Shown here: positions 1-64,000 of the stretch, one piece after another
Layout of the letters: each line of letters begins with the position of its first letter
Numbering within the stretch: position 1 is the first letter of the stretch
NCBI GenBank assembly: GCA_903879985.1
Contig: CAIRNR010000007.1
Coordinates: forward strand, 151,665 to 215,664
Reading direction: 5' to 3'
From: an uncultured candidate division WWE3 bacterium
GTDB taxonomy: Bacteria; Patescibacteriota; WWE3; UBA101185; UBA10185
DNA length: 64,000 nucleotides
Made by a program: the position numbers and the translations under genes
The notes under the pieces: model-generated
What the model was told of the DNA's origin: nothing
Seen by the model: only the letters and a program-made list of their open reading frames with translations
Databases searched by the model: none

Positions 1-445
1 TTCGGCATTTGGTCCAAACGGATTTACCACATTTTGGACATACAATTTTATTGTTGGAAATAATTTGATCTAATTCTTCTAATGGTTTACCTTCAACGTT
101 TCCAATTGTTGGAACATTGTCTTCAATCAAATGGTCGGCGCGCGTACGAAACTTACAGTTTGTACAATCAACTAATACATTTGTAAAGTTAGCTGTGTGA
201 CCGGAGGCTTCCCAAACGTTTGGACTCATAAGGTTACATGTGTCTAAACCAAACATTTCTGGTCTGCGAGTTACGAAAAATTTCCACCACAAGTCAGCGA
301 TATTTTTCTTTAATAAAACGCCCAACGGACCAAAATCGTAAGTATTGGCTAAACCGCCATAAATCTCAGATCCTGGGAAAACAAAACCTCTGCGTTTACT
401 TAAAGAAACTACTTTTTGTAATACATCCGCATTTGTGTCTGACAT
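1..445 (-). CDS. glyQS: Glycine--tRNA ligase, class II dimeric GlyQS type, N-terminal about 148 aa. The gene continues beyond the left window edge. The ATG is the complement of 443-445.
   Basis: Minus-strand translation reads MSDTNADVLQKVVSLSKRRGFVFPGSEIYGGLANTYDFGPLGV...CPKCGK, typical of the GlyQS N-terminus. It is absent from the ORF track because it runs off the window edge. Confidence 0.8.
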   Translation of the reverse strand, partial: MSDTNADVLQKVVSLSKRRGFVFPGSEIYGGLANTYDFGPLGVLLKKNIADLWWKFFVTRRPEMFGLDTCNLMSPNVWEASGHTANFTNVLVDCTNCKFRTRADHLIEDNVPTIGNVEGKPLEELDQIISNNKIVCPKCGKSVWTKCR

Positions 446-474
446 ATGTGCATAGTATACCAAATTGGCCAAAT

Positions 475-1221
475 TTATCGATCAGTTAACTCTAAGCTCT
501 TAAAACGCACGTCTAAGTTATCACTTACAAAACCTTTTATCAACGAGTCCACCTGTTTAAGTACCTTAACATCCTGAACAGCGCCAGTAACCGGAAACTT
601 ACCTTTTTGCAGATCCTGAATCATGTAAACGGTATCGGGGAAAACCTTAAATCCAAATCCTTCGCAGTTATTGCAAATAAATCCACCCATATCCAGGTTA
701 AAGGAATAGCTGCTCCATGTGTTATCCATCTTGCGCTCGCACACAACACATTTGTCCAAGTTTAACGCGTAACCAAGTTTTTTTAGGAGATTTACTTCAA
801 AATAATTTACGGTTAAAGCTGTGTCCTGATTTAATTTTTTTAGCGTGCTTAGAAGTAAATAAAATATTTCCGGCGACGTATCGTCTTCTTCAACAGATCT
901 AAAAACGATTTCCGCCAAATAATATGCGCTCATTGAAATACTTAAGTCGTTTTTAATATCTCTAAAAGATTCCAAAACTACGGCTTCATCTAAGTTTTTG
1001 AAACCGGAGCTTTCGGTAAGTTTTAAACTTACATAATTTAAAGTATCTAGGTTGCCCGCACGTCTCGAAGTTATTTTTCGCACACCTCTTGCCAGAACAC
1101 GGACTTTTCCATAGTCACGCGTAAGTATCGTGTAAATTTTGTCTTTGTCGGCATAGTTTGTGCTTTTTAAGACAATTCCTTCGGTGTTGTATTTATGCAT
1201 GAGAACATTGTACCCCACCAA
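475..1221 (-). CDS. recO: DNA repair protein RecO. The track start is a TTG at 1221. A more likely ATG start is at 1200 (MHKYNTEGIVLKS...).
   Basis: N-terminal OB-fold region GIVLKSTNYADKDKIYTILTRDYGKVRVLARG and a C-terminal CxxC...CxxC zinc motif (CVVCERK...CNNCEG). The glyQS-recO neighbourhood is common. Confidence 0.75.
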   Translation of the reverse strand: MVGYNVLMHKYNTEGIVLKSTNYADKDKIYTILTRDYGKVRVLARGVRKITSRRAGNLDTLNYVSLKLTESSGFKNLDEAVVLESFRDIKNDLSISMSAYYLAEIVFRSVEEDDTSPEIFYLLLSTLKKLNQDTALTVNYFEVNLLKKLGYALNLDKCVVCERKMDNTWSSYSFNLDMGGFICNNCEGFGFKVFPDTVYMIQDLQKGKFPVTGAVQDVKVLKQVDSLIKGFVSDNLDVRFKSLELTDR

Positions 1222-1266
1222 AAAAGCTGGCGGGGTACAGATTTAATACGTTGAAGTTAAACTTTA

Positions 1267-3225
1267 TTAGAGTTTAAACGATACTGACTGATCCTGGGTT
1301 AAATCAATTTTCTTATTTTGGTTACCATATATAAACGTATATGGCTCACTATCAATACCACCTTGTTTTTGCAACGTTAAGTTATATGTAGCTGGTCCAA
1401 CTGTACCTTCTGGCAAATAATACTTAAATGTCATTGTTTTTGTTTGACCTGGTGTTAACTCAACGTAACCACTGAACCAAACCTTATTTGACTCTTGATC
1501 TGTCGTTGTACCATCCTCGGAACCATCTACAGATACAAACTCCGAACCGACTGGGGCATATATACGTAGCCAATCCTTGAACCCTTTAACAAATGGATCA
1601 AACTGACTATCAGGTTGTGTGTAGGTGTATTTAACGGCAACTGTTCTTAACCAGCGATTGCCACTTTTTTCTACTGTGCTTGTTACATCTTTGTGTACGA
1701 ACCAGTTTGTCTTATCGCCACCAAGGTTTGTAGAAATAACGGCCAAGTAATCACCTTTCACATCAGTAGCAATACGACCGCCCAAACCATATTTATCAAC
1801 CAATGCCTCAGCTTGAGGATCAAACAAGTAGGCTTGGATATGTTTTCTCATAGACAAATCAACACCCTTTTGTATTATTTGCGCCCATAGGTTTTTGTCG
1901 GATTCAAAAACATTAATCAACATTGCCTGCATTAAATCACCCAATACTTTTTTACGATTTGCTTGTTCCTGTAATTCAAGAGAGGCAATTCTTTCAAGTT
2001 CTAAAACAACGTTATCTTTTGTATACGTAACACCATTAACTGTTACTGGTCCAGTTACAGCTAAAAGCTCTGAAATAACTTGAGTATCAATAGCCACAAT
2101 ACCGTCAACAGGTTTTACTTCAGCAGGACTAATACGACCAGCCATATTATAAAACTTCATGAATTGATCCATTGAGGTAACAAAATCAGGTGAATAGTTC
2201 ATATCACGGGCATACCAACGTGTATTCTTTAAATATTTCTGGTAAGCAGGTGGTGCTGTTGGAAAAGTATAAGTAGCATCAATTATATTCAAAGTTAAAT
2301 CAACACTGTACATATCTTTTGAAGTGAAATCAGATTGCAATAAACCATTATCAATCTTGAATGTAGCGTAGTTAGTCATAAAACCACCAGTAGGTCTTAT
2401 TTCCTTATCGTTCTGCATAATAATCATGTATCTTTTTACAGGAGTGTTTACGCCAAGAGTACCAGGAAATATTGTTAAAGCTTGTTTTATATCAGGGCCA
2501 TAGTCATTAGCTTTGGACAATGTGTCTTTAATAAAAGAAATGTCTTGTCGAACTTGAATACCTTGAATATTTTCAGGATATTTATCAACATTTACAGGTC
2601 CCAAATCATTTCCCACTTTAGATACAGCGGCAATAACACCATCCATTTGACCAGCAACCTGTGGCATTAATGAAATCCAACTCTGAAATGCTTGCATCAA
2701 ACCTTTTTGAACAGGAGCCTGTTGAGAAGCTGAAACTTTTAAACCAGCGGCATCAGCAAAGGGAGTTACAACTTTTTCAATCTCTTTAATTGCAGCTACA
2801 CTATCATGTCCGGCTTGAACAAACCTGTCTGAGTCTGAGTAAAACTCATTAACCTTAAAAAGTGGAATATTCTTTGCCCAACCAAAGCTTTTATCTCTTT
2901 GGGTCTTAAATGTATCTAAATCCTTTTCTGTTTTGTTTAGTGTTAAGTCAAGCGCGACGAGATCACGGCCTTGCATAGCGACACCAATTTGAGAAGAATC
3001 TGACTTTAATAAGTTTATTGCAGAAATTACGTCGTAAGAAGGTTTTACTACAAAGAAATAGCCTAAACCTGCTAATACTGCGACAACAACCAAAATAATA
3101 ACGCCCGTTACCCCTAAACCTTTAGCCAGTTTAGTGCTTTTTGGCGAACTACCCGAAACTTTATTTGTAGATCTAGGAACATTATTGCTACCCGAACTTT
3201 GTCCCCAAAATTGTGAATTATTCAT
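1267..3225 (-). CDS. Membrane-anchored extracytoplasmic protein, DUF4012-like, 652 aa.
   Basis: The N-terminus is Ser/Lys-rich and followed by a single TM helix (GVTGVIILVVVAVLAGLGYFFVV). A conserved EIRPTGGF motif is reminiscent of the DUF4012 family. It lies directly downstream of a polyprenyl-phosphate sugar transferase. Confidence 0.5.
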   Translation of the reverse strand: MNNSQFWGQSSGSNNVPRSTNKVSGSSPKSTKLAKGLGVTGVIILVVVAVLAGLGYFFVVKPSYDVISAINLLKSDSSQIGVAMQGRDLVALDLTLNKTEKDLDTFKTQRDKSFGWAKNIPLFKVNEFYSDSDRFVQAGHDSVAAIKEIEKVVTPFADAAGLKVSASQQAPVQKGLMQAFQSWISLMPQVAGQMDGVIAAVSKVGNDLGPVNVDKYPENIQGIQVRQDISFIKDTLSKANDYGPDIKQALTIFPGTLGVNTPVKRYMIIMQNDKEIRPTGGFMTNYATFKIDNGLLQSDFTSKDMYSVDLTLNIIDATYTFPTAPPAYQKYLKNTRWYARDMNYSPDFVTSMDQFMKFYNMAGRISPAEVKPVDGIVAIDTQVISELLAVTGPVTVNGVTYTKDNVVLELERIASLELQEQANRKKVLGDLMQAMLINVFESDKNLWAQIIQKGVDLSMRKHIQAYLFDPQAEALVDKYGLGGRIATDVKGDYLAVISTNLGGDKTNWFVHKDVTSTVEKSGNRWLRTVAVKYTYTQPDSQFDPFVKGFKDWLRIYAPVGSEFVSVDGSEDGTTTDQESNKVWFSGYVELTPGQTKTMTFKYYLPEGTVGPATYNLTLQKQGGIDSEPYTFIYGNQNKKIDLTQDQSVSFKL

Positions 3226-3231
3226 AAATTA

Positions 3232-3867
3232 TTAATAGGCTCCTTTACCTGTTAAAACAACTAATGGCGTCTTAAATATGATCATTAGATCATACAGCAA
3301 AGAACGCTTTTTTGCATACGAGGCATCCAATTTTACTCTAGCGTCAAAAGATAAGCTAGAGCGACCGCTTATTTGCCATAAACCTGTTAAACCTGGCTTT
3401 ACCGAGTAAACAACCTGCATTAAATCTTTTAGGTCTGGGTGGGTTTCAAGCTGTTTATCCACTTCAAATGGATAATAGGCACGGGGTCCAACAAAGCTCA
3501 TTTCACCACGCAAAATATTAAAGAACTGTGGAAGCTCATCAATACTGGATTTACGGATAAACTTTGCGCCTTTAATTAATCTTGGATCAGGGTCAAGTTT
3601 AAAATTATTCTCTTGGTATTTTTTAAGCAACTCAGGCTGACTCATAAGCCATTCGTGAGCATGCGGAATCATTGAACGAAATTTAAAGAATTTGAATGTT
3701 TTACCATCCTTACCTACGCGTAAGGGCGTATCAGCAAGTACTGGTCCGCTTGGAGAAACAAGTTTAATCCAAATGGAGGCACCAAGCATTAAAGGTGCAC
3801 TGAAAACAATGCCACATAGAGAAATCACAATATCCATTATTCGTTTAGAAATATCGTAGAAGCTCAT
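3232..3867 (-). CDS. Polyprenyl-phosphate sugar phosphotransferase (Bac_transf family, small PglC/WbaP C-terminal type). This is the initiating enzyme.
   Basis: Has an N-terminal TM helix. The signature DELPQFFNILRGEMSFVGPRA matches the bacterial sugar transferase motif. Confidence 0.85.
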   Translation of the reverse strand: MSFYDISKRIMDIVISLCGIVFSAPLMLGASIWIKLVSPSGPVLADTPLRVGKDGKTFKFFKFRSMIPHAHEWLMSQPELLKKYQENNFKLDPDPRLIKGAKFIRKSSIDELPQFFNILRGEMSFVGPRAYYPFEVDKQLETHPDLKDLMQVVYSVKPGLTGLWQISGRSSLSFDARVKLDASYAKKRSLLYDLMIIFKTPLVVLTGKGAY

Positions 3868-4997
3868 GTTAAGTCCTTTAAGTATACACTATTAACAAAT
3901 GTGACGAATTTTTCGGTAAAAACTTTACTACTAAATTTAGATGCATGGCGCTGGCATTTTAGTGAATTGTATTTTTCGGGCTCGAAGTTTTTGAGAACTT
4001 GCATAAGGCTACTGGAAGTTTGTTTATCAAAAAATTCACCTGTTTCTCCCGCGATAACAGTTTCTAGGGCACCACCACTGCGGTAAGCGATAACGGGCTT
4101 ACCCAAGGACATTGCCTCAACCGGAACTATTCCAAAATCTTCGCTTTGAGTATTTATGAGTGCTAAACAATTTTCTATTAATCTAGATTTTTCGTGTTCT
4201 GAAACATGCCCCAAAAAAGTTGTATTTTTTCCAGAAATATTTTTAAGTCGTTCAGTATCACTACCCTCACCAACTATAATTAATTTTAGTCCCAATTCTT
4301 CGCAAGCTTGAATCGCGATATCGACATGTTTCCAAGCAACAAGTCGGGTTATTACTAAATAATAAGGCGTACTGGTGGATTGTTCGGCTAAAGCAGCATC
4401 AGATTTTTTAATATCGGCGAAAGGATTTATTAAAACGCTTTCACGGCCATAATACTTGTTGATTCGATTTTTTGTGACAACACTATTGGAAATAAAATGA
4501 TCGACACGTTGCGCGGCACAGTAATCCATAATTCTAATTAAAGACAAAGGTAACTGTAAAAAGAACGCGGCTAAATTTTTTAGAATATAGCTACCGCCAA
4601 AACTTTCATTTTCAAAATAATCTGCGGATTCCCAAAACATACGGCCGGGCGAATGACAATAACAAATATGTAAAGTTGAAGGCTTTGTAACAATAAAATG
4701 TGAATATCTTGAAGACAAACTTATTACTACATCAAACTCAGAAAAATCGAAACTTTCAAAAGCTAATATGTGTAAAAGAAAAACTGAATACACGCGATTA
4801 AGTTTTACAGCAAAAGGGAATTTTTGTAGAAATGACGTATACACATCTACACCGGATTTTTTATATTTTTCCAACCAACGTTTACTGGCAACCGAGGTAT
4901 AAACAGGTGCATCGGGAAAAATCTCGGAAACTAATTTTACAACCTTTTCTGCTCCACCGAACTGAATGAGATCATCACAGACTATTGCCAATTTCAT
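3864..4997 (-). CDS. Glycosyltransferase family 4 (GT-B).
   Basis: N-terminus MKLAIVCDDLIQFGGAEKVV. The C-terminal E-x7-E-like region reads SEDFGIVPVEAMSLGKPVIA. Confidence 0.85.
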   Translation of the reverse strand: MKLAIVCDDLIQFGGAEKVVKLVSEIFPDAPVYTSVASKRWLEKYKKSGVDVYTSFLQKFPFAVKLNRVYSVFLLHILAFESFDFSEFDVVISLSSRYSHFIVTKPSTLHICYCHSPGRMFWESADYFENESFGGSYILKNLAAFFLQLPLSLIRIMDYCAAQRVDHFISNSVVTKNRINKYYGRESVLINPFADIKKSDAALAEQSTSTPYYLVITRLVAWKHVDIAIQACEELGLKLIIVGEGSDTERLKNISGKNTTFLGHVSEHEKSRLIENCLALINTQSEDFGIVPVEAMSLGKPVIAYRSGGALETVIAGETGEFFDKQTSSSLMQVLKNFEPEKYNSLKCQRHASKFSSKVFTEKFVTFVNSVYLKDLT

Positions 4998-5016
4998 AGA
5001 TGATTAAGATTATACT

Positions 5017-6210
5017 ATGCAATTACTACAACGTAGCATCGCGGTAGCTTATACACTAAATAGCCTCTATAATAGACCCATAATGTTAATAGCACTTAAC
5101 GGACAACGTATTTTAATGCAAAACCCAGCAGGACCAGAGAAATATACAATAAATATGTACTCTGCCCTATCCAAAGTTGATACAACCAACAAATACGTGG
5201 TTTATTTTGAAAACGAACCTAGTGCAGAATTCTGGAAAAGTCTATGCAGTAACAACCCAAACTGGGCATATAAAGTACTTCCGAAAAAATACTCCTGGAC
5301 ACAATACTCACTTGGCAAGGAATTATTCAAAAACACACCAGATGTGTTCTTTACCCCAATACACACATTACCTGTAATTAGGCCACTAAAGACAAAGTAT
5401 GTAGTAATGGTTCATGGTTTGGAATATGGCTTTACAAAAAATAATGCTAACTGGTTTCAAAAATTAGTTTTAGGAAAAACCGAATGGTATGTTTGTACAT
5501 TCGCAAACAAACTCATTGTTCCAACACAAGCGACAAAACAAAAGATACTAAAAAAAGGATGGACTGAAGATTCTAAAATTGAAATAGTAAATGAAGGAGT
5601 ATCACCAACTTTTTATAAACGCCCACCTGAAGAAATAAAAACTGTATTAACAAGGTACAACTTACAAAATAATCCTTATCTGATTTTTGTTTCAACAATT
5701 CAACCACGAAAAAACTTGCCAAGAACAATTGAGGCTTTCGCAAAAGCTGTAAAAAGTAATTCCCAGTTAGCATTTGAAAAACTAGTGATTGTTGGTAAAA
5801 AAGGTTGGGAGTTCGAAGAATCATTGGCAGCGCCAAAAAAGTTTGGCATTGAAAACAACGTTATATTTTTAGGTCGCGCTCCCGATGAAGACTTACCTGC
5901 CTTAATTTCAGGTGCACAAGGTTATGTTAATTTTTCACTTGAGGAAGGATTTGGTCTGCCATTATTAGAGTCTTTTGCGTGTGAAACCCCAACAGCAATT
6001 TCCGATATCCCCGCGTTTGTGGAAGTTGGAGAAGATACACCAATTTATGCAAATCCAGAAAATGTTGATCAAATCTCAGCAGCAATTGTACAACTACTGA
6101 ATTACGCACCAAATCCACAAAATGTTTTAAAGGGAAAACAACACTCGCAAAAGTTCACATGGGAAAACACAGCGAGAAAAACTTTGGATGTACTTTTGAA
6201 TCTTAAATAA
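5017..6210 (+). CDS. Glycosyltransferase family 4. The probable true start is the internal Met near 5083 (MLIALNG...).
   Basis: EGFGLPLLESFACETPTAISDIPAFVEVGED motif. It is divergent from the minus-strand GT4 gene. Confidence 0.85.
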   Translation: MQLLQRSIAVAYTLNSLYNRPIMLIALNGQRILMQNPAGPEKYTINMYSALSKVDTTNKYVVYFENEPSAEFWKSLCSNNPNWAYKVLPKKYSWTQYSLGKELFKNTPDVFFTPIHTLPVIRPLKTKYVVMVHGLEYGFTKNNANWFQKLVLGKTEWYVCTFANKLIVPTQATKQKILKKGWTEDSKIEIVNEGVSPTFYKRPPEEIKTVLTRYNLQNNPYLIFVSTIQPRKNLPRTIEAFAKAVKSNSQLAFEKLVIVGKKGWEFEESLAAPKKFGIENNVIFLGRAPDEDLPALISGAQGYVNFSLEEGFGLPLLESFACETPTAISDIPAFVEVGEDTPIYANPENVDQISAAIVQLLNYAPNPQNVLKGKQHSQKFTWENTARKTLDVLLNLK

Positions 6211-7339
6211 ATTTCTGAAAAACAGAAAACGTAATTTTTGCAGTATCCAGCCAACTAAATTTCTTAACTTGCTCATAACCTTTTTTTATAAGTGATTTTT
6301 GCAAATCAGTATCTGATAGAGCTAGATTTATTTTAGCAGCAATATCATCAACATTTAGCGGATCAAAATAAACCACTGAGTCGTCATAAATCTCACGATG
6401 TACCGGAATATCGGATATAACACAAGGTAAACCTTGAACTTGCGCTTCCAATGGCGTTAAGCTAAATCCCTCTTTTAATGAAGGAAAAACATAAAGCTGG
6501 GCTGCTCGACGCAATGCCACAACCATTTTATCTGAAATATACTCGTTCAATCCAGGTAATAATATTTTAGATTCAAGATGCTTACTGTTTACAAGAGTGG
6601 CAATTTTTTCAGAAAACTTATCTCTTTTTCCTACTAACAATAGTTTTCCTTGATAATTATATTTATTAATTAATATCTCAAATGCATCAACCAACCTAGG
6701 CAAATTTTTATGTTCATAAGCACTACTTACATAAAGTAAAAAAGGTTTTTCCACACCAATTTGTTTAAGTACTTCTTCTGAGGTCAAGTCTGTATCTAAA
6801 TAATTAGGATCAACACCTTCGTAAGCTAAAACATATTTATCAGTAGAAATCTGCGGATATACTTTTTTAAAATCGTTAAGAACATCTTGCGAAGGCACTA
6901 TTACTTTTTTGGATCTAAATACTGCCCACCATACGACCATTTTGTATACAAACTTTTTAAATCTAAAGTAGGGTTTTGGCAAAGTAGTTCCAGCCTCGGT
7001 ACTGAAACTATGCATAATAATATCGGGAATAGCAGTTACGATTTTTTTAGGATACAAAACAGGAATATTAAAGTGAGGCACGTAAAACAAATCCAGATTG
7101 TATTTTAACAGTAAAAATAGAAATGGAATTTGTTCACTCCATGTATACCATTTGTAATCAGCCAAGACTTTTTTAAAATTCGGATTTTGAGGTTTATACG
7201 CTTCAAAGCCACGTGGTCTTAAAAAAACAATATATTCATTTTCCAAATCCACTTGCTCTAAATGCTTAACGATGTTGTTAACATACCTTCCTGGTCCGGC
7301 TTCATCATAAAATCTGCAATCTAAACCTATGCGTTTCAT
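6203..7339 (-). CDS. Glycosyltransferase family 4.
   Basis: MKRIGLDCRFYDE N-terminus and an EGFSLTPLEAQVQGLPCVISDIP motif. Confidence 0.85.
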   Translation of the reverse strand: MKRIGLDCRFYDEAGPGRYVNNIVKHLEQVDLENEYIVFLRPRGFEAYKPQNPNFKKVLADYKWYTWSEQIPFLFLLLKYNLDLFYVPHFNIPVLYPKKIVTAIPDIIMHSFSTEAGTTLPKPYFRFKKFVYKMVVWWAVFRSKKVIVPSQDVLNDFKKVYPQISTDKYVLAYEGVDPNYLDTDLTSEEVLKQIGVEKPFLLYVSSAYEHKNLPRLVDAFEILINKYNYQGKLLLVGKRDKFSEKIATLVNSKHLESKILLPGLNEYISDKMVVALRRAAQLYVFPSLKEGFSLTPLEAQVQGLPCVISDIPVHREIYDDSVVYFDPLNVDDIAAKINLALSDTDLQKSLIKKGYEQVKKFSWLDTAKITFSVFQKFI

Positions 7340-10263
7340 TTTTGAAGTAACGCTGCTGCTTGCTTAGCCTCAGCCTCCTGTTGAGCTAAAACTTTTGCAT
7401 CATGATCTACTTTAGAATCGAAATACCACAGAACGTAATCTCCATCATATTGAACAACAACGGGCGGATAAGTCTTACCTATTACTTGTGAGGAGTATCG
7501 CCCGGACTTAGTTAACAGAATTAATGGAACATTAGGATCTACTTCGGGCACCCGATCTTTTTTAGTAGGTTCAAAGTCTATAACCTCGTAAGGACTGTCT
7601 GTATAAAACATTACAACCGGATCTTCGATACGATCAACGTAAACCTTATCCTTTGTTCCGAATTTTGAATCTTTAAGCTGCAATAATCGCGCCTCAGAAC
7701 CAGTTAAATCAGAACTGAACGCCAGGTTTCTGTTTAAAAATAGATAAAAGAATCCAAAAATAAATAGTACAAATATTGTTAAAAACTTAACTGAAACTGT
7801 ATTTAATCGACTGAATTTTTCGTAAACAAACTTCAAAACAGTATCTATAAAGTTTCCTGCTATTATTGCCAACGCCGGATATATTGGAATTATGTACCAA
7901 ATAAGTTTTGATTTTGCGATCGAAAAAAAGAAAAATATAAACAAAGCCCAAATAACAAGCAAAACATATCGTGAATCTTTTTTGATAATTTTAAAAATAC
8001 TAAAAATTAAACCTGGTATTAAAACCAAAAACCAAACGCGCATGCTTACCTTTATTACTGTTAAATACCAAAAGAATGGTTTCCCTTTGTCTTCAATAGA
8101 TTCGGTAGCGCGGTCCCATACATGGTAGCCAATATAATTTTTCAAAAACGACATTCCATACTTTTCGTACATGAAAATATGCCAAGGCATAAAAACTACT
8201 AACGCAGAAACAATAAGTGTTACATATCCCCAAACGAGTTTTTTCGTAAACTTTTGAGACTTTGTTAATAAGGCATATATTTCGTATAAGAAAATAATTG
8301 GAAATGGTATCAAACCAACTACACCCTTGATCATTACACCAAGACCGATTGACACCCCCGATAATATCCAGTAGGCCAGTTTTCCTTTGTCTTTTGCGAA
8401 AGAATAAAAGTATATGGATAACAAAATGAAAAACGTAGTGCTTACGTCGGTCATTGCACTGCGCGAATAATAGATAAATTGAACAGTTGTAAGCAATATA
8501 AGTGCCGAAATAAAACCGGTTGTCTTACTAAACCATTTGGATCCTAGCATGAATACAATCACCACCGATAAAAACCCTAGAATTGCACTTGGCAAACGAG
8601 CTGCCCATTCATTTACGCCAATAACTTTCATAGCACCAGCCATAAGCCACATATACAAAGGTGGTTTTTCGTACCAAACCTTATTTGGTTTCCAATACAT
8701 ATCTAGCCAGTTTCCTGAAACAACCATGTTTTTAGAAATCTTTGCGTATATTGCCTCATCCCAAGGAACCAAATGATTTGTACCTAAATTAACAAACAAA
8801 ATTAATGCACTCACAACCAAGACTATTAACAACAAACTTCTGGTAGAACCTAACAAGCTAGACAATATTTCTGAAAATGAAACTTGGTTTCTTACAATGC
8901 TGTGAGCCCAAATGAAATATAAAAATAAGATTATCCAAAAAAATTCTGTATTGTAGGAATAAAATATTCCTGCCACATATAACCCAATAATTGCGCTGAA
9001 CATACCCGCGGATAAAAGATAATTTTTCAGGTCGGTCGATTTAAGTGCCATATACAACAGCGTCATAAGTAGTACACAACTAAAAAGAAGATACGCAGAA
9101 AGTCCAAGAATTCCTGTCTCTGAAACAAGTTCACCCCAAATGGTATGTGCAGGAACCCTTGTGCTTAAAGCTGCAGGATCCCGCCCAAAAAATACTGGTG
9201 CAGTTTTAGTAGAACTAAATTGTTCAAAGAACGAGCCATAACCTCCACCAAGATATGGATATTTTTCAAACACTTCAACAGCGCCTTGAAGTAATAAAAA
9301 GTGTGAATCGTAGGAATCCATTCTATAGTGAAAATAATTGCGGATAGCAGCTCTAAATGGACTGCTTTTTATACTATAAAAATAGCCTATGGGTGCAGAA
9401 ATAATTATCAACCCAATGAGAACATACATTACGCCCTTAACACCGATCTTTTTGAAGAGAAGAACACTAAGTAATACTAGAAACTCTACTCCTGCTAAAA
9501 TCCATGAGGATCGAGAGTTCGTTAAAAATACAGCAGCGGCAATAGAAATAAACATTAATATATTTAGTAACTTGAGCTTGATATTTTTTTCGGTAAAGGC
9601 AAATATAGCAATAATAGGTAAAACTACAGCAAGCAGTGCGCCATACTGATTTACATCCCAAAATAGCGAACCTAATCGAGGCAGGTTTTCTGGAACATTC
9701 CATAAGGCACCAATTATTATGTTGTAGCGCATAAACAAAAACATTTGAATGTAACCAAAAAGTGTTAATGCAAAAACTGTGTATGTATAAAATTTAATAT
9801 ATTTAACAACTTGTAGTGTGTTTTCCCGTAACGAGAAATATAGATAAATTCCCAGAGCTACTATAGCAGTCAAGAATCCAAACAAAGATACGCTTGCAGA
9901 CATATTTTTACTGAAATATATTGAAACACCTGCAGCTATCCAATAAAACAACAAAGCAGCTACAAAAGGTTCTTTTATAGATGCAATGATTTCTGAAAAA
10001 AAGAATTTAACGTCTATACCTTTTCCTTTTGGACTTCGTGACCCACTAGAAACAAATCTGGTATATAACTTAACAATCCCAGCGCAAAGTACGGCAAAAA
10101 TATAACCACGTACCGGTAACAAATCCCAGCGATAGAAGCTGAACAACTCCTTGTGCATGAATACCGACAATATCAGCAAAATATAAACGGAAAATTTAAA
10201 GTCCCGCAAAATAAGGAAAAAACATATTAAAAATATTGCAATAACAACTGCGAGTTCTAACAT
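7336..10263 (-). CDS. 975-aa polytopic membrane protein: N-terminal Wzy_C-like (O-antigen ligase/polymerase) domain fused to a GT-C PMT_2/ArnT-like domain, with a soluble C-terminal domain.
   Basis: LTNSRSSWILAG is an O-antigen ligase-like motif. Mid-region YEKPPLYMWLMAGAMKVIGVNEWAARLPSAILG...YYSRSAMTDV resembles GT39/ArnT. There are many TM segments and a C-terminal hydrophilic tail. Confidence 0.7.
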   Translation of the reverse strand: MLELAVVIAIFLICFFLILRDFKFSVYILLILSVFMHKELFSFYRWDLLPVRGYIFAVLCAGIVKLYTRFVSSGSRSPKGKGIDVKFFFSEIIASIKEPFVAALLFYWIAAGVSIYFSKNMSASVSLFGFLTAIVALGIYLYFSLRENTLQVVKYIKFYTYTVFALTLFGYIQMFLFMRYNIIIGALWNVPENLPRLGSLFWDVNQYGALLAVVLPIIAIFAFTEKNIKLKLLNILMFISIAAAVFLTNSRSSWILAGVEFLVLLSVLLFKKIGVKGVMYVLIGLIIISAPIGYFYSIKSSPFRAAIRNYFHYRMDSYDSHFLLLQGAVEVFEKYPYLGGGYGSFFEQFSSTKTAPVFFGRDPAALSTRVPAHTIWGELVSETGILGLSAYLLFSCVLLMTLLYMALKSTDLKNYLLSAGMFSAIIGLYVAGIFYSYNTEFFWIILFLYFIWAHSIVRNQVSFSEILSSLLGSTRSLLLIVLVVSALILFVNLGTNHLVPWDEAIYAKISKNMVVSGNWLDMYWKPNKVWYEKPPLYMWLMAGAMKVIGVNEWAARLPSAILGFLSVVIVFMLGSKWFSKTTGFISALILLTTVQFIYYSRSAMTDVSTTFFILLSIYFYSFAKDKGKLAYWILSGVSIGLGVMIKGVVGLIPFPIIFLYEIYALLTKSQKFTKKLVWGYVTLIVSALVVFMPWHIFMYEKYGMSFLKNYIGYHVWDRATESIEDKGKPFFWYLTVIKVSMRVWFLVLIPGLIFSIFKIIKKDSRYVLLVIWALFIFFFFSIAKSKLIWYIIPIYPALAIIAGNFIDTVLKFVYEKFSRLNTVSVKFLTIFVLFIFGFFYLFLNRNLAFSSDLTGSEARLLQLKDSKFGTKDKVYVDRIEDPVVMFYTDSPYEVIDFEPTKKDRVPEVDPNVPLILLTKSGRYSSQVIGKTYPPVVVQYDGDYVLWYFDSKVDHDAKVLAQQEAEAKQAAALLQK

Positions 10264-10264
10264 A

Positions 10265-11395
10265 TTATTTATTTAACAAGCTTTTATACACATCTAAAGT
10301 CTGCTCAGCGGCCTTTTTCCAAGTATATGCTACCTTAATACTTTCATCAATTAACGGACGAGAGCGCGCTAACTCGATCTTTATAGCTGAAGCAATACTA
10401 TTGATATCGTCGGGTTCACAGTACGTTGCTAAATCACCCAAGTATTCTCGGGCACAGTCTCCGGCAGCGACTGCATTCGTACCTACATATAAAGCCTCTA
10501 AACTGGTTAATCCTGTAGATTCAAACCAACTTGCGGAGACACAAACTTTTGCAAATTTATAATACGAGGGCATATCAGTATAAGGCACATATTGAATGTG
10601 GTGAATCCATGGATTAGCCGCTACAGCCTTTTTAAAGTGGTAGTTATACTCCATGTGTTTGTAACCACCAGTTCGACCAATTAAGACAAGCTGTAAATCC
10701 TTTCCCGTTTCTTTTCGTAGTTGCTCCACGGCCTTAATAAGACTTAAGTGGTTTTTTCGAGGTTCAATTCGGCCAACACTAATAATGTAGTTTTCAAAAT
10801 CAAAAGGATTTTTGAAGTCCTGAGAATTAATAAACTGTTCGCCAACGCCGTTAACAACTTTTCTCCATTTAAAATCTACGCCATAGGTATCAAGCAAGTC
10901 ACGAGCTTCAACGTTTGTTTGAACTAAAACAACATCGGACATTTGCAAAGTTTCCCTAAGCATTTTCTTGAATCCGTAAAATATACTAAATAAAGTTGGT
11001 TTCAACTTTTCCCAACTTGTAATTGATCTATAAACGTTTTTAAAAACATCACGATTAAATTGGTCACTAAATAAGAGCTTGGCGACACGTCGATAATCAA
11101 AAACGTAGAAATCATCAAACTTTTTAACTTCAGAAACTTTGTGGTGAATTGGAGACAACACTAAAGGCACACCTGCAGAATCCTTAACCTTTTTAGCGTA
11201 GAAAAATATTTCAGGTGTCCAATCTAATTGAAAAGCGTGAACCAAGTCATAATCTTTTGGGTTAAAGTTTAAATCCGTTTTTATTTCTACATCTACGCCC
11301 AGCTTACGCAATTCGGCTGCAGTGTTTTCGATTTGGATTTTGTCTCCTCCACCAACTTTCATGAGTCCATAACGACCCAGCATTAATACTTTCAT
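10265..11395 (-). CDS. Glycosyltransferase family 4.
   Basis: MKVLMLGRYGLMKVGGG N-terminus and an ESTGLTSLEALYVGTNAVAAGD motif. Confidence 0.85.
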   Translation of the reverse strand: MKVLMLGRYGLMKVGGGDKIQIENTAAELRKLGVDVEIKTDLNFNPKDYDLVHAFQLDWTPEIFFYAKKVKDSAGVPLVLSPIHHKVSEVKKFDDFYVFDYRRVAKLLFSDQFNRDVFKNVYRSITSWEKLKPTLFSIFYGFKKMLRETLQMSDVVLVQTNVEARDLLDTYGVDFKWRKVVNGVGEQFINSQDFKNPFDFENYIISVGRIEPRKNHLSLIKAVEQLRKETGKDLQLVLIGRTGGYKHMEYNYHFKKAVAANPWIHHIQYVPYTDMPSYYKFAKVCVSASWFESTGLTSLEALYVGTNAVAAGDCAREYLGDLATYCEPDDINSIASAIKIELARSRPLIDESIKVAYTWKKAAEQTLDVYKSLLNK

Positions 11396-12537
11396 AAGGA
11401 CTCCGTATATAAATTAATGTAATTCTTTATAAAAATCTCCAAGCTAAATAAATCTTCAACACGTTGCTTGGATTCTGCTAATTTAACGCTACCTCCAGAA
11501 ATTTCTGGGAGTATCGCCACCATTTTGTCAGATAAATCTTCATCGTTTCCCACTGTAAAATATGTAACCAAATCGGAACCAACTTCCTTTAGTACCGGAA
11601 GATCGGAGCAAATGGTTGGAACTTCTGAATACATAGCCTCAGCAAGGACATAACCAAAACCTTCAGCTCGTGATGGAAAAACAAAGCAATTCATAGCTGA
11701 ATATAGCTTTACTAAATCTTCTTGTGCAAGAATTCCTGTTATTGTGACTTGATCTGAAATTTTTAAGTCTGCCGCCTGTTTATTTAATTGTTGATACAAC
11801 GCTCCTCCACCTGCGAGTAATAAGCGATAGTCATCACCATGAGAATTAATTTTTTGTAAGAACTTCGCAAATGCTTTAACCAAAACATCGTGACCTTTTT
11901 CTATTGTTAATCGACTGACAACTCCAAATATAAATGTTGTGTCAGGAATATCGTAGCGGTTTCTAATTAGTTTGTTAAACATGTTACGTTGCTCTTTTGT
12001 TGCACTAAAAGCTTTTGTATCTATTCCATTTGGAATTACCACTAACTTGTTATCCTCAATCCCCTCTTTAACTTTTGCAGAACGGGAATTTTGTGTAAGA
12101 GCAATTTCTTTTGTTGAAAAATTATTTACGAAAAATGCGTAGCCTTTGGTTGTAAGAAACTTTTTTAATGAACTTATTTGCCATTCGGATATTGGTGTGT
12201 GAGTGTGACTAATCCGAACTTTTGTTCCTGCCACCTTTGCCGCAATTAGCGAGTTTACTACCGCCTTAAGCTCGTTGGCGTGTATAACATCTATTTTATT
12301 TTCTTTTAAAAACTTGGAAAGCTTAAAAATATACGCTAAATCAAAATCGGAATTAATTGTGTGTATTTCAACCGTGGCACCAGCCTCTTGATACATGGGA
12401 ACTATTTCCCCGTCAGGGCACCAAACGTAAACTTCGTTACCAGCTTCAACCATACCTTTCACTAAATATCTAACGTAATGTTCCATTCCACCTGGTTTTC
12501 CTGAGTTTAGTGTATAAAGAATTTTCATATAACTCAC
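11392..12537 (-). CDS. Glycosyltransferase family 4.
   Basis: MKILYTLNSGKPGGMEHYV N-terminus and an EGFGYVLAEAMYSEVPTICSDLPVLKEVG motif. Confidence 0.85.
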   Translation of the reverse strand: MSYMKILYTLNSGKPGGMEHYVRYLVKGMVEAGNEVYVWCPDGEIVPMYQEAGATVEIHTINSDFDLAYIFKLSKFLKENKIDVIHANELKAVVNSLIAAKVAGTKVRISHTHTPISEWQISSLKKFLTTKGYAFFVNNFSTKEIALTQNSRSAKVKEGIEDNKLVVIPNGIDTKAFSATKEQRNMFNKLIRNRYDIPDTTFIFGVVSRLTIEKGHDVLVKAFAKFLQKINSHGDDYRLLLAGGGALYQQLNKQAADLKISDQVTITGILAQEDLVKLYSAMNCFVFPSRAEGFGYVLAEAMYSEVPTICSDLPVLKEVGSDLVTYFTVGNDEDLSDKMVAILPEISGGSVKLAESKQRVEDLFSLEIFIKNYINLYTESL

Positions 12538-12548
12538 CTAACGTATAT

Positions 12549-13754
12549 TTATGCGTTCAATTTTTCAAAAATATAACCTAGCATTGTGTTTACTTTAGTT
12601 CCCCAGTCATTTTGCCTGGCTACTGCCTGACGAGCTGCAACTTTTTCAGCCGAGTTTTCTTCTATAGCATTTCTAATATTATGAGAAAATTCGTTATAAC
12701 TTTTTGAAATGTAGCAAACGCTTGAAAATGGTGTATATGCTGGAAGGTCTGTTACAACAACTGGTATACCTGCTGCAAGTTCCTCGTGGAATTTAACAGG
12801 GAAACAACCACCGACTGTGTAGTCATTAAGTTGATAAGGAATAATCATTACATCAAATCCTGCTAAATAATTTTGCAATACTGAAAAATCTTTTGTACCT
12901 AGGAAATAAATGTTTTTAAAGCCATCTAACCCAAGTTGCTTTAAATCAGCCTCTCTATCTTTAAGAGCCATAGGTCCGATAATTACAAAAGAATAACCTG
13001 GATAATCTCCAGCTATTTTCTTAAATAATTCTCTATCAAACTTATATTCATCAATTGCGCCAGTGAAACCAATTCTAGGCGAAGGAATATTTGCTAAATC
13101 GTCAGGTAGATCTTTAATTAACAACGTGTCTTTAAACTTTTCAAAGTCACCCACGTTTGGCGTGTAATATGTGTTTGAATTATATTTTTTAAGTCGCGTG
13201 ATTAAACCTGGAGCTGTTGAAAAAACAATATTAGCTCTGGTGGCCAACATCTTTTCGGTGCGCACAATTTTATCTTTTTTAGCGGGAGTATCGTATCGTG
13301 GAAAACCTGCGTAATTATCAACACAATCGTAAACCAAGAAATCATGCTTAACATATTTTAAATAATCTTCTAATCCTTCGATTTCTACATGGTAAACCCA
13401 TAAAACTGTTTTGCAGTTTTTGTCGAAAAATTGTGAAGCTAATAAATTTATGTAACGTGCGTGCCATTTTGCTAATTTGTCGCGTGTAGGTAAACAATCT
13501 AACGGAGAATATATGTGCAAACCACTATCTTTCATCACTTGTGTGATTAATCTAAAAAATGACCACTGACCTTTGAACAATTGCCTGAAAAACAATCTTC
13601 CGGTGGTTATTGGTGGATCTACAAACAAAACATTGTAACCCATTTTGGAAAGCCTGCTCATGACATGCTTTTTGTTTGTCCATAAAGGATATGTCCATAT
13701 TTGGTTTGATAGACAAATTACATTAAGTTTTTTTGGATTCGATTCAACGCTCAT
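12549..13754 (-). CDS. GT-B fold glycosyltransferase (GT4-like).
   Basis: Rossmann-like halves and a C-terminal GGCFPVKFHEELAAGIPVVVTD motif. Family assignment is less certain. Confidence 0.65.
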   Translation of the reverse strand: MSVESNPKKLNVICLSNQIWTYPLWTNKKHVMSRLSKMGYNVLFVDPPITTGRLFFRQLFKGQWSFFRLITQVMKDSGLHIYSPLDCLPTRDKLAKWHARYINLLASQFFDKNCKTVLWVYHVEIEGLEDYLKYVKHDFLVYDCVDNYAGFPRYDTPAKKDKIVRTEKMLATRANIVFSTAPGLITRLKKYNSNTYYTPNVGDFEKFKDTLLIKDLPDDLANIPSPRIGFTGAIDEYKFDRELFKKIAGDYPGYSFVIIGPMALKDREADLKQLGLDGFKNIYFLGTKDFSVLQNYLAGFDVMIIPYQLNDYTVGGCFPVKFHEELAAGIPVVVTDLPAYTPFSSVCYISKSYNEFSHNIRNAIEENSAEKVAARQAVARQNDWGTKVNTMLGYIFEKLNA

Positions 13755-13801
13755 AGTATAAGGCTAACCACTATTATACATGTTATGAAAAGGAAATACT
13801 C

Positions 13802-15169
13802 CTATAAGCAGGTAGGACAAGCTTTACGCAATAAATGTAGTTTAACCAGTATTCGGCGGGCATAAAACACAAACTCACTATCTTTTATTGACCATAACCA
13901 CCCGATATTTGTGTAACCACGGTCGTAAGCGGCATGCCAAATACCATCAAAGTAAACAAGGCCCGTAAGTTCTATTAAAACAGACGTGACTATGCACGTG
14001 AAAAAGATTTTTTTTGTTATTTCGTATAATGGGGAATTTATGTAAGGTATTAGCAAAAGTACCAAATAAGGTATTACATCAGAGCTTAAACGGTAGCCGT
14101 AAGACCAACCACCAAACCAGTATTTCCAAAAACTTATAACAAGAGTATGTAAAACGATAATAATCGTAAACAGGATATTTAGTAAGGATTTAGACTTAAG
14201 TGCTCGCCATGCACCAACAAGGGAAAACACAAATACTGGTGAATAAACTAATATGCCTTTGCTGGGCGAGATCCATACACCAAAGAAACTTACAGGAAAA
14301 GTATCCACCCAGTTTTTAAATAACTGATTGGCATAACCTTGATTTTCAACACTTTTATAAAAGATCCCGTTATAAATAACAAAAAATAAAACATTGAGCA
14401 AAACGCCTATACTAAAAGCCGAATAACTTTTTAATAACTTCTGAGGTTGTTTAAATTCCAACATTCCGATGTAAAGACCTACCAATATAATTGTTAATGC
14501 TGCAGTTGGACGCGAGAGTGCTGCCAAACCAAAGAACAAGCCGCTTAAAAATAAATGTTTATACGAAAAAGATTGCTGTGTATAAAATAATAGAAAATAT
14601 AAACCTAATATTGAAAACAGCTGCAATGCGCCATGCTGCCATAAGGCCTGCGAAATCATTGCGAAGTTAACAGTGCCAAACAAATAAATCCCCGTAAGCA
14701 TTAATGATTTTTTTGAATCAAGCTTAAATATATCTTTAAGAAGTAAATAAAAAAATCCACCGGCAAATGCTAAAATCAGCGAACCCGACAGGTGACCAAG
14801 AATAGCCAAAGTATTCCAGGTAAACGATACGTGCAATAAAACAGGTAAAATATAAACTGGTAAGGCCAACAAAGAAATAATTAATGGAAACGCCGACACA
14901 TAATGAGTATCAACTTTTCTTAAGTAATACGGTGTTAAACCAAGAGATTGATCCATATCAGCAGTATTTGGGTATTCCTTAATCATCATGTTGTAATATT
15001 CATCCAAATAAAGGTTACCGTGTTCTAATATTGAAATTGGAGTAAACAATGCAGGAACAGTATCCTGTGATTGAATTGGCAACGAATTAATTCCCAGTTT
15101 AAACAAAATAAGCCAAGGAACAAAAAATAAAACGGTTGAAATAATTATAATTTGCCAAAATCTTTTCAT
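13802..15169 (-). CDS. Polytopic membrane protein, GT-C-like or polymerase-like (10 or more TM segments).
   Basis: Highly hydrophobic 455-aa protein. The GLAALSRPTAAL segment resembles GT-C/PMT-type loops. Confidence 0.5.
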   Translation of the reverse strand: MKRFWQIIIISTVLFFVPWLILFKLGINSLPIQSQDTVPALFTPISILEHGNLYLDEYYNMMIKEYPNTADMDQSLGLTPYYLRKVDTHYVSAFPLIISLLALPVYILPVLLHVSFTWNTLAILGHLSGSLILAFAGGFFYLLLKDIFKLDSKKSLMLTGIYLFGTVNFAMISQALWQHGALQLFSILGLYFLLFYTQQSFSYKHLFLSGLFFGLAALSRPTAALTIILVGLYIGMLEFKQPQKLLKSYSAFSIGVLLNVLFFVIYNGIFYKSVENQGYANQLFKNWVDTFPVSFFGVWISPSKGILVYSPVFVFSLVGAWRALKSKSLLNILFTIIIVLHTLVISFWKYWFGGWSYGYRLSSDVIPYLVLLLIPYINSPLYEITKKIFFTCIVTSVLIELTGLVYFDGIWHAAYDRGYTNIGWLWSIKDSEFVFYARRILVKLHLLRKACPTCL

Positions 15170-15178
15170 AGGTTAAAA

Positions 15179-16375
15179 CTAACTAGACAAGTGCAAAAGA
15201 ATTGTAACACTATCCTGAATTATAAATTTAGCTACCTGTAAGCGTGCCACAATACCCGCGCGCTTTTTTGAAACTTCCAAATAATAAGTTTGGTACTTGC
15301 CGAAGATGTTGTCCCAATTAAACTGTTGCGCTCTTTCCAAACCTTTTTTCTTCATTTGAGAAAGTAAGTGGGAATCGCCGGTAAGTTTTAATGTTTTTTC
15401 GGCAAGATCAGTTGCGTCTTTTGGCGGTATCAACTCTCCTACGCCTCCCACAATTTCTGGATTTGAAGACACGTTAGTAGTTAGAATTGGTAAGCCACAG
15501 GCCATAGCTTCTAAATAAACCCAACCAAATCCTTCATGCAATGTGGGCAACACAAAAAGATCGGCCAGATTATAATACTTTGGCAATAAATCACCTGTGT
15601 TCGAAATTGAACCAACAAGTTTCACATAATCTTCTAAATTATATTTTCGGATTAAATCGTTTAACAACGCACGTTCAACGCCGTCACCAATAATCAAAAA
15701 CACTATATCCGTAACATGCTTTTGGTTAACAATAATATTTGCTGACTCAATTAAAGTAGATAAATTTTTTCGCGGATCCAAGCGACAAACCGTTAAAATA
15801 ACTTTTTTATTTTCCAGAGCGTATTCATGACGTAAATCTGAAACAGCCCAGCCGGGCTTAAACTTTTGTAAATCGAAACCTTTTGGTATTATCTCGGCAC
15901 TATAACCATGTTTTAAGCATTGCTCATTCATAAACTTAGAAATCTGGATAACTCCATCGGCGCGCTTCCCTTCTACAAGTTCAAAGAATTGATCACCGGC
16001 CATAACCATAACGTAAGGAATTCCAAACAACAGCTTTATAAAGCGTGCGAGGTAAGCTTCCAAAGAAAAATGTACGGAAATTAGGTCAAATCTTTTGTGA
16101 TCCAACAAATACATTTTTAGAAATAGGAAGAAGCACTTTATATTAAACAACAACGCAAAAATAATTCCAAAAGCTGAATAACTGTAATAACTTTTTGGGG
16201 CTGACACAAAACGCAAATCAACTTTATCTTTTACAAAATCCAGCTTATCGCCAACAGTCGTAATTACTGTAACTTCGTCGCCATGTATAGAAAACTGGGA
16301 TATTAATTCTTTTATGTGAGTTTCGTTTCCACCCTCGTTATAGCCAACCCAACGATTTATAAAAAGTATTTTCAT
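15179..16375 (-). CDS. Glycosyltransferase family 4.
   Basis: MKILFINRWVGYNEGGNETH N-terminus and an EGFGWVYLEAMACGLPILTTNVSSNPEIVG motif. Confidence 0.85.
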   Translation of the reverse strand: MKILFINRWVGYNEGGNETHIKELISQFSIHGDEVTVITTVGDKLDFVKDKVDLRFVSAPKSYYSYSAFGIIFALLFNIKCFFLFLKMYLLDHKRFDLISVHFSLEAYLARFIKLLFGIPYVMVMAGDQFFELVEGKRADGVIQISKFMNEQCLKHGYSAEIIPKGFDLQKFKPGWAVSDLRHEYALENKKVILTVCRLDPRKNLSTLIESANIIVNQKHVTDIVFLIIGDGVERALLNDLIRKYNLEDYVKLVGSISNTGDLLPKYYNLADLFVLPTLHEGFGWVYLEAMACGLPILTTNVSSNPEIVGGVGELIPPKDATDLAEKTLKLTGDSHLLSQMKKKGLERAQQFNWDNIFGKYQTYYLEVSKKRAGIVARLQVAKFIIQDSVTILLHLSS

Positions 16376-17124
16376 TTTTCAGTTTTAGCAACTACATGAA
16401 AAACATCAGGTGCATTTAAATATGTTTCTTTGGTAATTTTGTTTTGGCGCAAATCCGCAAATTCATAACCTGCGTTATTTAACAAATCGTAAATTTCCGG
16501 CCAGATTTTAGAGCTATGCACCTCAATTAAAAATTTCGGATGATCTTTTGCAATAATTTCTTTGGCACCAATTAGCAATTTATATTCGTAACCTTCAACG
16601 TCAACTTTTATGAAATCAACTTTGGAAAGGTGGTTCTCGTTAACAACGGTATCCAATGTTTTAACATGAAAAATAGTCTCATTTTTTTTAGAATAATTTA
16701 CAAAACCTGAGTCCATAAAGTTAGCCATATTGGAATCGTCAAATGTATGCGCGGTTGCCTCCGAGTTTGAATCACCCAAGGCATATGCACCAGTCTTAAT
16801 ATTCTCAAAACCATTAGCCTTTGCGCTATTATCAACACAAACACAGTTAGGGTCAATTGCTAAAACAAATCCTCCTTTACCGACAATCTTTCTTAATACT
16901 AAAGCGATGTAACCAATATGGCATCCGGCATCAATACAAACGTCGTCAGCGTTAACCACGTGATTAAGTGCGGTAACAACTTCTGGTTCGTATGTACCAA
17001 GAATCTTTTTAATACCGTGCCTTGGTGCCATATAAATGTTCAAACCTTTTAACGTTCCTGACATCACCCTAAATATACGTGGAGCCACAAAGAATTTTCT
17101 AAAAAAGTCATTTAGTATGTTCAT
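16372..17124 (-). CDS. FkbM-family SAM-dependent methyltransferase.
   Basis: VCIDAGCHIGYIALVL...FVLAIDPN matches the FkbM methyltransferase domain pattern. Confidence 0.7.
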   Translation of the reverse strand: MNILNDFFRKFFVAPRIFRVMSGTLKGLNIYMAPRHGIKKILGTYEPEVVTALNHVVNADDVCIDAGCHIGYIALVLRKIVGKGGFVLAIDPNCVCVDNSAKANGFENIKTGAYALGDSNSEATAHTFDDSNMANFMDSGFVNYSKKNETIFHVKTLDTVVNENHLSKVDFIKVDVEGYEYKLLIGAKEIIAKDHPKFLIEVHSSKIWPEIYDLLNNAGYEFADLRQNKITKETYLNAPDVFHVVAKTEK

Positions 17125-18278
17125 AAAGTCATTTCCTTGTAAATTTTTAAATGCATTTTTGCTACGTTATTCCAGCTTCTTCTTTCGGCCTTAGCTCGGG
17201 AGGCATTCTCAAAATTAAGTACCGCATCAGGATTTTTTTCAAGAAAACTAAAAGCCTGATCCCAATTGGCATTATCAACAACATAGCCGTCCAAATTATG
17301 AGTTACTTCTTCATTAAGATTAGGTACATCAGAGGCAACAACGCAACGTCCAAATCCCAGAGCTACAGACATTGGACCACTTGCAGCAATACTTATTTTA
17401 GCAGGAATTAAAAAAACATATGCTTCTGAAAAATATTTTTTAAGAGCATCCTCGTTTAAAAAACCAGTGTACATAACCTGAGAATCTAACCCCAAATTTT
17501 TCACCATATCCTTTACTTCTGAGTACGCAAATTCTTGTCCGGGAATTACTCCCCCGCCTAAGACAAGTTTAATTGGATTTTCCGATTCCTTTAAATACCG
17601 CGCATACCCAGTTAAAACATTTTCTAATCCTTTTCGTTTTGCTAAATATCCAAAGTAAAAAAAGTATTTCTTTTTTTGTTCTAAATCTGCGGGTGTTACA
17701 TTCTCAAAAACATTTACTCCGTGAGGAATAACCTCAATTTTCTTTGCGGAAACGTGGTAATTAGTAATTAGCAAATTTTTTATAAAATTAGTATGAACAA
17801 TAACTTTGTTTGAAAATAACCCAGTGAAGAAATTAATATACAAGAATACTAATTTGAGTAAACCTACAGGTATTTTAGAATCTTCACCTTTAAATGATTT
17901 TACAAAATCAGCATCAATCATTTTTAAGGGAACTCCTGCATGAATGGTTGTAATCACTTTAATTCCAAGCAAACGCGTTAGAAAAACTAACCATGGAAAT
18001 TGCAGAGCAGTTATTCCACCACCAAACATATTTATTTCGTGTTGGTAATGTACAACTGCGGGTCTAATTTTAATTAGCTGTTTTAATATTTGGAAAACAA
18101 ACATTGGGTTTTTGTCCCAAACCAAATTCACTTTGTCAGCAAATTCTAGTTTTTTGTTTTTAGGATCATTATCAGAAAATACTAACAAATCACATCCGTT
18201 TTCTAATAACCCATTGCTCAAAAACTGTGAGTAATTACTGAAAGGTTGTAATGTCGTAACCATAACTACTTTAGACAT
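17121..18278 (-). CDS. Glycosyltransferase family 4.
   Basis: GT-B architecture with a C-terminal ASGPMSVALGFGRCVVASDVPNLNEEV motif. Confidence 0.8.
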   Translation of the reverse strand: MSKVVMVTTLQPFSNYSQFLSNGLLENGCDLLVFSDNDPKNKKLEFADKVNLVWDKNPMFVFQILKQLIKIRPAVVHYQHEINMFGGGITALQFPWLVFLTRLLGIKVITTIHAGVPLKMIDADFVKSFKGEDSKIPVGLLKLVFLYINFFTGLFSNKVIVHTNFIKNLLITNYHVSAKKIEVIPHGVNVFENVTPADLEQKKKYFFYFGYLAKRKGLENVLTGYARYLKESENPIKLVLGGGVIPGQEFAYSEVKDMVKNLGLDSQVMYTGFLNEDALKKYFSEAYVFLIPAKISIAASGPMSVALGFGRCVVASDVPNLNEEVTHNLDGYVVDNANWDQAFSFLEKNPDAVLNFENASRAKAERRSWNNVAKMHLKIYKEMTL

Positions 18279-18343
18279 ATAGTTTGATTATACAAGCTCT
18301 ACGTAGATACTACATAATACTGCAAATGCCGTAACCCTATAGT

Positions 18344-18372
18344 TTGACCATATTTGAAATATAATATATAGT
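18344..18372 (+). promoter_or_regulatory. Sigma70-like promoter for the orphan ORF: -35 TTGACC (18344-18349), 17-nt spacer, -10 TATAGT (18367-18372).
   Basis: Read directly from the sequence. An AAGGAG Shine-Dalgarno lies at 18397-18402, with the ATG at 18411. Confidence 0.35.
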
Positions 18373-18410
18373 ATCCAAAAATCGGAATCTTATAAGAAAG
18401 GAGCAAACGA

Positions 18411-18740
18411 ATGGCTTTCCCAATAACCCCAAACAACAGCGTCAGAAGTATGACAGTTGAAAACGACGGTCCTGACAACGTACTCATCACAGTAAAGTAC
18501 GATAGCCGCTATGGTACAGGTGCAACGGTGTCCAAAGCTAAACTAGAACAGGTTTTGATGTCCAAAAAAGCTGTTATAGAAATTGGCGGGCCAACACTCT
18601 TGCGAATTATCCGCAAAATCGGAGACGGAAGACGCATCCCTACAACACTGTGGTTCTACTTTAAACCAGTAGAAAACAGCTATAACTTATGCGTTATTTG
18701 CGAACAGGATTTGAAAGATGCCCTAAAAGCCTGCAGCTAA
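18411..18740 (+). CDS. Hypothetical 109-aa cytoplasmic protein, an orphan with its own promoter, Shine-Dalgarno and terminator.
   Basis: ATG preceded by AAGGAG. GC is about 44% versus about 33% in the flanks. CVICEQD...KAC cysteines. No recognisable family. Confidence 0.6.
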   Translation: MAFPITPNNSVRSMTVENDGPDNVLITVKYDSRYGTGATVSKAKLEQVLMSKKAVIEIGGPTLLRIIRKIGDGRRIPTTLWFYFKPVENSYNLCVICEQDLKDALKACS

Positions 18741-18751
18741 TACACGCAATG

Positions 18752-18795
18752 ATACGGTATAAAGGATTAATTTCCCGAATACCGTATATTTTTTG
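18752..18795 (+). terminator. Intrinsic terminator-like hairpin (ATACGGTAT / ATACCGTAT, 9-bp stem) followed by ATTTTTTG.
   Basis: The inverted repeat lies 12 nt after the TAA stop of the orphan ORF and is followed by a T-run. Confidence 0.45.
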
Positions 18796-18830
18796 CTTAA
18801 ATTGGCTTTAATAGTATTATCAAAAGAAAT

Positions 18831-20012
18831 ATGAAAATACTTTACCTAATTAACGGACTAGGATTCTCCGATAACACAGGAATAGGTGGCGCAGATAAAC
18901 GCGCAGTAGAAATCGCACGACAATCAAACCAATTTAGCGTTTTAACCACTGCATCTGGATATAACTTATTTAAAAATAACGAAGGATTGGACACAACCTA
19001 TTACACAATAAACCAACCAAGCTTTTGGCCTAAGGGAATAAATAAAAATCTGATAGGGCGTATGCTTTCCTATATTTACGCAACTTTTGCATCACTTACA
19101 TATGCAAGTAAAGTAAAAAATTACGACATGTATTTTCCAAGCTCTGATTTTTTCTTTGACGTAATACCCGCTTATTTTTTTAAACTTGCTAATCACAAAA
19201 AGCTGGTTTGTGTGATTCATCATCATATTCAAAATCCATTTAAACGAAAAGGACCCTTGTTGGTTAATATGCTTCTTTTTTTACTGCAACAGCTTAGTAT
19301 TATTTTTTTAAAAGTCACAGCGGAAGCAATATTCTTATACGACACTCCAGAAGGACACTACATTGCTGAAAACTTGCTGAAAAGTTACAAAGGCAAAATA
19401 TTTTTTATGAAAAACGGCATAAGTGTTGAAGCAATTGATAGTGTTCCCACTCAAGAAAAGATTTACGATGCGTGTTTTGTCGGAGGAATAAGACCAAGCA
19501 AAGGTATCGCAGATTTTGTAAAGATTTGGAAAAGTGTAACCGCAGAGATTCCTAAAGCAAAATTTGCCGTTATAGGCGGTGGAAGTGAAGAAAATGTAAA
19601 CAAGCTTAAAGAGGAAATTTATCAGGCGGGACTGCAAGAAAATATTATTTTATTTGGACCACTTAGCGGAAGTGCTGTTTACAAAATTCTAAAGCAAAGC
19701 AAAGTTTTCATGTCCCCAAGTTACGAAGAAGGTTGGGGAATTGCCGTATGCGAAGCGATGTATTGCGAGCTACCGATTGTTTGTTATGATCTTCCCGCAT
19801 ACAAGGTGTTTGGCACGGGTTTGAAAAAGGTTGAGGTTGGAAATTACGAAGAGTTCGCTAAGAATATTCTGGCGTTGTTAAAAGATCCAAAGATGTCTTC
19901 AGAGATTGGCATCCAACTAAAAAATATAGCTGGAAATTTTACTTGGAAAAATATTGCAAAGGAGGATAGTGAATTCCTAAGTCAAATACTACAGGGTACT
20001 ATAATAGTATAA
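18831..20012 (+). CDS. Glycosyltransferase family 4.
   Basis: EGWGIAVCEAMYCELPIVCYDLPAYKVFG motif. Confidence 0.85.
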   Translation: MKILYLINGLGFSDNTGIGGADKRAVEIARQSNQFSVLTTASGYNLFKNNEGLDTTYYTINQPSFWPKGINKNLIGRMLSYIYATFASLTYASKVKNYDMYFPSSDFFFDVIPAYFFKLANHKKLVCVIHHHIQNPFKRKGPLLVNMLLFLLQQLSIIFLKVTAEAIFLYDTPEGHYIAENLLKSYKGKIFFMKNGISVEAIDSVPTQEKIYDACFVGGIRPSKGIADFVKIWKSVTAEIPKAKFAVIGGGSEENVNKLKEEIYQAGLQENIILFGPLSGSAVYKILKQSKVFMSPSYEEGWGIAVCEAMYCELPIVCYDLPAYKVFGTGLKKVEVGNYEEFAKNILALLKDPKMSSEIGIQLKNIAGNFTWKNIAKEDSEFLSQILQGTIIV

Positions 20013-20958
20013 AACCTTCAAAAAAGCCCGAAATACCACGTAATTGGCTTAAATCACGTAATCTAAGCGCACTATAAACCCAGTATAGGTTCAATACCTT
20101 TATGTTAATAATTGCCCCGATCCAACCGCGTAAACTCTTTGGACGCACGTCTTTTCGATAAAACATGCCTGTATCCTTTCCAATAAAATAAGCATTTCTA
20201 GAAGGACCGAGCCTCATAAAATGTTTAGCCGAAACTAAAGGACTAAAAATAATTTTAAACCCTGCAGCTTTTACCCTTATAAATAAATCTCCGTCGGCGT
20301 GATTAAAATTAAATCTTTCATCAAACCCGCCGATTTTTTCTATGATACTTCGGCGTGTGCCCATACTTGTTGTTGTAGCCAAATCTATCTCTTGTCTATC
20401 AAAGTTAACTGCTTCTGGCAACGCTGTCCCCAAACTATATGCGCCGCTCTCAAAAAAATATCCTGGTTTCAAAATATTTCCTTCGGCAACTATATTTAAA
20501 TATGGCCAAGCAATAATTTTCATTACCAAGTTCTTTTGACTGGCCAAATACAATCGATGCATTTCACCAACAGGATAACATTGAGACGGAAGTGGCCCGG
20601 TTATAACTCCAATCTTTTCATCTCCATTAAGTTCTGCCACAATTCCTTCAAGCCAAGTTTTATCGGCTTCGGCGTCATCAGCTAAATAACCAAGTAGTTC
20701 TGTGTCAGCATTTTTCCACCCCAAATTAAAAAGATAAGATAATCTTTTTTTAGGATCGCAAATTACGCGCAAATTGTCATCAGGATATTCGGAAACAATA
20801 TCTTTAATTTTGGAATCGTCTGCAAAGTTTTCGATAATTAGAATTTTAAAATCTTTGTAATTTTGGTTAGTAATTGAGTTTAAAGCTCTTTCCAGATCTT
20901 CTCTTCGACCATTACGTGGATATGTATTAATGATTACTGTAACGGTTTTTTCTTGCAT
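19999..20958 (-). CDS. Glycosyltransferase family 2.
   Basis: VTVIINTYPRNG...DD GT-A N-terminal pattern with DxD-like motifs. Confidence 0.8.
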   Translation of the reverse strand: MQEKTVTVIINTYPRNGRREDLERALNSITNQNYKDFKILIIENFADDSKIKDIVSEYPDDNLRVICDPKKRLSYLFNLGWKNADTELLGYLADDAEADKTWLEGIVAELNGDEKIGVITGPLPSQCYPVGEMHRLYLASQKNLVMKIIAWPYLNIVAEGNILKPGYFFESGAYSLGTALPEAVNFDRQEIDLATTTSMGTRRSIIEKIGGFDERFNFNHADGDLFIRVKAAGFKIIFSPLVSAKHFMRLGPSRNAYFIGKDTGMFYRKDVRPKSLRGWIGAIINIKVLNLYWVYSALRLRDLSQLRGISGFFEGFILL

Positions 20959-21611
20959 TTCATTATTATAGTAGCACCAAGCTCAGGAAACAGCGATGCG
21001 AGTGAAGTAAAACTAAGGCGTCCGGCATTATCAAAATTAATAACGTCCGATGTATATTCTTCAACATAAAAACCATTTTTTTCTAACAAACCTTTTAACG
21101 AAGATTCTACAAAATATCTCAAATGGCCGGCAGCTTTTTCGTCATAAGAAACTTCGGTTAAAGGATTTAAACCCGCCAACAAAAGTATGCGTCGTCCAAA
21201 GGAGGCTAAGTTTGGTGTCGTAACTACTAAAAATCCTGTATCCGTTAGCGCGTTATAAATTTTAGTAAGAAGTCCATCGGTATCAATAACATGTTCTATT
21301 AATTCTCCACAAAGTACACAATCAAACTTTTGATCAAATGGAATTTCTTCATGCTCAATATCACAAACTTTTACAGGTAAACCTTTTTGTACGCAAATGT
21401 CCACACAAGTTTTCGACATTTCTACGCCATAAACTTCGTTACCCTTTTGTTTAATTAATAAACTGATGTCTCCTTTAAAACAGCCTAAGTCTAAAACGCT
21501 TTTTCCTGTGCCTATTAATTTTGCTATTTTTTGTATTCGAATATCATTTACATTAACTGATTCTGCAGTGCTGTACCTTTTTTCGTTAAAGTCTTTTATA
21601 TCTGCAAACAT
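20934..21611 (-). CDS. Class I SAM-dependent methyltransferase.
   Basis: VLDLGCFKGDISLL matches motif I (the LDLGCG type). Confidence 0.8.
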   Translation of the reverse strand: MFADIKDFNEKRYSTAESVNVNDIRIQKIAKLIGTGKSVLDLGCFKGDISLLIKQKGNEVYGVEMSKTCVDICVQKGLPVKVCDIEHEEIPFDQKFDCVLCGELIEHVIDTDGLLTKIYNALTDTGFLVVTTPNLASFGRRILLLAGLNPLTEVSYDEKAAGHLRYFVESSLKGLLEKNGFYVEEYTSDVINFDNAGRLSFTSLASLFPELGATIIMKCKKKPLQ

Positions 21612-22060
21612 TAAAGTGTTCCCCTTGTAAATGCAGTTAATGAAAAATTAGTTAATAATCTAAAGGTCATAAAGTATGAAAACGGACCGACGCTGTTTGT
21701 AACTTGATCTAAACATAAATGTAAAAACATTCCTAACGCTAAAGAATAAAAGAAATATTGTTTTTTTGTAACATGCCCAAGCAGAACCAAACCTAATAGC
21801 CATTCCCACGCATGAAAAATAATAAATGCCCTACCCGAAGCTATGTACGATGCTCCTGTGATAAAGCGCATTAGGTTAAAACCAAAACCTGAATTTAAAA
21901 AGTAATCTATTAAATGATCAAGATCTATAAAGAACCCGCCCATTATTACTAAAGCTGCCGACAAGTATTTTTTATACTTTTTATAGCAATACACCGCGCC
22001 AATTATTGCTAACGACATGTGACCTATTTCTGTGAGTATGAAATGTAGCATGTTGTTCAT
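21611..22060 (-). CDS. YdjM/DUF457-like membrane-bound metal-dependent hydrolase.
   Basis: Four TM helices with IDLDHLIDY and HLCLDQ motifs. Confidence 0.5.
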   Translation of the reverse strand: MNNMLHFILTEIGHMSLAIIGAVYCYKKYKKYLSAALVIMGGFFIDLDHLIDYFLNSGFGFNLMRFITGASYIASGRAFIIFHAWEWLLGLVLLGHVTKKQYFFYSLALGMFLHLCLDQVTNSVGPFSYFMTFRLLTNFSLTAFTRGTL

Positions 22061-22061
22061 T

Positions 22062-23693
22062 CTACTTTGTTTCCGGGGAAGAAAACATACTTTTTAGTGC
22101 CGCCATCCAAAATTTTGGAGACCACCAACTTATTTTTGTTTGGTTTTTATCAAAGTCTAACAAGTGAGCTAAAAGTTTCCATGCGCTGTAAAAAAGAAAC
22201 TTAACGTCGTTTAAGTCACGCACACCTATAACACGTCTGAAAATGTATTGTGGCGAGAAAAACGCCGAATACAACGACTGTGTGAGTTCGTACAACCGTT
22301 CGTTTGAAAACGGCACTTTCATCACTGGTGCGCGCATATCAAAAGCTTCATAATCCGTTGGATCTACAGTGAGCCAGTCTTTTTCAATACATTCTTTATA
22401 AAGCGGTGTACCAGGATAAGGAATTACAATAGTCGCCTGCATAGTTTCGACATAACCCTTTTTAAACAAATCCTTGGCCATATTAATAGTGTTTAAAGCC
22501 ATTTCTTCAGTTTCCCAAGGATAACCAAGCATAATCGTTAAATGTGGTTCTAAACCAGCTTTTCTGGCCATTTTTACACCTTGTTCTATTTCTTCAACCT
22601 TTAAGCCTTTATCTAACTTATCCAAAGTAAATTGGTTTGCTGATTCCATACCGTACAAAATAAATCTAAAGTTAGCCTTACCCATTAAATCGTAATATTC
22701 TTGGGTTAGAGCATTTAAACGCATGTTGCAGCTGTATACAGCTTTTTTGCTGTAACCGGATTCAATCATAAGCTCACAAAACTTCTTTAAAGGTGGACCA
22801 ACAAATAATGTGCCAGCATCATCAAAAATTTCTTTTACTCCATATTTATCAACAACATACTTAACTTCGGCAAACAAACGTTCAGGTGAAAAACGTCGAT
22901 AAGACTTTAATGGGTTAATAGTGTGATCCCAAACACAAAACGTACAACGATTCCACCAGCAATCACGACCTGAATACATATATGTTGCAGGTTTATATTT
23001 ATAATTTCCATTTTCGTAGGCATACAATTCCCAATGAGTGAGATCGCGATCGATAAAAGGTAACTCGTCTAGCTTGTGCTCAAGATGCAATGGGCCTGAT
23101 TTCCAATACTCTGTTTTACCGGAATTTTCGTGCTTAACCCATTCAGGATCTAAATGAACGCGACTGTCATTTTTACGACCATAAATTCCGCCTGGTAACA
23201 TTGTTCCTTTTGTAATAGAGTCGGCCAAGTCGGATAACAAAAAGTCATAATCACCACCTGTAATAATATAATCAACTTTGCAATTTTCTAAAGTTTCAAG
23301 CGGCTTCCAAGTTACATGATCCCCCACCAAAACCACTAAAAGATTTGGCAATTTCGATTTTATTTCATCAACTATTTTCCAGTGTTTTTTTAAAACCGGA
23401 GCTTTTGTTTCGAGTAATAAAATATCGGGAGATTCCTTAAGTAATTCTTCAAGCCAGTCAGAATAGCTTTTTTTTTCAGCGATACCGTCTAACCAAACCA
23501 CATCGTAGCCTCGTTGTTTTGCCAAAGAAGCAGCATACGCAGGTACCATAGGATAAATGTAAGTTGGCGCATTAAAGTACTGAAATTGTCTATTCTGCGA
23601 CAGCAAGGGTACACCTTTTTCTTGTTCTAGTGGTGCATAACCAATGGCAATTTTCATATGGTTAGTATAGTGGTTAGTGACGTCATTGTACAT
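22062..23693 (-). CDS. B12-binding-domain radical SAM protein (class B-like) with atypical cysteine spacing.
   Basis: N-terminal Rossmann-like B12-binding-like region. The cluster GRDCWWNRCTFCVWD reads as CX4CX2C rather than the canonical CX3CX2C. Confidence 0.75.
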   Translation of the reverse strand: MYNDVTNHYTNHMKIAIGYAPLEQEKGVPLLSQNRQFQYFNAPTYIYPMVPAYAASLAKQRGYDVVWLDGIAEKKSYSDWLEELLKESPDILLLETKAPVLKKHWKIVDEIKSKLPNLLVVLVGDHVTWKPLETLENCKVDYIITGGDYDFLLSDLADSITKGTMLPGGIYGRKNDSRVHLDPEWVKHENSGKTEYWKSGPLHLEHKLDELPFIDRDLTHWELYAYENGNYKYKPATYMYSGRDCWWNRCTFCVWDHTINPLKSYRRFSPERLFAEVKYVVDKYGVKEIFDDAGTLFVGPPLKKFCELMIESGYSKKAVYSCNMRLNALTQEYYDLMGKANFRFILYGMESANQFTLDKLDKGLKVEEIEQGVKMARKAGLEPHLTIMLGYPWETEEMALNTINMAKDLFKKGYVETMQATIVIPYPGTPLYKECIEKDWLTVDPTDYEAFDMRAPVMKVPFSNERLYELTQSLYSAFFSPQYIFRRVIGVRDLNDVKFLFYSAWKLLAHLLDFDKNQTKISWWSPKFWMAALKSMFSSPETK

Positions 23694-23694
23694 T

Positions 23695-24717
23695 TTACCC
23701 GCCTAAGTATTTGCCGGAAGCGTCGTCAACACTACGTAATTCTAACTTTGGTCTTTTTAATAAACCTAAAATAAAGTTAAAACCATAAGTAGCGTGAATT
23801 AGCACAAATCCCCAAAAAGCTATAAAAAACACAAAAGGTCCGTGTTTAATTTCTTTGTACGCAATCTTTGTAGTTTCATAAGTTACAAACCAAAAATAAA
23901 GCATTATCAAAAAAAGCATCACAAATCTAAAAGGAAAACTGAAGATACATAAAATAGCACCAATGATTCCAACTAAAATAACAAATGACGGAACAAAGTA
24001 AGCGGGAATTCTTGACGTTGCAGGATACGTACGTGCAAATTGCCCGCGTTGTCGCCCATACCTGGAAATTTGCTTTAAAAATGGTAAGTATAAGTCGCGT
24101 CGATGATGATATACAATAATCGAAGGATCATAGATAAAATCTTTTTTCTTAAGTTTAATTAAATCCAAACAAAGTTTTGTATCTTCACCGGGCCAAAACG
24201 CTTCATCAAAACCACCTACTTTAATAAAAGCTTCTTTTTCTACGAACAAATTTACCGACGGATAATCATTAATATTTCTTCTATCCCGAGGAACATGGCG
24301 ATACGTTGTAAAACCACCGGAAAGCCACGACTCTAAAATATCGCCCGAAAGTTTTTCGCGCACACCTGCGTCGGGTGGTGTCATCGCAGGTCCGCCAAGT
24401 GCATATGTACCTGTTTCGTCAAAAACACTTTTCGCATTTTTTAGCCAATTCTTTGCCGGAAATGCATCATCATCTAAAAAGGCTAATATTTGGCCACGCG
24501 CTTTGTTAGCGCCTATATTTCTTTTTTTAGCAGGACCTACAGCGCCACTTTCCAAAAAAGTAACTTCAGGATAAAGATGCATTACCTCGTTGTCCAAAGA
24601 ATCTAAAATTACGATTGTTTCAAATTCCTTAAATGTCTGATTGGCCAAAGCCTTTAATATTTCTTTTAAGTAAGGATTAAATTTTCTAACCGGAATAACA
24701 ACGCTAAATTTTGTCAT
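23695..24717 (-). CDS. Glycosyltransferase family 2 with a C-terminal transmembrane region.
   Basis: FSVVIPVRKFNPYLKEILKALANQTFKEFETIVILD N-terminus and C-terminal hydrophobic helices. Confidence 0.8.
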   Translation of the reverse strand: MTKFSVVIPVRKFNPYLKEILKALANQTFKEFETIVILDSLDNEVMHLYPEVTFLESGAVGPAKKRNIGANKARGQILAFLDDDAFPAKNWLKNAKSVFDETGTYALGGPAMTPPDAGVREKLSGDILESWLSGGFTTYRHVPRDRRNINDYPSVNLFVEKEAFIKVGGFDEAFWPGEDTKLCLDLIKLKKKDFIYDPSIIVYHHRRDLYLPFLKQISRYGRQRGQFARTYPATSRIPAYFVPSFVILVGIIGAILCIFSFPFRFVMLFLIMLYFWFVTYETTKIAYKEIKHGPFVFFIAFWGFVLIHATYGFNFILGLLKRPKLELRSVDDASGKYLGG

Positions 24718-25543
24718 GTGATAATTCTCCTGTGTTTACACGCATCTCTAATTCTTTGTCGTAAATCCATTTACGTTTACTGGAGTCGTCATAATATTTT
24801 AGAATTTTAAGTCTATAGAAAATTGCGGCGGTATCTAATAACATAGCTCTAACATTCGGCTCAAAGATAAAGGTGAGTCCTATATTTGAGTTTTTACTAT
24901 CCCAAACTACAGTCACAGGAGCTTCGTATATTTTTTTAAAACCCAATCTATGTGCTACCGATAAAATCTCAACATCAAATGCAAAATTTTTAACTAACAC
25001 TCGGGGTAAGACTTTTTCCAATACTTCCCTTTTAAAAACTTTTAAACCTGTTTGGGTATCTTTAACTGGGATATCAAATAAAATTCGAACTAGCAAATGA
25101 TAAACCTCGCTATAAATCCTTCGAACTAAAGGATAAGATACTCGCGAAACCGGATGCCTTTTACTGCCAACAATAATATCAGCGTCATACCATTCCATAT
25201 GTTCTAAAAGCATTGATACACCTTTACGATCAATGTCCATGCCCGCATCTATGAAAGATATATAATACCCCGTCGCACGTACCATACCGTAGCGTATAGC
25301 ATAACCTTTGCCTTTGTTTGTTTCATATCCAAATACCTTTATACGAGGACCGGCCAGTTTTTTGACTTCATCAAAAGTTTTATCTAGAAAGCCATCAACA
25401 ACAACAATAATTTCATATTCCCAGCGAGTTAAAGCCATAGTTGCATCAACAGACTTAATATCTTCAAAAATGGTTTTTTCTTGTTTATAGGCAGGAATAA
25501 TAATCGAAACTTTTTTAGGTTGTGTGCTTGGTTTTTTGTGCAT
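24704..25543 (-). CDS. Glycosyltransferase family 2.
   Basis: VSIIIPAYKQEKTIFEDIKSV...VVDGFLD. Confidence 0.8.
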   Translation of the reverse strand: MHKKPSTQPKKVSIIIPAYKQEKTIFEDIKSVDATMALTRWEYEIIVVVDGFLDKTFDEVKKLAGPRIKVFGYETNKGKGYAIRYGMVRATGYYISFIDAGMDIDRKGVSMLLEHMEWYDADIIVGSKRHPVSRVSYPLVRRIYSEVYHLLVRILFDIPVKDTQTGLKVFKREVLEKVLPRVLVKNFAFDVEILSVAHRLGFKKIYEAPVTVVWDSKNSNIGLTFIFEPNVRAMLLDTAAIFYRLKILKYYDDSSKRKWIYDKELEMRVNTGELSHDKI

Positions 25544-26786
25544 AAATCGTAAGTAACCCTAAAGTGATTATACTAGCAATTATATTTGCGTTTATAACAT
25601 CATACAGACTGGCGTGATTTACTGATATTAAAATGTACTGAATCAAAAGCCCCGGAAGTAAAAAGATAAACACCCAGGTTTTTTCAATTGCCAAACAATA
25701 CATAATGAAAAAGTTAATAAGCACGTAAAATAAAACGAATATTGAAAACCTTGGTAAATACTGAATTGAGTCAAAAAATCTGGAACCAAAAAATATTTGA
25801 GTAATAAGTCCTGGTAAAAATGAAAAAGCTAAAAGTCCGCATAAAGCTACAAAAACCTCAATACTCAACAATTTAAAGAACTTTGCTTTGTAGTTTTCCT
25901 TTTTTGCATAAACCGAAGAAATAATCGGAAACATAATTGTTGTAACAATTCCTGCGCCGAATAAATATATCTTTCCCAAAGTAACGGTGCCCGCGTAATA
26001 ACCTGCCAATGTGGGATCAAAAAACTTTTTAACCAAAATTACGTCCATATTATTTAGTGACATAATTCCTAGATTAATAAAAAACACTGGAAGACTAAAG
26101 GTAAGTAATTTTTTAAACTGAACAGATAAATGATTATCAACTTTTTTACCTAAATCTTCTTTGATAAGTAAATAAGTAGTGGCATACGAGAGTAACATTG
26201 CTACCGACATTCCTCCAAACACCCCTGCGACCTCATAACCAATATAAATTCCGATTAAGGGTAAAACTAATCTAAATAAACTACTTATGATAAAGAAAAA
26301 AGAGAGTGATTTATATTTTAATAAACCCTGCAAATAAGATCCTGCTATGGCGTTTAAAAATAGAAAAGCTAAATATATGTTAAAAGCATTTATATATGAG
26401 GGATTATCAATTTTTAACTGAGATGCAACGTACCCGCTAAAAAGTGTGGCTAATGCATATACAACTACACCTAACAACAAAAACTGAATACTTAACTTTT
26501 TAAATAGAGCGTTAAGTTTTGGATAATCTGCGTTGGCTTTTAGTGTGGCCACAACCTTAACTAATGAAATACCAACTACAGCGGCGGGAACACCAAGTAT
26601 TGTTGATACAGAAAGAAGTGCATTAAAAGAACCGAAATCTTCAACTGACAACATTCTTCCGAGGAAAAACTGAAGTAAATAGCTTAGGAATGAACCTATG
26701 ACTGTACCAATACCAACAACAACAGTTCCATAAAAATATTCATTTTTAATAACTTGGGAAATGTATTTACTTACTGCTTTCATCAA
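25515..26786 (-). CDS. Wzx-like polysaccharide flippase (MOP superfamily).
   Basis: About 12 predicted TM segments in 423 aa, with the typical MOP flippase layout. Confidence 0.65.
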   Translation of the reverse strand: MMKAVSKYISQVIKNEYFYGTVVVGIGTVIGSFLSYLLQFFLGRMLSVEDFGSFNALLSVSTILGVPAAVVGISLVKVVATLKANADYPKLNALFKKLSIQFLLLGVVVYALATLFSGYVASQLKIDNPSYINAFNIYLAFLFLNAIAGSYLQGLLKYKSLSFFFIISSLFRLVLPLIGIYIGYEVAGVFGGMSVAMLLSYATTYLLIKEDLGKKVDNHLSVQFKKLLTFSLPVFFINLGIMSLNNMDVILVKKFFDPTLAGYYAGTVTLGKIYLFGAGIVTTIMFPIISSVYAKKENYKAKFFKLLSIEVFVALCGLLAFSFLPGLITQIFFGSRFFDSIQYLPRFSIFVLFYVLINFFIMYCLAIEKTWVFIFLLPGLLIQYILISVNHASLYDVINANIIASIITLGLLTIYAQKTKHTT

Positions 26787-28417
26787 TTATTACGCTTATA
26801 AACATTGTATACATCAGCACCTCGAACTTTTATCGTTCCTATTTTTGTTACAGAAAAGCGCACTTCAGTAGCACCTGTGTCGTCCCATACAGGATATACA
26901 AAATATTTTGCGTGAATGGCAAATGGAGTTAGATCGGAAATAATAGCAAACATTCCTTTTTCTCTAAAGAATGGCCAAATTTGCGTGTAATATTTTTCTT
27001 GAAAACCTATTGTTTCGGTTTTAGCAATTTCTCCTGACGCAATCATGCCTTCAAGTGATTTGTCCTGATACAAGCGCGTTGAACCATCTTGTGCAGCCAA
27101 TTTATCAAAGTAATCAACTGTCTCCGTAGCACCAATCATCCATTTAGGTTCAATAACATGAATTCCTTTACTAACACCACCTAACAACGGATTGTAATAA
27201 GAAAAGTAATCAGGATATAAATATACCAAAGGAATGGCACTAAGTAATAAAAACATGGCGTATTTTGCGTATTTATTAAACTTTATCCTTCCAGCCAACC
27301 AAAAATAAAATGTTGATGAAATTAAAGACAACGAAAGCATTGCCGGAATAATGTATCTATCTAATTTTTTTGAAGGTAGCGTAAGCTGAATAAAATAGAA
27401 GAAGGTAAAGATAAAACAAAATAGTACAAATTTTTTCAGTGTCTTATCTTTAAGTTGAATATACGTTATCGCGGAACCAAGTATTCCGATTAGCAATAGT
27501 ATAGAAGCCCGATATGCTAGAACCACGAAATAATAAAACACTCCAGGATCTGTCACATATGTATCAAAATAAAATTGGCTGTGATCACCTTCAACGCCTA
27601 TTACCGCAATTCCGCGATACATTGTTTGAATAGCTTCAACTGGATTGACCCACATGATTGGCCAAAATAATACAAATGTCGCTAAAGCTAATCCAAGCCA
27701 AATTCCAAAAGGTACCCAAAGTTTCTTAATTGTTACAAATAAATTGCGATGTTCATCAAGATTCCACAGAAATATGCTTAAACCTGCGAACGGAATTAAA
27801 TACAATGCCGAGGTCTTAGTTAAAATGGCAAATCCGGCAAACACACCGGATAAAATCAGATGCCAATATTTTTTTGTGTTCAAAAAGTAAAATAGCCACA
27901 TAGCACTGGCGATCATAAACGTGGACATCATTCCTTCTAAATGAAAGACTCTGGTTAAAGCAATATATAAAGGTTCCAGAGCAATTCCCGTTATGGCAAA
28001 TGCCGCATATCTTTTACCAAATAATTGTTGAAGAGGATAAAAACAAAAAGCTAGGGTAAGTCCAAGCACGAATACAAGCAATGCCTTTTGTACTACATCC
28101 AAACCAAAAGCCGCAAATGTGGTGTTACCAGAAGCGATTGATTGGTGAGTTATATCGGCATACAGGTTAAATATTTTAACGCCGGCAACGCCAACCCACA
28201 TAAGTGTTACACCAGGATGATATTTTTGAAGCGTCTTTTCAAAGTTTAAGGAAAAAATGCCGGTACCAAAATCGTAGCTACGTGCCTTCCACTTCCATAC
28301 GTCGGTATTAAAGTTGTCATGACCAAGAGACGGGGCGCGCGACAAAACAAATAGAACAACTATCAAAAGCTCGGGTAACAATAATTTTAAGTTTTTCAGC
28401 GTAAATATCTTTTTCAT
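26783..28417 (-). CDS. GT-C fold membrane glycosyltransferase (PMT_2/ArnT-like), paralog A.
   Basis: YHPGVTLMW motif and a KKLDRYIIP C-terminal motif shared with 29915-31462. Confidence 0.7.
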   Translation of the reverse strand: MKKIFTLKNLKLLLPELLIVVLFVLSRAPSLGHDNFNTDVWKWKARSYDFGTGIFSLNFEKTLQKYHPGVTLMWVGVAGVKIFNLYADITHQSIASGNTTFAAFGLDVVQKALLVFVLGLTLAFCFYPLQQLFGKRYAAFAITGIALEPLYIALTRVFHLEGMMSTFMIASAMWLFYFLNTKKYWHLILSGVFAGFAILTKTSALYLIPFAGLSIFLWNLDEHRNLFVTIKKLWVPFGIWLGLALATFVLFWPIMWVNPVEAIQTMYRGIAVIGVEGDHSQFYFDTYVTDPGVFYYFVVLAYRASILLLIGILGSAITYIQLKDKTLKKFVLFCFIFTFFYFIQLTLPSKKLDRYIIPAMLSLSLISSTFYFWLAGRIKFNKYAKYAMFLLLSAIPLVYLYPDYFSYYNPLLGGVSKGIHVIEPKWMIGATETVDYFDKLAAQDGSTRLYQDKSLEGMIASGEIAKTETIGFQEKYYTQIWPFFREKGMFAIISDLTPFAIHAKYFVYPVWDDTGATEVRFSVTKIGTIKVRGADVYNVYKRNN

Positions 28418-29958
28418 AAAGCGTACTTAAATATAACTATACCAGGGCCACGACGATTTACGGGATCAATTCTTGTTATTTCCTGTAAATCGATGAAATG
28501 CACGGAGTTTTCGAGCCAAAGTTTTCGGGCTAAATATTCCTCTGAATCAAAATAAAGAACAATGTATCCGCAATTGTTTTTGGAAATCTTATCTAGTCCT
28601 TTGTAAGTCTTGGCACTAACTGCATTTGCCACAGCAGAAAAATCCGCATCAAAGTATACCAAATATGCGGTATTCGGAAGATTTGCCTTTAAATAATTGA
28701 AAGCTAAATTTCTGGTGTCTTGGTTTGCAAATTCCATGGAAGCGATACTTGAGGCATAAAACGGCGGAATTAAAAAAAATACGAAAAGCAACAACGATAT
28801 ATATTTATATTTTTTATCGAAGAACTGTAAACATTCCTCCAAAAAGCAACCAGTTATAATAGCCACATAAGGATAAATAATTAAATAGTAATGAGAGCGA
28901 GAATCTATTGCTCCTGAGACAATGTAAACGAATACCAAAGAAGTAATGTATAAAAATAACAAGCCAAAATCCCTTTGGGTACTTTTCTTTTTAAGAATAC
29001 GATATAAAACAATTCCCAAATATATTAAGAAACCTATTAGTACGGTGTAGCCCAAGTCGATAATCAATCTTTCCGACATATCGCGAAAAAAGTTTTGTAT
29101 ATGATCTGGAAATTCCCGAGAACCAACATTGGTGAATTGCCACAAAGCTCCTTTGGGACCATCGGTGCGCGAAAAGGTTTTGTAATCAAATAAGGCGTAA
29201 GGTGTACCAATTAAAAACGCTAATATCGATAAAGCTCCTGCCAAAAATAAATATCCTGTAGATTTTAGGTTAGTAAATTTTTGCCAAAAACTTTTGGTTA
29301 CATGCGCCAAAAAAAACCCTAGCGCAGATAGTCCCCCATTATATTTCGCAGAAGCAGCAAAGCCAATTAAGAGTCCGCCTAAAATATAGTCCTTCAAAGT
29401 TGTAGCGTAAAAAATGCAAATTGAAAAATATACAACCCACGCCAACAAAAAAACCATAGGGATATCAGGTAATGCATAGTGAGATTGCACAACATGCATA
29501 GGTAATATTGCAAAAATCAAAGCACTTAATATGCCCGCCTTAATGTTAAATAACTTTTTTGAGGATAAATACACGGGTATAACCGTTAATGCCCCAATAA
29601 AAGCGGTTAACACTCTAGATAAAAAGTAAAAGGACAATGAACCATCCCCGAGAATAGGCAGCCATGAGAAGACAATTCTGCTTAACCCCACTGTATGCGA
29701 TGAATCGCGAAACTTAACAAACAAAAAATACATAAAGTAATTTACATAAATATACAAATGTGGCCAATCAAAGTGTCCCGGATTTTTATCAAAAAATATT
29801 CCCAACGCCGAACGCACAATTGTAGGTTCATCTGGATGAAATATAAAAGGGAAACCATACTGAATACCAAGCATCCTAAGTAATAGGGCCAAAACAAAAA
29901 CAAGTATTAAACCGCTATTTATCTTCTTCAACATATATTCTCCAGTATTCAAGTCCAT
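28414..29958 (-). CDS. GT-C fold membrane glycosyltransferase (GT39/PMT_2-like).
   Basis: YGFPFIFHPDEPTIVRSALGIFF N-terminal loop, typical of PMT_2/ArnT-type enzymes. Confidence 0.7.
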   Translation of the reverse strand: MDLNTGEYMLKKINSGLILVFVLALLLRMLGIQYGFPFIFHPDEPTIVRSALGIFFDKNPGHFDWPHLYIYVNYFMYFLFVKFRDSSHTVGLSRIVFSWLPILGDGSLSFYFLSRVLTAFIGALTVIPVYLSSKKLFNIKAGILSALIFAILPMHVVQSHYALPDIPMVFLLAWVVYFSICIFYATTLKDYILGGLLIGFAASAKYNGGLSALGFFLAHVTKSFWQKFTNLKSTGYLFLAGALSILAFLIGTPYALFDYKTFSRTDGPKGALWQFTNVGSREFPDHIQNFFRDMSERLIIDLGYTVLIGFLIYLGIVLYRILKKKSTQRDFGLLFLYITSLVFVYIVSGAIDSRSHYYLIIYPYVAIITGCFLEECLQFFDKKYKYISLLLFVFFLIPPFYASSIASMEFANQDTRNLAFNYLKANLPNTAYLVYFDADFSAVANAVSAKTYKGLDKISKNNCGYIVLYFDSEEYLARKLWLENSVHFIDLQEITRIDPVNRRGPGIVIFKYAL

Positions 29959-31462
29959 TTATGTAAATGGAACTATCTTTCACAAAAAAAACATCAGGTC
30001 TATCTTTCATATTTGCGGGTAGGTCTTCACCAATGCCTAAGACTAAAATATCATATTCACCAGGTTCATACGCGCGAACATCAAATACCTTGGAATTTGG
30101 ATATATTGTCTTTATAGGTTTTGTATCATAAAAACCTAGAGAAACTTCCCCATACTTTTTAACTATATAATCTCTAAGTTGCACCATGCCAATTCCAAAT
30201 GGTTTTTGAGCAATAATATGATTAGCCTGCGACGGTGTACCAACCAACGGACTCGTGTATGTAAAGTAGTAAGGATAATAAGTAAACATCGGAAGCATAA
30301 TAAATGCAACTGCAGCAGCTCCGGTAAAACCTAAGTAAATCTTATCTTTATTAATAAAATCTCTAAGCTTGTAAAAACCAAACACAGCTATAATTGCCAA
30401 AAACGGATATTCGGGCAACATATATCTATCCAATTTTTTTGCAGGAATAGTCATCACAACAAAATAGCCTATGTAAAAGACAAACAGCATCAATGTAAAT
30501 GAATTTAAATCAAATCGTAATTTTCTTTTTGTAAGATCTATCAAAAGAAGAAGCGCAAAAATTACAACGCCCAAAAGAGTAAAAGGAGAAACTTTTAGTA
30601 GCAACACCAAAGGATAAAAAGATTCATCCGCCGTTTCGGTGTATTCATCTAAAACTATTTGCGGATGCCCATTTTTTAAACCAACACGTTCAGATTCACT
30701 TATAATATTTTTCAGCACAAACATAGGCTGAACCCATAATGCCGGAAACAGTGCAAAGATCATAACTATCGAAGTAACAGTGACCAAACCTAAATATTTA
30801 ATATTCTTTCGATCTTTAATAATTTGATAGGCCGAATAAAAGAAGGCGAAAACTAAAGTACCAAGTCCAATGCTCTTAGTTAAAAAAGAAAGTGCAATAA
30901 ATAATCCAGTTAATAAAGCATATACAACAGACTTTTTATTAAACGTTAAATACATGCAAATAAGCGCCAGAAACACAAACAAGGTTAACAATACATCCAT
31001 GTGGTACATACGGGAATTTCCCAAAAAGAAAGGTTCCAAAGAAAAAAGCAAGACGGTGAAGAATGATTTATAAAAACCAATTATTTTTGTGAGCAACCAA
31101 AAGATTAAAATCGTAAGAATCAACTGGGCACTTACAACGCTGGCTTTAGCTACAAAATTGAAGGCCAAGAAGTTTGTTCTATCGTAGGTATTAATGTTTG
31201 TGACCTGCTTATACGCTTCAATAGCAACACCTGAAATCCACATTAAAGTTACGCCAGGGTGATAGTGCTGATAGGTTCGCAAAAAGTCGTGAGTTTTAAG
31301 ACCTACAATAAATTGCTGCGATCTATAGTGCCAGTTAACCCCGTCGGGATTTATTTCGTCAGGGCCAAGGTACAGGAAACGCGTCAAACCAAAGACAACG
31401 AAAAACAACACAATAAGTAATATTTTTTTAGTCTTTTCCTGTAGCATACAAAACTCCTCCAA
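29915..31462 (-). CDS. GT-C fold membrane glycosyltransferase, paralog B of 26783-28417.
   Basis: YQHYHPGVTLMWISG and KKLDRYMLPEYPF motifs. Confidence 0.7.
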   Translation of the reverse strand: MEEFCMLQEKTKKILLIVLFFVVFGLTRFLYLGPDEINPDGVNWHYRSQQFIVGLKTHDFLRTYQHYHPGVTLMWISGVAIEAYKQVTNINTYDRTNFLAFNFVAKASVVSAQLILTILIFWLLTKIIGFYKSFFTVLLFSLEPFFLGNSRMYHMDVLLTLFVFLALICMYLTFNKKSVVYALLTGLFIALSFLTKSIGLGTLVFAFFYSAYQIIKDRKNIKYLGLVTVTSIVMIFALFPALWVQPMFVLKNIISESERVGLKNGHPQIVLDEYTETADESFYPLVLLLKVSPFTLLGVVIFALLLLIDLTKRKLRFDLNSFTLMLFVFYIGYFVVMTIPAKKLDRYMLPEYPFLAIIAVFGFYKLRDFINKDKIYLGFTGAAAVAFIMLPMFTYYPYYFTYTSPLVGTPSQANHIIAQKPFGIGMVQLRDYIVKKYGEVSLGFYDTKPIKTIYPNSKVFDVRAYEPGEYDILVLGIGEDLPANMKDRPDVFFVKDSSIYINGLEYWRIYVEEDK

Positions 31463-32306
31463 TTAGACTTACTGCAAGTTTTGATAAGTGAAACAAAATG
31501 GAGGCGCTTAAAGCAACAGCCGGGGAAATTGCTACCAACGTAAATAGATCGCGATACATCGTATCTTGTACCCCAAGTCCGTTAAGTGAGGGAATAAAAA
31601 AACTGGCCAAGGTAATTAGTGGAAAAAACAAAAAAGTTGCACCTAAGGGCAAGCGCACACCTAAAGCCATGAAAATAAAGTACTGGGTGAAGATAGAACA
31701 CAGTTGAACTATTAAAGATGTAACAAGCGCCCAAATTACCACAGATCTATGGTGGCGGTATGAATATAAAGAATCAGAATATTTTTTAATCTTTGGAAAT
31801 TTCTTAGAAATAACCTTTAAGAATTTTAAGCCAATAAATATTCCTGCTATAGCTGCGATTACTACCAAAATAACATAACTTCCAATGTAATGAGTTAAAC
31901 CAAAGATAGAAATAAATCCTAAAACAACAACTCCTGTAAATCTTTCCATAAACGTCGACGAAAAACCTCTGGAGCTATCCCCCAGCTTTTTACTTAACCT
32001 GAAAATCTTGTAAACATCTCCACCAATACTTGTAGGCATGAAGTTATTGAAAAAAGACCCAATGAAATATAAAGAGGTTAAATACCAAACCGAAACTTTA
32101 TTATTCGATTCCAACAATAAGGACTTCCATCTAACGGAACTAATAAAATAGTTCATAACCAATAAACCAAGGATTATTGGAGCGTAAGCTAAATTAACTT
32201 TAGATATCGTAGCTACCAGAGATTGTTTATCAACTTTGAAGTACAGAAAAGCTATCAAAGCAACACTTACCACTATTTTTAAGATTAGCTTTGAATATTT
32301 CTTCAT
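31428..32306 (-). CDS. Lysylphosphatidylglycerol-synthase-TM-region-like (UPF0104, flippase-like) membrane protein.
   Basis: Eight TM helices in 292 aa with a central PTSIGGDVYK segment typical of this family. Confidence 0.55.
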   Translation of the reverse strand: MKKYSKLILKIVVSVALIAFLYFKVDKQSLVATISKVNLAYAPIILGLLVMNYFISSVRWKSLLLESNNKVSVWYLTSLYFIGSFFNNFMPTSIGGDVYKIFRLSKKLGDSSRGFSSTFMERFTGVVVLGFISIFGLTHYIGSYVILVVIAAIAGIFIGLKFLKVISKKFPKIKKYSDSLYSYRHHRSVVIWALVTSLIVQLCSIFTQYFIFMALGVRLPLGATFLFFPLITLASFFIPSLNGLGVQDTMYRDLFTLVAISPAVALSASILFHLSKLAVSLIGGVLYATGKD

Positions 32307-33787
32307 TTAAAACCAAAACGTTTCTTTAAAACTTTTACTTTATTCACTAAATACACAAAATCATCTTTTGTTACAAAACTAGAAATATAAAAACTCCAAA
32401 GCATTAGTGCAACAAAAATAGGAAATGTCACAAACTTAAGCCAAAAGTTATCGACAGTTACGATTAATGAAATTGCAAAGCCTTCCATTATTAGCACAAC
32501 GTGGTCAATGTTAAAGAAAGTTAGTTTAATTGTACGTGAAATCATAATAAGCATGTAAGCCAAAGCAATTAAGGAACCAAATGCGGCGCCCCAAGCCATA
32601 GCGGAAAGTTCGGGCAAAACAGGAATAAGTCTGGAGGTTACATAAAAAAATCCTCCGGTTCCAACAATCATTAACCCAAACGTAATAATCATATCTCGAA
32701 TCATTTTTGCAGGTATTAAAACGCTAGACTTTATAACATTAATATATGAATAAAATATGAACGCCATGATCATTGGCGCTACAAGTGGAAAAGACGCATC
32801 ATACTTTGAGCTGCCTACCAAAATCTTGGCTATTTCTCTGGCCCAAAAAGATGCAAACGCACCTACAAAAAGAACAATACAGAATAACTTATCAAAGTTT
32901 TTGGCAAAACTAACCTTAAAATCTTCTATATCGTTTACATACTTTTCGGAAAACACTGGCAAACTAACATCAGTAGCGGCATCGGAAATACTCATAAGTT
33001 TTTTAGCATACAACATAGCAAAAGCAAAAATTGCGACTGTAGCCGGGGTATTAAACAATCCTAAAATATTGTTACCCATCTTTTCCCAGTTAGTGTAAAT
33101 AACTTTAACCAAATAAATGGCCATGCTTATAGAAAATATTTCCTTAAACAAGCGTGTAAAGTCGCGCTTATTCGGCAGCTGCAATTTTCCTTTGAGAGGT
33201 TTAAAAGCTATAACTGCCAATGAAACCGAGCAAATAATATTAAAGGCCAAAAGTGCATAAAAATAACCGTTAATCTTGTATAACAATATTAAAGGCACGT
33301 ACACAATAACACTAACGAAAGCTATAACGACTTGATATATAAACAACTGACCAAATCTTTTTGTTCCTTGGATTACGGAGTTCAAGATACTCTGAAAACC
33401 CTGAAAGATTAAGGTTACAGCGTAAATTTTTAAAGGTAGCACCAGTAAGTCACTTTTATACATAGTTACAGCAATAAAATGTGCGAAAAAGAAAAGAACA
33501 AAAGCAACAGGAATACTTATAACGTATCGTATGACAGCCGAGGTAATGAAGACCTTGAAAACATCACTATCGTCCTTAGCGGCCGAAATTTCTCGAGTAC
33601 TGGCCGAGGCTAAACCTAAGTGTTGGTAAATACCCAAAGCACCACCAATAGATGAAGCTATTTGAACAATTCCCCAGTCGGAAACACTCAATATACGTAT
33701 TATTACAAACGTTTGAATAAGGCCCAGCGCCATTGCCATGCCTCTTGATATGAAGCTAATAAATTGCCATTTACCTAGTTCTTTCAT
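32303..33787 (-). CDS. Wzx-like polysaccharide flippase (MOP superfamily).
   Basis: 494 aa with about 12-14 TM segments. Confidence 0.65.
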   Translation of the reverse strand: MKELGKWQFISFISRGMAMALGLIQTFVIIRILSVSDWGIVQIASSIGGALGIYQHLGLASASTREISAAKDDSDVFKVFITSAVIRYVISIPVAFVLFFFAHFIAVTMYKSDLLVLPLKIYAVTLIFQGFQSILNSVIQGTKRFGQLFIYQVVIAFVSVIVYVPLILLYKINGYFYALLAFNIICSVSLAVIAFKPLKGKLQLPNKRDFTRLFKEIFSISMAIYLVKVIYTNWEKMGNNILGLFNTPATVAIFAFAMLYAKKLMSISDAATDVSLPVFSEKYVNDIEDFKVSFAKNFDKLFCIVLFVGAFASFWAREIAKILVGSSKYDASFPLVAPMIMAFIFYSYINVIKSSVLIPAKMIRDMIITFGLMIVGTGGFFYVTSRLIPVLPELSAMAWGAAFGSLIALAYMLIMISRTIKLTFFNIDHVVLIMEGFAISLIVTVDNFWLKFVTFPIFVALMLWSFYISSFVTKDDFVYLVNKVKVLKKRFGFK

Positions 33788-33797
33788 AGGATATACC

Positions 33798-35933
33798 TCA
33801 CTTTACTACGATATCGCCAATATACAAATTGCGGGTCTTGATTTTATTGGACATACCTACAAAAACTTTATACGTGCCTGAATTAATGAATTGGGGCAGA
33901 GCAATATCAACATCTTCTATATAATGTTTGTTTGTTTCCCAATTGGCAGGCTCATTTATAGAAAACGAAGGTAAGTTAGCCAATTGATAAAGTTCCCCTG
34001 TGGACTTGTTAATGTAAGTCATATACAAAACGAAACCTTCTAAAGCAGTACCATCTCTTTTCACATAAACTATTTGAGCTTTGTCATCGACTCCCCTAGT
34101 AACTTCAGCTGGAAGCGTAAAGTCGACGACTGTTAAGCCATAAAGTATTGGATAATTATATTTTTCGGTGTAAGCATATCTTTCTTGTAATGGTAGCAAC
34201 AACGACTGTGTATGTGGGCCAACTCTTTTGAATACAAATAGATTTCCGCAGCCGGTAGAAAGTTGGTAATTTGGATCTTTAATTAAACTACTTACTACGT
34301 CTTTAACTAAATTTGTTTGTAAATCTAAAATGGTAAGAATCTTCTGTGAAAAGACATCCACAATTACATAATCTGTTTGGTTGTATAAAGCAGGAAATAT
34401 TGCATATGTTTCACGTAAAGATAGCTGCGCACCTAAATAATCAGGACCTGAAACCGAAGCGCCGGCGGGAATCATGTTTACAACTTTTTGTGCGCATTCA
34501 ACGTCCTTATTATCAAGCTGAGTCAGTTTTACAACATCCCCAATTTTAACTTTATTAAGGTCAATGCTGTTATCAAACTCTTTTGCAAATGCTCTTCGAG
34601 TCACAGCCTGTTGAAGCCATAAATAAACAGGATTGTTGTAAAAAAACGTAGTATAAATACTAAAACCAAATGTAATAAGAGCGGCTACAATAATTATAGA
34701 TTTTTTTATTTTCGGAAAGCTTTTCTTTTTAAACGACGTTAAATAATATGCCAAAAAGCTTATACCGTAAATTGTTGAAATAAACACGATAGGAAGAATC
34801 ATAGACACGCGATGATTGGTTATTTCCGAAGTACCTACGCCATCAACAGTCGTTAAAAAGTTAATGAAAATATCTGGAGACGCAATTATTAGAGTAAGTG
34901 GCGAAAGTATGGCCATATAGCCGACTGGTTCAAAAATTCGTTGTAAATTCTCTATTCTATCGCCACTAAATAAAACCTTAATCACCATTTTTGGGTTTGT
35001 AACCATGGTAATTAAGACTTCTGAATATGAATTTCCAAAGTCAGAGTATCTACCCAAAAAGTAATTTTCCTCATCAACATTACGCACTGAATTTGGATCA
35101 ATTTGTAATGTAGCGGCAAATTTCTGAAAGCCATCGACCCTTTGTTTTGAGTAAGCAGGAATAATAATTAAAAATGCGACAACAAACCAAACTATGCCTA
35201 CGCCAATCATGCTAAGTGCAATCTTTGAAGTTTTTAATGAAATAAATTTTTTAAACCAGTCAAAATCAAACTTAAATTTTGGAGCATCAATACTTCGGAA
35301 AAACATTACAAAAATTCCATAAAGTATTACATATAAAGGTAATTGTTCTTTTCCGGACATTGTAAGAACAAGCATTAACCAAAACAAAATCATGCGGCCT
35401 TTAGAAAAATTCTTTTCTCTATACATTTTCTCGAAAACGTAGAAGGCGGTTAAGAAAAATGGAACTACTACAGTAACACCATGAAACCCGGTTGTGGCAT
35501 TTAAATAGCCAATAGATGGGTTAAGTAAATATGCAGCAGATATAAGAAAGGCAGCGATCTTGCTGTCTAATTCTAATTCGGCGATTTTGTAAACAACAAC
35601 AGCGCCCAGTATTACTAAAATAAACTGCGAAAACACCAATACAAGCGGGTGCTGATAAATAGCAAACAAAGGCAAGAATAATAATAATATTGGATCAACG
35701 TGACTCATTGACCATCGTGGCAAGTTTGTTCCAAAGTAATCGGTTAAGTACATAAAATGCCCGTGAAGCGTTGTCCAAAGCATTTGAGACATGTTACCCA
35801 AATCAAACTTACCAAAATCGAAATCGTTGTACCTAAATATATTCATACGCGCATTTACAAAAATATTAACTAAAATTAAAATCCACAAAAGGATAAAAGT
35901 AATATTATTTTTTATAAACAAGCGTAATTTCAT
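33798..35933 (-). CDS. Large polytopic membrane protein with a soluble C-terminal domain of about 250 aa (GT-C-like or DUF2079-like).
   Basis: 711 aa with many N-terminal TM helices and a hydrophilic C-terminus. Confidence 0.45.
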   Translation of the reverse strand: MKLRLFIKNNITFILLWILILVNIFVNARMNIFRYNDFDFGKFDLGNMSQMLWTTLHGHFMYLTDYFGTNLPRWSMSHVDPILLLFLPLFAIYQHPLVLVFSQFILVILGAVVVYKIAELELDSKIAAFLISAAYLLNPSIGYLNATTGFHGVTVVVPFFLTAFYVFEKMYREKNFSKGRMILFWLMLVLTMSGKEQLPLYVILYGIFVMFFRSIDAPKFKFDFDWFKKFISLKTSKIALSMIGVGIVWFVVAFLIIIPAYSKQRVDGFQKFAATLQIDPNSVRNVDEENYFLGRYSDFGNSYSEVLITMVTNPKMVIKVLFSGDRIENLQRIFEPVGYMAILSPLTLIIASPDIFINFLTTVDGVGTSEITNHRVSMILPIVFISTIYGISFLAYYLTSFKKKSFPKIKKSIIIVAALITFGFSIYTTFFYNNPVYLWLQQAVTRRAFAKEFDNSIDLNKVKIGDVVKLTQLDNKDVECAQKVVNMIPAGASVSGPDYLGAQLSLRETYAIFPALYNQTDYVIVDVFSQKILTILDLQTNLVKDVVSSLIKDPNYQLSTGCGNLFVFKRVGPHTQSLLLPLQERYAYTEKYNYPILYGLTVVDFTLPAEVTRGVDDKAQIVYVKRDGTALEGFVLYMTYINKSTGELYQLANLPSFSINEPANWETNKHYIEDVDIALPQFINSGTYKVFVGMSNKIKTRNLYIGDIVVK

Positions 35934-35936
35934 TAA

Positions 35937-36629
35937 TTAATCCAAAAACCTAAACTTAACTAAAGTTAAAATAGCGGCAAAGCCATCTTTCCATGTTATA
36001 TGCTTGCCTTCACTCCAACTACGACCTTTATAGCTAATAGGAACTTCTTTTATGCGCAATTTTGCTTTTAAGATTTTTGCCGTAATTTCAGGTTCAAAAT
36101 CAAAACGTGGGGATTTGATGTTAATTTTCCTAACAAAATCTCCAGGCATAAGTTTATAGCATGTTTCCATATCGGTAAGCAAAACCCCAAAGAATAAGTT
36201 AGTTACTATTGTAAGCATCTTGTTTCCAAAATAATGTAAGCTACTCATGTCTTCGTAGTTACCAGAAAACCTTGAGCCATAAATAACGTCGGCTTTACTT
36301 TCTTCTAATGCGCGCAACAAACCTTTTATATCCTGAGGATCGTATTCCAAGTCGGCATCCTGAACAACCACGTAATCGCCTGTTGAATGGGAAAACCCAA
36401 CTTTTAGCGTATCACCTTTACCTTTATTTTCAGGCTTGTAATAAAATTTAACGTTTGGGTAAACTTTTTCCAGATCCTTTAAAATATTTATAGTTCCGTC
36501 TTTTGACGCGTCATCCACTACAATAAGTTCTTTTTCAACAGCGTCCAGATCTACGGCCAATACTCTTTTTATTATTTCTTCAATCGTATTTTTTTCGTTA
36601 TACACCGGTATAACAACAGATAACTTCAT
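35937..36629 (-). CDS. GT2 polyprenyl-phosphate sugar synthase (DPM1/ArnC/GtrB-like).
   Basis: MKLSVVIPVYNEKNTIEEI...VVDDASKDGT...QDADLEYDP. Confidence 0.85.
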   Translation of the reverse strand: MKLSVVIPVYNEKNTIEEIIKRVLAVDLDAVEKELIVVDDASKDGTINILKDLEKVYPNVKFYYKPENKGKGDTLKVGFSHSTGDYVVVQDADLEYDPQDIKGLLRALEESKADVIYGSRFSGNYEDMSSLHYFGNKMLTIVTNLFFGVLLTDMETCYKLMPGDFVRKINIKSPRFDFEPEITAKILKAKLRIKEVPISYKGRSWSEGKHITWKDGFAAILTLVKFRFLD

Positions 36630-36631
36630 AA

Positions 36632-38281
36632 CTAATACTCCTTATTAACTTTTAACAACAAAGTAAAAAACTTAACTCCATTTATATTATAACTAAAGTT
36701 CTTAATAACTTCTAAATATGGTCGTTTATCTATATCTAATGTCGTGCTTGTATTATGCTCGTTTGTTAACAATAGATAGTCATACCCCCGAGCTTTTAGT
36801 TTAGACAACTCGATATTTTTATTTGCCTCAATGTAATAATACTCCCCATGCAAGCTTGATCCTGTACCCGAGCTAAGATCTTTATCGTTGAGATACCAGT
36901 CGGCAACGCTACTTTTATCGTTATATCCCACAAAGCCTGTAACATTAGCTGCTGTATATTCCGAGGCTTCTTTAATAGACAGATACAAATCCTTATGCAA
37001 ATACACAGGGGATAACGCCCAAACCAACGAGCTTATACACACAAACAGAGCGAAAGCTTTAAATTGCTTTTTATATATAAAGTAAATCACCGGTATCTGA
37101 AGTAAGATCACCGCGAGCAAGAATTCTTTTTGAATAAGCACAAACTGCAGTTTTAAATAAAATCGCACCAAAGGCACAAGAATTAGTAATAAAAATAATG
37201 GCGACAACCCAATAAGGTCTTTTAAAACAAACTTTTTTTGTGAAGTTTCAAAATGTTTTTCCAGGGCAAGCGTTAATGGTATAAGCAAAAACGGCAATAT
37301 CGGAATAAACAAACGGGGTAAAGCCGCGGGCCAGAATAAAATTAAAGTAAGTTCCAAGGCCACAAATGCAAAAATACCAGGGTTTTCTAGCAAAGTTTTA
37401 AGTGTGCCCTTAATATCTTTAATAAAAAAGAATCCCGCCGAGGTAAACCCGAACAAATAAACCAGAGAAGCTAAAAATATTAAAACCATTTCAATGTTGT
37501 AAACGCGACCCCCCGGTTCTTCAAAGTAACTTGAATTAAGCGGGTTTCTAAAAACCCAAAAACGTATTACAACGACTGCTACGCCAATGCCATAAGCAAA
37601 AAGAGTAACAAAATTGTTTTTAAGGTATTCAACTATTTTGGTAAAGAAGTCTTTAAAGGTCTTTAGGTTTCTGTAAAAAATTCCAACAAATATTGCCAAC
37701 GATAAAAAATAACCTTCAAAACGAACCCAAACCGACAAACCGCAAATTAAACCTAAAACTAGAGCCTGCGTTACACTTATTTTTTCTTTCCATCGCGTGA
37801 GCAAGTAAAACGCTAGCAAAACAAAAAACATAAACGGCACATCAGCATATATACGTAAGGACCAGTAGAATAATACAGGATTTAAGCAAAACAAAGCTAA
37901 GGTTAACTTACGATACTTTTCGTTTTTAATAAAAAGTCTTGTGATTTTTTCGAACAAAAACAAAGATAAAATACTAAAAACCAGCAACACTGCTCGACCA
38001 AAGAAAATTTGGTCAACAGGCGCGGGACGTGTTGCAAGAATAGCTGAAAACAACGGAGGGCGTTTTTCGTCAACGGGATATGTTCCCAGCCTAATATACT
38101 CAGAAGCACGTAGAATTCTGTAGGAATCACCCCACTCTGCAGCATTTATGTTAAAAAATAATATGTGCAGAAGGATGAATCCGGCGTAGAGCAAACCGTA
38201 AAACAGTTGTTGATTAAATGTAATTCTTTTTAGCAAAGACATATATTTGATCGATTTCCTGAGCTCTTCTTTCCCACGCAT
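36632..38281 (-). CDS. Polytopic membrane protein, GT-C-like.
   Basis: 549 aa and multi-TM. The start is uncertain because it overlaps the 3' end of the upstream GT4 gene. Confidence 0.45.
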   Translation of the reverse strand: MRGKEELRKSIKYMSLLKRITFNQQLFYGLLYAGFILLHILFFNINAAEWGDSYRILRASEYIRLGTYPVDEKRPPLFSAILATRPAPVDQIFFGRAVLLVFSILSLFLFEKITRLFIKNEKYRKLTLALFCLNPVLFYWSLRIYADVPFMFFVLLAFYLLTRWKEKISVTQALVLGLICGLSVWVRFEGYFLSLAIFVGIFYRNLKTFKDFFTKIVEYLKNNFVTLFAYGIGVAVVVIRFWVFRNPLNSSYFEEPGGRVYNIEMVLIFLASLVYLFGFTSAGFFFIKDIKGTLKTLLENPGIFAFVALELTLILFWPAALPRLFIPILPFLLIPLTLALEKHFETSQKKFVLKDLIGLSPLFLLLILVPLVRFYLKLQFVLIQKEFLLAVILLQIPVIYFIYKKQFKAFALFVCISSLVWALSPVYLHKDLYLSIKEASEYTAANVTGFVGYNDKSSVADWYLNDKDLSSGTGSSLHGEYYYIEANKNIELSKLKARGYDYLLLTNEHNTSTTLDIDKRPYLEVIKNFSYNINGVKFFTLLLKVNKEY

Positions 38282-39413
38282 ACAAAGAAACTATTTTATT
38301 AACATCTACTTTTCTTGGATGTTCAACCATATCAATAATTCTCTTTGCGATTTCTACGGGGTCAAGATTATCTTTGTCCAGATAACTTAAACCTTCAACT
38401 TCTTCTGAAAGTTTAAAACCCGAGACTAAACAAGGTATTCCACAAGCTAATCCCTGCATAACAGCCTTTGGTAATCCTTCCCATGCTGAAGGTAAAACAA
38501 ACACGTCTGATATTTGATAGGTAATAGGAACTTGAGGATATGGTGTGTAACCTGTGCGCATAACGCGAGACTCCAAACCTTTTTCCTTAATTTGTTCGTT
38601 AAGCTTTTCCATGTAAGAATCATCGCCAGAACCGGACAACAGTAATTTGTAATGTGGTGGGAAAAGAGCTGCGGCATCAATCAACAAATTAATGTTTTTT
38701 CTCTCGTTTAAAACACCGTGGTTCAAAATAATTTTATCGTATTCGTCTAAATCTAAGTCATGTCGGGATTTTGATCTTTCCTCAATAGTTACAGGATGAA
38801 AGATTTCAGTATTAACGCCGGTCTCAACCAAAAAGCAGCGACTTGGGTTTGCGCCATAATATTTAATTGCTTCCTGTCGGTTAGAATCACTTACAAAGAT
38901 ACAAGCGGCTGCAGCTTCAACGGCTTTTTTATCTGAGAATACTGCCATAGGCCAACCAACTTTTTTTGAGCCTTCTTTAATTGTTTTATTCTTTTCGATA
39001 AAAGCTGCCCAACGTCCCATGGCCGTGTTATGAAAATGAACAACTAAAGGAGTTTTAAGTTCGTCTGACCAAGGCATAAACTTCTTAAGAAATGCACGAT
39101 ATGTATAAATCCAAATTCCAAAATGGCCATGAGAATGAATAACATCACAAGTATTTCTTTTTCTCCACCAAAGATATTTGAAAAAAAGCAAAACTGAACT
39201 GGTAAAGAAAATTGTGTTAGGCAAAGGCTCACGAATTATTGGAATAACATTTACACCTTTTGGGCGCACAATTCTTCCGGCTTTTGGCCAATAGCCACAT
39301 AAAATATCAATTTGATGTCCCAACTTTACTTGAGCTACAGTAATTTCATAAGGATGTGGAGCTAAACCCTGCCAAGGCTCCGGCCAGTCATATACGATGC
39401 GTAATATTTTCAT
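38214..39413 (-). CDS. Glycosyltransferase family 4.
   Basis: EGLPKAVMQGLACGIPCLVSG motif. Confidence 0.8.
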   Translation of the reverse strand: MKILRIVYDWPEPWQGLAPHPYEITVAQVKLGHQIDILCGYWPKAGRIVRPKGVNVIPIIREPLPNTIFFTSSVLLFFKYLWWRKRNTCDVIHSHGHFGIWIYTYRAFLKKFMPWSDELKTPLVVHFHNTAMGRWAAFIEKNKTIKEGSKKVGWPMAVFSDKKAVEAAAACIFVSDSNRQEAIKYYGANPSRCFLVETGVNTEIFHPVTIEERSKSRHDLDLDEYDKIILNHGVLNERKNINLLIDAAALFPPHYKLLLSGSGDDSYMEKLNEQIKEKGLESRVMRTGYTPYPQVPITYQISDVFVLPSAWEGLPKAVMQGLACGIPCLVSGFKLSEEVEGLSYLDKDNLDPVEIAKRIIDMVEHPRKVDVNKIVSLYAWERRAQEIDQIYVFAKKNYI

Positions 39414-40643
39414 TTATATATCTTTCTCCTTGTGGAATACCACATCGGAAATTACCTGATCATACTGTTGAATCATATTTTCTAAAGAAAATTCGTTTAG
39501 AGCTTTTATTCTAGCATTCTCTGCCATTTTTTGCCTTAAAGATTGGTTATTTGCCAGTTCTAACAAGCGTAATTTGAAACTTTCGATATCATCTTGGCGA
39601 ACTACAAAACCTGTTTCGCCATTAATGACAGCATCGGGAACTCCACCTAGGCCAAAAGCAACTATAGGCAAGGAAGCCAACATAGCTTCGACTAAAACCA
39701 TTGGAAAACCTTCAATACGCTTGGTTGGGAAAACAAAAATATCAGGATGAGATAAAACGTAATAACTTACAACCTTTGAATAATCTAATTTACCTTTTAA
39801 AACAAGTTTTTTTGACAACCCTGCAGCTTTAACTTTTTCCTTAAACTCATCCAAATATGTTCCCCCACCAACAGCTATTAATTGAAAATTAGAAAATCTT
39901 TTGTCGCTTAAAATGTCAAATAAATAATCAAGACCTTTTTCCTTTGCAATCTGGCCAACGTATAAAAGTTTTATTTTGCTTTCCTCAAAAAAGTCTTCAT
40001 CACCTTTTTGCTGGTTCTCGGGAATAAGCTGTGTGTTTACACCGTTATGAATTACTTTAATCTTGCGCTCATCCACAAAAGTTTCTTCAATTAAAGATTG
40101 CTTAACAGCATTTGAAACAGCCACCACAAGATTTGAACCGTGAACAAAAGAACGCTGTACCGTAAAGAAATTGAGAATGACGTGCGGTAAATCTATGAAT
40201 ATTTTGATTACATCGGTAACGGAATTAATGCTGTTAACTCTGGTTTGAAATTCACCTGACTTAGTTCCGTGAGATATAGAAATAACAGGAATACCAATAT
40301 CTTTTTTTCTATTTATCACAGAAAGTCCGGAAGAACTTTGACTAATAAACAAATTAAATTTTGATTTAGAATTTTCCTGCGCAAAACTTTGCAACAGCAT
40401 GTTATACCAACTATTCTTTTGCCATTGAGTTATTATTGAAAATTTTGGTTTAATACAGTTAACAAATATGTATCTAACACCGTTTTCTGTAATTTCCGTG
40501 TCTTTTACTTCATTTTTTGGTGAAAAAACAACAACTGTATGACCCTTTTTGACCAGGCCCTCACACAATACCCTATTCTGTGTTTCTAATCCGCCAAACC
40601 CTTTGTGAAAAGTAGTAGCTTTAACGCTAACCGCTATGTTCAT
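39414..40643 (-). CDS. Glycosyltransferase family 4.
   Basis: EGFPMVLVEAMLASLPIVAFGLGGVPDAV motif. Confidence 0.85.
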   Translation of the reverse strand: MNIAVSVKATTFHKGFGGLETQNRVLCEGLVKKGHTVVVFSPKNEVKDTEITENGVRYIFVNCIKPKFSIITQWQKNSWYNMLLQSFAQENSKSKFNLFISQSSSGLSVINRKKDIGIPVISISHGTKSGEFQTRVNSINSVTDVIKIFIDLPHVILNFFTVQRSFVHGSNLVVAVSNAVKQSLIEETFVDERKIKVIHNGVNTQLIPENQQKGDEDFFEESKIKLLYVGQIAKEKGLDYLFDILSDKRFSNFQLIAVGGGTYLDEFKEKVKAAGLSKKLVLKGKLDYSKVVSYYVLSHPDIFVFPTKRIEGFPMVLVEAMLASLPIVAFGLGGVPDAVINGETGFVVRQDDIESFKLRLLELANNQSLRQKMAENARIKALNEFSLENMIQQYDQVISDVVFHKEKDI

Positions 40644-40645
40644 GA

Positions 40646-41875
40646 TTATATTGTACTACAAAGCAATTCTTCTAATTTTTTAACATTTTTGTTGAGATCA
40701 AATAATTCTTTGGCTTTTAAACTAGCGTTTGTGGTCAATTTTGTAGCTAAGTCTTTATTCTGAAGTACCGTTTTAAGGGCCTCAGCCAGCTTTTGAGAGT
40801 CTTTTTGAGGCACCAACAAACCTGTTTCGTTATTTACAATTAAATCAGTGGTACTGCCCGAATCTGTTGAAACCATAGGAACTTTATAAAAAGCACCCTC
40901 AACTAAAACATTCGGAATACCATCGGCATCGCCACTTTCGGCTGTAATGCCCGGAAATGCGACAACGTCTGCCATTAAGTAGCACTTTTCTATTTCGCTG
41001 TATACCACACCCTGGCCATCTCCTAAAATCTTAACTGTGCTCTCAAGATGTTTGTCAGCAATAAGTTTCATTATTTCGGCATAAGCCTCGGGAGTACCAC
41101 CACCTGCGATGTACAAATAATGGTCCACACCGGAGTCTATTAATATTTTAGAAGCTTCTATCAAATACTTTTGTCCTTTTTTCTCTACCAACCGTCCGAC
41201 ATTAAAAATTAATGGTTTGTCCAGCTTTTTTACTTCAGCTAAAGCTTCCCCAGACTGCAACTCTTTTCCAAAATCAATTCCGTGAAACTGCAAAAACACC
41301 TTTGACTGTAAAGACTTATCTAACTTATTCAAAACAAAGTTGTAGGCATTTCTGTTACAAATAACAATAAACTTTGCCGTTTTTGCCTTTTCCTGCAAAT
41401 ATTCACCTTCTACTAAAATATCTATAGCGTGTCCGGAAATTGCGTAGGGTATGCGTAAAATTGCAGAAACCAACATTATCAAGGTTGAAGGATACGACAA
41501 AAAATGTACAAAAATAATATCCGGGTTAAAATCTTTTATTTTACGAGCAAAACCTACAGCTTTTATAAGAGTATAAATTTTGCCAAATGAAAAAGGTGTT
41601 GATTTTAATAAAGAATAAGCTCGTAGAATTCGGGGTAAGTAATCAAACCACATTGGAAACGAAAGTAACAAGTCCAAAACATTTAACTTGTAATAACTAA
41701 CCTTATCCACCAAATTCGGCGATACCATACCTTGACCCTTTTCTAAAGAAAGAATCTTGATATCTAGTACCGCCGATTCGGTCATTTTCGATATTTCACG
41801 ATCGATAAAAGTTTCCGAAAGTACAGGAAACTTTGGTACAAAGACTAATACTTTTTTCTTAATGTCCATTTCCAT
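40646..41875 (-). CDS. Glycosyltransferase family 4.
   Basis: DGIPNVLVEGAFYKVPMVSTDSGSTTDLI motif. Confidence 0.85.
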   Translation of the reverse strand: MEMDIKKKVLVFVPKFPVLSETFIDREISKMTESAVLDIKILSLEKGQGMVSPNLVDKVSYYKLNVLDLLLSFPMWFDYLPRILRAYSLLKSTPFSFGKIYTLIKAVGFARKIKDFNPDIIFVHFLSYPSTLIMLVSAILRIPYAISGHAIDILVEGEYLQEKAKTAKFIVICNRNAYNFVLNKLDKSLQSKVFLQFHGIDFGKELQSGEALAEVKKLDKPLIFNVGRLVEKKGQKYLIEASKILIDSGVDHYLYIAGGGTPEAYAEIMKLIADKHLESTVKILGDGQGVVYSEIEKCYLMADVVAFPGITAESGDADGIPNVLVEGAFYKVPMVSTDSGSTTDLIVNNETGLLVPQKDSQKLAEALKTVLQNKDLATKLTTNASLKAKELFDLNKNVKKLEELLCSTI

Positions 41876-43235
41876 TAGTTAAGAATGCCGATCTTTGATC
41901 AGATTTTCTGGAGTCAATTTTTTCTACTCCATTTGTTCTTTTTCCAATAGCAAAATAAGTATAACCGGATTTTTGAACAGCTTCTTTATCTAACATGTTT
42001 CTACCATCAAAAATTATTGGCTCCTTTAATAAACTCTTTACTTTTTCAAGATCAATTCCTGAAAATTCTTTCCATTCGGTTAATATGAACAAAGCATCAG
42101 CGCCTTCCATTGTTTCGTAAGAACTTTTGCAATATTCAACAGATACATCACCCAATACTTTTTTAGCGTTATCCATAGCTTCTGGATCGTAAACTTTAAG
42201 TTTAGCGCCCATACCGCGAAGCAACTTAACGATTTCAATAGAAACGGATTCTCTAATATCGTCGGTGTCACCTTTAAAGGCTAAACCTAAAACTGCGAGT
42301 GTTTTGCCACTCAAGTTTTTACCTAACAATCGTGTGACTTTAAATACAAAATGATCTTTTTGAGCTTTGTTAACTTCCATAACTCCTCGGAGCAAACTAA
42401 AGTCATAGTCCTGGTCAGTTGATGTTTTATACAAAGCGGCTACGTCCTTTGGGAAGCAACTTCCACCGTAACCAATTCCTGCGTTCAAAAAAGCTGGGCC
42501 AACTCGGCGATCTAAACCCATACCTTTTGCAACTGTACAAACGTCGGCACCGGCACGTTCGCATAACTGAGCCATCTCGTTGATAAAGGTAATTTTTGTA
42601 GCTAAAAATCCATTTGAAGCGTACTTAATCATTTCTGCAGAACGTAAATCACAAGCAACGATTGGTTTTCCAAGATGCGTGTACAAACGAGTCATAACTT
42701 CTAATGCTTTTGCTGTTTCTGTACCTACAACTGTTCTATCAGGAACTTTCATATCATCAACAGATGAACCTTCTCTTAAAAATTCCGGATTTGAAGCAAC
42801 ATCAAACTCCATACCTTCTTTAGCGTTGGCTCTGATAATAGTTTTAACTTTTTCATTTGTTCCAACAGGAACTGTACTTTTTGTAACAATAACTTTGTAA
42901 CCTGTTAAGTTTTTTCCTATTTCTTCTGCTACTTCCCAAACCGCGGATAAATCGGCGGCGCCGGTTTCACTTTGAGGGGTTCCAACGCAAACAAAAACTA
43001 TTTCGGCGTCTTTAATACCGTCGGCAACTGAGGTCGTAAAAGTTAAACGATTTTCCTTAATATTATTCAAAACAATTTCAGAAAGACCTGGCTCGTAAAT
43101 TGGCATATCTCCAGCTTTAATTCTTTCTATTTTTGAGGCATCTTTATCTACACCAATTACTTCATTGCCCCAGTCAGAAAATATAGCGGCTCCTACTAAA
43201 CCAACGTATCCGGTTCCAATTACACATAACTTCAT
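41859..43235 (-). CDS. ugd: UDP-glucose 6-dehydrogenase (nucleotide-sugar dehydrogenase).
   Basis: MKLCVIGTGYVGLVGAAIFSDWGNEVIGVDKD NAD-binding N-terminus and a GGSCFPKD active-site motif. Confidence 0.85.
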   Translation of the reverse strand: MKLCVIGTGYVGLVGAAIFSDWGNEVIGVDKDASKIERIKAGDMPIYEPGLSEIVLNNIKENRLTFTTSVADGIKDAEIVFVCVGTPQSETGAADLSAVWEVAEEIGKNLTGYKVIVTKSTVPVGTNEKVKTIIRANAKEGMEFDVASNPEFLREGSSVDDMKVPDRTVVGTETAKALEVMTRLYTHLGKPIVACDLRSAEMIKYASNGFLATKITFINEMAQLCERAGADVCTVAKGMGLDRRVGPAFLNAGIGYGGSCFPKDVAALYKTSTDQDYDFSLLRGVMEVNKAQKDHFVFKVTRLLGKNLSGKTLAVLGLAFKGDTDDIRESVSIEIVKLLRGMGAKLKVYDPEAMDNAKKVLGDVSVEYCKSSYETMEGADALFILTEWKEFSGIDLEKVKSLLKEPIIFDGRNMLDKEAVQKSGYTYFAIGKRTNGVEKIDSRKSDQRSAFLTNGNGH

Positions 43236-43984
43236 AAGTTATATTTTCCTTTCATATAATTAAACTTAATTAAAATTAAATCCTTAACCATTTTGATAGA
43301 ATCTGAGATTGCACTTAACCTGGTAGTTTTAACATATGTCCAAACAACAGGAACATCTTTAACTTTGTAACCCATTTTTTTGGCTAAATATAAAACCTCT
43401 ACATCAAATGCTCCAAAGTAAGCGCGATCAAGTACTTTTGCCTCTTCTCCATATATTCTTAATCTAGAAAATATCTTTCTTGCTACATCTCCTTTAAAAA
43501 GCTTAAATCCACACTGAGTATCATTGATACCCGGTAACAATAGTATTTGAACTACTAAATTGAAAACGCGACCCATCAAATGTCGGTAAAAAGGCTCACC
43601 AACTCTTTTGGCGCCGTAACCTTCACGTGATGCGATTACAATATCGTAGTCCTGATCAATTACCCAAATAGAAAGTTTTTTTAATTCCTGAATTGGTGCA
43701 GAAAGATCTGCGTCACAAATATATACATACTTACCTTTTGACTGAGTAACACCAGTCCAAAGTGTAGGTCCCTTTCCTTTGTGTAGATTTTTTATTAATA
43801 CTATTTCGGGGTTAAGTCTGGCATATTCTTCAATAATTACAGCGCTGGTATCTTTACTACCATCATCAACAGTTATTATTTCGAAACTGGTAGAAAAGCC
43901 ACGCATGAAATTTAGAATTTGTGTAAGAGAAGCTGTTATTTTGTCTGACTCATTAAATACAGGTATAACGATTGAATATTCCAT
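43232..43984 (-). CDS. GT2 polyprenyl-phosphate sugar synthase (ArnC/GtrB/CsbB-like).
   Basis: YSIVIPVFNESDKI...TVDDGSKDTS...CDADL. Confidence 0.85.
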   Translation of the reverse strand: MEYSIVIPVFNESDKITASLTQILNFMRGFSTSFEIITVDDGSKDTSAVIIEEYARLNPEIVLIKNLHKGKGPTLWTGVTQSKGKYVYICDADLSAPIQELKKLSIWVIDQDYDIVIASREGYGAKRVGEPFYRHLMGRVFNLVVQILLLPGINDTQCGFKLFKGDVARKIFSRLRIYGEEAKVLDRAYFGAFDVEVLYLAKKMGYKVKDVPVVWTYVKTTRLSAISDSIKMVKDLILIKFNYMKGKYNL

Positions 43985-45124
43985 TTATTTAGATTTCCTC
44001 CAGATTATTTTACTATACATAGTAAAGTTCCAGATTAAGCCAAAAAGTACGCCAATTACAAAAGCTACGTTTGAAACGATAAATGTATTTCCAAAGGAAG
44101 CGGTTGCAATACCTACTAACTTTGAACGAATAAGTATCGGAACAAACGATACAACAACATAGAGTATCCAGCTTATCACCTTTTTGGTCATTCCTTCAAG
44201 TTTTCTTTCTTTAAAAGACCAATAGTTGTTTAACAAAAATGTTGTAATCATTGCGATTGTGCCTGACGTAAGTGCTGCGTAGTTAGAACTTAACAAGGTA
44301 ACACGTAATATGTTAAATAGTCCGGTATCAACAAATAGCCCTGTAAAACCTACAATACAAAATTTTAAAAAGTTTGGACTCATTAATGCAGTAACTTTTT
44401 TTCCAAAACGTAAAGTTAGAACAACTCGAAGTGAATCCATAAAATTATTGTTTTCCATTTTAGAGTTTCCGCGATCACGTAATCCAAATATAATTGGAAC
44501 TTCTTTAATTTTTGCACCTAGTTTATGCATTCTAAACAAAAGATCAATTTTGTAAGCAAAACCACCTGACAAAATATTATCGAGATCCAATTTATCTACA
44601 AAACCTTGAACGCGAGATGCTTTAAAACCCGAAGTAAAATCGTTAACGCTAAAAATACCTAAAACCATCTTTGAAAAAATATTTCCGCCAACACTTAAAA
44701 ATTTTCTATAGAGCGACCAGTCCTGTGGAATTCCACCGCCCTTTGTGAAGCGCGAGCCAATAACATAGTCATAACCTTGGGAAAATGGTTCTACGAGGCG
44801 TATAACATCTTTAGGATCATGTTGAAAGTCGGCATCCATCTCAACTAACACATCCGGTGATAAATTTCTCATGGCGTATTTAAAACCAAACGCATAAGCA
44901 GCACCAAGGCCAGCTTTTTTTTCTTCCATTAATAAATGTACAAAAGGATAGAGTGATTGTTTTTGTTTCACAACTTCAGCGGTACCATCAGGAGAATTTC
45001 CCTCAACAACCAAAACATGAAACTCGTTTGCTGGGTTTTGTTTAAACTCTTGTGCTAATGCTTCTATCATGAGGCCGATGTTCTCTGCCTCATTATATGT
45101 AGGTATAACAATAACAATCTTCAT
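43985..45124 (-). CDS. GT2 polyprenyl-phosphate glycosyltransferase fused to a C-terminal GtrA-like four-TM domain.
   Basis: MKIVIVIPTYNEAENI...EMDADFQHDP in the catalytic half. The C-terminal half has four TM helices like the GtrA family. Confidence 0.8.
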   Translation of the reverse strand: MKIVIVIPTYNEAENIGLMIEALAQEFKQNPANEFHVLVVEGNSPDGTAEVVKQKQSLYPFVHLLMEEKKAGLGAAYAFGFKYAMRNLSPDVLVEMDADFQHDPKDVIRLVEPFSQGYDYVIGSRFTKGGGIPQDWSLYRKFLSVGGNIFSKMVLGIFSVNDFTSGFKASRVQGFVDKLDLDNILSGGFAYKIDLLFRMHKLGAKIKEVPIIFGLRDRGNSKMENNNFMDSLRVVLTLRFGKKVTALMSPNFLKFCIVGFTGLFVDTGLFNILRVTLLSSNYAALTSGTIAMITTFLLNNYWSFKERKLEGMTKKVISWILYVVVSFVPILIRSKLVGIATASFGNTFIVSNVAFVIGVLFGLIWNFTMYSKIIWRKSK

Positions 45125-45127
45125 ATA

Positions 45128-45385
45128 TCAAATGTTTAGGGCAAAAAAGAGCAGTAAAAATATCAAAAAACCAAAAAGAATATACTCAAAGAAAATCGAC
45201 TTTGTAAGCCGAGATTCTAACGCATGATGAATTATACCCCATATAGCATAAAAACCAGAACTAATTCCAAATAGAACCATTAAAGCATTCTTCTCAAAAC
45301 GCAAATAGTAAAAAGCAGCTAGCAAAATAGTTGATGCTATTGCTAAGACAGCGTATTCAGCGATGTGACGAGCTTTTTCAGTCAT
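45128..45385 (-). CDS. Small three-TM membrane protein.
   Basis: 85 aa and hydrophobic. It is tightly packed between the CAP protein and GT2 genes. Confidence 0.45.
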   Translation of the reverse strand: MTEKARHIAEYAVLAIASTILLAAFYYLRFEKNALMVLFGISSGFYAIWGIIHHALESRLTKSIFFEYILFGFLIFLLLFFALNI

Positions 45386-45386
45386 A

Positions 45387-46358
45387 TTAAATAATTAATC
45401 CAGGCCTAAGTACAATCCAGATACTTAATATTACCATAATGAATATGGTGATATGCGCTATAGTATGGCCATTAAGCTTAGCAATACCTTTCTTTCGTGT
45501 ATACCAAATATCCAAAAACAATAGTAGTGTTAAAAATCCGGCAAACGATAACGTTACATATCTTGTTGCTGTTGCTACGTCGATAGCTGGCAAAACTGCA
45601 GGTTGTTTAATATTAACAACGGGTGCCGGTGCGCCTTCGGGCTGCGTGGCTTCACCTGTGGATATAGCAGCTTTACTTAACACATTGTCTTCTTCCTCTA
45701 CTGTTGCGACTTGATGAGGATCTCTGGGACGCCCAAACATTTGAACAACTAATGTAGTTTCATAGCCATCCAAAACACCGTTAACAACAGCAAAGCCAAC
45801 CTCGTCATAATTTGGGCTTAGTAAATTTTCCCGATGTGAAGGTGAGTTATACCAAGCAGTTACAACGTCTTGGGAAGTAGAAAAGTTTTTAGCCAAATTT
45901 TCTCCCGCATAAGTATAGTCATAGTTTTGTTTTAAAATAAAATCCCAAGGTTCACTTCCGCTGGGTGAAACGTGCGCCCAATATTGATCTTTAAACATGT
46001 TTGCAGCTTTCTCCTGTGCGGCTTCTGTTAATTTAGCGTTTACGCGTAACGCAGATAATCCTCGATCGGTTCTCATTTTATTTGAATCTACCAACAAATC
46101 TTTCATGTTAATACTTGAGGCATAACCTAAAACTCCTGGGGCAAACTTTGGAAAGAAACGCAAAGAACCAATAGTCAGCATAATCACCAAACAATAAATA
46201 ACTAAAGCTTTGTTTGATAATAAAGTTGCTCGACGTTTATGTTCAGGATGCGGCAAAAAATGGTATATAAATTGAAACTTATCAATTGATTTCGGGTTTT
46301 TACGCCAATACTTTACTATCGACGGATTTTGTTCTTTTGTTTTGGACAGGAGGGCCAT
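45387..46358 (-). CDS. Membrane-anchored CAP (SCP/PR-1, YkwD-like) domain protein.
   Basis: YAGENLAKNF...VVTAWYNSPSHRENLLSPNYDEVGFAV matches CAP-domain motifs. It has N-terminal and C-terminal TM helices. Confidence 0.7.
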   Translation of the reverse strand: MALLSKTKEQNPSIVKYWRKNPKSIDKFQFIYHFLPHPEHKRRATLLSNKALVIYCLVIMLTIGSLRFFPKFAPGVLGYASSINMKDLLVDSNKMRTDRGLSALRVNAKLTEAAQEKAANMFKDQYWAHVSPSGSEPWDFILKQNYDYTYAGENLAKNFSTSQDVVTAWYNSPSHRENLLSPNYDEVGFAVVNGVLDGYETTLVVQMFGRPRDPHQVATVEEEDNVLSKAAISTGEATQPEGAPAPVVNIKQPAVLPAIDVATATRYVTLSFAGFLTLLLFLDIWYTRKKGIAKLNGHTIAHITIFIMVILSIWIVLRPGLII

Positions 46359-46384
46359 TAGTAATTAGTATACAAGTTTAGAAG

Positions 46385-46996
46385 CTATATTTTAAGTGCT
46401 TGCTTTATTAATTCAAAAACTTCCTCTGGAGTACCGGTTCCGTTGACCTCAGTTAAAATTCCTTTGGCTTTGTAATATTCAACAACAGGAAAAGTTGATT
46501 CTTTGTAAACCTTTAATCTTTCTTTAACAACTTCTTCCTTATCGTCGTCACGCTGAGTCATCGGACCAACACATTTGCTTAGTTCTTCAGGAGGAAGTGT
46601 AAAAATGTTATATATTTTGCCATCAGCCGCACACATGCGTCTTCCTGTTATACGGCGCAAGGTTTCTTCCTCAGGAATATTAATATAAATTGCAGCATCT
46701 ACCGGAGGTTCATATAATTTAAGTTGAGTTAAATTGCGTCCGTAACCATCCAATATATAACCATTGGAGGTATCTAGCTTTTCAATGGCATCACGTAAAA
46801 CATCGGCAACTAAATCATCGGGCGATAAATCACCTGCGCCCATTATTTTTTTATTTTCAGCGTATCTTGGATGGGATTGAGATAAATTTCTAAGCAAAGC
46901 TCCAGTGGATATCAATGGGATATGTAAATATTCACTTAACTTTTGGCCTTGTGAGCCTTTACCACAGGCGGGCGGGCCATGAAGAATTATTTTCAT
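46385..46996 (-). CDS. adk: Adenylate kinase.
   Basis: MKIILHGPPACGKGSQ P-loop, with LID and NMP-binding segments. Confidence 0.9.
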   Translation of the reverse strand: MKIILHGPPACGKGSQGQKLSEYLHIPLISTGALLRNLSQSHPRYAENKKIMGAGDLSPDDLVADVLRDAIEKLDTSNGYILDGYGRNLTQLKLYEPPVDAAIYINIPEEETLRRITGRRMCAADGKIYNIFTLPPEELSKCVGPMTQRDDDKEEVVKERLKVYKESTFPVVEYYKAKGILTEVNGTGTPEEVFELIKQALKI

Positions 46997-47010
46997 ACGT
47001 TTAATATACC

Positions 47011-47277
47011 TTAAAGTCCTGGAATACCTAAGTCGCCTAATTGGCCTCTCATTTGTTTTTCGACTTTTTTGTCTACTTCTTTGTTAGCATCATTTATTAA
47101 TTCTCTCAAATCTTTGCGATCTTCGCCGTCGATTTCAAGCTTTTCAATATGCTTGTCGCCTCTTATGACAACACGCACGCCTGCTTTTGATTGTGTTACA
47201 AATATTTGAACCAACTGTTTTTTGATTTCGCTTTGTGTTTTTCTTAAGTTGTTTAAATCTTTAAATTTTTCAAACAT
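47011..47277 (-). CDS. ybaB: YbaB/EbfC-family nucleoid-associated protein.
   Basis: 88 aa. AGVRVVIRGDKHIEKLEID...DLRELINDANKE...GDLGIPGL follows the YbaB pattern, including the C-terminal G-x-PGL. Confidence 0.7.
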   Translation of the reverse strand: MFEKFKDLNNLRKTQSEIKKQLVQIFVTQSKAGVRVVIRGDKHIEKLEIDGEDRKDLRELINDANKEVDKKVEKQMRGQLGDLGIPGL

Positions 47278-47279
47278 AG

Positions 47280-48536
47280 TTATTGGAGAAATTTATCATA
47301 ATTTCGTTGAACCATCAAAGACTCTATTTGGCGAATCGTCTCAAGGACAACGGAAACTACAATTAACAAACCTGTGCCTCCTACTGTAAGTGTAGCAATT
47401 CCTACAAAAGACTGAACAATAAAAGGTAGTATAGCAATTAATCCCAAAAACACAGCACCTGCTAAAGTAATTCTGTTAACAATACCCTTAAGATATTGAG
47501 TAGTAGATTTTCCTGGGCGAATGCCTGGAATAAATCCACCGCGCTTTTTAACATCATCAGCAATTTTGTCAGGGCTAAATTGAACACTGGTGTAAAAATA
47601 GGTGAAAGCTACAACCAATATAAAGTACAAAGCATTATAACCGATAGATTTAGAACTAAAGTTAGTAGCTAAGAATAGTCCAATATGTTGCAAGGTGGCA
47701 TTACTGGCTGTCTGCAACGGGCCACTTAAAATAGATGGAATCATTACAACTGATACAGCGAAAATAATAGGAATAACTCCGGCTTGATTAATTTTGAGTG
47801 GTAAAAAGTTTGTAACTTTTTGATTTCTCACACCTGTGCGTCCGTATTCAATAACAATGTTTCTTGTACCTTCATTGACCATAACAACACCAACAACAAC
47901 CGCTAAAGCCAACGCAGCAAAAATAATACCATTAAAGGCATTGTCTGCGGTTAGTGAAGCTAGGAAACCGTAAGCAGCTTGTGGAAATCTTCCTATAATA
48001 CCAACAAAGATCAAAAGTGAAATACCGTTACCTACTCCGTATTCTGTAACCAAATCGCCAATCCAAACTAAGAGCATGGTTCCGGCTGTTAAGGTTAATA
48101 TCAAAATTATTAAATCAAATGGCAGTAAATTACCAATAACATGTTGCTTATTTAATAGGAAATATATGCCATAAGCTTGTAACAAAGTCATCGGAACAGT
48201 AATCAACTTTGTGTACATGTTAATTTTTTCACGACCATAATCGCCTTCCTTGGCCAACTCTTCCAATGAAGGAATCATCACCTGAAGTAATTGCAAAATA
48301 ATGGATGCGTTAATGTAAGGACCCAAACCTAATGTAACAATAGAAAAGTTTTGAAAACCACCGCCACTGAATAAATCAAACAAACCAAAGAAGGCGTTAC
48401 CTTGTAAATATGCGCGCACCGAAGCAATATCAACTCCTGGTAAAGGAGTATGCGCTAAAAGTCTAAAGACAATAATGATTCCAATAGTAAAGAGGATTTT
48501 TTTTCTTAATTCTGGATATCTAAATATATTATTCAT
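47280..48536 (-). CDS. secY: Preprotein translocase subunit SecY.
   Basis: 418 aa with 10 TM helices and characteristic SecY segments. Confidence 0.95.
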   Translation of the reverse strand: MNNIFRYPELRKKILFTIGIIIVFRLLAHTPLPGVDIASVRAYLQGNAFFGLFDLFSGGGFQNFSIVTLGLGPYINASIILQLLQVMIPSLEELAKEGDYGREKINMYTKLITVPMTLLQAYGIYFLLNKQHVIGNLLPFDLIILILTLTAGTMLLVWIGDLVTEYGVGNGISLLIFVGIIGRFPQAAYGFLASLTADNAFNGIIFAALALAVVVGVVMVNEGTRNIVIEYGRTGVRNQKVTNFLPLKINQAGVIPIIFAVSVVMIPSILSGPLQTASNATLQHIGLFLATNFSSKSIGYNALYFILVVAFTYFYTSVQFSPDKIADDVKKRGGFIPGIRPGKSTTQYLKGIVNRITLAGAVFLGLIAILPFIVQSFVGIATLTVGGTGLLIVVSVVLETIRQIESLMVQRNYDKFLQ

Positions 48537-48591
48537 TTAATGCACCGCTTCCACGAAAGCGCCGTGATATATACTACATATTCAACAAGGC

Positions 48592-49032
48592 TTATTCAAG
48601 AGTGGAACCGGACTTTTCAACGATTTCTTTTGAAGCTACTGAATACGAAAAACCTACTAATGTTAACTTCTTCTCTAGTTTACCATCTGCCAAAATCTTA
48701 ACGCCATACTTTGGTGCGCGTTTAATAATATTTTTCTTAATTAAATCAGCAATTGTAACTGTTGAACCTTCTTTGAATACATTTAAAGCATTCAAACTGA
48801 TTGTGAAAATATCTTTTTTAGTAGGATTGTTAAAACCACCCAATTGTGGAAGTCTTTTGTACAAAGGTACTTGTCCACCTTCAAAACCCATTTTTATTTT
48901 ATGGCCTTTTCTAGCTTTTTGACCTTTAGCACCACTACCAACGGTATGACCACCTTTACCACTACCAATTCCGCGGCCAATTATCATTTTCTTTTTTATG
49001 TTTTTTACTACGATTAAGTTAGATAGATCCAT
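48592..49032 (-). CDS. rplO: 50S ribosomal protein L15.
   Basis: Gly/Lys-rich N-terminus GRGIGSGKGGHTVGSGAKGQKARKG. Position in the spc order. Confidence 0.9.
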   Translation of the reverse strand: MDLSNLIVVKNIKKKMIIGRGIGSGKGGHTVGSGAKGQKARKGHKIKMGFEGGQVPLYKRLPQLGGFNNPTKKDIFTISLNALNVFKEGSTVTIADLIKKNIIKRAPKYGVKILADGKLEKKLTLVGFSYSVASKEIVEKSGSTLE

Positions 49033-49044
49033 ATTTTTCCTTTA

Positions 49045-49497
49045 TTAACCTTTTAGTTTTCCTAAAGCTTCAAGTGTGCAGCGAACATTACTAATTTTGT
49101 TATTTGCACCAATCATTTTTGCTGAAATGTCTTTAATACCTGATAATTCAACGACACTTCTAATAGAACCACCTGCAATTATTCCTGTTCCCTTTGGAGC
49201 TGGTTTTAAGATAACGTGTGCAGATTCGTATTTAGCACTAACTAAATGAGCAATAGAATTGTCTTTAAGCTTAACAACAATTAAATTTCTTTTAGCTTGG
49301 GCTACGGCTTTACCAATTGCTGTTGCAACATCCTTAGCTTTTGAGTAACCAGTGCCGACTTTTCCATTTTTGTTTCCTACAACGACAAGTGCTGCAAAAC
49401 TAATAGTGTTTCCACCTTTAGTCTTTTTGGAGACTCTTCGAATCTGTAATACTTTTTCTTCAAATTCGCCTTTTACAGCTGGTTCTCTTTGCATCAT
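49045..49497 (-). CDS. rpsE: 30S ribosomal protein S5.
   Basis: Sequence and operon position. Confidence 0.9.
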
Positions 49498-49850
49498 AAA
49501 GTAATTCCTCCCTCTCTAACACCTTCTGCTAAGCGCTGAACTCTTCCTGCGTATTGATAACCATTTCTATCGAAAACAGCTAATTTAATTTTTGCTTCTT
49601 TTGCTCTTTCAGCTAATAATTTTCCTGTTTCAAAAGCAGCATCCTTTTTAGCTTTGCCTTCTAATTCTTTACTATCAGAAGAAGCTGCGGCTAAAGTTTT
49701 ACCGGTAACATCATCAATTAATTGGCAATAAATATATTTGTTAGATCTGAAAACAGAAAGTCTTGGTTTTTCGACTGTTCCAGTAATGTTCTTTCGAACT
49801 CTTAGTTTTCGTTTTTCTAATCTTGTTTTTCTTAGCATTACTTTATACAT
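49494..49850 (-). CDS. rplR: 50S ribosomal protein L18.
   Basis: Sequence and operon position. Confidence 0.9.
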
Positions 49851-49895
49851 ATTTTTTTATTTTGCGAGCTTGTCGAGCAAAACAACGCGTTAGCG

Positions 49896-50444
49896 TTACT
49901 TAGCTGTCTTTGCTGCCTTTCCGGCCTTACGCCTTATAACTTCACCAGTGTATTTAATACCTTTACCTTTGTATGGTTCTGGTTTCTTTAATTTATGAAT
50001 CTTAGCTGCTGTTAATCCTACTAAACTTCTATCCATTCCTTTTACAACAATAGTTTGATTTTCACCGACTTCTAATGTGACACCTTTTTCAGCTTTAAAA
50101 TCAACAGGATGTGAAAAACCTAAGGTTAAGATTACTCCGTCAGCACCATTTTGCTTAACTCTGTAACCTACTCCAATAAGTTCTAACTGTTTTTGAAAAC
50201 CAACTGTTACTCCTGTAACCATATTGGCAATTAAAGCTCTTGTTAAACCCCAATAAGCTGTAGCGTTCTTTGTATCTTGCTTTATAGTTGTGACAACAGT
50301 GTTATCTTTAACTTCAACACCGATTTCACGTCGCATATCGCCTGTAAGTTCGCCTTTTGGTCCTTTAACAACAACCTTAGTTCCGTCAACACTAACGGTA
50401 ACTCCTGCTGGTATTAATACTGGCATTTTACCTAATCTAGACAT
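49896..50444 (-). CDS. rplF: 50S ribosomal protein L6.
   Basis: Sequence and operon position. Confidence 0.9.
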   Translation of the reverse strand: MSRLGKMPVLIPAGVTVSVDGTKVVVKGPKGELTGDMRREIGVEVKDNTVVTTIKQDTKNATAYWGLTRALIANMVTGVTVGFQKQLELIGVGYRVKQNGADGVILTLGFSHPVDFKAEKGVTLEVGENQTIVVKGMDRSLVGLTAAKIHKLKKPEPYKGKGIKYTGEVIRRKAGKAAKTAK

Positions 50445-50842
50445 TAAAATACCTCACATATAACTTCGCCACCTAAATTCTTCTTTTTTGCTGAAGCTGA
50501 ATCCATAATTCCTTTAGATGTTGATACTATTACGACACCAAAAACTCCTCTTATATTCTTAAGTTCATCTTTTCCTCTGTATATGCGTCTGCCTGGTTTA
50601 GAAACTCTATGAGCCTCAGTAAATTTGGCAACGCCATCTTCTAAAGCAAGTTCCAAGTGTAACATTTTAACATTTGTTTTTTCAGGCTTAAACAGTTTAA
50701 CTTCAGATAAAAATCCTTTTGTTTTTAAAACTTTAGCAACTTCTTCACATTGTTTTGTGTAAGAAATTTCAACAACAGGTTTACCCGCCATTGAAGCGTT
50801 TTTTAATGAACTTATCATGTTAGATATTCTGTCTAAACTCAT
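50444..50842 (-). CDS. rpsH: 30S ribosomal protein S8.
   Basis: Sequence and operon position. Confidence 0.9.
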   Translation of the reverse strand: MSLDRISNMISSLKNASMAGKPVVEISYTKQCEEVAKVLKTKGFLSEVKLFKPEKTNVKMLHLELALEDGVAKFTEAHRVSKPGRRIYRGKDELKNIRGVFGVVIVSTSKGIMDSASAKKKNLGGEVICEVF

Positions 50843-50858
50843 ATAGTTTTTACCAAGC

Positions 50859-51044
50859 TTACCAGCTCGATTTTTTTACTCCTGGAAGTTCGCCTTTGTG
50901 GGCTAATTCCCTAAAACATCTTCTACACATTTTAAATCTGTTATAAAATCCTCGTGGACTTCCACATAGTGGGCATCGATGATATTCTCTTACTTTAAAT
51001 TTCTGTTCACCTTTTTGTTTGTTAATTAATGCTTTTTTTGCCAT
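50859..51044 (-). CDS. rpsN: 30S ribosomal protein S14, zinc-binding Z type (61 aa).
   Basis: CPLCGSPRG...CRRCFRE CxxC...CxxC motif. Confidence 0.9.
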
Positions 51045-51045
51045 A

Positions 51046-51600
51046 TTATCTTTGATCGTCGTCCTTTCTGAACGGCATTCCTAGACTTTTTAATAAATAT
51101 CTGTTTTGCTCAACATCTTTTGTGTTAAAAACAATAGTAAGTTGAAGGCTTCTTATACCTTTTGTGGTATTAGGATTAACTTCTGGGAAGATAACGTGTT
51201 CTTTAATTCCCAAAGAGTAATTGCCGTTTTCATCAAAAGATTCTTCGCTAATACCTCTAAAGTCACGAACTCGTGGTAGTGCGATACTAATCAATTTATC
51301 GAGGAACGCCCACATTCTATCACCTCGCAACGTTACAGCAAAGGCTACTATATCATTTTTTCTTATCTTAAAGCCAGCTTCAGATTTTCTAGCTTTTCTT
51401 GCGAACACTTTTTGTGCTGTGATGTTAGACATTTCTTCGGAAAATACTTCAACGGCTTCTTTGTTTTCTCTAAAAGGTCCAATTCCTGAATTAACAGAAA
51501 TCTTTTCAATTCTAGGAACAGCCATGATATTAGCTAATCCAAGCTCTTTAGTAAGTTTTGGCAATATTTCTTTTGTATATTTTTCTTTTAGTCTGTTCAT
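51046..51600 (-). CDS. rplE: 50S ribosomal protein L5.
   Basis: Sequence and operon position. Confidence 0.9.
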
Positions 51601-51607
51601 ATAATCC

Positions 51608-51931
51608 TTACTTTTCTAAAGCATCACCTGTCTTTTTGTTAATTCTGTACTTTTTACCATCGATTACTTTAAATCCAACCTTAAATGCGGTCTTTTTAGC
51701 TTCGTCGTACAACATAGCGTTTGAAACGTTGATGGATCTTTCGATACTAATAATTCCACCTTCTTTTGATGCAGCACCGGGTTTAACATGTTTCTTCATC
51801 ATGTTGATACCTTCAACAAGGATTCTGTTTTTCTTTAAGATAACCCTCATTACTTTTCCGGTTTTACCTTTATCTTTTCCTGCTATTATTTTTACTTTAT
51901 CGCCTGTATGTATTTTCATATTCTTTACCAA
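51608..51931 (-). CDS. rplX: 50S ribosomal protein L24.
   Basis: KIHTGDKVKIIAGKDKGKTGKV KOW motif. Confidence 0.9.
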   Translation of the reverse strand: MVKNMKIHTGDKVKIIAGKDKGKTGKVMRVILKKNRILVEGINMMKKHVKPGAASKEGGIISIERSINVSNAMLYDEAKKTAFKVGFKVIDGKKYRINKKTGDALEK

Positions 51932-52290
51932 ACCTCTTTTGCAAGAGATACAATTTTCAAAAGTCCTCGGTCTCGAATTTCTCTTGCGATAGGTCCGAAA
52001 ACACGGGTTCCAACCATTGTATTATCTTTTGTAATTACTACTGCAGCGTTATCATCAAATCTAATGTAACTACCATCTTTTCGTCTAACTTCTTTTCGTG
52101 TTCTAACTACGATAGCTCTTACAACACTGTGATCTTTAACAGCACCTAATGGATCTGCACCATTAACAGCTACTGTAATAACATCACCAACACTAGCTGA
52201 GTTTTTTCTTGTTCCAGGAATACCAATAATTTTTAATTTTTTGGCCCCTGAATTATCTGCTGGTTTTATAATTGCTCCAATAGGTAACAT
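51925..52290 (-). CDS. rplN: 50S ribosomal protein L14.
   Basis: Sequence and operon position. Confidence 0.9.
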   Translation of the reverse strand: MLPIGAIIKPADNSGAKKLKIIGIPGTRKNSASVGDVITVAVNGADPLGAVKDHSVVRAIVVRTRKEVRRKDGSYIRFDDNAAVVITKDNTMVGTRVFGPIAREIRDRGLLKIVSLAKEVW

Positions 52291-52296
52291 ATATTT

Positions 52297-52527
52297 TTAT
52301 GCTTTCTGTACAACCTTCCAACTAACATCTTTACTTAAAGGTCTGCATTCTTCAATAATGACTACATTGCCAACTTCTGCACCAACTTCGTTTCTTACCT
52401 TAAGTTTTTTTGTGTTCTTCATTTGTTTCTCGTATATAGCGTGCTTCTTTGGCATTTCAATAGCTACAACAACAGTCTTTTCCATTTTTGCTGATATTAT
52501 TTTTCCTGTTAATCTTTTTACTGGCAT
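52297..52527 (-). CDS. rpsQ: 30S ribosomal protein S17.
   Basis: Sequence and operon position. Confidence 0.9.
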   Translation of the reverse strand: MPVKRLTGKIISAKMEKTVVVAIEMPKKHAIYEKQMKNTKKLKVRNEVGAEVGNVVIIEECRPLSKDVSWKVVQKA

Positions 52528-52712
52528 TATTTGGCCTCCGCTAACAAAGTTTTTATTTGTGCAATCTGTTTTCTAATAGCTCTTGGTTTTTTAACATTCT
52601 TCTCTTTTCTCTGCAAGATATTAGAAGATGTATCCAACAACTCCTTTTTTGTCTTGAGTAAGAGCTCTTTTAATTCTAATTCAGTTTTTTGTCTTAATTC
52701 AGTCATTTTCAT
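52527..52712 (-). CDS. rpmC: 50S ribosomal protein L29.
   Basis: Sequence and operon position. Confidence 0.85.
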   Translation of the reverse strand: MKMTELRQKTELELKELLLKTKKELLDTSSNILQRKEKNVKKPRAIRKQIAQIKTLLAEAK

Positions 52713-52716
52713 ATTA

Positions 52717-53124
52717 TTATTCTTTTCCTACAAACTTAGTCTTTAAAGGAAGCTTAGCTGATGCTTTTTCAAAAGCATGCTTAGCAATTTCTCTTGAAAC
52801 ACCTGCGATTTCAAATAACACCTTACCTGGCTTAATAACAGCTGCGTAATGATCTGTAGCTGCTTTACCACTTCCCATACGGGTTTCTGCTGGTTTCTTA
52901 ACAATTGGCTTATCTGGAAAGATTCTAATCCAAAGCTTTCCACCTCTTTTAGTTTCATGCATAACAGCTTTTCTTGCCGACTCTATTTGTCGAGATGTAA
53001 TTAATCCTCGATCCATAGCTTTTAATGCATACTCTCCAAAAGAGATAGTAGAACCTCTAACTGCAATTCCTTTGTTTCCGCCTCTTTGTTGTTTTCTAAA
53101 TTTTACTTTATTAGGTAGTAACAT
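52717..53124 (-). CDS. rplP: 50S ribosomal protein L16.
   Basis: [16 protein letters not shown]-terminus. Confidence 0.9.
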
Positions 53125-53130
53125 ATGCTA

Positions 53131-53763
53131 TTAAAGAGCTAACTCTCCCTTATAAATCCATACCTTCAATCCAATACAGCCATATATCAAGTGAACATCA
53201 ATTTGGGCGTAATCAATATCAGCTCGTAAGGTCTGCAAAGGTATTTTTCCCAAGTAGTACTGTTCTGTTCTTGAGATTGTGTTACCACCACTCAAAACAC
53301 CTGAAAGACGTATTTTAATACCTTTGGCGCCTTTGTCCATAGCCGAAGCTAAAGCAAACTTAACAACCTTCCTGTAAGGTATACGTCTCTTGATTTGACG
53401 ACCTATATAATCGCCTACTAATTGAGCTTCAATTTCAGGAGTCTTAACTTCTTCTGCAGTAATTTTTACTTTAGATTTAGTTAATTTCTTAAGTTCTTTT
53501 TCAAGTTCTTCAACGCCCATTCCGCCACGTCCAATAACAAGTCCTGGTTTAGAAACTTTTAATATAATGCTTAATTCGTTTTCAGTTCTTTCAATTTCTA
53601 CAATCTTCAAACCGGCTTGCTCAAGTCTGATTCTTAAGAATTTTCTTATTTTTAAGTCTTCTAAGGCTAAATCTGCGTATGAATTTTTATCTGCATACCA
53701 TTTTGAAGCCCAATCTTTTGATATTCCTACTCTGAATCCTGTTGGGTTTATTTTCTGTCCCAT
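53131..53763 (-). CDS. rpsC: 30S ribosomal protein S3.
   Basis: MGQKINPTGFRVG N-terminus with KH domain. Confidence 0.9.
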   Translation of the reverse strand: MGQKINPTGFRVGISKDWASKWYADKNSYADLALEDLKIRKFLRIRLEQAGLKIVEIERTENELSIILKVSKPGLVIGRGGMGVEELEKELKKLTKSKVKITAEEVKTPEIEAQLVGDYIGRQIKRRIPYRKVVKFALASAMDKGAKGIKIRLSGVLSGGNTISRTEQYYLGKIPLQTLRADIDYAQIDVHLIYGCIGLKVWIYKGELAL

Positions 53764-54113
53764 TATTTAGCACTCCTTTTGCTTAAACCAACAAAAATAT
53801 GACTTGCTCTTTTTAAAATAGGATTGAAACGGCCTCTTCCTACAAAATTACCTGATTTGGCCATGTCGCCACCATCTACGTGAATTTCAGAAACGTATAA
53901 GTCCTTAGCATCAAGTTTCAAGTTATTTGTAGCGTTAGCTTCAGCTGATTGCATTGTTTTCAAAATCATTTTTGCAGCTTTTGATACGTCAAATGCTAAA
54001 AGTACTTTGGCTTCTTCTAGACCTTTTCCTCTTACCAAATTCATAACAGGAGCTACCTTTTTTGGTGAGATTCTAGCTTTATTATATTTTGCGTATACGT
54101 CAACTTTTTCCAT
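53763..54113 (-). CDS. rplV: 50S ribosomal protein L22.
   Basis: Sequence and operon position. Confidence 0.9.
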   Translation of the reverse strand: MEKVDVYAKYNKARISPKKVAPVMNLVRGKGLEEAKVLLAFDVSKAAKMILKTMQSAEANATNNLKLDAKDLYVSEIHVDGGDMAKSGNFVGRGRFNPILKRASHIFVGLSKRSAK

Positions 54114-54118
54114 ATGTT

Positions 54119-54388
54119 TTATATACCCTTCTTAGATGAGTGAGCTCTAAAGGTTCTTGTTGGTGAAAATTCACCAAGTTTGTGACCAACCATAGACTCT
54201 GAAATTAACACCGGGATATGTTTTCTTCCGTTGTAGACTTCAATTGTTAAAGCAACCATTTCAGGAACAACAGTAGATCTGCGTGCCCAGGTTTTAATGT
54301 TGCCTTTAAGAGTTCCGGCAAGTACCTTTTTAACTTTTTCCATCAATTTTTCGTCTGTATATATTCCTTTTTTTAATGATCTGGCCAT
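54119..54388 (-). CDS. rpsS: 30S ribosomal protein S19.
   Basis: [16 protein letters not shown]-terminus. Confidence 0.9.
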
Positions 54389-54407
54389 AATATTTCCTCA
54401 GAGAAGA

Positions 54408-55241
54408 TCATTTCTTCTTCTGTGGTCTCCTTGTAATTATTGTATAGTTAGTTCGTTTACGTTTTCTAGTCTTGACTCCTCTGGTCAATTTACCCCATGG
54501 TGTCATAGGTGCTGGTCTTCCAATACCGGTTTTACCGTATTTACCTGCATGTGGGTGATCGTGATGTGGATCCGCCATTGCAACACCTCGTACACTTGGT
54601 CTCTTACCTAAGTGTCTTGCACGTCCTGCTTTACCTAATTGAGTGTTTCTCAAATCCATGTTGGTTAATGTACCCATTGTAACGAAGCATCTAGATAAAA
54701 TCTGTTTAACTTCTCCGCTTGGAAGCTTTAAGTTAACTTGTTCACCTTCTCTTGCCATGACTATTGCGCCATTTCCTGCACCTCTTACTAAAACTCCACC
54801 TGCTCCTGGATTTATTTCAACGTTATGAACGAGTGATCCAAGAGGTACTTTAGACAAAGGTAAAGCGTTTCCAAGTATAGGTTCAGCATTTTCACCTGAA
54901 ATAATCGTTGTACCAACGGCCAAACCCTCGGGAGCTAGTATATATCTTTTTTCACCATCTGCATAATTTAAAAGGGCGATATGTGCGCCACGGTTTGGAT
55001 CGTACTCAATAGCTGCCACAATTGCTGGAATATCAAGTTTGTTTCGTTTAAAGTCTATCATTCGATATTGCTTTTTGTTTCCTCTTTGCTTATGTCTACT
55101 GGATATGAAACCGTAACTTCTTCCTGCCGGGCCTTTTAAAGGTTTTGTAAGTGCTTTTTCTGGTCTCTTTGATGAAACATCTCTAACTAATGTTTTTCGT
55201 GCGCGTTGTCCTTCACTTGTTGGTTTATATGTTTTAATCAT
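54408..55241 (-). CDS. rplB: 50S ribosomal protein L2.
   Basis: GHKQRGNKKQYRMIDFKR and a C-terminal GGG...HPHGGG-like region. Confidence 0.9.
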   Translation of the reverse strand: MIKTYKPTSEGQRARKTLVRDVSSKRPEKALTKPLKGPAGRSYGFISSRHKQRGNKKQYRMIDFKRNKLDIPAIVAAIEYDPNRGAHIALLNYADGEKRYILAPEGLAVGTTIISGENAEPILGNALPLSKVPLGSLVHNVEINPGAGGVLVRGAGNGAIVMAREGEQVNLKLPSGEVKQILSRCFVTMGTLTNMDLRNTQLGKAGRARHLGKRPSVRGVAMADPHHDHPHAGKYGKTGIGRPAPMTPWGKLTRGVKTRKRKRTNYTIITRRPQKKK

Positions 55242-55242
55242 G

Positions 55243-55539
55243 CTACTTGGTCTCCTTTGGGAAGACGTCGATACTTTGACCTTCTCTTAACTTAACAACT
55301 GCCTTTTTCCAACCTTGAGTCTTTGAAAATCCTCTTGTACCTAAAACTCTCTTTGGTTTACCTGGCATTATTACTGTATTGATTTGAATAGCTTCGACGT
55401 TATAAATATTTTTCAAATTTTCTCTAATGTTTCCTTTTGTAGCTTTCATGTTGACCTTAAAGGAATAAACTCCACGTCCTGCTGTTTCGTAGGTTTTTTC
55501 GGTTAATATTGGACTATAAATTATGTTATTTAATCTCAT
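55243..55539 (-). CDS. rplW: 50S ribosomal protein L23.
   Basis: Sequence and operon position. Confidence 0.9.
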   Translation of the reverse strand: MRLNNIIYSPILTEKTYETAGRGVYSFKVNMKATKGNIRENLKNIYNVEAIQINTVIMPGKPKRVLGTRGFSKTQGWKKAVVKLREGQSIDVFPKETK

Positions 55540-55545
55540 ATATCC

Positions 55546-56169
55546 TTACTTTGTATACCTTTGGTCTAAAACTTCAACTGCATCTTTTATAAAAACAACT
55601 TTTTTAGCTTTAATGATGTCGTAGGCATTCATACTTCCGATAAAAGAAGTCTTAACTCCCACAATGTTAGCGGCACTCTTTATGACTGCTGTGTCTAATT
55701 CTTTCCAAACGATTAATACTCTTCCCTGTAGGTTTAAGTTAGCTAAGATTTCAACCATTTGTTTTGTGCTTGGTTTTTCAAGTGCTGGTTGTTCTAAAAC
55801 AACTGCCGTTTTGTTTGCAAACTTCTGAGAAAGAGCTGATCTCATTGCTAAGGCTCTCATTTTCTTAGGAAGGTCTAATCTCCAATCTTTTGGAGTAGGA
55901 CCGAAGGCGACACCTCCGTGGACCCAGATTGGACTTCTTGTAGAACCTTGTCTAGCACGACCTGTTCCTTTTTGTTTCCATGGTTTTTTACCACCACCTG
56001 AGACTTCACCTCTTGTTTTAACCTTAGAAGTACCTTGACGTTGATTTGTTGTATAAACTCTAATGTATTGAGCCAAAACCTTAAGATTTGGTACGATTCC
56101 AAATACACCATCTGAGAGTGTGATTTCTTCTTTTTTATTTCCTTTTATGTCTAATACTTCTACGTTCAT
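55546..56169 (-). CDS. rplD: 50S ribosomal protein L4.
   Basis: Sequence and operon position. Confidence 0.9.
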   Translation of the reverse strand: MNVEVLDIKGNKKEEITLSDGVFGIVPNLKVLAQYIRVYTTNQRQGTSKVKTRGEVSGGGKKPWKQKGTGRARQGSTRSPIWVHGGVAFGPTPKDWRLDLPKKMRALAMRSALSQKFANKTAVVLEQPALEKPSTKQMVEILANLNLQGRVLIVWKELDTAVIKSAANIVGVKTSFIGSMNAYDIIKAKKVVFIKDAVEVLDQRYTK

Positions 56170-56170
56170 A

Positions 56171-56599
56171 TTATTCTAAAACCTTTATAGTAATTTCTGA
56201 ATTTCTTGCACCTGGCAAAGCTCCAGAAACGTAAATATGCTTGCCACCTTCATCAATTTTAACGATCTTCAAGCCTTTTATAGTTACTCTGTAGTTACCC
56301 ATTCGGCCTGCCATATGTTTACCTGGGAAAACTCTTCCTGGTGTTTGACCGCCGATAGAACCTGCAGATCTTTGCTTATCACTTTGTCCTCTGGTTGCCA
56401 TTTCACCTTTAAAGTGCCATTTCTTCATAACACCGGCAAAACCTTTACCTTTGGATGTTCCAACCACTATAACGTCTTTATTCTCCATCTCTGGTGAGAC
56501 TTCGGTTTCAGCACAAACTATAGTTACTGGTACAACCCTTCCTGTTTCCAGAAAGATTTGGCTCATATTCATTTTTTTACCTTTTATAGTGTTTTCCAT
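56171..56599 (-). CDS. rplC: 50S ribosomal protein L3, unusually short (142 aa) with an internal deletion of about 65 aa relative to the canonical protein of about 210 aa.
   Basis: The N-terminus TIKGKKMNMSQIF aligns to the canonical GKKVGMTRIF. The centre GTSKGKGFAG and the methylation-site region GGQTPGRVFPGKHMAGRMGN are conserved. The segment between PVTIV and GTSKGKG is replaced by about 11 aa. Confidence 0.8.
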   Translation of the reverse strand: MENTIKGKKMNMSQIFLETGRVVPVTIVCAETEVSPEMENKDVIVVGTSKGKGFAGVMKKWHFKGEMATRGQSDKQRSAGSIGGQTPGRVFPGKHMAGRMGNYRVTIKGLKIVKIDEGGKHIYVSGALPGARNSEITIKVLE

Positions 56600-56613
56600 T
56601 TTTTTTCTAATAT

Positions 56614-56641
56614 AGTAAAAATTAGCGCCTCAAAGGGCGCC
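56614..56641 (-). terminator. Hairpin (GGCGCC-CUUUGA-GGCGCU on the minus-strand RNA) followed by AAUUUUUAC. Likely an attenuator or leader element about 25 nt upstream of rplC.
   Basis: The inverted repeat GCGCC...GGCGC is at 56625-56640, with the T-run at 56614-56623 on the minus strand. Confidence 0.35.
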
Positions 56642-56727
56642 ATTACAGCACAACCTTTGTTTTCTGTCTATTTTTTCTTTACGCTCATTAATTTAGTCAA
56701 TTTCAACCTAGTGTTAGCGCATGCGCT

Positions 56728-56756
56728 ATTATACAGTAAAATCGATAAAAAACTAC
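56728..56756 (-). promoter_or_regulatory. Putative internal promoter for rplC and downstream genes. It has a TGTATAAT extended -10 (minus strand, 56728-56735) and a weak -35. The GCGCATGCGC palindrome (56718-56727) overlaps the predicted start site.
   Basis: Seen in the 198-nt rpsJ-rplC spacer, which is unusually long for an S10 operon. Confidence 0.3.
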
Positions 56757-56797
56757 AATTCTGTTCGCGAAATGCGGAGAGAAAAGATAGCTAAATT

Positions 56798-57118
56798 TTA
56801 CATTCTCATCGATATACCAACACCTGCTGGCAGACTTAGTTTTGACAAATTCTCAATAGTCGATGGTGTTGGATTCAATACATCTATCACTCTTTTATGA
56901 GTTCTAAGTTCAAACTGTTCTCTTGATCTCTTGTCTATATGTGGTCCTCTAATAACGGTGAATTTCTCTATTCTGGTAGGCAAAGGAACTGGTCCAACTA
57001 CTTTAGCACCTGTTCTTATCGCTGTATCTACAATCTTTGAGCAACTAAGATCAATGATTCTACTATCGTAAGAGTTAAGTTTTATTCTGATTTTAATTTC
57101 TTTTGTTCCTTTAGCCAT
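56798..57118 (-). CDS. rpsJ: 30S ribosomal protein S10.
   Basis: 106 aa ending ...[13 protein letters not shown]. Confidence 0.9.
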
Positions 57119-57130
57119 AATCTCTTTCGG

Positions 57131-57157
57131 ATAAAATGCCCCCCGGTTAAGGAGGGC
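57131..57157 (-). terminator. Terminator or attenuator-like hairpin between tuf and rpsJ. The RNA is GCCCUCC-UUAACC-GGGGGGC followed by AUUUUAU.
   Basis: 7-bp G/C-rich stem (one G-U pair) at 57138-57157 and a U-tract at 57131-57137. It sits in a 58-nt tuf-rpsJ gap. Confidence 0.35.
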
Positions 57158-57176
57158 AATTTATCAGTTAATAATC

Positions 57177-58406
57177 TTAAGCAATTACCTTAGTGATAGC
57201 ACCTGCACCGACGGTGTGGCCACCTTCTCTAATAGCGAATCTCATTCCATCTTCCAAAGCTACTGGTGTAATCAACTTGACTGTAATCTTAACGTTGTTA
57301 TCACCTGGCATAACCATCTCTACACCTGCTGGTAAAGTAACTTCTCCGGTAACGTCAGTTGTTCTAATGTAAAACTGAGGTCTGTAACCTGAAAAGAATG
57401 GTTTGTGTCTTCCACCTTCTTCTTTAGAAAGAATGTAGACGGTTGCTTCGAAATCGGTATGTGGTTTAACAGAACCGGTTTTGGCTAAAACTTGACCTCT
57501 TTCGACGTCAGCTCGCTCAATACCTCTGATCAATATACCAACGTTATCGCCGGCTTGACCTTCTTGAAGTTGTTTCTTGAACATTTCTATTCCTGTAACA
57601 ACTGTCTTTCTAGTATCTTTTAATCCAACAATTTCGACTTCTTCGTTAACCTTGATAACTCCTCTTTCAATTCTTCCGGTAACGACTGTTCCTCTTCCTG
57701 AGATAGTGAAGACATCTTCAATAGGCATCAAGAATGGTTTATCTAAGTCTCTTACTGGTGTAGGAATGAATTCATCAACAGCAGTCATTAAGTCTTCGAT
57801 ACTTTTTACTGATTCTGGATCACCTTCCAAGGCTTTCATTGCTGAACCTCGGATTATAGGAGTTTTATCTCCTGGGTAACCATATTTTGTTAATAATTCT
57901 CTAACTTCAAGTTCGACCAAATCCAAGATTTCTTTATCTTGAACCATATCTGTTTTGTTCAAGAAAACAACCATTGCTGGAACGTTAACTTGTTTAGCTA
58001 ACAAGATATGTTCTCTTGTTTGTGGCATTGGGCCGTCTGCAGCTGAAACTACCAATATAGCACCATCCATTTGGGCGGCACCGGTGATCATGTTCTTGAT
58101 GTAGTCTGCATGACCTGGAGCATCGATATGTGCGTAGTGGCGTTTATCGGTTTCATACTCTACGTGAGTAATGTTAATAGTAATACCGCGTGCTCTTTCT
58201 TCAGGAGCTTTATCGATATTTTCATAGGCAACGTACTGTGCTTGACCTTTACCAGCCAAAACCTTAGTTATAGCTGCTGTCAAAGTGGTTTTACCATGGT
58301 CAACGTGACCAATAGTTCCAATGTTTACATGTGGTTTATTTCTTACAAATTCTGACATAAATTCACTGACTTTGATTGAACGTCCGCTCACGCGAGACGC
58401 ATTCAC
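57177..58406 (-). CDS. tuf: Elongation factor Tu. The track start is a GTG at 58406. The conserved N-terminus ([25 protein letters not shown]) begins at an ATG at 58358.
   Basis: [14 protein letters not shown] and NKCD GTPase motifs across the full EF-Tu length. Confidence 0.9.
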
Positions 58407-58546
58407 ATTGCCAGCCTTTCAAATTATAAATTAATACGGCGCCCTGTGTTGAAGCGCAATAACAAGTGATAGTTAACCAAATAAATCACTAAAAATCAAG
58501 GACTTTCTAGTGACTTTGCGGGTCAACAGTCACAAAAACCGCCTGT

Positions 58547-60631
58547 TTATCTACTTTTGCCTTTTGCAATTTCGGCGGCAACATTACCTGGAACCTCTTC
58601 ATAATGGCTTGGTTCCATACTAAAAGAGCCTCTACCTTGAGTCATACCTCTAAGTTCAGTTGCATATCCAAACATCTCGGACAAAGGAACTGTGCTTGAT
58701 ATAACTCGGGCATTTCCTCTTTGTTCTGTACCTTCAATCTTACCTCGTTTTGAGGAAATGTTTCCAATTACGTCTCCCATGTAGTCTTCTGGGACTGTAA
58801 CTTCAACCTTCATAATTGGCTCTAATAGGAATGTGTCTGCTTCGCGTTGGGCTGTACGCATAGCTTCAATAGCAGCCATCTTAAAGGACATTTCAGAGGA
58901 GTCGACTTCATGGAAAGATCCGTCGTGTAAAGAGACCTTTAAGTCTACCAATGGGTATCCTGCAATAGTACCGGCTTCAATGGCTTCCTTAACACCTTTT
59001 TCAACTGCTGGAATATATTCTCTTGGAATAGATCCACCAACAACTTTATCAACGAATTCAAAACCTTTTCCTCTTTCTTGAGGTTCGACCTTCATAACAA
59101 CGTGTCCGTATTGTCCACGACCACCAGATTGTCTAATGTACTTACCTTCAACGTCTACTGTTTTTCTAATGGTTTCTCTGTAAGCGACCTGAGGTTTACC
59201 TGTGTTTACTTCGACGTTAAATTCACGTTTCATACGGTCGACAATAATTTCAAGGTGAAGCTCGCCCATTCCGTACAATACAGATTGGCCTGTTTCATCG
59301 TTAGTTTTCATTTTTAATGTTGGGTCTTCTTCTAGGAACTTCTTTAAAGCATCAGACATTTTGTCGCGGTCAGCTTTTGACTTTGGCTCCAAAACTAATC
59401 CGATAACTGGTTCTGCAAAGCTAATTGCTTCCAAAACTACTTCTGTGCCTTCTTGGCAAATTGTGTCTCCAGTTGTCGCTTCTAAACCAACACCTGCTGC
59501 AATTTCTCCGGCTCTAATCTCTTTGATTTCTTCTCTGTGATTAGCGTGCATTAACAAGACACGACCAAGTCTTTCCTTTTTGTCTTTTGTTGTGTTGTAA
59601 AGGTATGAACCTGCTTGTGCTTTTCCTGAGTAAACACGGAAATAGGTCAATCTACCTACGTAAGGATCCGTTTGAACCTTGAATGCTAAAGCAACAAATG
59701 GTCCTTTTTCGTCTGGTGTAAGACTAATCTTTTCACCTGTTTTTAAATCATGACCAAGAATAGCTGGTGTATCTTCTGGAGATGGTAGGTAATCAACGAC
59801 ACCGTCTAAAACTTTTTGAACACCAATGTTAGATAAGGAAGCACCGCAATATACTGGGTAAAGTTTAGCGGCTACTGTTTGTTTTCTGATACCGGCTTTA
59901 ATTTCTTCAACAGATAATTCTTCACCGTTTAGGTATCTTTCAATCATTTTATCGTCGGATTCAGCAACTTTTTCAACAAGTTTAGCGCGGAATTGTTCAA
60001 CTTTTTCTTTCATATCTGCTGGGATGTCTACTTCAATAATGTCGGAACCTAATTGACCTTCAAACTTAAACGCTCTTCTTTCGATTAAATCGATAACTGT
60101 ATTAAAATCGTTTTCGATACCTACTGGAAGCTGTACTGCAACTGCATCGTTTGTTAATTTTTCAGCAATAGAATCAACTGACATGTAAAAATCACCGCCA
60201 AGTTTATCTAGTTTGTTTACGAAAAATAACAAAGGTACATTATATTTTTGAGCTTGTCGGAAAACTGTTTCGGATTGAGGTTCAACGCCTTGTGAACCAT
60301 CAAGGATAATAACACCGCCGTCTAATACGCGAAGTGATCTTTCTACTTCAGCTGTAAAGTCTACGTGACCTGGTGTATCGATAATGTTTATACGGTGATT
60401 ATTCCAAAAACAGGTTGTGGCTGCTGAGGTAATAGTAATACCTCTTTCTCTTTCTTGAGCCATCCAGTCCATTTGGGTTGCACCTTCGTGGACTTCACCT
60501 ATCTTGTGAGATTTTCCGGTATAAAATAGTACGCGCTCTGTTGTGGTAGTTTTACCAGCATCAATATGGGCGATTATGCCTATATTTCTAATTTTATCTA
60601 ACGGATATGTTTTATTTGTATTTTCAGCCAT
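58547..60631 (-). CDS. fusA: Elongation factor G.
   Basis: [13 protein letters not shown]1 motif. 694 aa. Confidence 0.95.
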
Positions 60632-60670
60632 AGTTATCTATTATTCCTTAATTGATCATGAAAAACAATA

Positions 60671-61138
60671 TTAAGAACGCGCGAAATGGGCAAATGCTCT
60701 ATTAGCCTCAGCCATTCTATGAGTATCATCACGTTTCTTAATTGCATCTCCAGTTCCCTGGGCTGCATTAGTCAACTCATCGAAAAGCTTATCTTGCATT
60801 GGACGACCTTTTTTAGATCGTGCTGAATGCACAAGCCATCTAACAGCTAAAGCTTCTGCTCTATCATGTTTAAGAGGCATTGGGACTTGATAAGTAGCAC
60901 CACCGATTCTTTTAGATCGTACTTCTTGCTGTGGCATAATATTCTTAACTGCTTGTTCAAATAAGCGTAAAGCTTCTTTTTTGTCTTCGTTCATACGATA
61001 TATTGCACCGTATACAACTGTTTCAGCAGTGCTTTTTTTACCACTAAGCATTACAGTGTTAATAACGCGAGTTACTACTTTTGATTTCAACACTGAATCT
61101 GGATTAAGTTGTCGTTTCTTTGTTTTTTTACCTCTCAT
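60671..61138 (-). CDS. rpsG: 30S ribosomal protein S7.
   Basis: Sequence and str operon position. Confidence 0.9.
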
Positions 61139-61590
61139 TTTTTGCCTCCTTTAGCTTTGGCAGCAGCACCTGCGGCGCCTGCTTTTGGTCTTTTAGTACC
61201 ATAAATTGATCTCGAAGTTTTACGTGCTGAAACACCTGCTAAGTCCAATTCTCCACGTACTATTGTGTATTTTACACCTGGTAAATCTTGGATTTTTCCG
61301 CCTTTTACCAAAACAACTGAGTGTTCTTGTAAGTTGTGACCTTCACCTGGAATGTAAGCAGTGACTTCTCTTTTGTTGGACAAACGAACTCTTGCAGTCT
61401 TTCTCAAGGCTGAGTTTGGTTTCTTTGGTGTTTGTGTACGAACTTGTAACACAACTCCACGTTTGAATGGGCTCGCAAACTTAATAACTTTTTTCTTTTT
61501 TGTGTTAAACGACTCTTTTAAGGCCTTTGTTGCAGTCTTTTTAAGTTTCGTTTTTCTTGTTTTTTTAACTAGTTGGTTTACTGTTGGCAT
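61135..61590 (-). CDS. rpsL: 30S ribosomal protein S12, with an N-terminal Lys-rich insertion and an Ala/Gly/Lys-rich C-terminal tail (151 aa).
   Basis: PTVNQLVKK...[11 protein letters not shown]...[10 protein letters not shown]...LPGVKY core, plus the extra [22 protein letters not shown] and the [14 protein letters not shown] tail. Confidence 0.9.
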
Positions 61591-61602
61591 AATTTTTTCA
61601 AG

Positions 61603-64000
61603 CTATTCAAGCCTTGCCCTTTCACCTGTTGGAATTAGTCGGCCTATTATAACATTTTCCTTTAGTCCCAATAGATAATCCACCTTACCAGAAGCTGCTG
61701 CGTCGGTCAATACATTACTTGTTTGAATAAACGAAGCTGCTGACAAGAAACTATCCGTATTTAAGGAAGCTCTTGTGATACCAAGCATCGTTAATTTACC
61801 GGTAGCTGGGGTTCCGCCGCCTGCAATTACTTCTTCGTTACCTTCGTCAAAGCGTGCTCTTGTAACCAATTCGCCTTCCATAAACTGCGTATCACCAATG
61901 TCTTCAATTCTAACGTGATGGAACATTTGCTTTACTATAATTTCAATATGTTTGTCGTTTAAAGCAACACCTTGTGAAGCGTAGACTTTTTGAATTTCTT
62001 CAATAATGTACTTTTTAGTTTCATCAACACCGACGGTTCTGAACAAATCACTTAAGTCCAAGTTACCTGAGGTCAGTTTTTGACCTTTTACAACAAGTTC
62101 TCCGTCTTTAACAATTACTTCTTCAACTGGATCAACTAAGTATTCTCCAGCATCCTCAGTCTTGTCTGATGGCAAAATTATAATCTTTCTTTCATCACCG
62201 TTTTTAACGATTTGAGCTGTTCCTGTAACTTCGGCCATAACAGATAATGATTTTGGTGCACGAGCTTCAACCAATTCTTCAACTCTTGGTAAACCTTGAG
62301 TGATATCTTTACCTGCAATACCTCCTGTATGGAATGTTCTCATTGAAAGCTGTGTTCCTGGTTCACCGATTGACTGAGCGGCTGCGACACCAACTGCAGT
62401 TCCGATTCTAACCAAGCGACCTGTCATAAGATCATTACCGTAGCACATAGCGCACAAACCACGTCGTGTATCACAATGCATTGGGGAACGAATAACAATG
62501 TTTTCATAACCTGATTTTTCAATCTTTTCAGCGTCGGATCTTGTGATAAGTGTGTTTCTTGCAACTACGACTTTATTACCAACTTTTACGTCTTCGGCTA
62601 ATAAGCGTCCGGTTACTCTATCTGCAAACGATTGCAATAAAGTTCCTTCTCCAACTTTCATGGTACGACCTTTTTCAGAACCACAATCATCTTCTCTAAC
62701 GATAATATCTTGTGAAACGTCAACTAATCTTCTGGTTAAGTAACCTGCATCTGCAGTCTTTAAACCCTTGTCGACCAAACCTTTTCTTGCACCTTTTGCT
62801 CCGATGAAGTACTCAAGTGCTGAAAGTCCGGATTTGTAGTTACCAAAAATTGGAACTTCTACTGTTTTACCTGTAGTGTCTACGACCAAACCCTTCATAC
62901 CAGCTACTTGTTTAACCTGATCTCGTGAGGCTCTTGTTGAACCTGACTTAACCAATGTTTTAACTGGGTTATCGTTACCAAGGTTTTCCCAAACAGCGTT
63001 ATCCAAATCTGCAATGACTTTGTTCCAAACATCTTCTTTTAATCTGGTTGCTTCACTTCGTGTGATTAAACCTTTTCTGTAGTTACTTTCAACTGCAGCA
63101 GCTAATTGTTTACCATCTTTAAAGATTTGTTCACGAGCTGCAGGAACCTGAATATCAGATAGTGCAACGGATTGACCACTCATAGTACCGTAATCCAAAC
63201 CTAAATCTTTTAAGTCATCGATAAGTTTAACAACAACGGCGTTTGGTTCGGTTTCAAATGCTTTTTGTAGCAAAATATTGATTTGTTTCTTATCCATTGC
63301 AATGTTTACATATCCAAATGAAACTGGAAGTGTTTTGTTAAACATTAAGCGACCATAAGTTGTTTCCATCATTTCACAGTTAACTCTTATCTTAATTCTT
63401 TGTCTTAAGTTAACTGTTTTTGCAACGTCAACCGCATACATAAGTTCTTGCTCATCAGCGAAAGCTTTTTCACAAAGTGGAAGTTTTTCGTTAACTGAGG
63501 TTGCGTAGAAAACACCGAACAACATAATTTTTGTTGGAATAGAAATTGGTGAACCGTTTGATGGATTCAACAAATTCTGTGTTGATAACATAACGTCCCT
63601 TGCTTCTTGTTGAGCTTCTTCGGATAGTGGTACGTGAACAGCCATTTGGTCTCCGTCAAAGTCTGCGTTGAAACCAGCGCATACGCACAAGTGAAGTTTA
63701 ATTGAGTTACCTTCTACCAATTTTGGATAGAATGCCTGTACACCTAATCTCCACAATGTAGGAGCACGGTTTAAGAGTACTGGGTGGTTTTTAACAACTT
63801 CTTCCAAAATATCCCAGACTTCGTTACTTCTACTTTCTAAGTAGAATTTAGCGCTCTTTACGTTAGGAGCGTAACCTCTGCCTAGAATCTCTTTTAAGAC
63901 TAAAGGTTTAAATAGTTCAAGAGCCATTTCTTTTGGCAAACCGCATTCGTCTAATTTCAATTCCGGACCGTTGATAATAACACCACGACCAGAGTAGTCG
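61603..64000 (-). CDS. rpoC: DNA-directed RNA polymerase subunit beta-prime, C-terminal portion. The gene continues beyond the right window edge.
   Basis: NADFDGDQMAVHVPLS catalytic aspartate motif and a long conserved C-terminal region. It lies upstream of rpsL, as in the classical rpoBC-str arrangement. Confidence 0.9.
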   Translation of the reverse strand, partial: DYSGRGVIINGPELKLDECGLPKEMALELFKPLVLKEILGRGYAPNVKSAKFYLESRSNEVWDILEEVVKNHPVLLNRAPTLWRLGVQAFYPKLVEGNSIKLHLCVCAGFNADFDGDQMAVHVPLSEEAQQEARDVMLSTQNLLNPSNGSPISIPTKIMLFGVFYATSVNEKLPLCEKAFADEQELMYAVDVAKTVNLRQRIKIRVNCEMMETTYGRLMFNKTLPVSFGYVNIAMDKKQINILLQKAFETEPNAVVVKLIDDLKDLGLDYGTMSGQSVALSDIQVPAAREQIFKDGKQLAAAVESNYRKGLITRSEATRLKEDVWNKVIADLDNAVWENLGNDNPVKTLVKSGSTRASRDQVKQVAGMKGLVVDTTGKTVEVPIFGNYKSGLSALEYFIGAKGARKGLVDKGLKTADAGYLTRRLVDVSQDIIVREDDCGSEKGRTMKVGEGTLLQSFADRVTGRLLAEDVKVGNKVVVARNTLITRSDAEKIEKSGYENIVIRSPMHCDTRRGLCAMCYGNDLMTGRLVRIGTAVGVAAAQSIGEPGTQLSMRTFHTGGIAGKDITQGLPRVEELVEARAPKSLSVMAEVTGTAQIVKNGDERKIIILPSDKTEDAGEYLVDPVEEVIVKDGELVVKGQKLTSGNLDLSDLFRTVGVDETKKYIIEEIQKVYASQGVALNDKHIEIIVKQMFHHVRIEDIGDTQFMEGELVTRARFDEGNEEVIAGGGTPATGKLTMLGITRASLNTDSFLSAASFIQTSNVLTDAAASGKVDYLLGLKENVIIGRLIPTGERARLE

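Follow-up and report, generated by a model that had tools for sequence, protein, structure and literature searches.

A conserved triplet of GT-C-type membrane glycosyltransferase genes in a surface glycan operon of a WWE3 bacterium

The triplet and its operon

The window analysed here is a 64-kb stretch of DNA from an uncultured bacterium of candidate division WWE3 (Katanobacteria, Patescibacteria). It contains three adjacent minus-strand open reading frames, already located by an initial annotation, each of which encodes a GT-C-fold glycosyltransferase: gene A (26783..28417; 544 amino acids), which is of the PMT_2 type and belongs to the 'HPG' subfamily; gene B (28414..29934; 506 amino acids), which is PMT-like; and gene C (29915..31447; 510 amino acids), a paralogue of A. 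All three products pass the Pfam PMT_2 (PF13231) gathering score, with 30.0 (A), 44.4 (B) and 33.6 (C) bits against a whole-protein cutoff of 26.1 bits, in agreement with their earlier classification as GT-C-type membrane glycosyltransferases.

The longest open reading frames of B and C start further upstream, at 29958 (514 amino acids) and at a TTG codon at 31462 (515 amino acids), respectively. The ATG of B at 29934 is preceded by a GGAG box and agrees with the N termini of its orthologues. C most likely starts at the ATG at 31447, behind a GGAGG box, and a public gene call (P0241, 510 amino acids) is exactly this form of the protein. With these starts B and C overlap by 20 nt, the commonest value among relatives, and C also overlaps the gene upstream of it by 20 nt. 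Of the overlaps of 4–44 nt originally described, the 4-nt B/A junction is a genuine ATGA overlap, but the 44-nt value for B/C arose because the longest reading frame of B was taken. The overlaps are conserved in relatives and are, as had been argued from them, compatible with translational coupling of the triplet genes.

The triplet forms the invariant core of a conserved block (DUF2079–Wzx–(flippase-like)–C–B–A–Wzx–GT2) that is shared by the WWE3 genomes sampled and belongs to a long surface-glycan operon whose genes all run in one direction. The block is contained in an uninterrupted run of 21 genes (45124 to 19999) in which no gap exceeds 10 nt; promoter-like and terminator-like sites are no commoner than in shuffled sequence. 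The genes around the triplet are likewise on the minus strand. Downstream, a Wzx-type flippase (25515..26786; Pfam Polysacc_synt/Polysacc_synt_3) shares 4 nt with the end of A and is followed by GT2a (24704..25543; Pfam GT2, 72 bits), a polyprenyl-phosphate-sugar-synthase-like enzyme with below-cutoff NCBIfam scores for PpgS (48 bits) and PgfS (47 bits). Directly upstream lies a flippase-like membrane protein of the LPG_synthase_TM/TIGR00374 type (31428..32306; Pfam PF03706, 141 bits; NCBIfam TIGR00374, 70.6 bits). This candidate flippase for lipid-linked sugars is accessory, occurring at 45 of the 60 related loci that have enough upstream sequence. Next come a second Wzx-type (MOP/Polysacc_synt) flippase (32303..33787; Pfam Polysacc_synt_3, 79 bits) and a GT-C-like polytopic DUF2079 protein with a large C-terminal domain (33798..35933; Pfam DUF2079, 126 bits). 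Synteny also supports the assignment of both Wzx proteins and the DUF2079 protein to the block. A 230-residue GT2 of the polyprenyl-phosphate-sugar synthase type (35937..36629; Pfam Glycos_transf_2, 122 bits), with AglJ (109 bits), PgfS, ArnC and PpgS as its best NCBIfam matches, all below equivalog cutoffs, is a candidate maker of the lipid-linked donor. Beside it, gene E (36632..38281) encodes a fifth GT-C-like polytopic protein, which falls below the PMT_2 cutoff at 23.1 bits and is related by hhalign to C (E = 3e-8) and B (E = 1e-7).

The description of the locus as an array of three GT-C genes thus captures the adjacent triplet but not the whole array, which includes two further genes just upstream (33798–35933 and 36632–38281); five GT-C-like genes lie in the block and seven in the window. 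A GT2–GtrA fusion is encoded at 43985–45124, and four GT2s resemble polyprenyl-phosphate-sugar synthases (AglJ, PpgS, ArnC and PgfS-like), all scoring far below equivalog cutoffs. Other genes of the window specify an initiating phosphoglycosyl transferase, a protein containing Wzy_C and a large number of GT4/GT2 enzymes. The triplet is real but ordinary, part of a kind of gene cluster that has already been annotated automatically.

Paralogy and age of the triplet genes

A and C align with 29% identity across 441 amino acids (BLASTP E = 2e-41), and their Smith–Waterman score of 458 compares with 48 ± 7.5 for 200 shuffles (z = 55). Profile–profile alignment with hhalign spans the full length of the proteins, including the C-terminal domain (probability 100%, E = 9e-74). 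These comparisons support the earlier proposal that the outer two genes are paralogues, and show that they are true ones. The two motifs on which that proposal was based do occupy equivalent positions. YHPGVTLMW is found at residues 66–74 of A and 67–75 of C, and KKLDRY, at the outer end of a transmembrane helix, at residues 350–355 of A (27353..27370, minus strand) and 342–347 of C in the 515-residue numbering used for C hereafter (30422..30439, minus strand). Both motifs are essentially invariant across 64 orthologues each of A and C, and K350, K351, D353, R354 and Y355 (A numbering) are conserved across both clades. B is distinct, as had been stated (BLASTP E = 0.3 with A, 0.04 with C), but the PMT_2 label attached to it applies equally to A and C. 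Profile comparisons of B with A and C (E ~ 1e-8) cover the transmembrane core only; B is a distant superfamily relative.

Orthologues of A and C fall into two clean clades (66 and 64 sequences), with 47% identity within the clades, 25% between them and equal within-clade conservation. The clades have 38 shared conserved positions, at which 90% or more of the sequences in each carry an identical residue, and a further 11 positions are conserved in each but with a different residue. The order C-B-A recurs in 59 of the 60 loci from other WWE3/Patescibacteria genomes, the sole exception (L022) being without B, so that the copy-number variation between related genomes that had been raised for checking is essentially absent. 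The fixed order and the two clean clades together argue that the A/C duplication is ancient and predates the WWE3 radiation, with copy number hardly varying since.

The initial annotation saw in the locus a local duplication and diversification, which stands insofar as A and C are paralogues. Taken literally, it would mean a recent, lineage-specific tandem duplication that left redundant or fast-diversifying copies, and the placement of A and C, which point the same way with about 1.5 kb between them, would fit such an event. However, protein identity between the two is just 29%, the only similarity left at the DNA level is a 65-nt stretch (72% identity) coding for the KKLDRY region, and orthologues of either copy occur, identically ordered, in about 60 further genomes. 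We consider a recent origin extremely improbable, and reject it on the grounds of the fixed order, the separate clades and their equal internal conservation.

B-like genes also lie beside A-like genes in distant relatives, with one adjacent pair each in L077 and L080 and two, arranged B-A-B-A, in L079.

Candidate catalytic residues and a proposed role

Structural models (AF2; pLDDT 91.5 for A and 89.0 for B) consist of about 11 long helices and, after them, a C-terminal α/β domain, and fold searches with A and B return solved GT-C structures, as expected for polytopic membrane proteins of this fold. Model helices and charge distribution suggest that the N terminus of A is inside and the C-terminal domain outside, and in the 11-helix model most conserved polar residues of A appear to lie in outer loops. 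In these searches A and B come out at much the same distance from enzymes that act on lipids, on glycans and on proteins, so that structure does not discriminate between the acceptor classes.

All three proteins have conserved acidic residues in the loop after the first transmembrane helix, as judged from 61–64 orthologues each. In A this first extracytoplasmic loop (residues 28–69; 28211..28336, minus strand) sits between model helices 7–27 and 70–91 and reads P-x-L-G-x-[D/E]34-x-F-N-T-D39 ... Q-K-Y-H-P-G. Among 64 orthologues, position 34 is Asp in 55 and Glu in 8, and D39 and H67 are each kept in 63, which makes D34 and D39 candidate catalytic acids. The loop of C (residues 29–70; 31253..31378, minus strand) aligns with that of A and contains D35-x-I-N-P-D40 ... 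T-Y-Q-H-Y-H-P-G, with D35 conserved in 59 and D40 in 62 of its 64 orthologues. The loop of B (residues 30–66 in the 514-residue numbering; 29761..29871, minus strand) reads H-G-F-P-F-I-F-H-P-D43-E44-P ... N-P-x-H-F-D-W-P-H and carries a PMT-type 'DE' motif (D43 in 61/61 and E44 in 60/61 orthologues). The differences in DE or DD motifs that had been suggested as a point of comparison thus set D43-E44 of B against D-x-[FI]-N-[TP]-D of A and C. This pattern of conservation suggests that A, B and C, three separate GT-C enzymes, are probably all catalytically active.

The three proteins might alternatively form one hetero-oligomeric complex, like Pmt1–Pmt2 or EmbA–EmbB, in which at least one subunit might mainly bind the acceptor or regulate. 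The fixed gene order and conserved overlaps would suit such a complex, as would the B-like/A-like adjacency that extends even to the distant relatives, and paralogous GT-C heterodimers are known (PDB 6p25 and 7bvc). Against a complex, catalytic-loop acids are kept in all three proteins, the L022 genome does without B, and a search for natural A–B fusions found none: the 19 homologues of 700–1091 amino acids have one GT-C module apiece, and Pfam scans of six of them assigned the remainder of the protein to no family. We rate a complex as unlikely; it would be compatible with the role that we propose below.

On balance we favour, with moderate confidence, a model drawn by analogy with characterised GT-C systems: at the outer face of the membrane, each of the three enzymes would take a sugar from a polyprenyl-phosphate donor and pass it to an envelope glycoconjugate that is itself conserved. 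The context of polyprenyl-phosphate-sugar-synthase-like GT2s and flippase-type genes speaks for a lipid-phosphate-linked sugar as the probable donor. Cytoplasmic GT2 enzymes encoded nearby would place monosaccharides on polyprenyl phosphate, at least one neighbouring flippase-type protein would carry the lipid-linked sugars to the outer face, and A, B and C, differing in linkage or position, would then add one sugar each to this one glycoconjugate. Catalysis would depend on the acids of the first outer loop (D34/D39 in A, D35/D40 in C and D43-E44 in B), and the lipid phosphate would be held by basic and aromatic residues (K111 in A, K106 in C and R115 in B, with KKLDRY in A and C and R-S-H-Y in B). 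It is plausible that each enzyme uses a different sugar or acceptor. A and C would stem from a single duplication before the WWE3 lineages split, both having been retained as non-redundant enzymes, and the 4- and 20-nt overlaps would be in keeping with co-translation at a fixed ratio. Conservation is higher for the triplet and the genes next to it than for the GT4/GT2 genes on the flanks or for the E–GT2 pair, suggesting a core role rather than variable decoration.

Comparison with characterised GT-C systems

The metagenomic 'HPG-motif' PMT_2/COG1807 proteins, of which A and C are members, form a large family with 1,663 representatives of clusters at E ≤ 1e-30, many of which share the first-loop signature x-N-x-D...W..R[ST]..F...T-[YF]-Q-x-Y-H-P-G-V-T-L-M-W. 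Some members have C-terminal extensions of 200–550 amino acids that A and C do not possess.

In yeast Pmt1, loop 1 carries an Asp-Glu pair and an arginine, R138, is a further characteristic feature. In B the D43-E44 pair is invariant and R115, with which K111 of A aligns, is aligned to R138; the B profile matches yeast Pmt1 with E = 1.9e-12. B also scores 43.1 bits with Pfam PMT (PF02366), against 24.3 bits (marginal) for C and 20.7 bits for A, the last being under the 22.7-bit threshold. It is conceivable that B, and possibly A and C, are PMT-type protein O-glycosyltransferases that transfer a polyprenyl-phosphate sugar to secreted or surface proteins such as S-layer or pili. In comparison with the GT39 enzymes (yeast Pmt1/2/4 and actinobacterial Pmt), no MIR domain was found in A, B or C. 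A and C also have D-x-[FI]-N-[TP]-D in place of D-E and a lysine at the R138 position (K111 and K106); in A the residue after D34 is variable, and in C E36 is present in just 25 of 64 orthologues. We regard protein O-glycosylation as distinctly improbable.

Identity to ArnT (GT83, undecaprenyl-phosphate-L-Ara4N:lipid A transferase; PDB 5f15/5ezm) is 13–15%, and none of A, B and C matches the ArnT equivalog (NCBIfam PRK13279) at E ≤ 0.01. The RYA and YFEKP motifs conserved in the first periplasmic loop of ArnT (PMC5377068) are not conserved here: A and C have R-x-Y and F-E-K-T with other spacing, and B has neither. The Glu and Lys of F-E-K-T occur in about 56–63% of A and C orthologues (among those of A, E60 in 37/64 and K61 in 36/64), with Lys or Arg in 94% for C. 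On these grounds an ArnT identity was rejected. The one complete WWE3 genome of Kantor et al. has no lipid A/LPS biosynthesis genes (PMC3812714), and therefore the ArnT acceptor is probably absent. Elsewhere in the window, the C-terminal half of a 975-residue fusion protein (7336–10263) scores 125 bits with the ArnT equivalog, below its 567-bit cutoff. The combination of a WWDYG-type motif in the C-terminal domain and an STT3 family model match that marks STT3/AglB/PglB oligosaccharyltransferases (GT66) was not found in A, B or C, and this identity was likewise rejected.

The locus resembles mycobacterial embCAB in that adjacent GT-C genes, here A and C, are related by duplication; B is only a distant relative. 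Emb-type enzymes of arabinogalactan and lipoarabinomannan synthesis are about 1,050 amino acids long and carry carbohydrate-binding modules, whereas A, B and C, in comparison with Emb/Aft/Mpt, are of about 500–545 amino acids with a small C-terminal α/β domain. Sequence similarity of A, B and C to Emb or Aft was not detectable, and Pfam scans of the window's open reading frames revealed no arabinose-donor genes (DprE1/E2-type).

Multi-component transmembrane glycosylation is well established as a three-component scheme, with GtrA/GtrB/Gtr*, CsbB/GtcA/YfhO, GacI-J/GacK/GacL and Citrobacter ORF15/14/12 as examples (PMC8035078, PMC11127046). Like these systems, the WWE3 locus co-encodes, side by side, polyprenyl-phosphate-sugar-synthase-type GT2s, flippase candidates (Wzx-type, GtrA-fused and flippase-like TIGR00374) and GT-C enzymes. 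A, B and C could thus be post-polymerisation decorators, the GT-C arm of such a system, adding side-chain sugars to a polymer built by the window's Wzx/Wzy-type genes, in the manner of Gtr seroconversion, GacL or YfhO; the initiating phosphoglycosyl transferase, Wzy_C-containing protein and GT4/GT2 enzymes would fit this role. We think it unlikely, because decoration systems are typically strain- or serotype-variable, whereas here conservation peaks in the triplet and it is the presumed backbone genes around it that vary. The WWE3 block also differs from these systems in having five GT-C-like genes where they have one, and in being invariant throughout a class instead of changing from strain to strain.

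Organization of the A, B and C genes

Genes A (26783-28417, minus strand; 544-amino-acid ORF), B (28414-29958, minus strand; longest ORF 514 amino acids) and C (29915-31462, minus strand; longest ORF 515 amino acids) encode three adjacent GT-C membrane glycosyltransferases. A and C align by BLASTP at 29% identity across 441 amino acids (E = 2e-41), with a local alignment score of 458 against 48 ± 7.5 for shuffled C (n = 200; z = 55), and profiles built from 64 orthologues of each match from end to end, C-terminal domain included (probability 100%, E = 9e-74). Two motifs lie at equivalent positions in the pair, YHPGVTLMW (amino acids 66-74 of A and 67-75 of C) and KKLDRY (350-355 and 342-347). 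At the DNA level the sole surviving match is a 65-nt stretch of 72% identity that encodes the KKLDRY region. B stands apart: its pairwise BLASTP matches are not significant (E = 0.3 to A, 0.04 to C), and by profile it is a distant relative of A and C in the transmembrane (TM) core only (E ~ 1e-8). The initial annotation was thus right that two paralogous GT-C genes, with motifs in register and a similarity well beyond composition, flank a distinct third. Its description of the middle gene as the PMT_2-type member does not hold as a distinction, because A (30.0 bits), B (44.4 bits) and C (33.6 bits) each score above the Pfam PMT_2 gathering threshold of 26.1 bits.

The genes overlap, although the upper end of the 4-44 nt at first proposed is too large. 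The B/A junction (...ctttATGAaaa) is a true 4-nt ATGA overlap, but the 44-nt C/B overlap arises only from using the first ATG of the B ORF. Another ATG, at 29934, stands a few bases 3' of a GGAG box and at the N-terminus position of B orthologues, in whose alignment M1 is almost invariant. Starting B at this codon gives a 20-nt C/B overlap, the commonest among related loci (20 nt in 23 loci, 17 nt in 15). The most likely start of C is ATG 31447, behind a GGAGG box; this start reproduces a public gene call of 510 amino acids (P0241; 100% identity and coverage) and overlaps the upstream gene by 20 nt. With the revised starts of B and C, the realistic overlaps along the series flippase-like/C/B/A/Wzx are therefore 20, 20, 4 and 4 nt.

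The window has a GC content of about 35% and is coded nearly all on the minus strand. Its right end is an rpoC/S12/S7/EF-G/EF-Tu/ribosomal-protein/secY/adk region, in which names were assigned by ORF size and order, with Pfam confirmation for secY and adk only. A glycan-biosynthesis island extends leftwards from about 45.1 kb as one long run, with GT4 and GT2 glycosyltransferases, a UDP-glucose dehydrogenase, methyltransferases, a B12/radical-SAM enzyme, two Wzx-type flippases, an initiating phosphoglycosyl transferase and a DUF4012 protein. Between 19999 and 45124 (minus strand), 21 consecutive genes follow one another with every intergenic gap at most 10 nt; together with further glycan genes to the left they span an island of about 44 kb, which starts about 1.3 kb downstream of adk. 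In turn, adk follows the ribosomal-protein/secY operon, and a 323-amino-acid CAP (cysteine-rich secretory protein family) domain protein (45387-46358, minus strand) is encoded between adk and the island. Scans of the whole window for tRNAs and Rfam families gave no match. A promoter and terminator consensus scan of 19.5-39 kb returned fewer sites than shuffled sequence, so internal transcription units are unsupported; this would fit, though not prove, a single long transcription unit.

Conservation and age of the C-B-A order

Homologues of A, B and C with 40-55% identity occur in metagenome-assembled genomes (MAGs) of candidate division WWE3 and 'Patescibacteria group' bacteria, labelled 'glycosyltransferase family 39 protein', 'ArnT family glycosyltransferase' or 'hypothetical protein'. 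The closest relative, in which A is 71% identical, has an unchanged gene order on a 311-kb contig. We scanned 76 related loci, one genome per species, calling ORFs and assigning each to its best-matching window protein. Many of the loci (within L005-L080) are fully syntenic with named WWE3 genomes yet titled 'uncultured Candidatus Saccharibacteria bacterium', and two others are labelled Leptospirales (L072) and Nomurabacteria (L056); these look like coarse or erroneous MAG taxonomy.

The order C-B-A is kept in 59 of the 60 loci in which A has an orthologue and 3.3 kb or more of sequence lies upstream. In the sole exception (L022, 8491-11611, WWE3 bacterium UBA1379), B is absent and C and A are immediate neighbours, C first, overlapping by 26 nt. 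The longer order E - GT2 - DUF2079 - Wzx - (flippase-like) - C - B - A, where E is a further GT-C-like gene, is found in 39 of the 52 loci with enough upstream sequence, and A - Wzx - GT2a - GT2b - rSAM in 29 of the 50 with enough downstream sequence. A flippase-like gene precedes C in 45/60 loci; this LPG_synthase_TM gene (31428-32306 in the window) is a presence/absence polymorphism, the loci concerned including L003, L007, L010 and L051, the last being the complete RAAC2_WWE3_1 genome, from which it is missing. The pair formed by E and the polyprenyl-P-sugar synthase-like GT2 is missing from several genomes (L021, L052, L057 and L069), where DUF2079-Wzx-C-B-A is retained, and so behaves as an accessory module. 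Most variation among the related loci is carried by the outer genes, including the flanking GT4 and GT2 genes, and the triplet with its immediate neighbours is the best-conserved part of the locus.

In a neighbour-joining tree of 134 A/C-type proteins, an A-only clade of 66 separates from a clade that holds all 64 C orthologues, with mean identities of 47% inside each clade and 25% between them. The two clades, the shared order and the lost DNA similarity indicate that the duplication predates the divergence of the sampled WWE3 lineages. What was first taken for a local duplication is better described as an ancient one, fixed in a conserved block. The copy number, which had been suggested as a point of comparison between relatives, is essentially fixed across the sampled loci.

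Four distant loci (L077-L080) contain A-like genes at 30-32% identity, mostly beside B-like genes and in other arrangements: DUF2079-Wzx-B-A (L077, 6063-9363), a Wzx-B-A-B-A array (L079, 5759-11346), A-B-Wzx-GT2-GT2...rSAM (L080, 562-3776) and LPGs-A with a B-like gene some genes upstream (L078). In the distance tree, the A-like proteins of these four loci come off close to the base on the C side. These B/A pairs suggest that the B/A pairing may be older than the WWE3 triplet, an order of events that a distance tree cannot settle.

Fold, family and conserved loop residues

For A, the AF2 model (40-sequence alignment) has a mean pLDDT of 91.5 and a pTM of 0.92; for B (37 sequences) the pLDDT is 89.0. 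In both models, about eleven long helices precede a small alpha/beta domain at the C-terminus. Foldseek places ArnT at the top of the matches to the A model (E = 1.5e-7, 14% identity). Against PDB sequences, the B profile has a match to yeast Pmt1 (E = 1.9e-12, residues 134-284), and the A profile has none at E <= 1. The models and fold matches identify A and B as clear GT-C-fold enzymes, and C would share this fold by virtue of its full-length homology to A.

Each of the three proteins is outside any characterised family, and A and B are about equally distant (9-17% identity) from enzymes with lipid, glycan and protein acceptors. Membership of STT3/AglB was rejected, with the WWD motif absent and B scoring just 24 bits against a cutoff of 450. 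For B, membership of PMT/GT39 is plausible, given 43 bits to PF02366, a D-E pair and an Arg equivalent to Pmt1 R138; for C and A, membership of this family is marginal or unsupported. Membership of ArnT/GT83 was likewise rejected, as the equivalog model gives no match and the RYA/YFEKP motifs of ArnT (PMC5377068) are not conserved; lipid A is reported to be absent from a complete WWE3 genome (PMC3812714).

Searching 1.84 billion cluster representatives with a joint A+C profile gave 1,663 matches at E <= 1e-30, 4,387 at E <= 1e-10 and 12,410 at E <= 1e-3. Among 125 full-length proteins from the best 150 matches, x-H-P-G before TM2 is present in 74 and K-[KR]-x-[DE]-R-Y in 98, and many carry the first-loop (EL1) signature N-x-D...W..R-[ST]..F...T-[YF]-Q-x-Y-H-P-G-V-T-L-M-W. 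This spread places A and C in a large uncharacterised PMT_2/COG1807 subfamily, of which the YHPGVTLMW and KKLDRY motifs are hallmarks. Where its members are named at all, it is as '4-amino-4-deoxy-L-arabinose transferase-like glycosyltransferase'. Five homologues of 1,030-1,090 amino acids (P0444, P0453, P0486, P0488 and P0498) combine one GT-C module with a C-terminal extension of about 500 amino acids, which in P0444, P0453 and P0488 matched no Pfam family. A Rosetta-stone test of an A-B partnership was negative: each of 19 homologues of 700-1091 amino acids from the search of cluster representatives has a single A/C-type module, and a second GT-C module is absent from all six of them scanned with Pfam.

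Acids in the first loop after TM1 are nearly invariant in each of the three orthologue sets. The loop reads P-x-L-G-x-[D/E]34-x-F-N-T-D39-V-W-K-W-K-x-R ... F-E-K-T-x-Q-K-Y-H-P-G-V-T-L-M-W in A, D35-x-I-N-P-D40-x-V-N-W-H-Y-R-S ... F-[E]-[K/R]-T-Y-Q-H-Y-H-P-G-V-T-L-M-W in C, and H-G-F-P-F-I-F-H-P-D43-E44-P ... N-P-x-H-F-D-W-P-H in B. The difference in loop motifs for which the initial annotation had proposed to look is present, with an adjacent D43-E44 pair in B against D34/D39 in A and D35/D40 in C. A and C share 38 positions at which the same residue is found in at least 90% of both clades, including (A numbering) D39, W43, R46, H67, K111, E148, R156, H159, H279, Q281 and K350-K351-x-D353-R354-Y355. 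A further 11 positions are conserved within each clade with differing residues, for example T38/P39, K44/H45 and E161/D156. In profile alignments, A K111 corresponds to B R115, and B R115 to Pmt1 R138, which we take to be essential in the yeast enzyme. With topology taken from the AF2 helices and the Lys-rich N-terminus set inside, the conserved polar residues would lie mostly in outer loops and the C-terminal domain outside. No sign of degeneration into a pseudo-enzyme is seen in any of the three.

Neighbouring genes and proposed role

The triplet is adjoined by the flippase-like TIGR00374/LPG_synthase_TM protein (31428-32306) and lies beside Wzx-type proteins (32303-33787 and 25515-26786), with a DUF2079 protein (33798-35933) nearby, all on the minus strand. 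Beyond these are a 230-amino-acid GT2 (35937-36629, minus strand) and E (36632-38281, minus strand), the fifth GT-C-like gene. The GT2 best matches AglJ, PgfS, ArnC and PpgS, enzymes that load sugars onto polyprenyl or dolichyl phosphate. Three more GT2s are of like type, namely GT2a (24704-25543), 43232-43984 and a GT2-GtrA fusion (43985-45124). The NCBIfam scores of all four are far below the equivalog cutoffs and so indicate enzyme type, not identity. Profile comparison of DUF2079 with A, B, C and E gave no link (probability below 30%); DUF2079 is called GT-C-like here on the basis of its Pfam clan assignment.

Elsewhere in the window, a 975-amino-acid fusion (7336-10263, minus strand), with homologues at 42-48% identity in L032 and L046, joins a Wzy_C domain (O-antigen ligase/polymerase-type, amino acids 237-392) to a PMT_2 GT-C module (amino acids 533-696, 102 bits), and its C-terminal half scores 125 bits, under cutoff, against the ArnT equivalog. 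A 455-amino-acid polytopic protein (13802-15169, minus strand) has no Pfam match; against the NCBIfam family LA_3751/LA_3752 of putative glycosyltransferases it scores 57 bits, under cutoff. With this protein, probably one more enzyme of the GT-C-like type, the window has seven GT-C-like genes. The B12-binding radical-SAM enzyme (22062-23693, minus strand) most resembles hopanoid-associated HpnJ (159 bits, under cutoff) and is conserved beside GT2b (23695-24717; MftF/EpsD-like), and GT2x (19999-20958) has a weak HpnI match. These genes hint that a sugar or a lipid-linked sugar may undergo an unusual modification by a radical-SAM enzyme.

Because the triplet and its neighbours are the most conserved genes and the flanking GT4 and GT2 genes are variable, a role in a core structure is favoured over strain-variable decoration. 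We therefore favour a reading in which A, B and C would build a conserved core, in the manner of mycobacterial Emb/Aft/Mpt, rather than add variable decoration.

Searches of the literature on WWE3 and Patescibacteria/CPR for GT-C enzymes, polyprenol and peptidoglycan found no paper describing the cluster. To our knowledge, CPR/Patescibacteria have cell envelopes that are almost wholly uncharacterised, and no member of WWE3 is in culture. Glycosyltransferases are abundant in the complete WWE3 genome, for which polysaccharides, glycoproteins or a glycosylated S-layer were suggested by Kantor et al. (2013), who also found that, of four candidate-phylum genomes, only WWE3 was without a complete identifiable peptidoglycan pathway (PMC3812714). 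We consider it unlikely that the DUF2079-Wzx-C-B-A-Wzx block is a housekeeping system that builds, outside the membrane, an envelope polymer specific to WWE3 from lipid-linked monosaccharides, as in its analogue, mycobacterial arabinan and mannan assembly. Taking the block as builder of a major WWE3 wall polymer has the peptidoglycan statement as its sole basis, and might tie the block to the incomplete pathway (PMC3812714). Were it correct, A and C would be the first functionally placed members of an 'HPG-motif' GT-C subfamily of about 1,660 sequence clusters, for which a separate CAZy family might be warranted, and A, B and C might together form one heteromeric complex. The conserved block, with five GT-C or GT-C-like enzymes, is a concrete candidate for builder of the main WWE3 surface glycoconjugate and a possible target for heterologous reconstitution or surface markers. 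Only two findings would raise its importance: that it serves WWE3 as housekeeping machinery for the envelope polymer, or that A, B and C make up a heteromeric GT-C complex.

GT-C enzymes, tandem GT-C paralogues and GT2/flippase/GT-C modules are all well known. As a genomic observation the cluster itself is unsurprising, and public pipelines already label its proteins as GT39 or ArnT-family. In transmembrane glycosylation systems of the multi-component kind, a GT-A/GT2 enzyme forms a C55-P-sugar, which is exported by a flippase of the GtrA or Wzx type, and the sugar is then transferred on the outside of the cell by a GT-C enzyme (PMC8035078, PMC11127046). The parts list beside the triplet (GT2, flippase types and GT-C) matches these systems. 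By analogy, and as our preferred reading, A, B and C would each perform one outer-face sugar transfer, all onto one envelope glycoconjugate, and may work like the GT-C enzymes of multi-component systems and of mycobacterial-type extracytoplasmic glycan assembly. The cluster is a new, uncharacterised instance of a well-known type of system.

Follow-up and report, generated by a model that had tools for sequence, protein, structure and literature searches.

Gene arrangement at the rpsJ-rplC locus

The window analyzed here is a 64-kb (64,000-nt) stretch of a contig from an uncultured candidate division WWE3 bacterium. According to the ORF list, its minus strand carries fusA, tuf, rpsJ, a 198-nt spacer, rplC, rplD, rplW, and rplB, in that order (Table 1). 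The uL3 gene thus lies between rpsJ and rplD, which is its conserved arrangement, and the separation of rpsJ and rplC by 198 nt, reported in an initial annotation made from the letters alone, was confirmed (56600-56797). An assembly collapse or artefact behind the short rplC and the long spacer, for which a check had been advised, was ruled out because identical copies occur in independent assemblies: the identical 142-aa protein was found on 27 contigs, and letter-identical copies of the spacer were present in three independent assemblies (JGI, ENA, and NCBI). The 49 unique WWE3-type spacers had a median length of 137 nt (range, 48-290), indicating that a long rpsJ-rplC gap is typical of the WWE3 clade; the gap was less than about 60 nt in most of the other loci fetched.

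Table 1. Features of the rpsJ-rplD region, in window coordinates
Feature	Position	Strand	Description	Basis
rpsJ	56798..57118	-	uS10, 106 aa, directly upstream of the spacer	Pfam Ribosomal_S10, E 6e-34
rpsJ-rplC spacer	56600..56797	-	198 nt, read as putative promoter and leader of the L3 operon	
-10-like element	56728..56735	-	TGTATAAT, putative promoter	Sequence
Palindrome	56717..56726		GCGCATGCGC	Present in the window; not conserved
uORF	56668..56688	-	ATG AGC GTA AAG AAA AAA TAG, MSVKKK, 6 codons	Stop 8 nt before the antiterminator strand
Antiterminator 5' strand	56647..56659	-	CAAAGG (56659-56654) and inner GTGCT (56651-56647)	Predicted pairing with the terminator 5' arm and loop
Terminator hairpin	56623..56642	-	TGGCGCC-CTTTGA-GGCGCTA	Terminator scan; fold -11.5 kcal/mol, z -2.96
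U-tract	56616..56622	-	A-UUUUU-A after the hairpin	Terminator scan
rplC	56171..56599	-	uL3, 142 aa, internal deletion of ~65 aa	Pfam, phmmer, alignment
rplD	55546..56169	-	uL4, 207 aa, second gene of the operon	Pfam Ribosomal_L4, E 2.6e-66

A short form of uL3

The 142-aa product was recognized as uL3 by Pfam (PF00297, Ribosomal_L3; 53.7 bits, cut-off 22) and by phmmer against uL3 entries of the PDB (E 6e-32). In the alignment to E. coli uL3, residues 6-33 corresponded to E. coli residues 5-32 and residues 39-139 to 103-204, with an internal segment of ~65 residues (E. coli 33-102) absent, and a MAFFT alignment with 17 full-length L3 proteins contained a single 62-column gap after residue 30. 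These alignments bear out the internal deletion of about 65 aa proposed in the initial annotation. The stretch between the PVTIV strand and GTSKGKG was also shortened, as described there, but counted 18 residues rather than about 11. At this size, the protein falls short of the complete globular domain of bacterial uL3 (about 200-210 aa). Both the GTSKGKGFAG motif and the glutamine of GQTPG, in the Gln-methylation loop, were retained, again as first described. An HMM of the lost segment gave no match in the six-frame translation of the 64-kb window (best E, 0.69; 8e-18 in a control locus), which rules out a split rplC gene, with a separate ORF for the missing part, within the window.

The AF2 model of the protein contained six strands, which we read as a compact beta-barrel, with a pLDDT of about 90 in the globular part, and Foldseek matched this model to bacterial uL3 chains (E 6.5e-10). 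Such a minimal uL3 would retain the beta-barrel core and the long loop towards the peptidyl-transferase centre, while the accessory segment of ~65 residues in the globular domain would be absent.

The best 120 database homologues of the protein were all 130-176 aa in length, and the named homologues with a short uL3 belonged to WWE3 or Patescibacteria. L3 proteins of 140-150 aa were encoded in 22 GTDB species loci (L004-L025), mostly WWE3, as well as in more than 30 metagenome loci. Judged from these comparisons, the 142-aa uL3 is the normal, lineage-wide form in WWE3 (Katanobacteria), a branch of the candidate phyla radiation (CPR). The short uL3 itself is already known and not new, since an internally shortened uL3 in some CPR bacteria, the same finding, has been reported (Tsurumaki et al. 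2022, RNA 28:1041; PMC9297842). In the main text of that report, uL3 is mentioned without lineage, coordinates, structure, or gene context; here, the deletion is located (E. coli 33-102) and ascribed to the WWE3 clade, and a split gene is excluded in the 64-kb window.

Promoter-like element and terminator hairpin in the spacer

The -10-like element of the window lacks a good -35 element (TTGTAG lies 19 nt upstream), and a promoter scan of the window did not list TGTATAAT. At the homologous position, locus L164, the closest relative, has a canonical extended -10, TGTTAGAAT. The strict motif TGnTAnAAT was found on the sense strand in 15 of the 49 unique spacers, compared with 1.46 +/- 1.12 in shuffles, and on the antisense strand in none of the 49. 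The -10-like element pointed out in the initial annotation is present, and a promoter-like -10 motif is enriched on the sense strand across WWE3-type spacers. The palindrome GCGCATGCGC, which had been placed at the predicted start site, does occur in the spacer, but nothing points to a function: it was absent at the aligned position from the closest relatives L164 and L165, and it is probably of no significance.

The hairpin of the window has a 7-bp stem (5 GC pairs), a 6-nt loop, and an A-U5 tract, the stem-loop and U-tract expected of an intrinsic terminator, and it ends 23 nt before the rplC ATG (about 25 nt in the initial annotation). Its motif, GCGCC-N3-8-GGCGC, occurred once in 64 kb (0.05 expected), so that a generic terminator or a repeat element was ruled out for the window. 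The GGCGCC/GGCGCU hairpin with its U-run is also kept in relatives: it was detected in 43 of 50 WWE3-type spacers, with pairing in 87.6% of cells, a value reached by 0/500 shuffles, and the hairpins called in relatives had at least 4 T (usually 5-8) among the 9 nt past the stem. Some subclades lacked it (L018, L095, L098, and L005). In 31 of the 43 loci, the hairpin with its U-tract lay 8-33 nt ahead of the rplC ATG, leaving no room for a promoter downstream, so that transcripts of the operon must cross the hairpin, which is predicted to terminate transcription.

The stem was nearly invariant, reading GCGCC/GGCGC in about 33 of 38 sequences, in contrast to the variable loops. The adjacent tuf-rpsJ hairpins are free to change in sequence, unlike the spacer hairpin, and the constancy of the latter fits a double pairing constraint; the near-invariant stem could equally mean recognition by a protein.

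A mini-ORF precedes the hairpin

A mini-ORF (uORF) was counted when an ATG ORF of 3-16 codons ended 0-22 nt 5' of the antiterminator strand described below. It was found in 35 of 37 loci, at 4-19 nt from the strand, compared with 10.4 loci expected from dinucleotide shuffles and with 5-16 of 37 loci for start triplets of similar frequency. In about half of the loci, this distance would keep a ribosome at the stop codon from covering the strand directly. The uORFs had 5-14 codons, and loci L086 (MINKRT) and L090 (MIKNKNT) exhibited a frame-preserving length difference. The peptides were rich in K, I, T, N, and R, as AT-rich DNA predicts; their sequence was not conserved across loci, and no regulatory codon run was common to the peptides of the loci compared. 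The uORF of the window has no Shine-Dalgarno sequence ahead of it. In L085, L088, L099, and L102, the ATG lies 7-8 nt past a canonical extended -10, the position expected of a leaderless mRNA, and in L009 and L013, it overlaps the predicted -10. The uORF is presumed to be translated.

Alternative pairing and covariation

The antiterminator 5' strand is complementary to GGCGC and CCTTTG (56641-56631) in the 5' arm and loop of the terminator, and the two structures are mutually exclusive, as they share one strand. When the nascent RNA of the window was folded, the antiterminator reached -11.6 kcal/mol (z -3.17), and in 36 of 37 loci it was the minimum-free-energy structure of the nascent RNA. 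Averaged over the loci, the energies were -9.4 kcal/mol for the antiterminator and -11.8 kcal/mol for the terminator. With -11.6 and -11.5 kcal/mol, the two folds of the window are isoenergetic, suggesting that the switch is bistable. The whole 198-nt spacer was not more stable than its shuffles (z -0.30), and the signal appeared when the sub-elements were folded separately. A pseudoknot instead of alternative folds was rejected as sterically implausible given the geometry (3-nt loops, connecting loop of 0-1 nt). A role of the hexamer as a Shine-Dalgarno or anti-Shine-Dalgarno mimic fitted some subclades only and was dropped.

The check for covariation of the hairpin in relatives, advised in the initial annotation, revealed that its loop covaries with the upstream strand. 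Strand/loop pairs across the loci included CAAAGG/CCTTTG, CAAGGG/CCCTTG, TCTGGG/CCCAGA, CTTGGG/CCCGAG, CTTGGG/CCCAAG, TTTAGG/CCTAAA, AAAGAGG/CCTCTTT, and GATTTGGTGTTT/GAGCGCCAAATC. In a register-free permutation test, the summed helix length was 147 within own loci versus 110.7 +/- 4.7 with permuted partners (0/20000), in loci that are phylogenetically related, so that counts over them are not fully independent. Column-wise pairs of the antiterminator were weak (63-69% of cells), a control slid by -1 being as good or better (68.5%, 72.9%), and only two of five column-wise shuffle measures, taken on MAFFT and covariance-model alignments, beat their controls. We attribute these weak counts to a helix register that shifts by one column from subclade to subclade, and we accordingly base the claim of covariation on the register-free permutation test.

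This covariation bears on the reading of GCGCC...GGCGC as a DNA operator for a dimeric transcription factor, for which a GC-rich palindrome in AT-rich DNA would speak. The half-sites are variably spaced, at 3 to 7 nt, and this variation, together with the covariation of the loop with the upstream strand, makes sense at the RNA level only. The spacing, the covariation, and the assemblies effectively refute both this reading and the one in which the short rplC and the spacer are an artefact or a pseudogene, the sequences being identical in independent assemblies and the short form lineage-wide; we regard either as extremely improbable.

The two isoenergetic folds would also yield partial read-through without any factor, as expected if the hairpin were a leaky, unregulated terminator that ends most tuf-rpsJ transcripts, with the upstream strand fixing the read-through and thereby the ratio of rpsJ to the L3 operon, and with nothing being sensed. 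The hairpin and U-tract do follow rpsJ, and the hairpin appears dispensable, given that L018, L095, L098, and L005 lack it. However, the sense promoter-like element (15/49 versus 1.46 expected) lies inside the spacer, upstream of the hairpin, implying that the hairpin acts also on transcripts started after rpsJ, and the conserved uORF just before the competing strand would be left unexplained. A leaky terminator thus appears quite unlikely to us.

Conservation of the leader within WWE3

Across about 40 distinct WWE3-clade loci, the -10-like element, the ATG mini-ORF, the antiterminator strand, and the hairpin were kept. A covariance model gave one match per WWE3-clade locus, always just 5' of rplC (in the window, one match at 56614-56674), and no match in the 16 non-WWE3 CPR loci searched. 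In a simple scan of non-WWE3 CPR loci, no clear uORF/antiterminator pair was seen, and some had a terminator-like hairpin before rplC. Rfam gave no match at the gathering threshold over the whole window, and a permissive scan of 56100-57300 (E up to 10) returned chance-level matches only and no ribosomal protein leader.

The attenuator-like element that the initial annotation placed ahead of rplC was thus corroborated by the comparison of loci, which showed the uORF, the promoter-like element, two alternative helices that covary, and where each of these is placed. Its tie to an autoregulatory leader of the S10/L4 type found no support; no Rfam family matched, and the comparison brought out instead a conserved mini-ORF and, after it, an antiterminator/terminator pair, as in leader-peptide attenuators. 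The spacer holds a conserved and undescribed switch by which transcription of the main ribosomal protein operon is probably controlled.

Proposed mechanism and its main rival

On balance, and by a modest preference, we favour the reading in which a lineage-wide minimal uL3 is preceded by a spacer acting as a ribosome-mediated, trp-like attenuator without region 1. The spacer would serve as promoter and leader of the L3 operon (rplC-rplD-rplW-rplB...). During synthesis of the RNA, pairing of CAAAGG..GTGCT with the hairpin further downstream, at its 5' arm and loop, would let RNA polymerase read into rplC; if this strand is not free, the GGCGCC/GGCGCU hairpin, followed by its U-tract, would form, and transcription would stop 23 nt before rplC. 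The availability of the strand may be set by a ribosome on the 6-codon uORF, the stop of which lies 8 nt upstream: a ribosome at the stop would cover the strand and favour termination, and an absent or lagging ribosome would allow the antiterminator to form. We infer this direction of control, the outcome of which would be a negative feedback of translation capacity on the synthesis of ribosomal proteins.

The main rival to a ribosome-mediated attenuator is autoregulation by L4 or L3. Here, uL4, by analogy with the S10 leader, or uL3 would set the same switch, and an excess of the protein over 23S rRNA would favour termination. Immediately downstream of the element begins an operon with rplD as its second gene, the product of which, uL4, is a candidate regulatory protein by analogy. 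The nearly invariant stem with varying loops suggests sequence-specific recognition, and the tuf-rpsJ hairpins nearby have no such sequence conservation. Precedents are the E. coli S10 operon, the B. subtilis rplJL and infC operons, and an L4 leader before rplC in Archaeoglobi. The protein would act by binding either the conserved GGCGCC hairpin or the antiterminator. The uORF would then be incidental or have another purpose, such as protection against Rho, as in B. subtilis rplJL. Several points speak against autoregulation. No Rfam ribosomal protein leader matched, even with E values up to 10 allowed, and no conserved sequence that would mark a binding site lies between the antiterminator strand and the hairpin. 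Nor does autoregulation explain why the uORF is so strongly over-represented and so constant in its position. We consider autoregulation rather unlikely.

Comparison with known leaders

In the attenuators of the trp, his, and leu operons, a leader uORF is followed by an antiterminator and an intrinsic terminator that share a strand, and the stop codon of trpL lies before region 2. The leader described here has the same order, with the antiterminator sharing a strand with the terminator and the uORF stop just before that strand. It differs in that no region 1, or upstream strand complementary to the hexamer, was noticed by eye in the window leader, in that no regulatory codon run is present, and in that the uORF has 5-14 codons and is sometimes apparently leaderless. 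It also precedes a ribosomal protein operon rather than one for amino acid biosynthesis, and no Rfam leader family matches it.

The S10 leader of E. coli, of a family restricted to Gammaproteobacteria, stands ahead of rpsJ and mediates attenuation dependent on uL4 and NusA; we know of no uORF/antiterminator pair in it. In both leaders, an intrinsic terminator lies some tens of nucleotides ahead of the gene that opens the L3/L4/L23/L2 operon, whereas the WWE3 leader lies between rpsJ and rplC and exhibits no match in sequence or structure. In the controls of ribosomal protein operons known to us, the proteins themselves act as sensors. To our knowledge, there is hardly any information on gene regulation in CPR bacteria, the majority of which cannot be grown on their own.

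The rplJL leader of B. subtilis, with alternative anti-antiterminator, antiterminator, and terminator structures, contains a leader peptide downstream of the terminator that acts against Rho (Yakhnin et al. 2015; PMC4538822). A ribosomal protein operon, alternative structures, and a leader peptide are shared with it, whereas the uORF lies upstream of the antiterminator in WWE3. A candidate L4 r-leader stands directly 5' of rplC-rplD-rplW-rplB in Archaeoglobi (Eckert and Weinberg 2020), and the rimP-leader has a conserved terminator with an unusually conserved stem sequence (Naville and Gautheret 2010). Both belong to other lineages, have other structures, and lack a uORF as well as a covarying antiterminator strand. 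In the literature, we found no report of a ribosomal protein operon under a uORF-driven attenuator.

The leader matters more than the short uL3, as it constitutes a well-delimited, phylogenetically supported putative RNA switch of ~110 nt before the L3, L4, L23, and L2 operon. As a tentative proposal, to which we give slightly less than even weight, the operon in Katanobacteria may be governed by the ribosome and not by a ribosomal protein, with a uORF of 5-14 codons, sometimes leaderless, reporting free translation capacity or inhibition of the ribosome, in what would be a new RNA family of this CPR lineage. If this is true, a leader-peptide attenuator would control ribosome synthesis through direct feedback from translation capacity, and the lineage-specific element would be tractable for heterologous tests. 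The short uL3 adds detail to the known pared-down ribosome of CPR bacteria, its deleted segment being mappable, and the WWE3 protein offers a natural minimal uL3 for structural work. This form of uL3 is not peculiar to one genome but is shared across the lineage.

A short uL3 in a classical str/S10 region

The short rplC gene and the long spacer preceding it are hosted by a classical str/S10 region on the minus strand. The longest tuf ORF (409 aa) begins with GTG. On identical contigs, gene callers selected an internal ATG (393 aa), and the N-terminal 16 residues of the longer version are probably not translated.

Features of the str/S10 region and the rpsJ-rplC spacer
Feature	Position	Strand	Details
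fusA	58547-60631	minus	
tuf	57177-58406	minus	
tuf-rpsJ spacer	57119-57176	minus	
tuf-rpsJ hairpin	57137-57158	minus	TGCCCTCC-TTAACC-GGGGGGCA, then TTTTAT
rpsJ	56798-57118	minus	
rpsJ-rplC spacer	56600-56797	minus	198 nt
-10-like element	56735-56728	minus	TGTATAAT; without good -35
Pairing in the fold of the putative leader	56682-56721	minus	UGCGCU with AGCGUA; leader of 122 nt
uORF	56688-56668	minus	ATG AGC GTA AAG AAA AAA TAG (MSVKKK); stop 8 nt before CAAAGG
Covariance model match	56614-56674		single match in window
Terminator hairpin	56642-56623	minus	TGGCGCC-CTTTGA-GGCGCTA, then A-U5
rplC	56171-56599	minus	142-aa product
rplD	55546-56169	minus	
rplW, rplB	after rplD	minus	

The rplC product scored 53.7 bits against Pfam Ribosomal_L3 (cut-off, 22) and retained both GTSKGKGFAG and the glutamine of GQTPG. 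Since solved uL3 chains (E 6e-32) aligned only in two blocks, residues 6-33 to E. coli 5-32 and residues 39-139 to E. coli 103-204, about 65 E. coli residues (33-102) lack a counterpart. MAFFT, run with 17 full-length L3 sequences from the fetched loci, opened one gap, 62 columns wide, after residue 30 (...PVTIVCA / ETEVSPEM...). The initial annotation had therefore judged the size of the deletion (about 65 aa) correctly, although the segment between PVTIV and GTSKGKG, given there as about 11 aa, is 18 aa long. The split gene that it had considered as an alternative was not found within the window, because an HMM of the missing segment returned nothing from the six-frame translation (best E 0.69, negative score) yet detected a control locus at 8e-18. 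In the AlphaFold2 model, six strands (pLDDT about 90) can be read as a compact beta-barrel, and a long low-confidence loop (residues 60-100) corresponds to the extension with which uL3 reaches the peptidyl-transferase centre of known ribosomes. Foldseek aligned the model with entire bacterial uL3 chains, leaving a gap (E 6.5e-10).

The short uL3 was confirmed to be real and ordinary for the WWE3 lineage, and it is previously published, short uL3 having been reported in some CPR by Tsurumaki et al. (PMC9297842). The best 120 database homologues were all 130-176 aa long (mode, 142-144; identity, 57-100%), and the named ones among them belonged to candidate division WWE3 or "Patescibacteria group". 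With one genome per GTDB species, L3 of 140-150 aa occurred in 22 loci (L004-L025), mostly titled WWE3, and L3 of about 200-250 aa in Shapiro-, Woese-, Dojka- and Paceibacteria and in non-CPR bacteria. About 30 of the 150 best matches among 50%-identity cluster representatives were short, some with C-terminal extensions. Six homologues (P0124, P0149, P0155, P0168, P0186 and P0225) combined a short-type core, aligned in one stretch spanning query residues 5-138, with a length of 194-225 aa owing to C-terminal extensions of about 50-90 residues. The identical 142-aa protein was present on 27 contigs, and the same rplC and 198-nt spacer recurred in independent JGI, ENA and NCBI assemblies, which rules out the assembly collapse raised initially and excludes an artefact.

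Alternative hairpins in the rpsJ-rplC spacer

The uL3 part of this locus is known. In the spacer, a hairpin with a U-tract, a covarying antiterminator strand and a mini-ORF (uORF) give good support to the attenuator-like element initially proposed before rplC, which is undescribed so far. WWE3-type rpsJ-rplC spacers (49 unique sequences) had a median length of 137 nt (range, 48-290), versus a gap below about 60 nt in most other fetched loci. Most carried a GGCGCC-loop-GGCGCU hairpin followed by a T-run (usually 5-8); in 31/43 loci, 8-33 nt separate the end of the hairpin from the rplC ATG. Its conservation among relatives was evident from 87.6% paired hairpin cells (MAFFT, 38 distinct sequences), a level reached in 0/500 shuffles, and the GCGCC/GGCGC stem was nearly invariant across loci. 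The motif occurred once in 64 kb (0.05 expected), so it is not the generic terminator of this genome. In most loci the interval between hairpin and rplC is too short for a promoter, and operon transcripts must therefore cross the hairpin, which might possibly be a fixed, unregulated leaky terminator.

A hexamer 8-16 nt 5' of the hairpin was complementary to the loop and the adjoining top of its 5' arm, and varied together with the loop across loci: CAAAGG faced CCTTTG in the window, and elsewhere we found CAAGGG with CCCTTG, TCTGGG with CCCAGA, CTTGGG with CCCGAG or CCCAAG, TTTAGG with CCTAAA, AAAGAGG with CCTCTTT, GAAGCG with CGCTTC and, over 12 bp in locus L023, GATTTGGTGTTT with GAGCGCCAAATC. 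A register-free permutation test took 30 distinct apical classes and summed the longest Watson-Crick helix formed by each strand with its own loop; the total was 147, versus 110.7 +/- 4.7 for permuted partners, and 0/20000 permutations reached 147. Column-wise counts were weak, with 63-69% of antiterminator cells paired in MAFFT and covariance-model alignments, a slide -1 control (68.5% and 72.9%) pairing at least as well, and just 2/5 shuffle measures exceeding controls; we attribute this to the helix register shifting by one column between subclades.

The antiterminator helix was the MFE of the nascent RNA folded up to the loop in 36/37 loci, and mean energies were -9.4 kcal/mol versus -11.8 kcal/mol for the terminators, with 69% of the 5' arm sequestered. 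In the window, an inner helix (GUGCU/GGCGC) lengthens the antiterminator to 11 bp (-11.6 kcal/mol, z -3.17), which is isoenergetic with the terminator (-11.5 kcal/mol, z -2.96); in a 48-nt segment the MFE was the antiterminator and the centroid the terminator. A pseudoknot of both helices was rejected on geometry, and the two are alternative folds because 3-nt loops and a 0-1-nt connecting loop forbid their coexistence. The variable spacing, together with the loop covariation, excludes a DNA operator.

A covariance model of the element gave one match per WWE3-clade locus, always immediately 5' of rplC, and matched 0/16 non-WWE3 CPR loci searched. At gathering scores, no Rfam family was reached in the whole 64-kb window (1-64000), tRNA included, and none matched the spacer element. 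Four loci from WWE3 subclades (L018, L095, L098 and L005) had no terminator; the first three kept an extended -10 (TGGTAGAAT or TGGTAAAAT), followed in L018 by a CTGACA...TGTCAG hairpin, and L005 retained a AATTAATGA motif in a spacer of merely 48 nt.

Upstream ORF and promoter-like element

An ATG ORF of 3-16 codons, ending 4-19 nt 5' of the antiterminator strand, was found in 35/37 loci, versus 10.4 in dinucleotide shuffles and 5-16 for other start triplets of like frequency. Peptides in other loci included MIVNKP, MITRKT, MINKRT, MIKNKNT, MLRIKSKT, MVITVT and MLETSKNSRLVRKK, many ending in Thr-stop, and lengths varied with the frame preserved (21 nt in L086 versus 24 nt in L090). The window uORF has no SD, and the uORFs contained no regulatory codon runs.

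A strict extended -10 (TGnTAnAAT) occurred on the sense strand of 15/49 spacers, versus 1.46 +/- 1.12 in shuffles (maximum, 5), and on the antisense strand of 0/49. The closest relative, L164 (85% L3 identity), has TGTTAGAAT at the position aligned with the window -10. In L085, L088, L099 and L102, the uORF ATG lies 7-8 nt past a canonical extended -10 (TGATAAAAT, TGGTACAAT, TGTTACAAT), where a leaderless mRNA would start, suggesting that these lineages may translate the leader peptide from leaderless mRNA; two loci have an ATG that overlaps the predicted -10. The GCGCATGCGC palindrome that the initial annotation had placed at the predicted start site was missing from L164 and from locus L165. 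In the fold of the 122-nt putative leader, the 5' end (UGCGCU, one half of this palindrome) pairs with AGCGUA (uORF codons 2-3), just 3' of the start codon; this pairing is probably fortuitous because L164 lacks it.

Possible mechanism and relation to known leaders

The order of promoter, uORF, antiterminator strand, terminator and first gene is that of a trp-type ribosome-mediated attenuator, reduced to regions 2, 3 and 4. The comparison shows the elements, their placement, covariation and energetic balance, whereas we infer that the hairpin terminates, that the uORF is translated and which way control runs; our preferred reading is ribosome-set attenuation of the rplC operon. A ribosome finishing the uORF at its stop would cover or approach the antiterminator strand, so that the terminator would form and transcription halt before rplC; if no ribosome arrived in time, the antiterminator would form and the operon be transcribed. 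Ribosome abundance would thereby exert negative feedback on ribosomal-protein synthesis. This reading is weakened by the missing SD of the window uORF, the lack of regulatory codon runs, the two loci whose ATG overlaps the predicted -10, and a stop-to-strand distance (4-19 nt) beyond ribosome reach in about half of the loci.

The E. coli S10 leader places a terminator ahead of the L3-L4 operon and is located before rpsJ. It is similar in function to the WWE3 element, but differs in this position and in having no known uORF/antiterminator pair, and no match between it and the WWE3 spacer was found. By analogy with this leader, autogenous control by uL4 or uL3 is the main rival to ribosome-set attenuation; it is favoured by the near-invariant GCGCC/GGCGC stem, as set against the freely drifting tuf-rpsJ hairpins, but leaves the uORF unexplained. 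The tuf-rpsJ spacer also has a terminator-like hairpin, ending 18 nt before the rpsJ ATG, so that rpsJ is flanked by two hairpins; in relatives it is strong, its sequence drifts and its U-tract is often poor.

The B. subtilis rplJL leader combines an anti-antiterminator, an antiterminator and a terminator with a leader peptide located downstream of the terminator, where it counters Rho (PMC4538822). Both systems pair an antiterminator/terminator with a small ORF, the sensor for rplJL being L10(L12)4. Eckert and Weinberg (2020) described an L4 leader upstream of rplC in Archaeoglobi only and none for CPR, and a leader terminator with conserved sequence has a precedent in the rimP-leader. The literature searches turned up neither a uORF-type attenuator before a ribosomal-protein operon nor the WWE3 element.

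A distant short-L3 lineage (L152:1277-1476, metagenome contig Ga0210058_1001848; L3 of about 155 aa, 42% identical) showed like logic in unrelated sequence: a uORF (MPKTLNY), a TTTCGG strand complementary to CCGAAA within a TCCCCGA-AAT-TCGGGGG hairpin, and a U-tract, the hairpin lying 129 nt before rplC. Six non-WWE3 CPR loci with full-length L3 (L053, L031, L039, L121, L128 and L143) had a terminator-like hairpin and T-run 8-27 nt before rplC (AGGGCGCC-TGTC-GGCGCTCT in L053), and a simple scan of them yielded no clear uORF/antiterminator pair. Microgenomates-like CPR may widely have a terminator before rplC.
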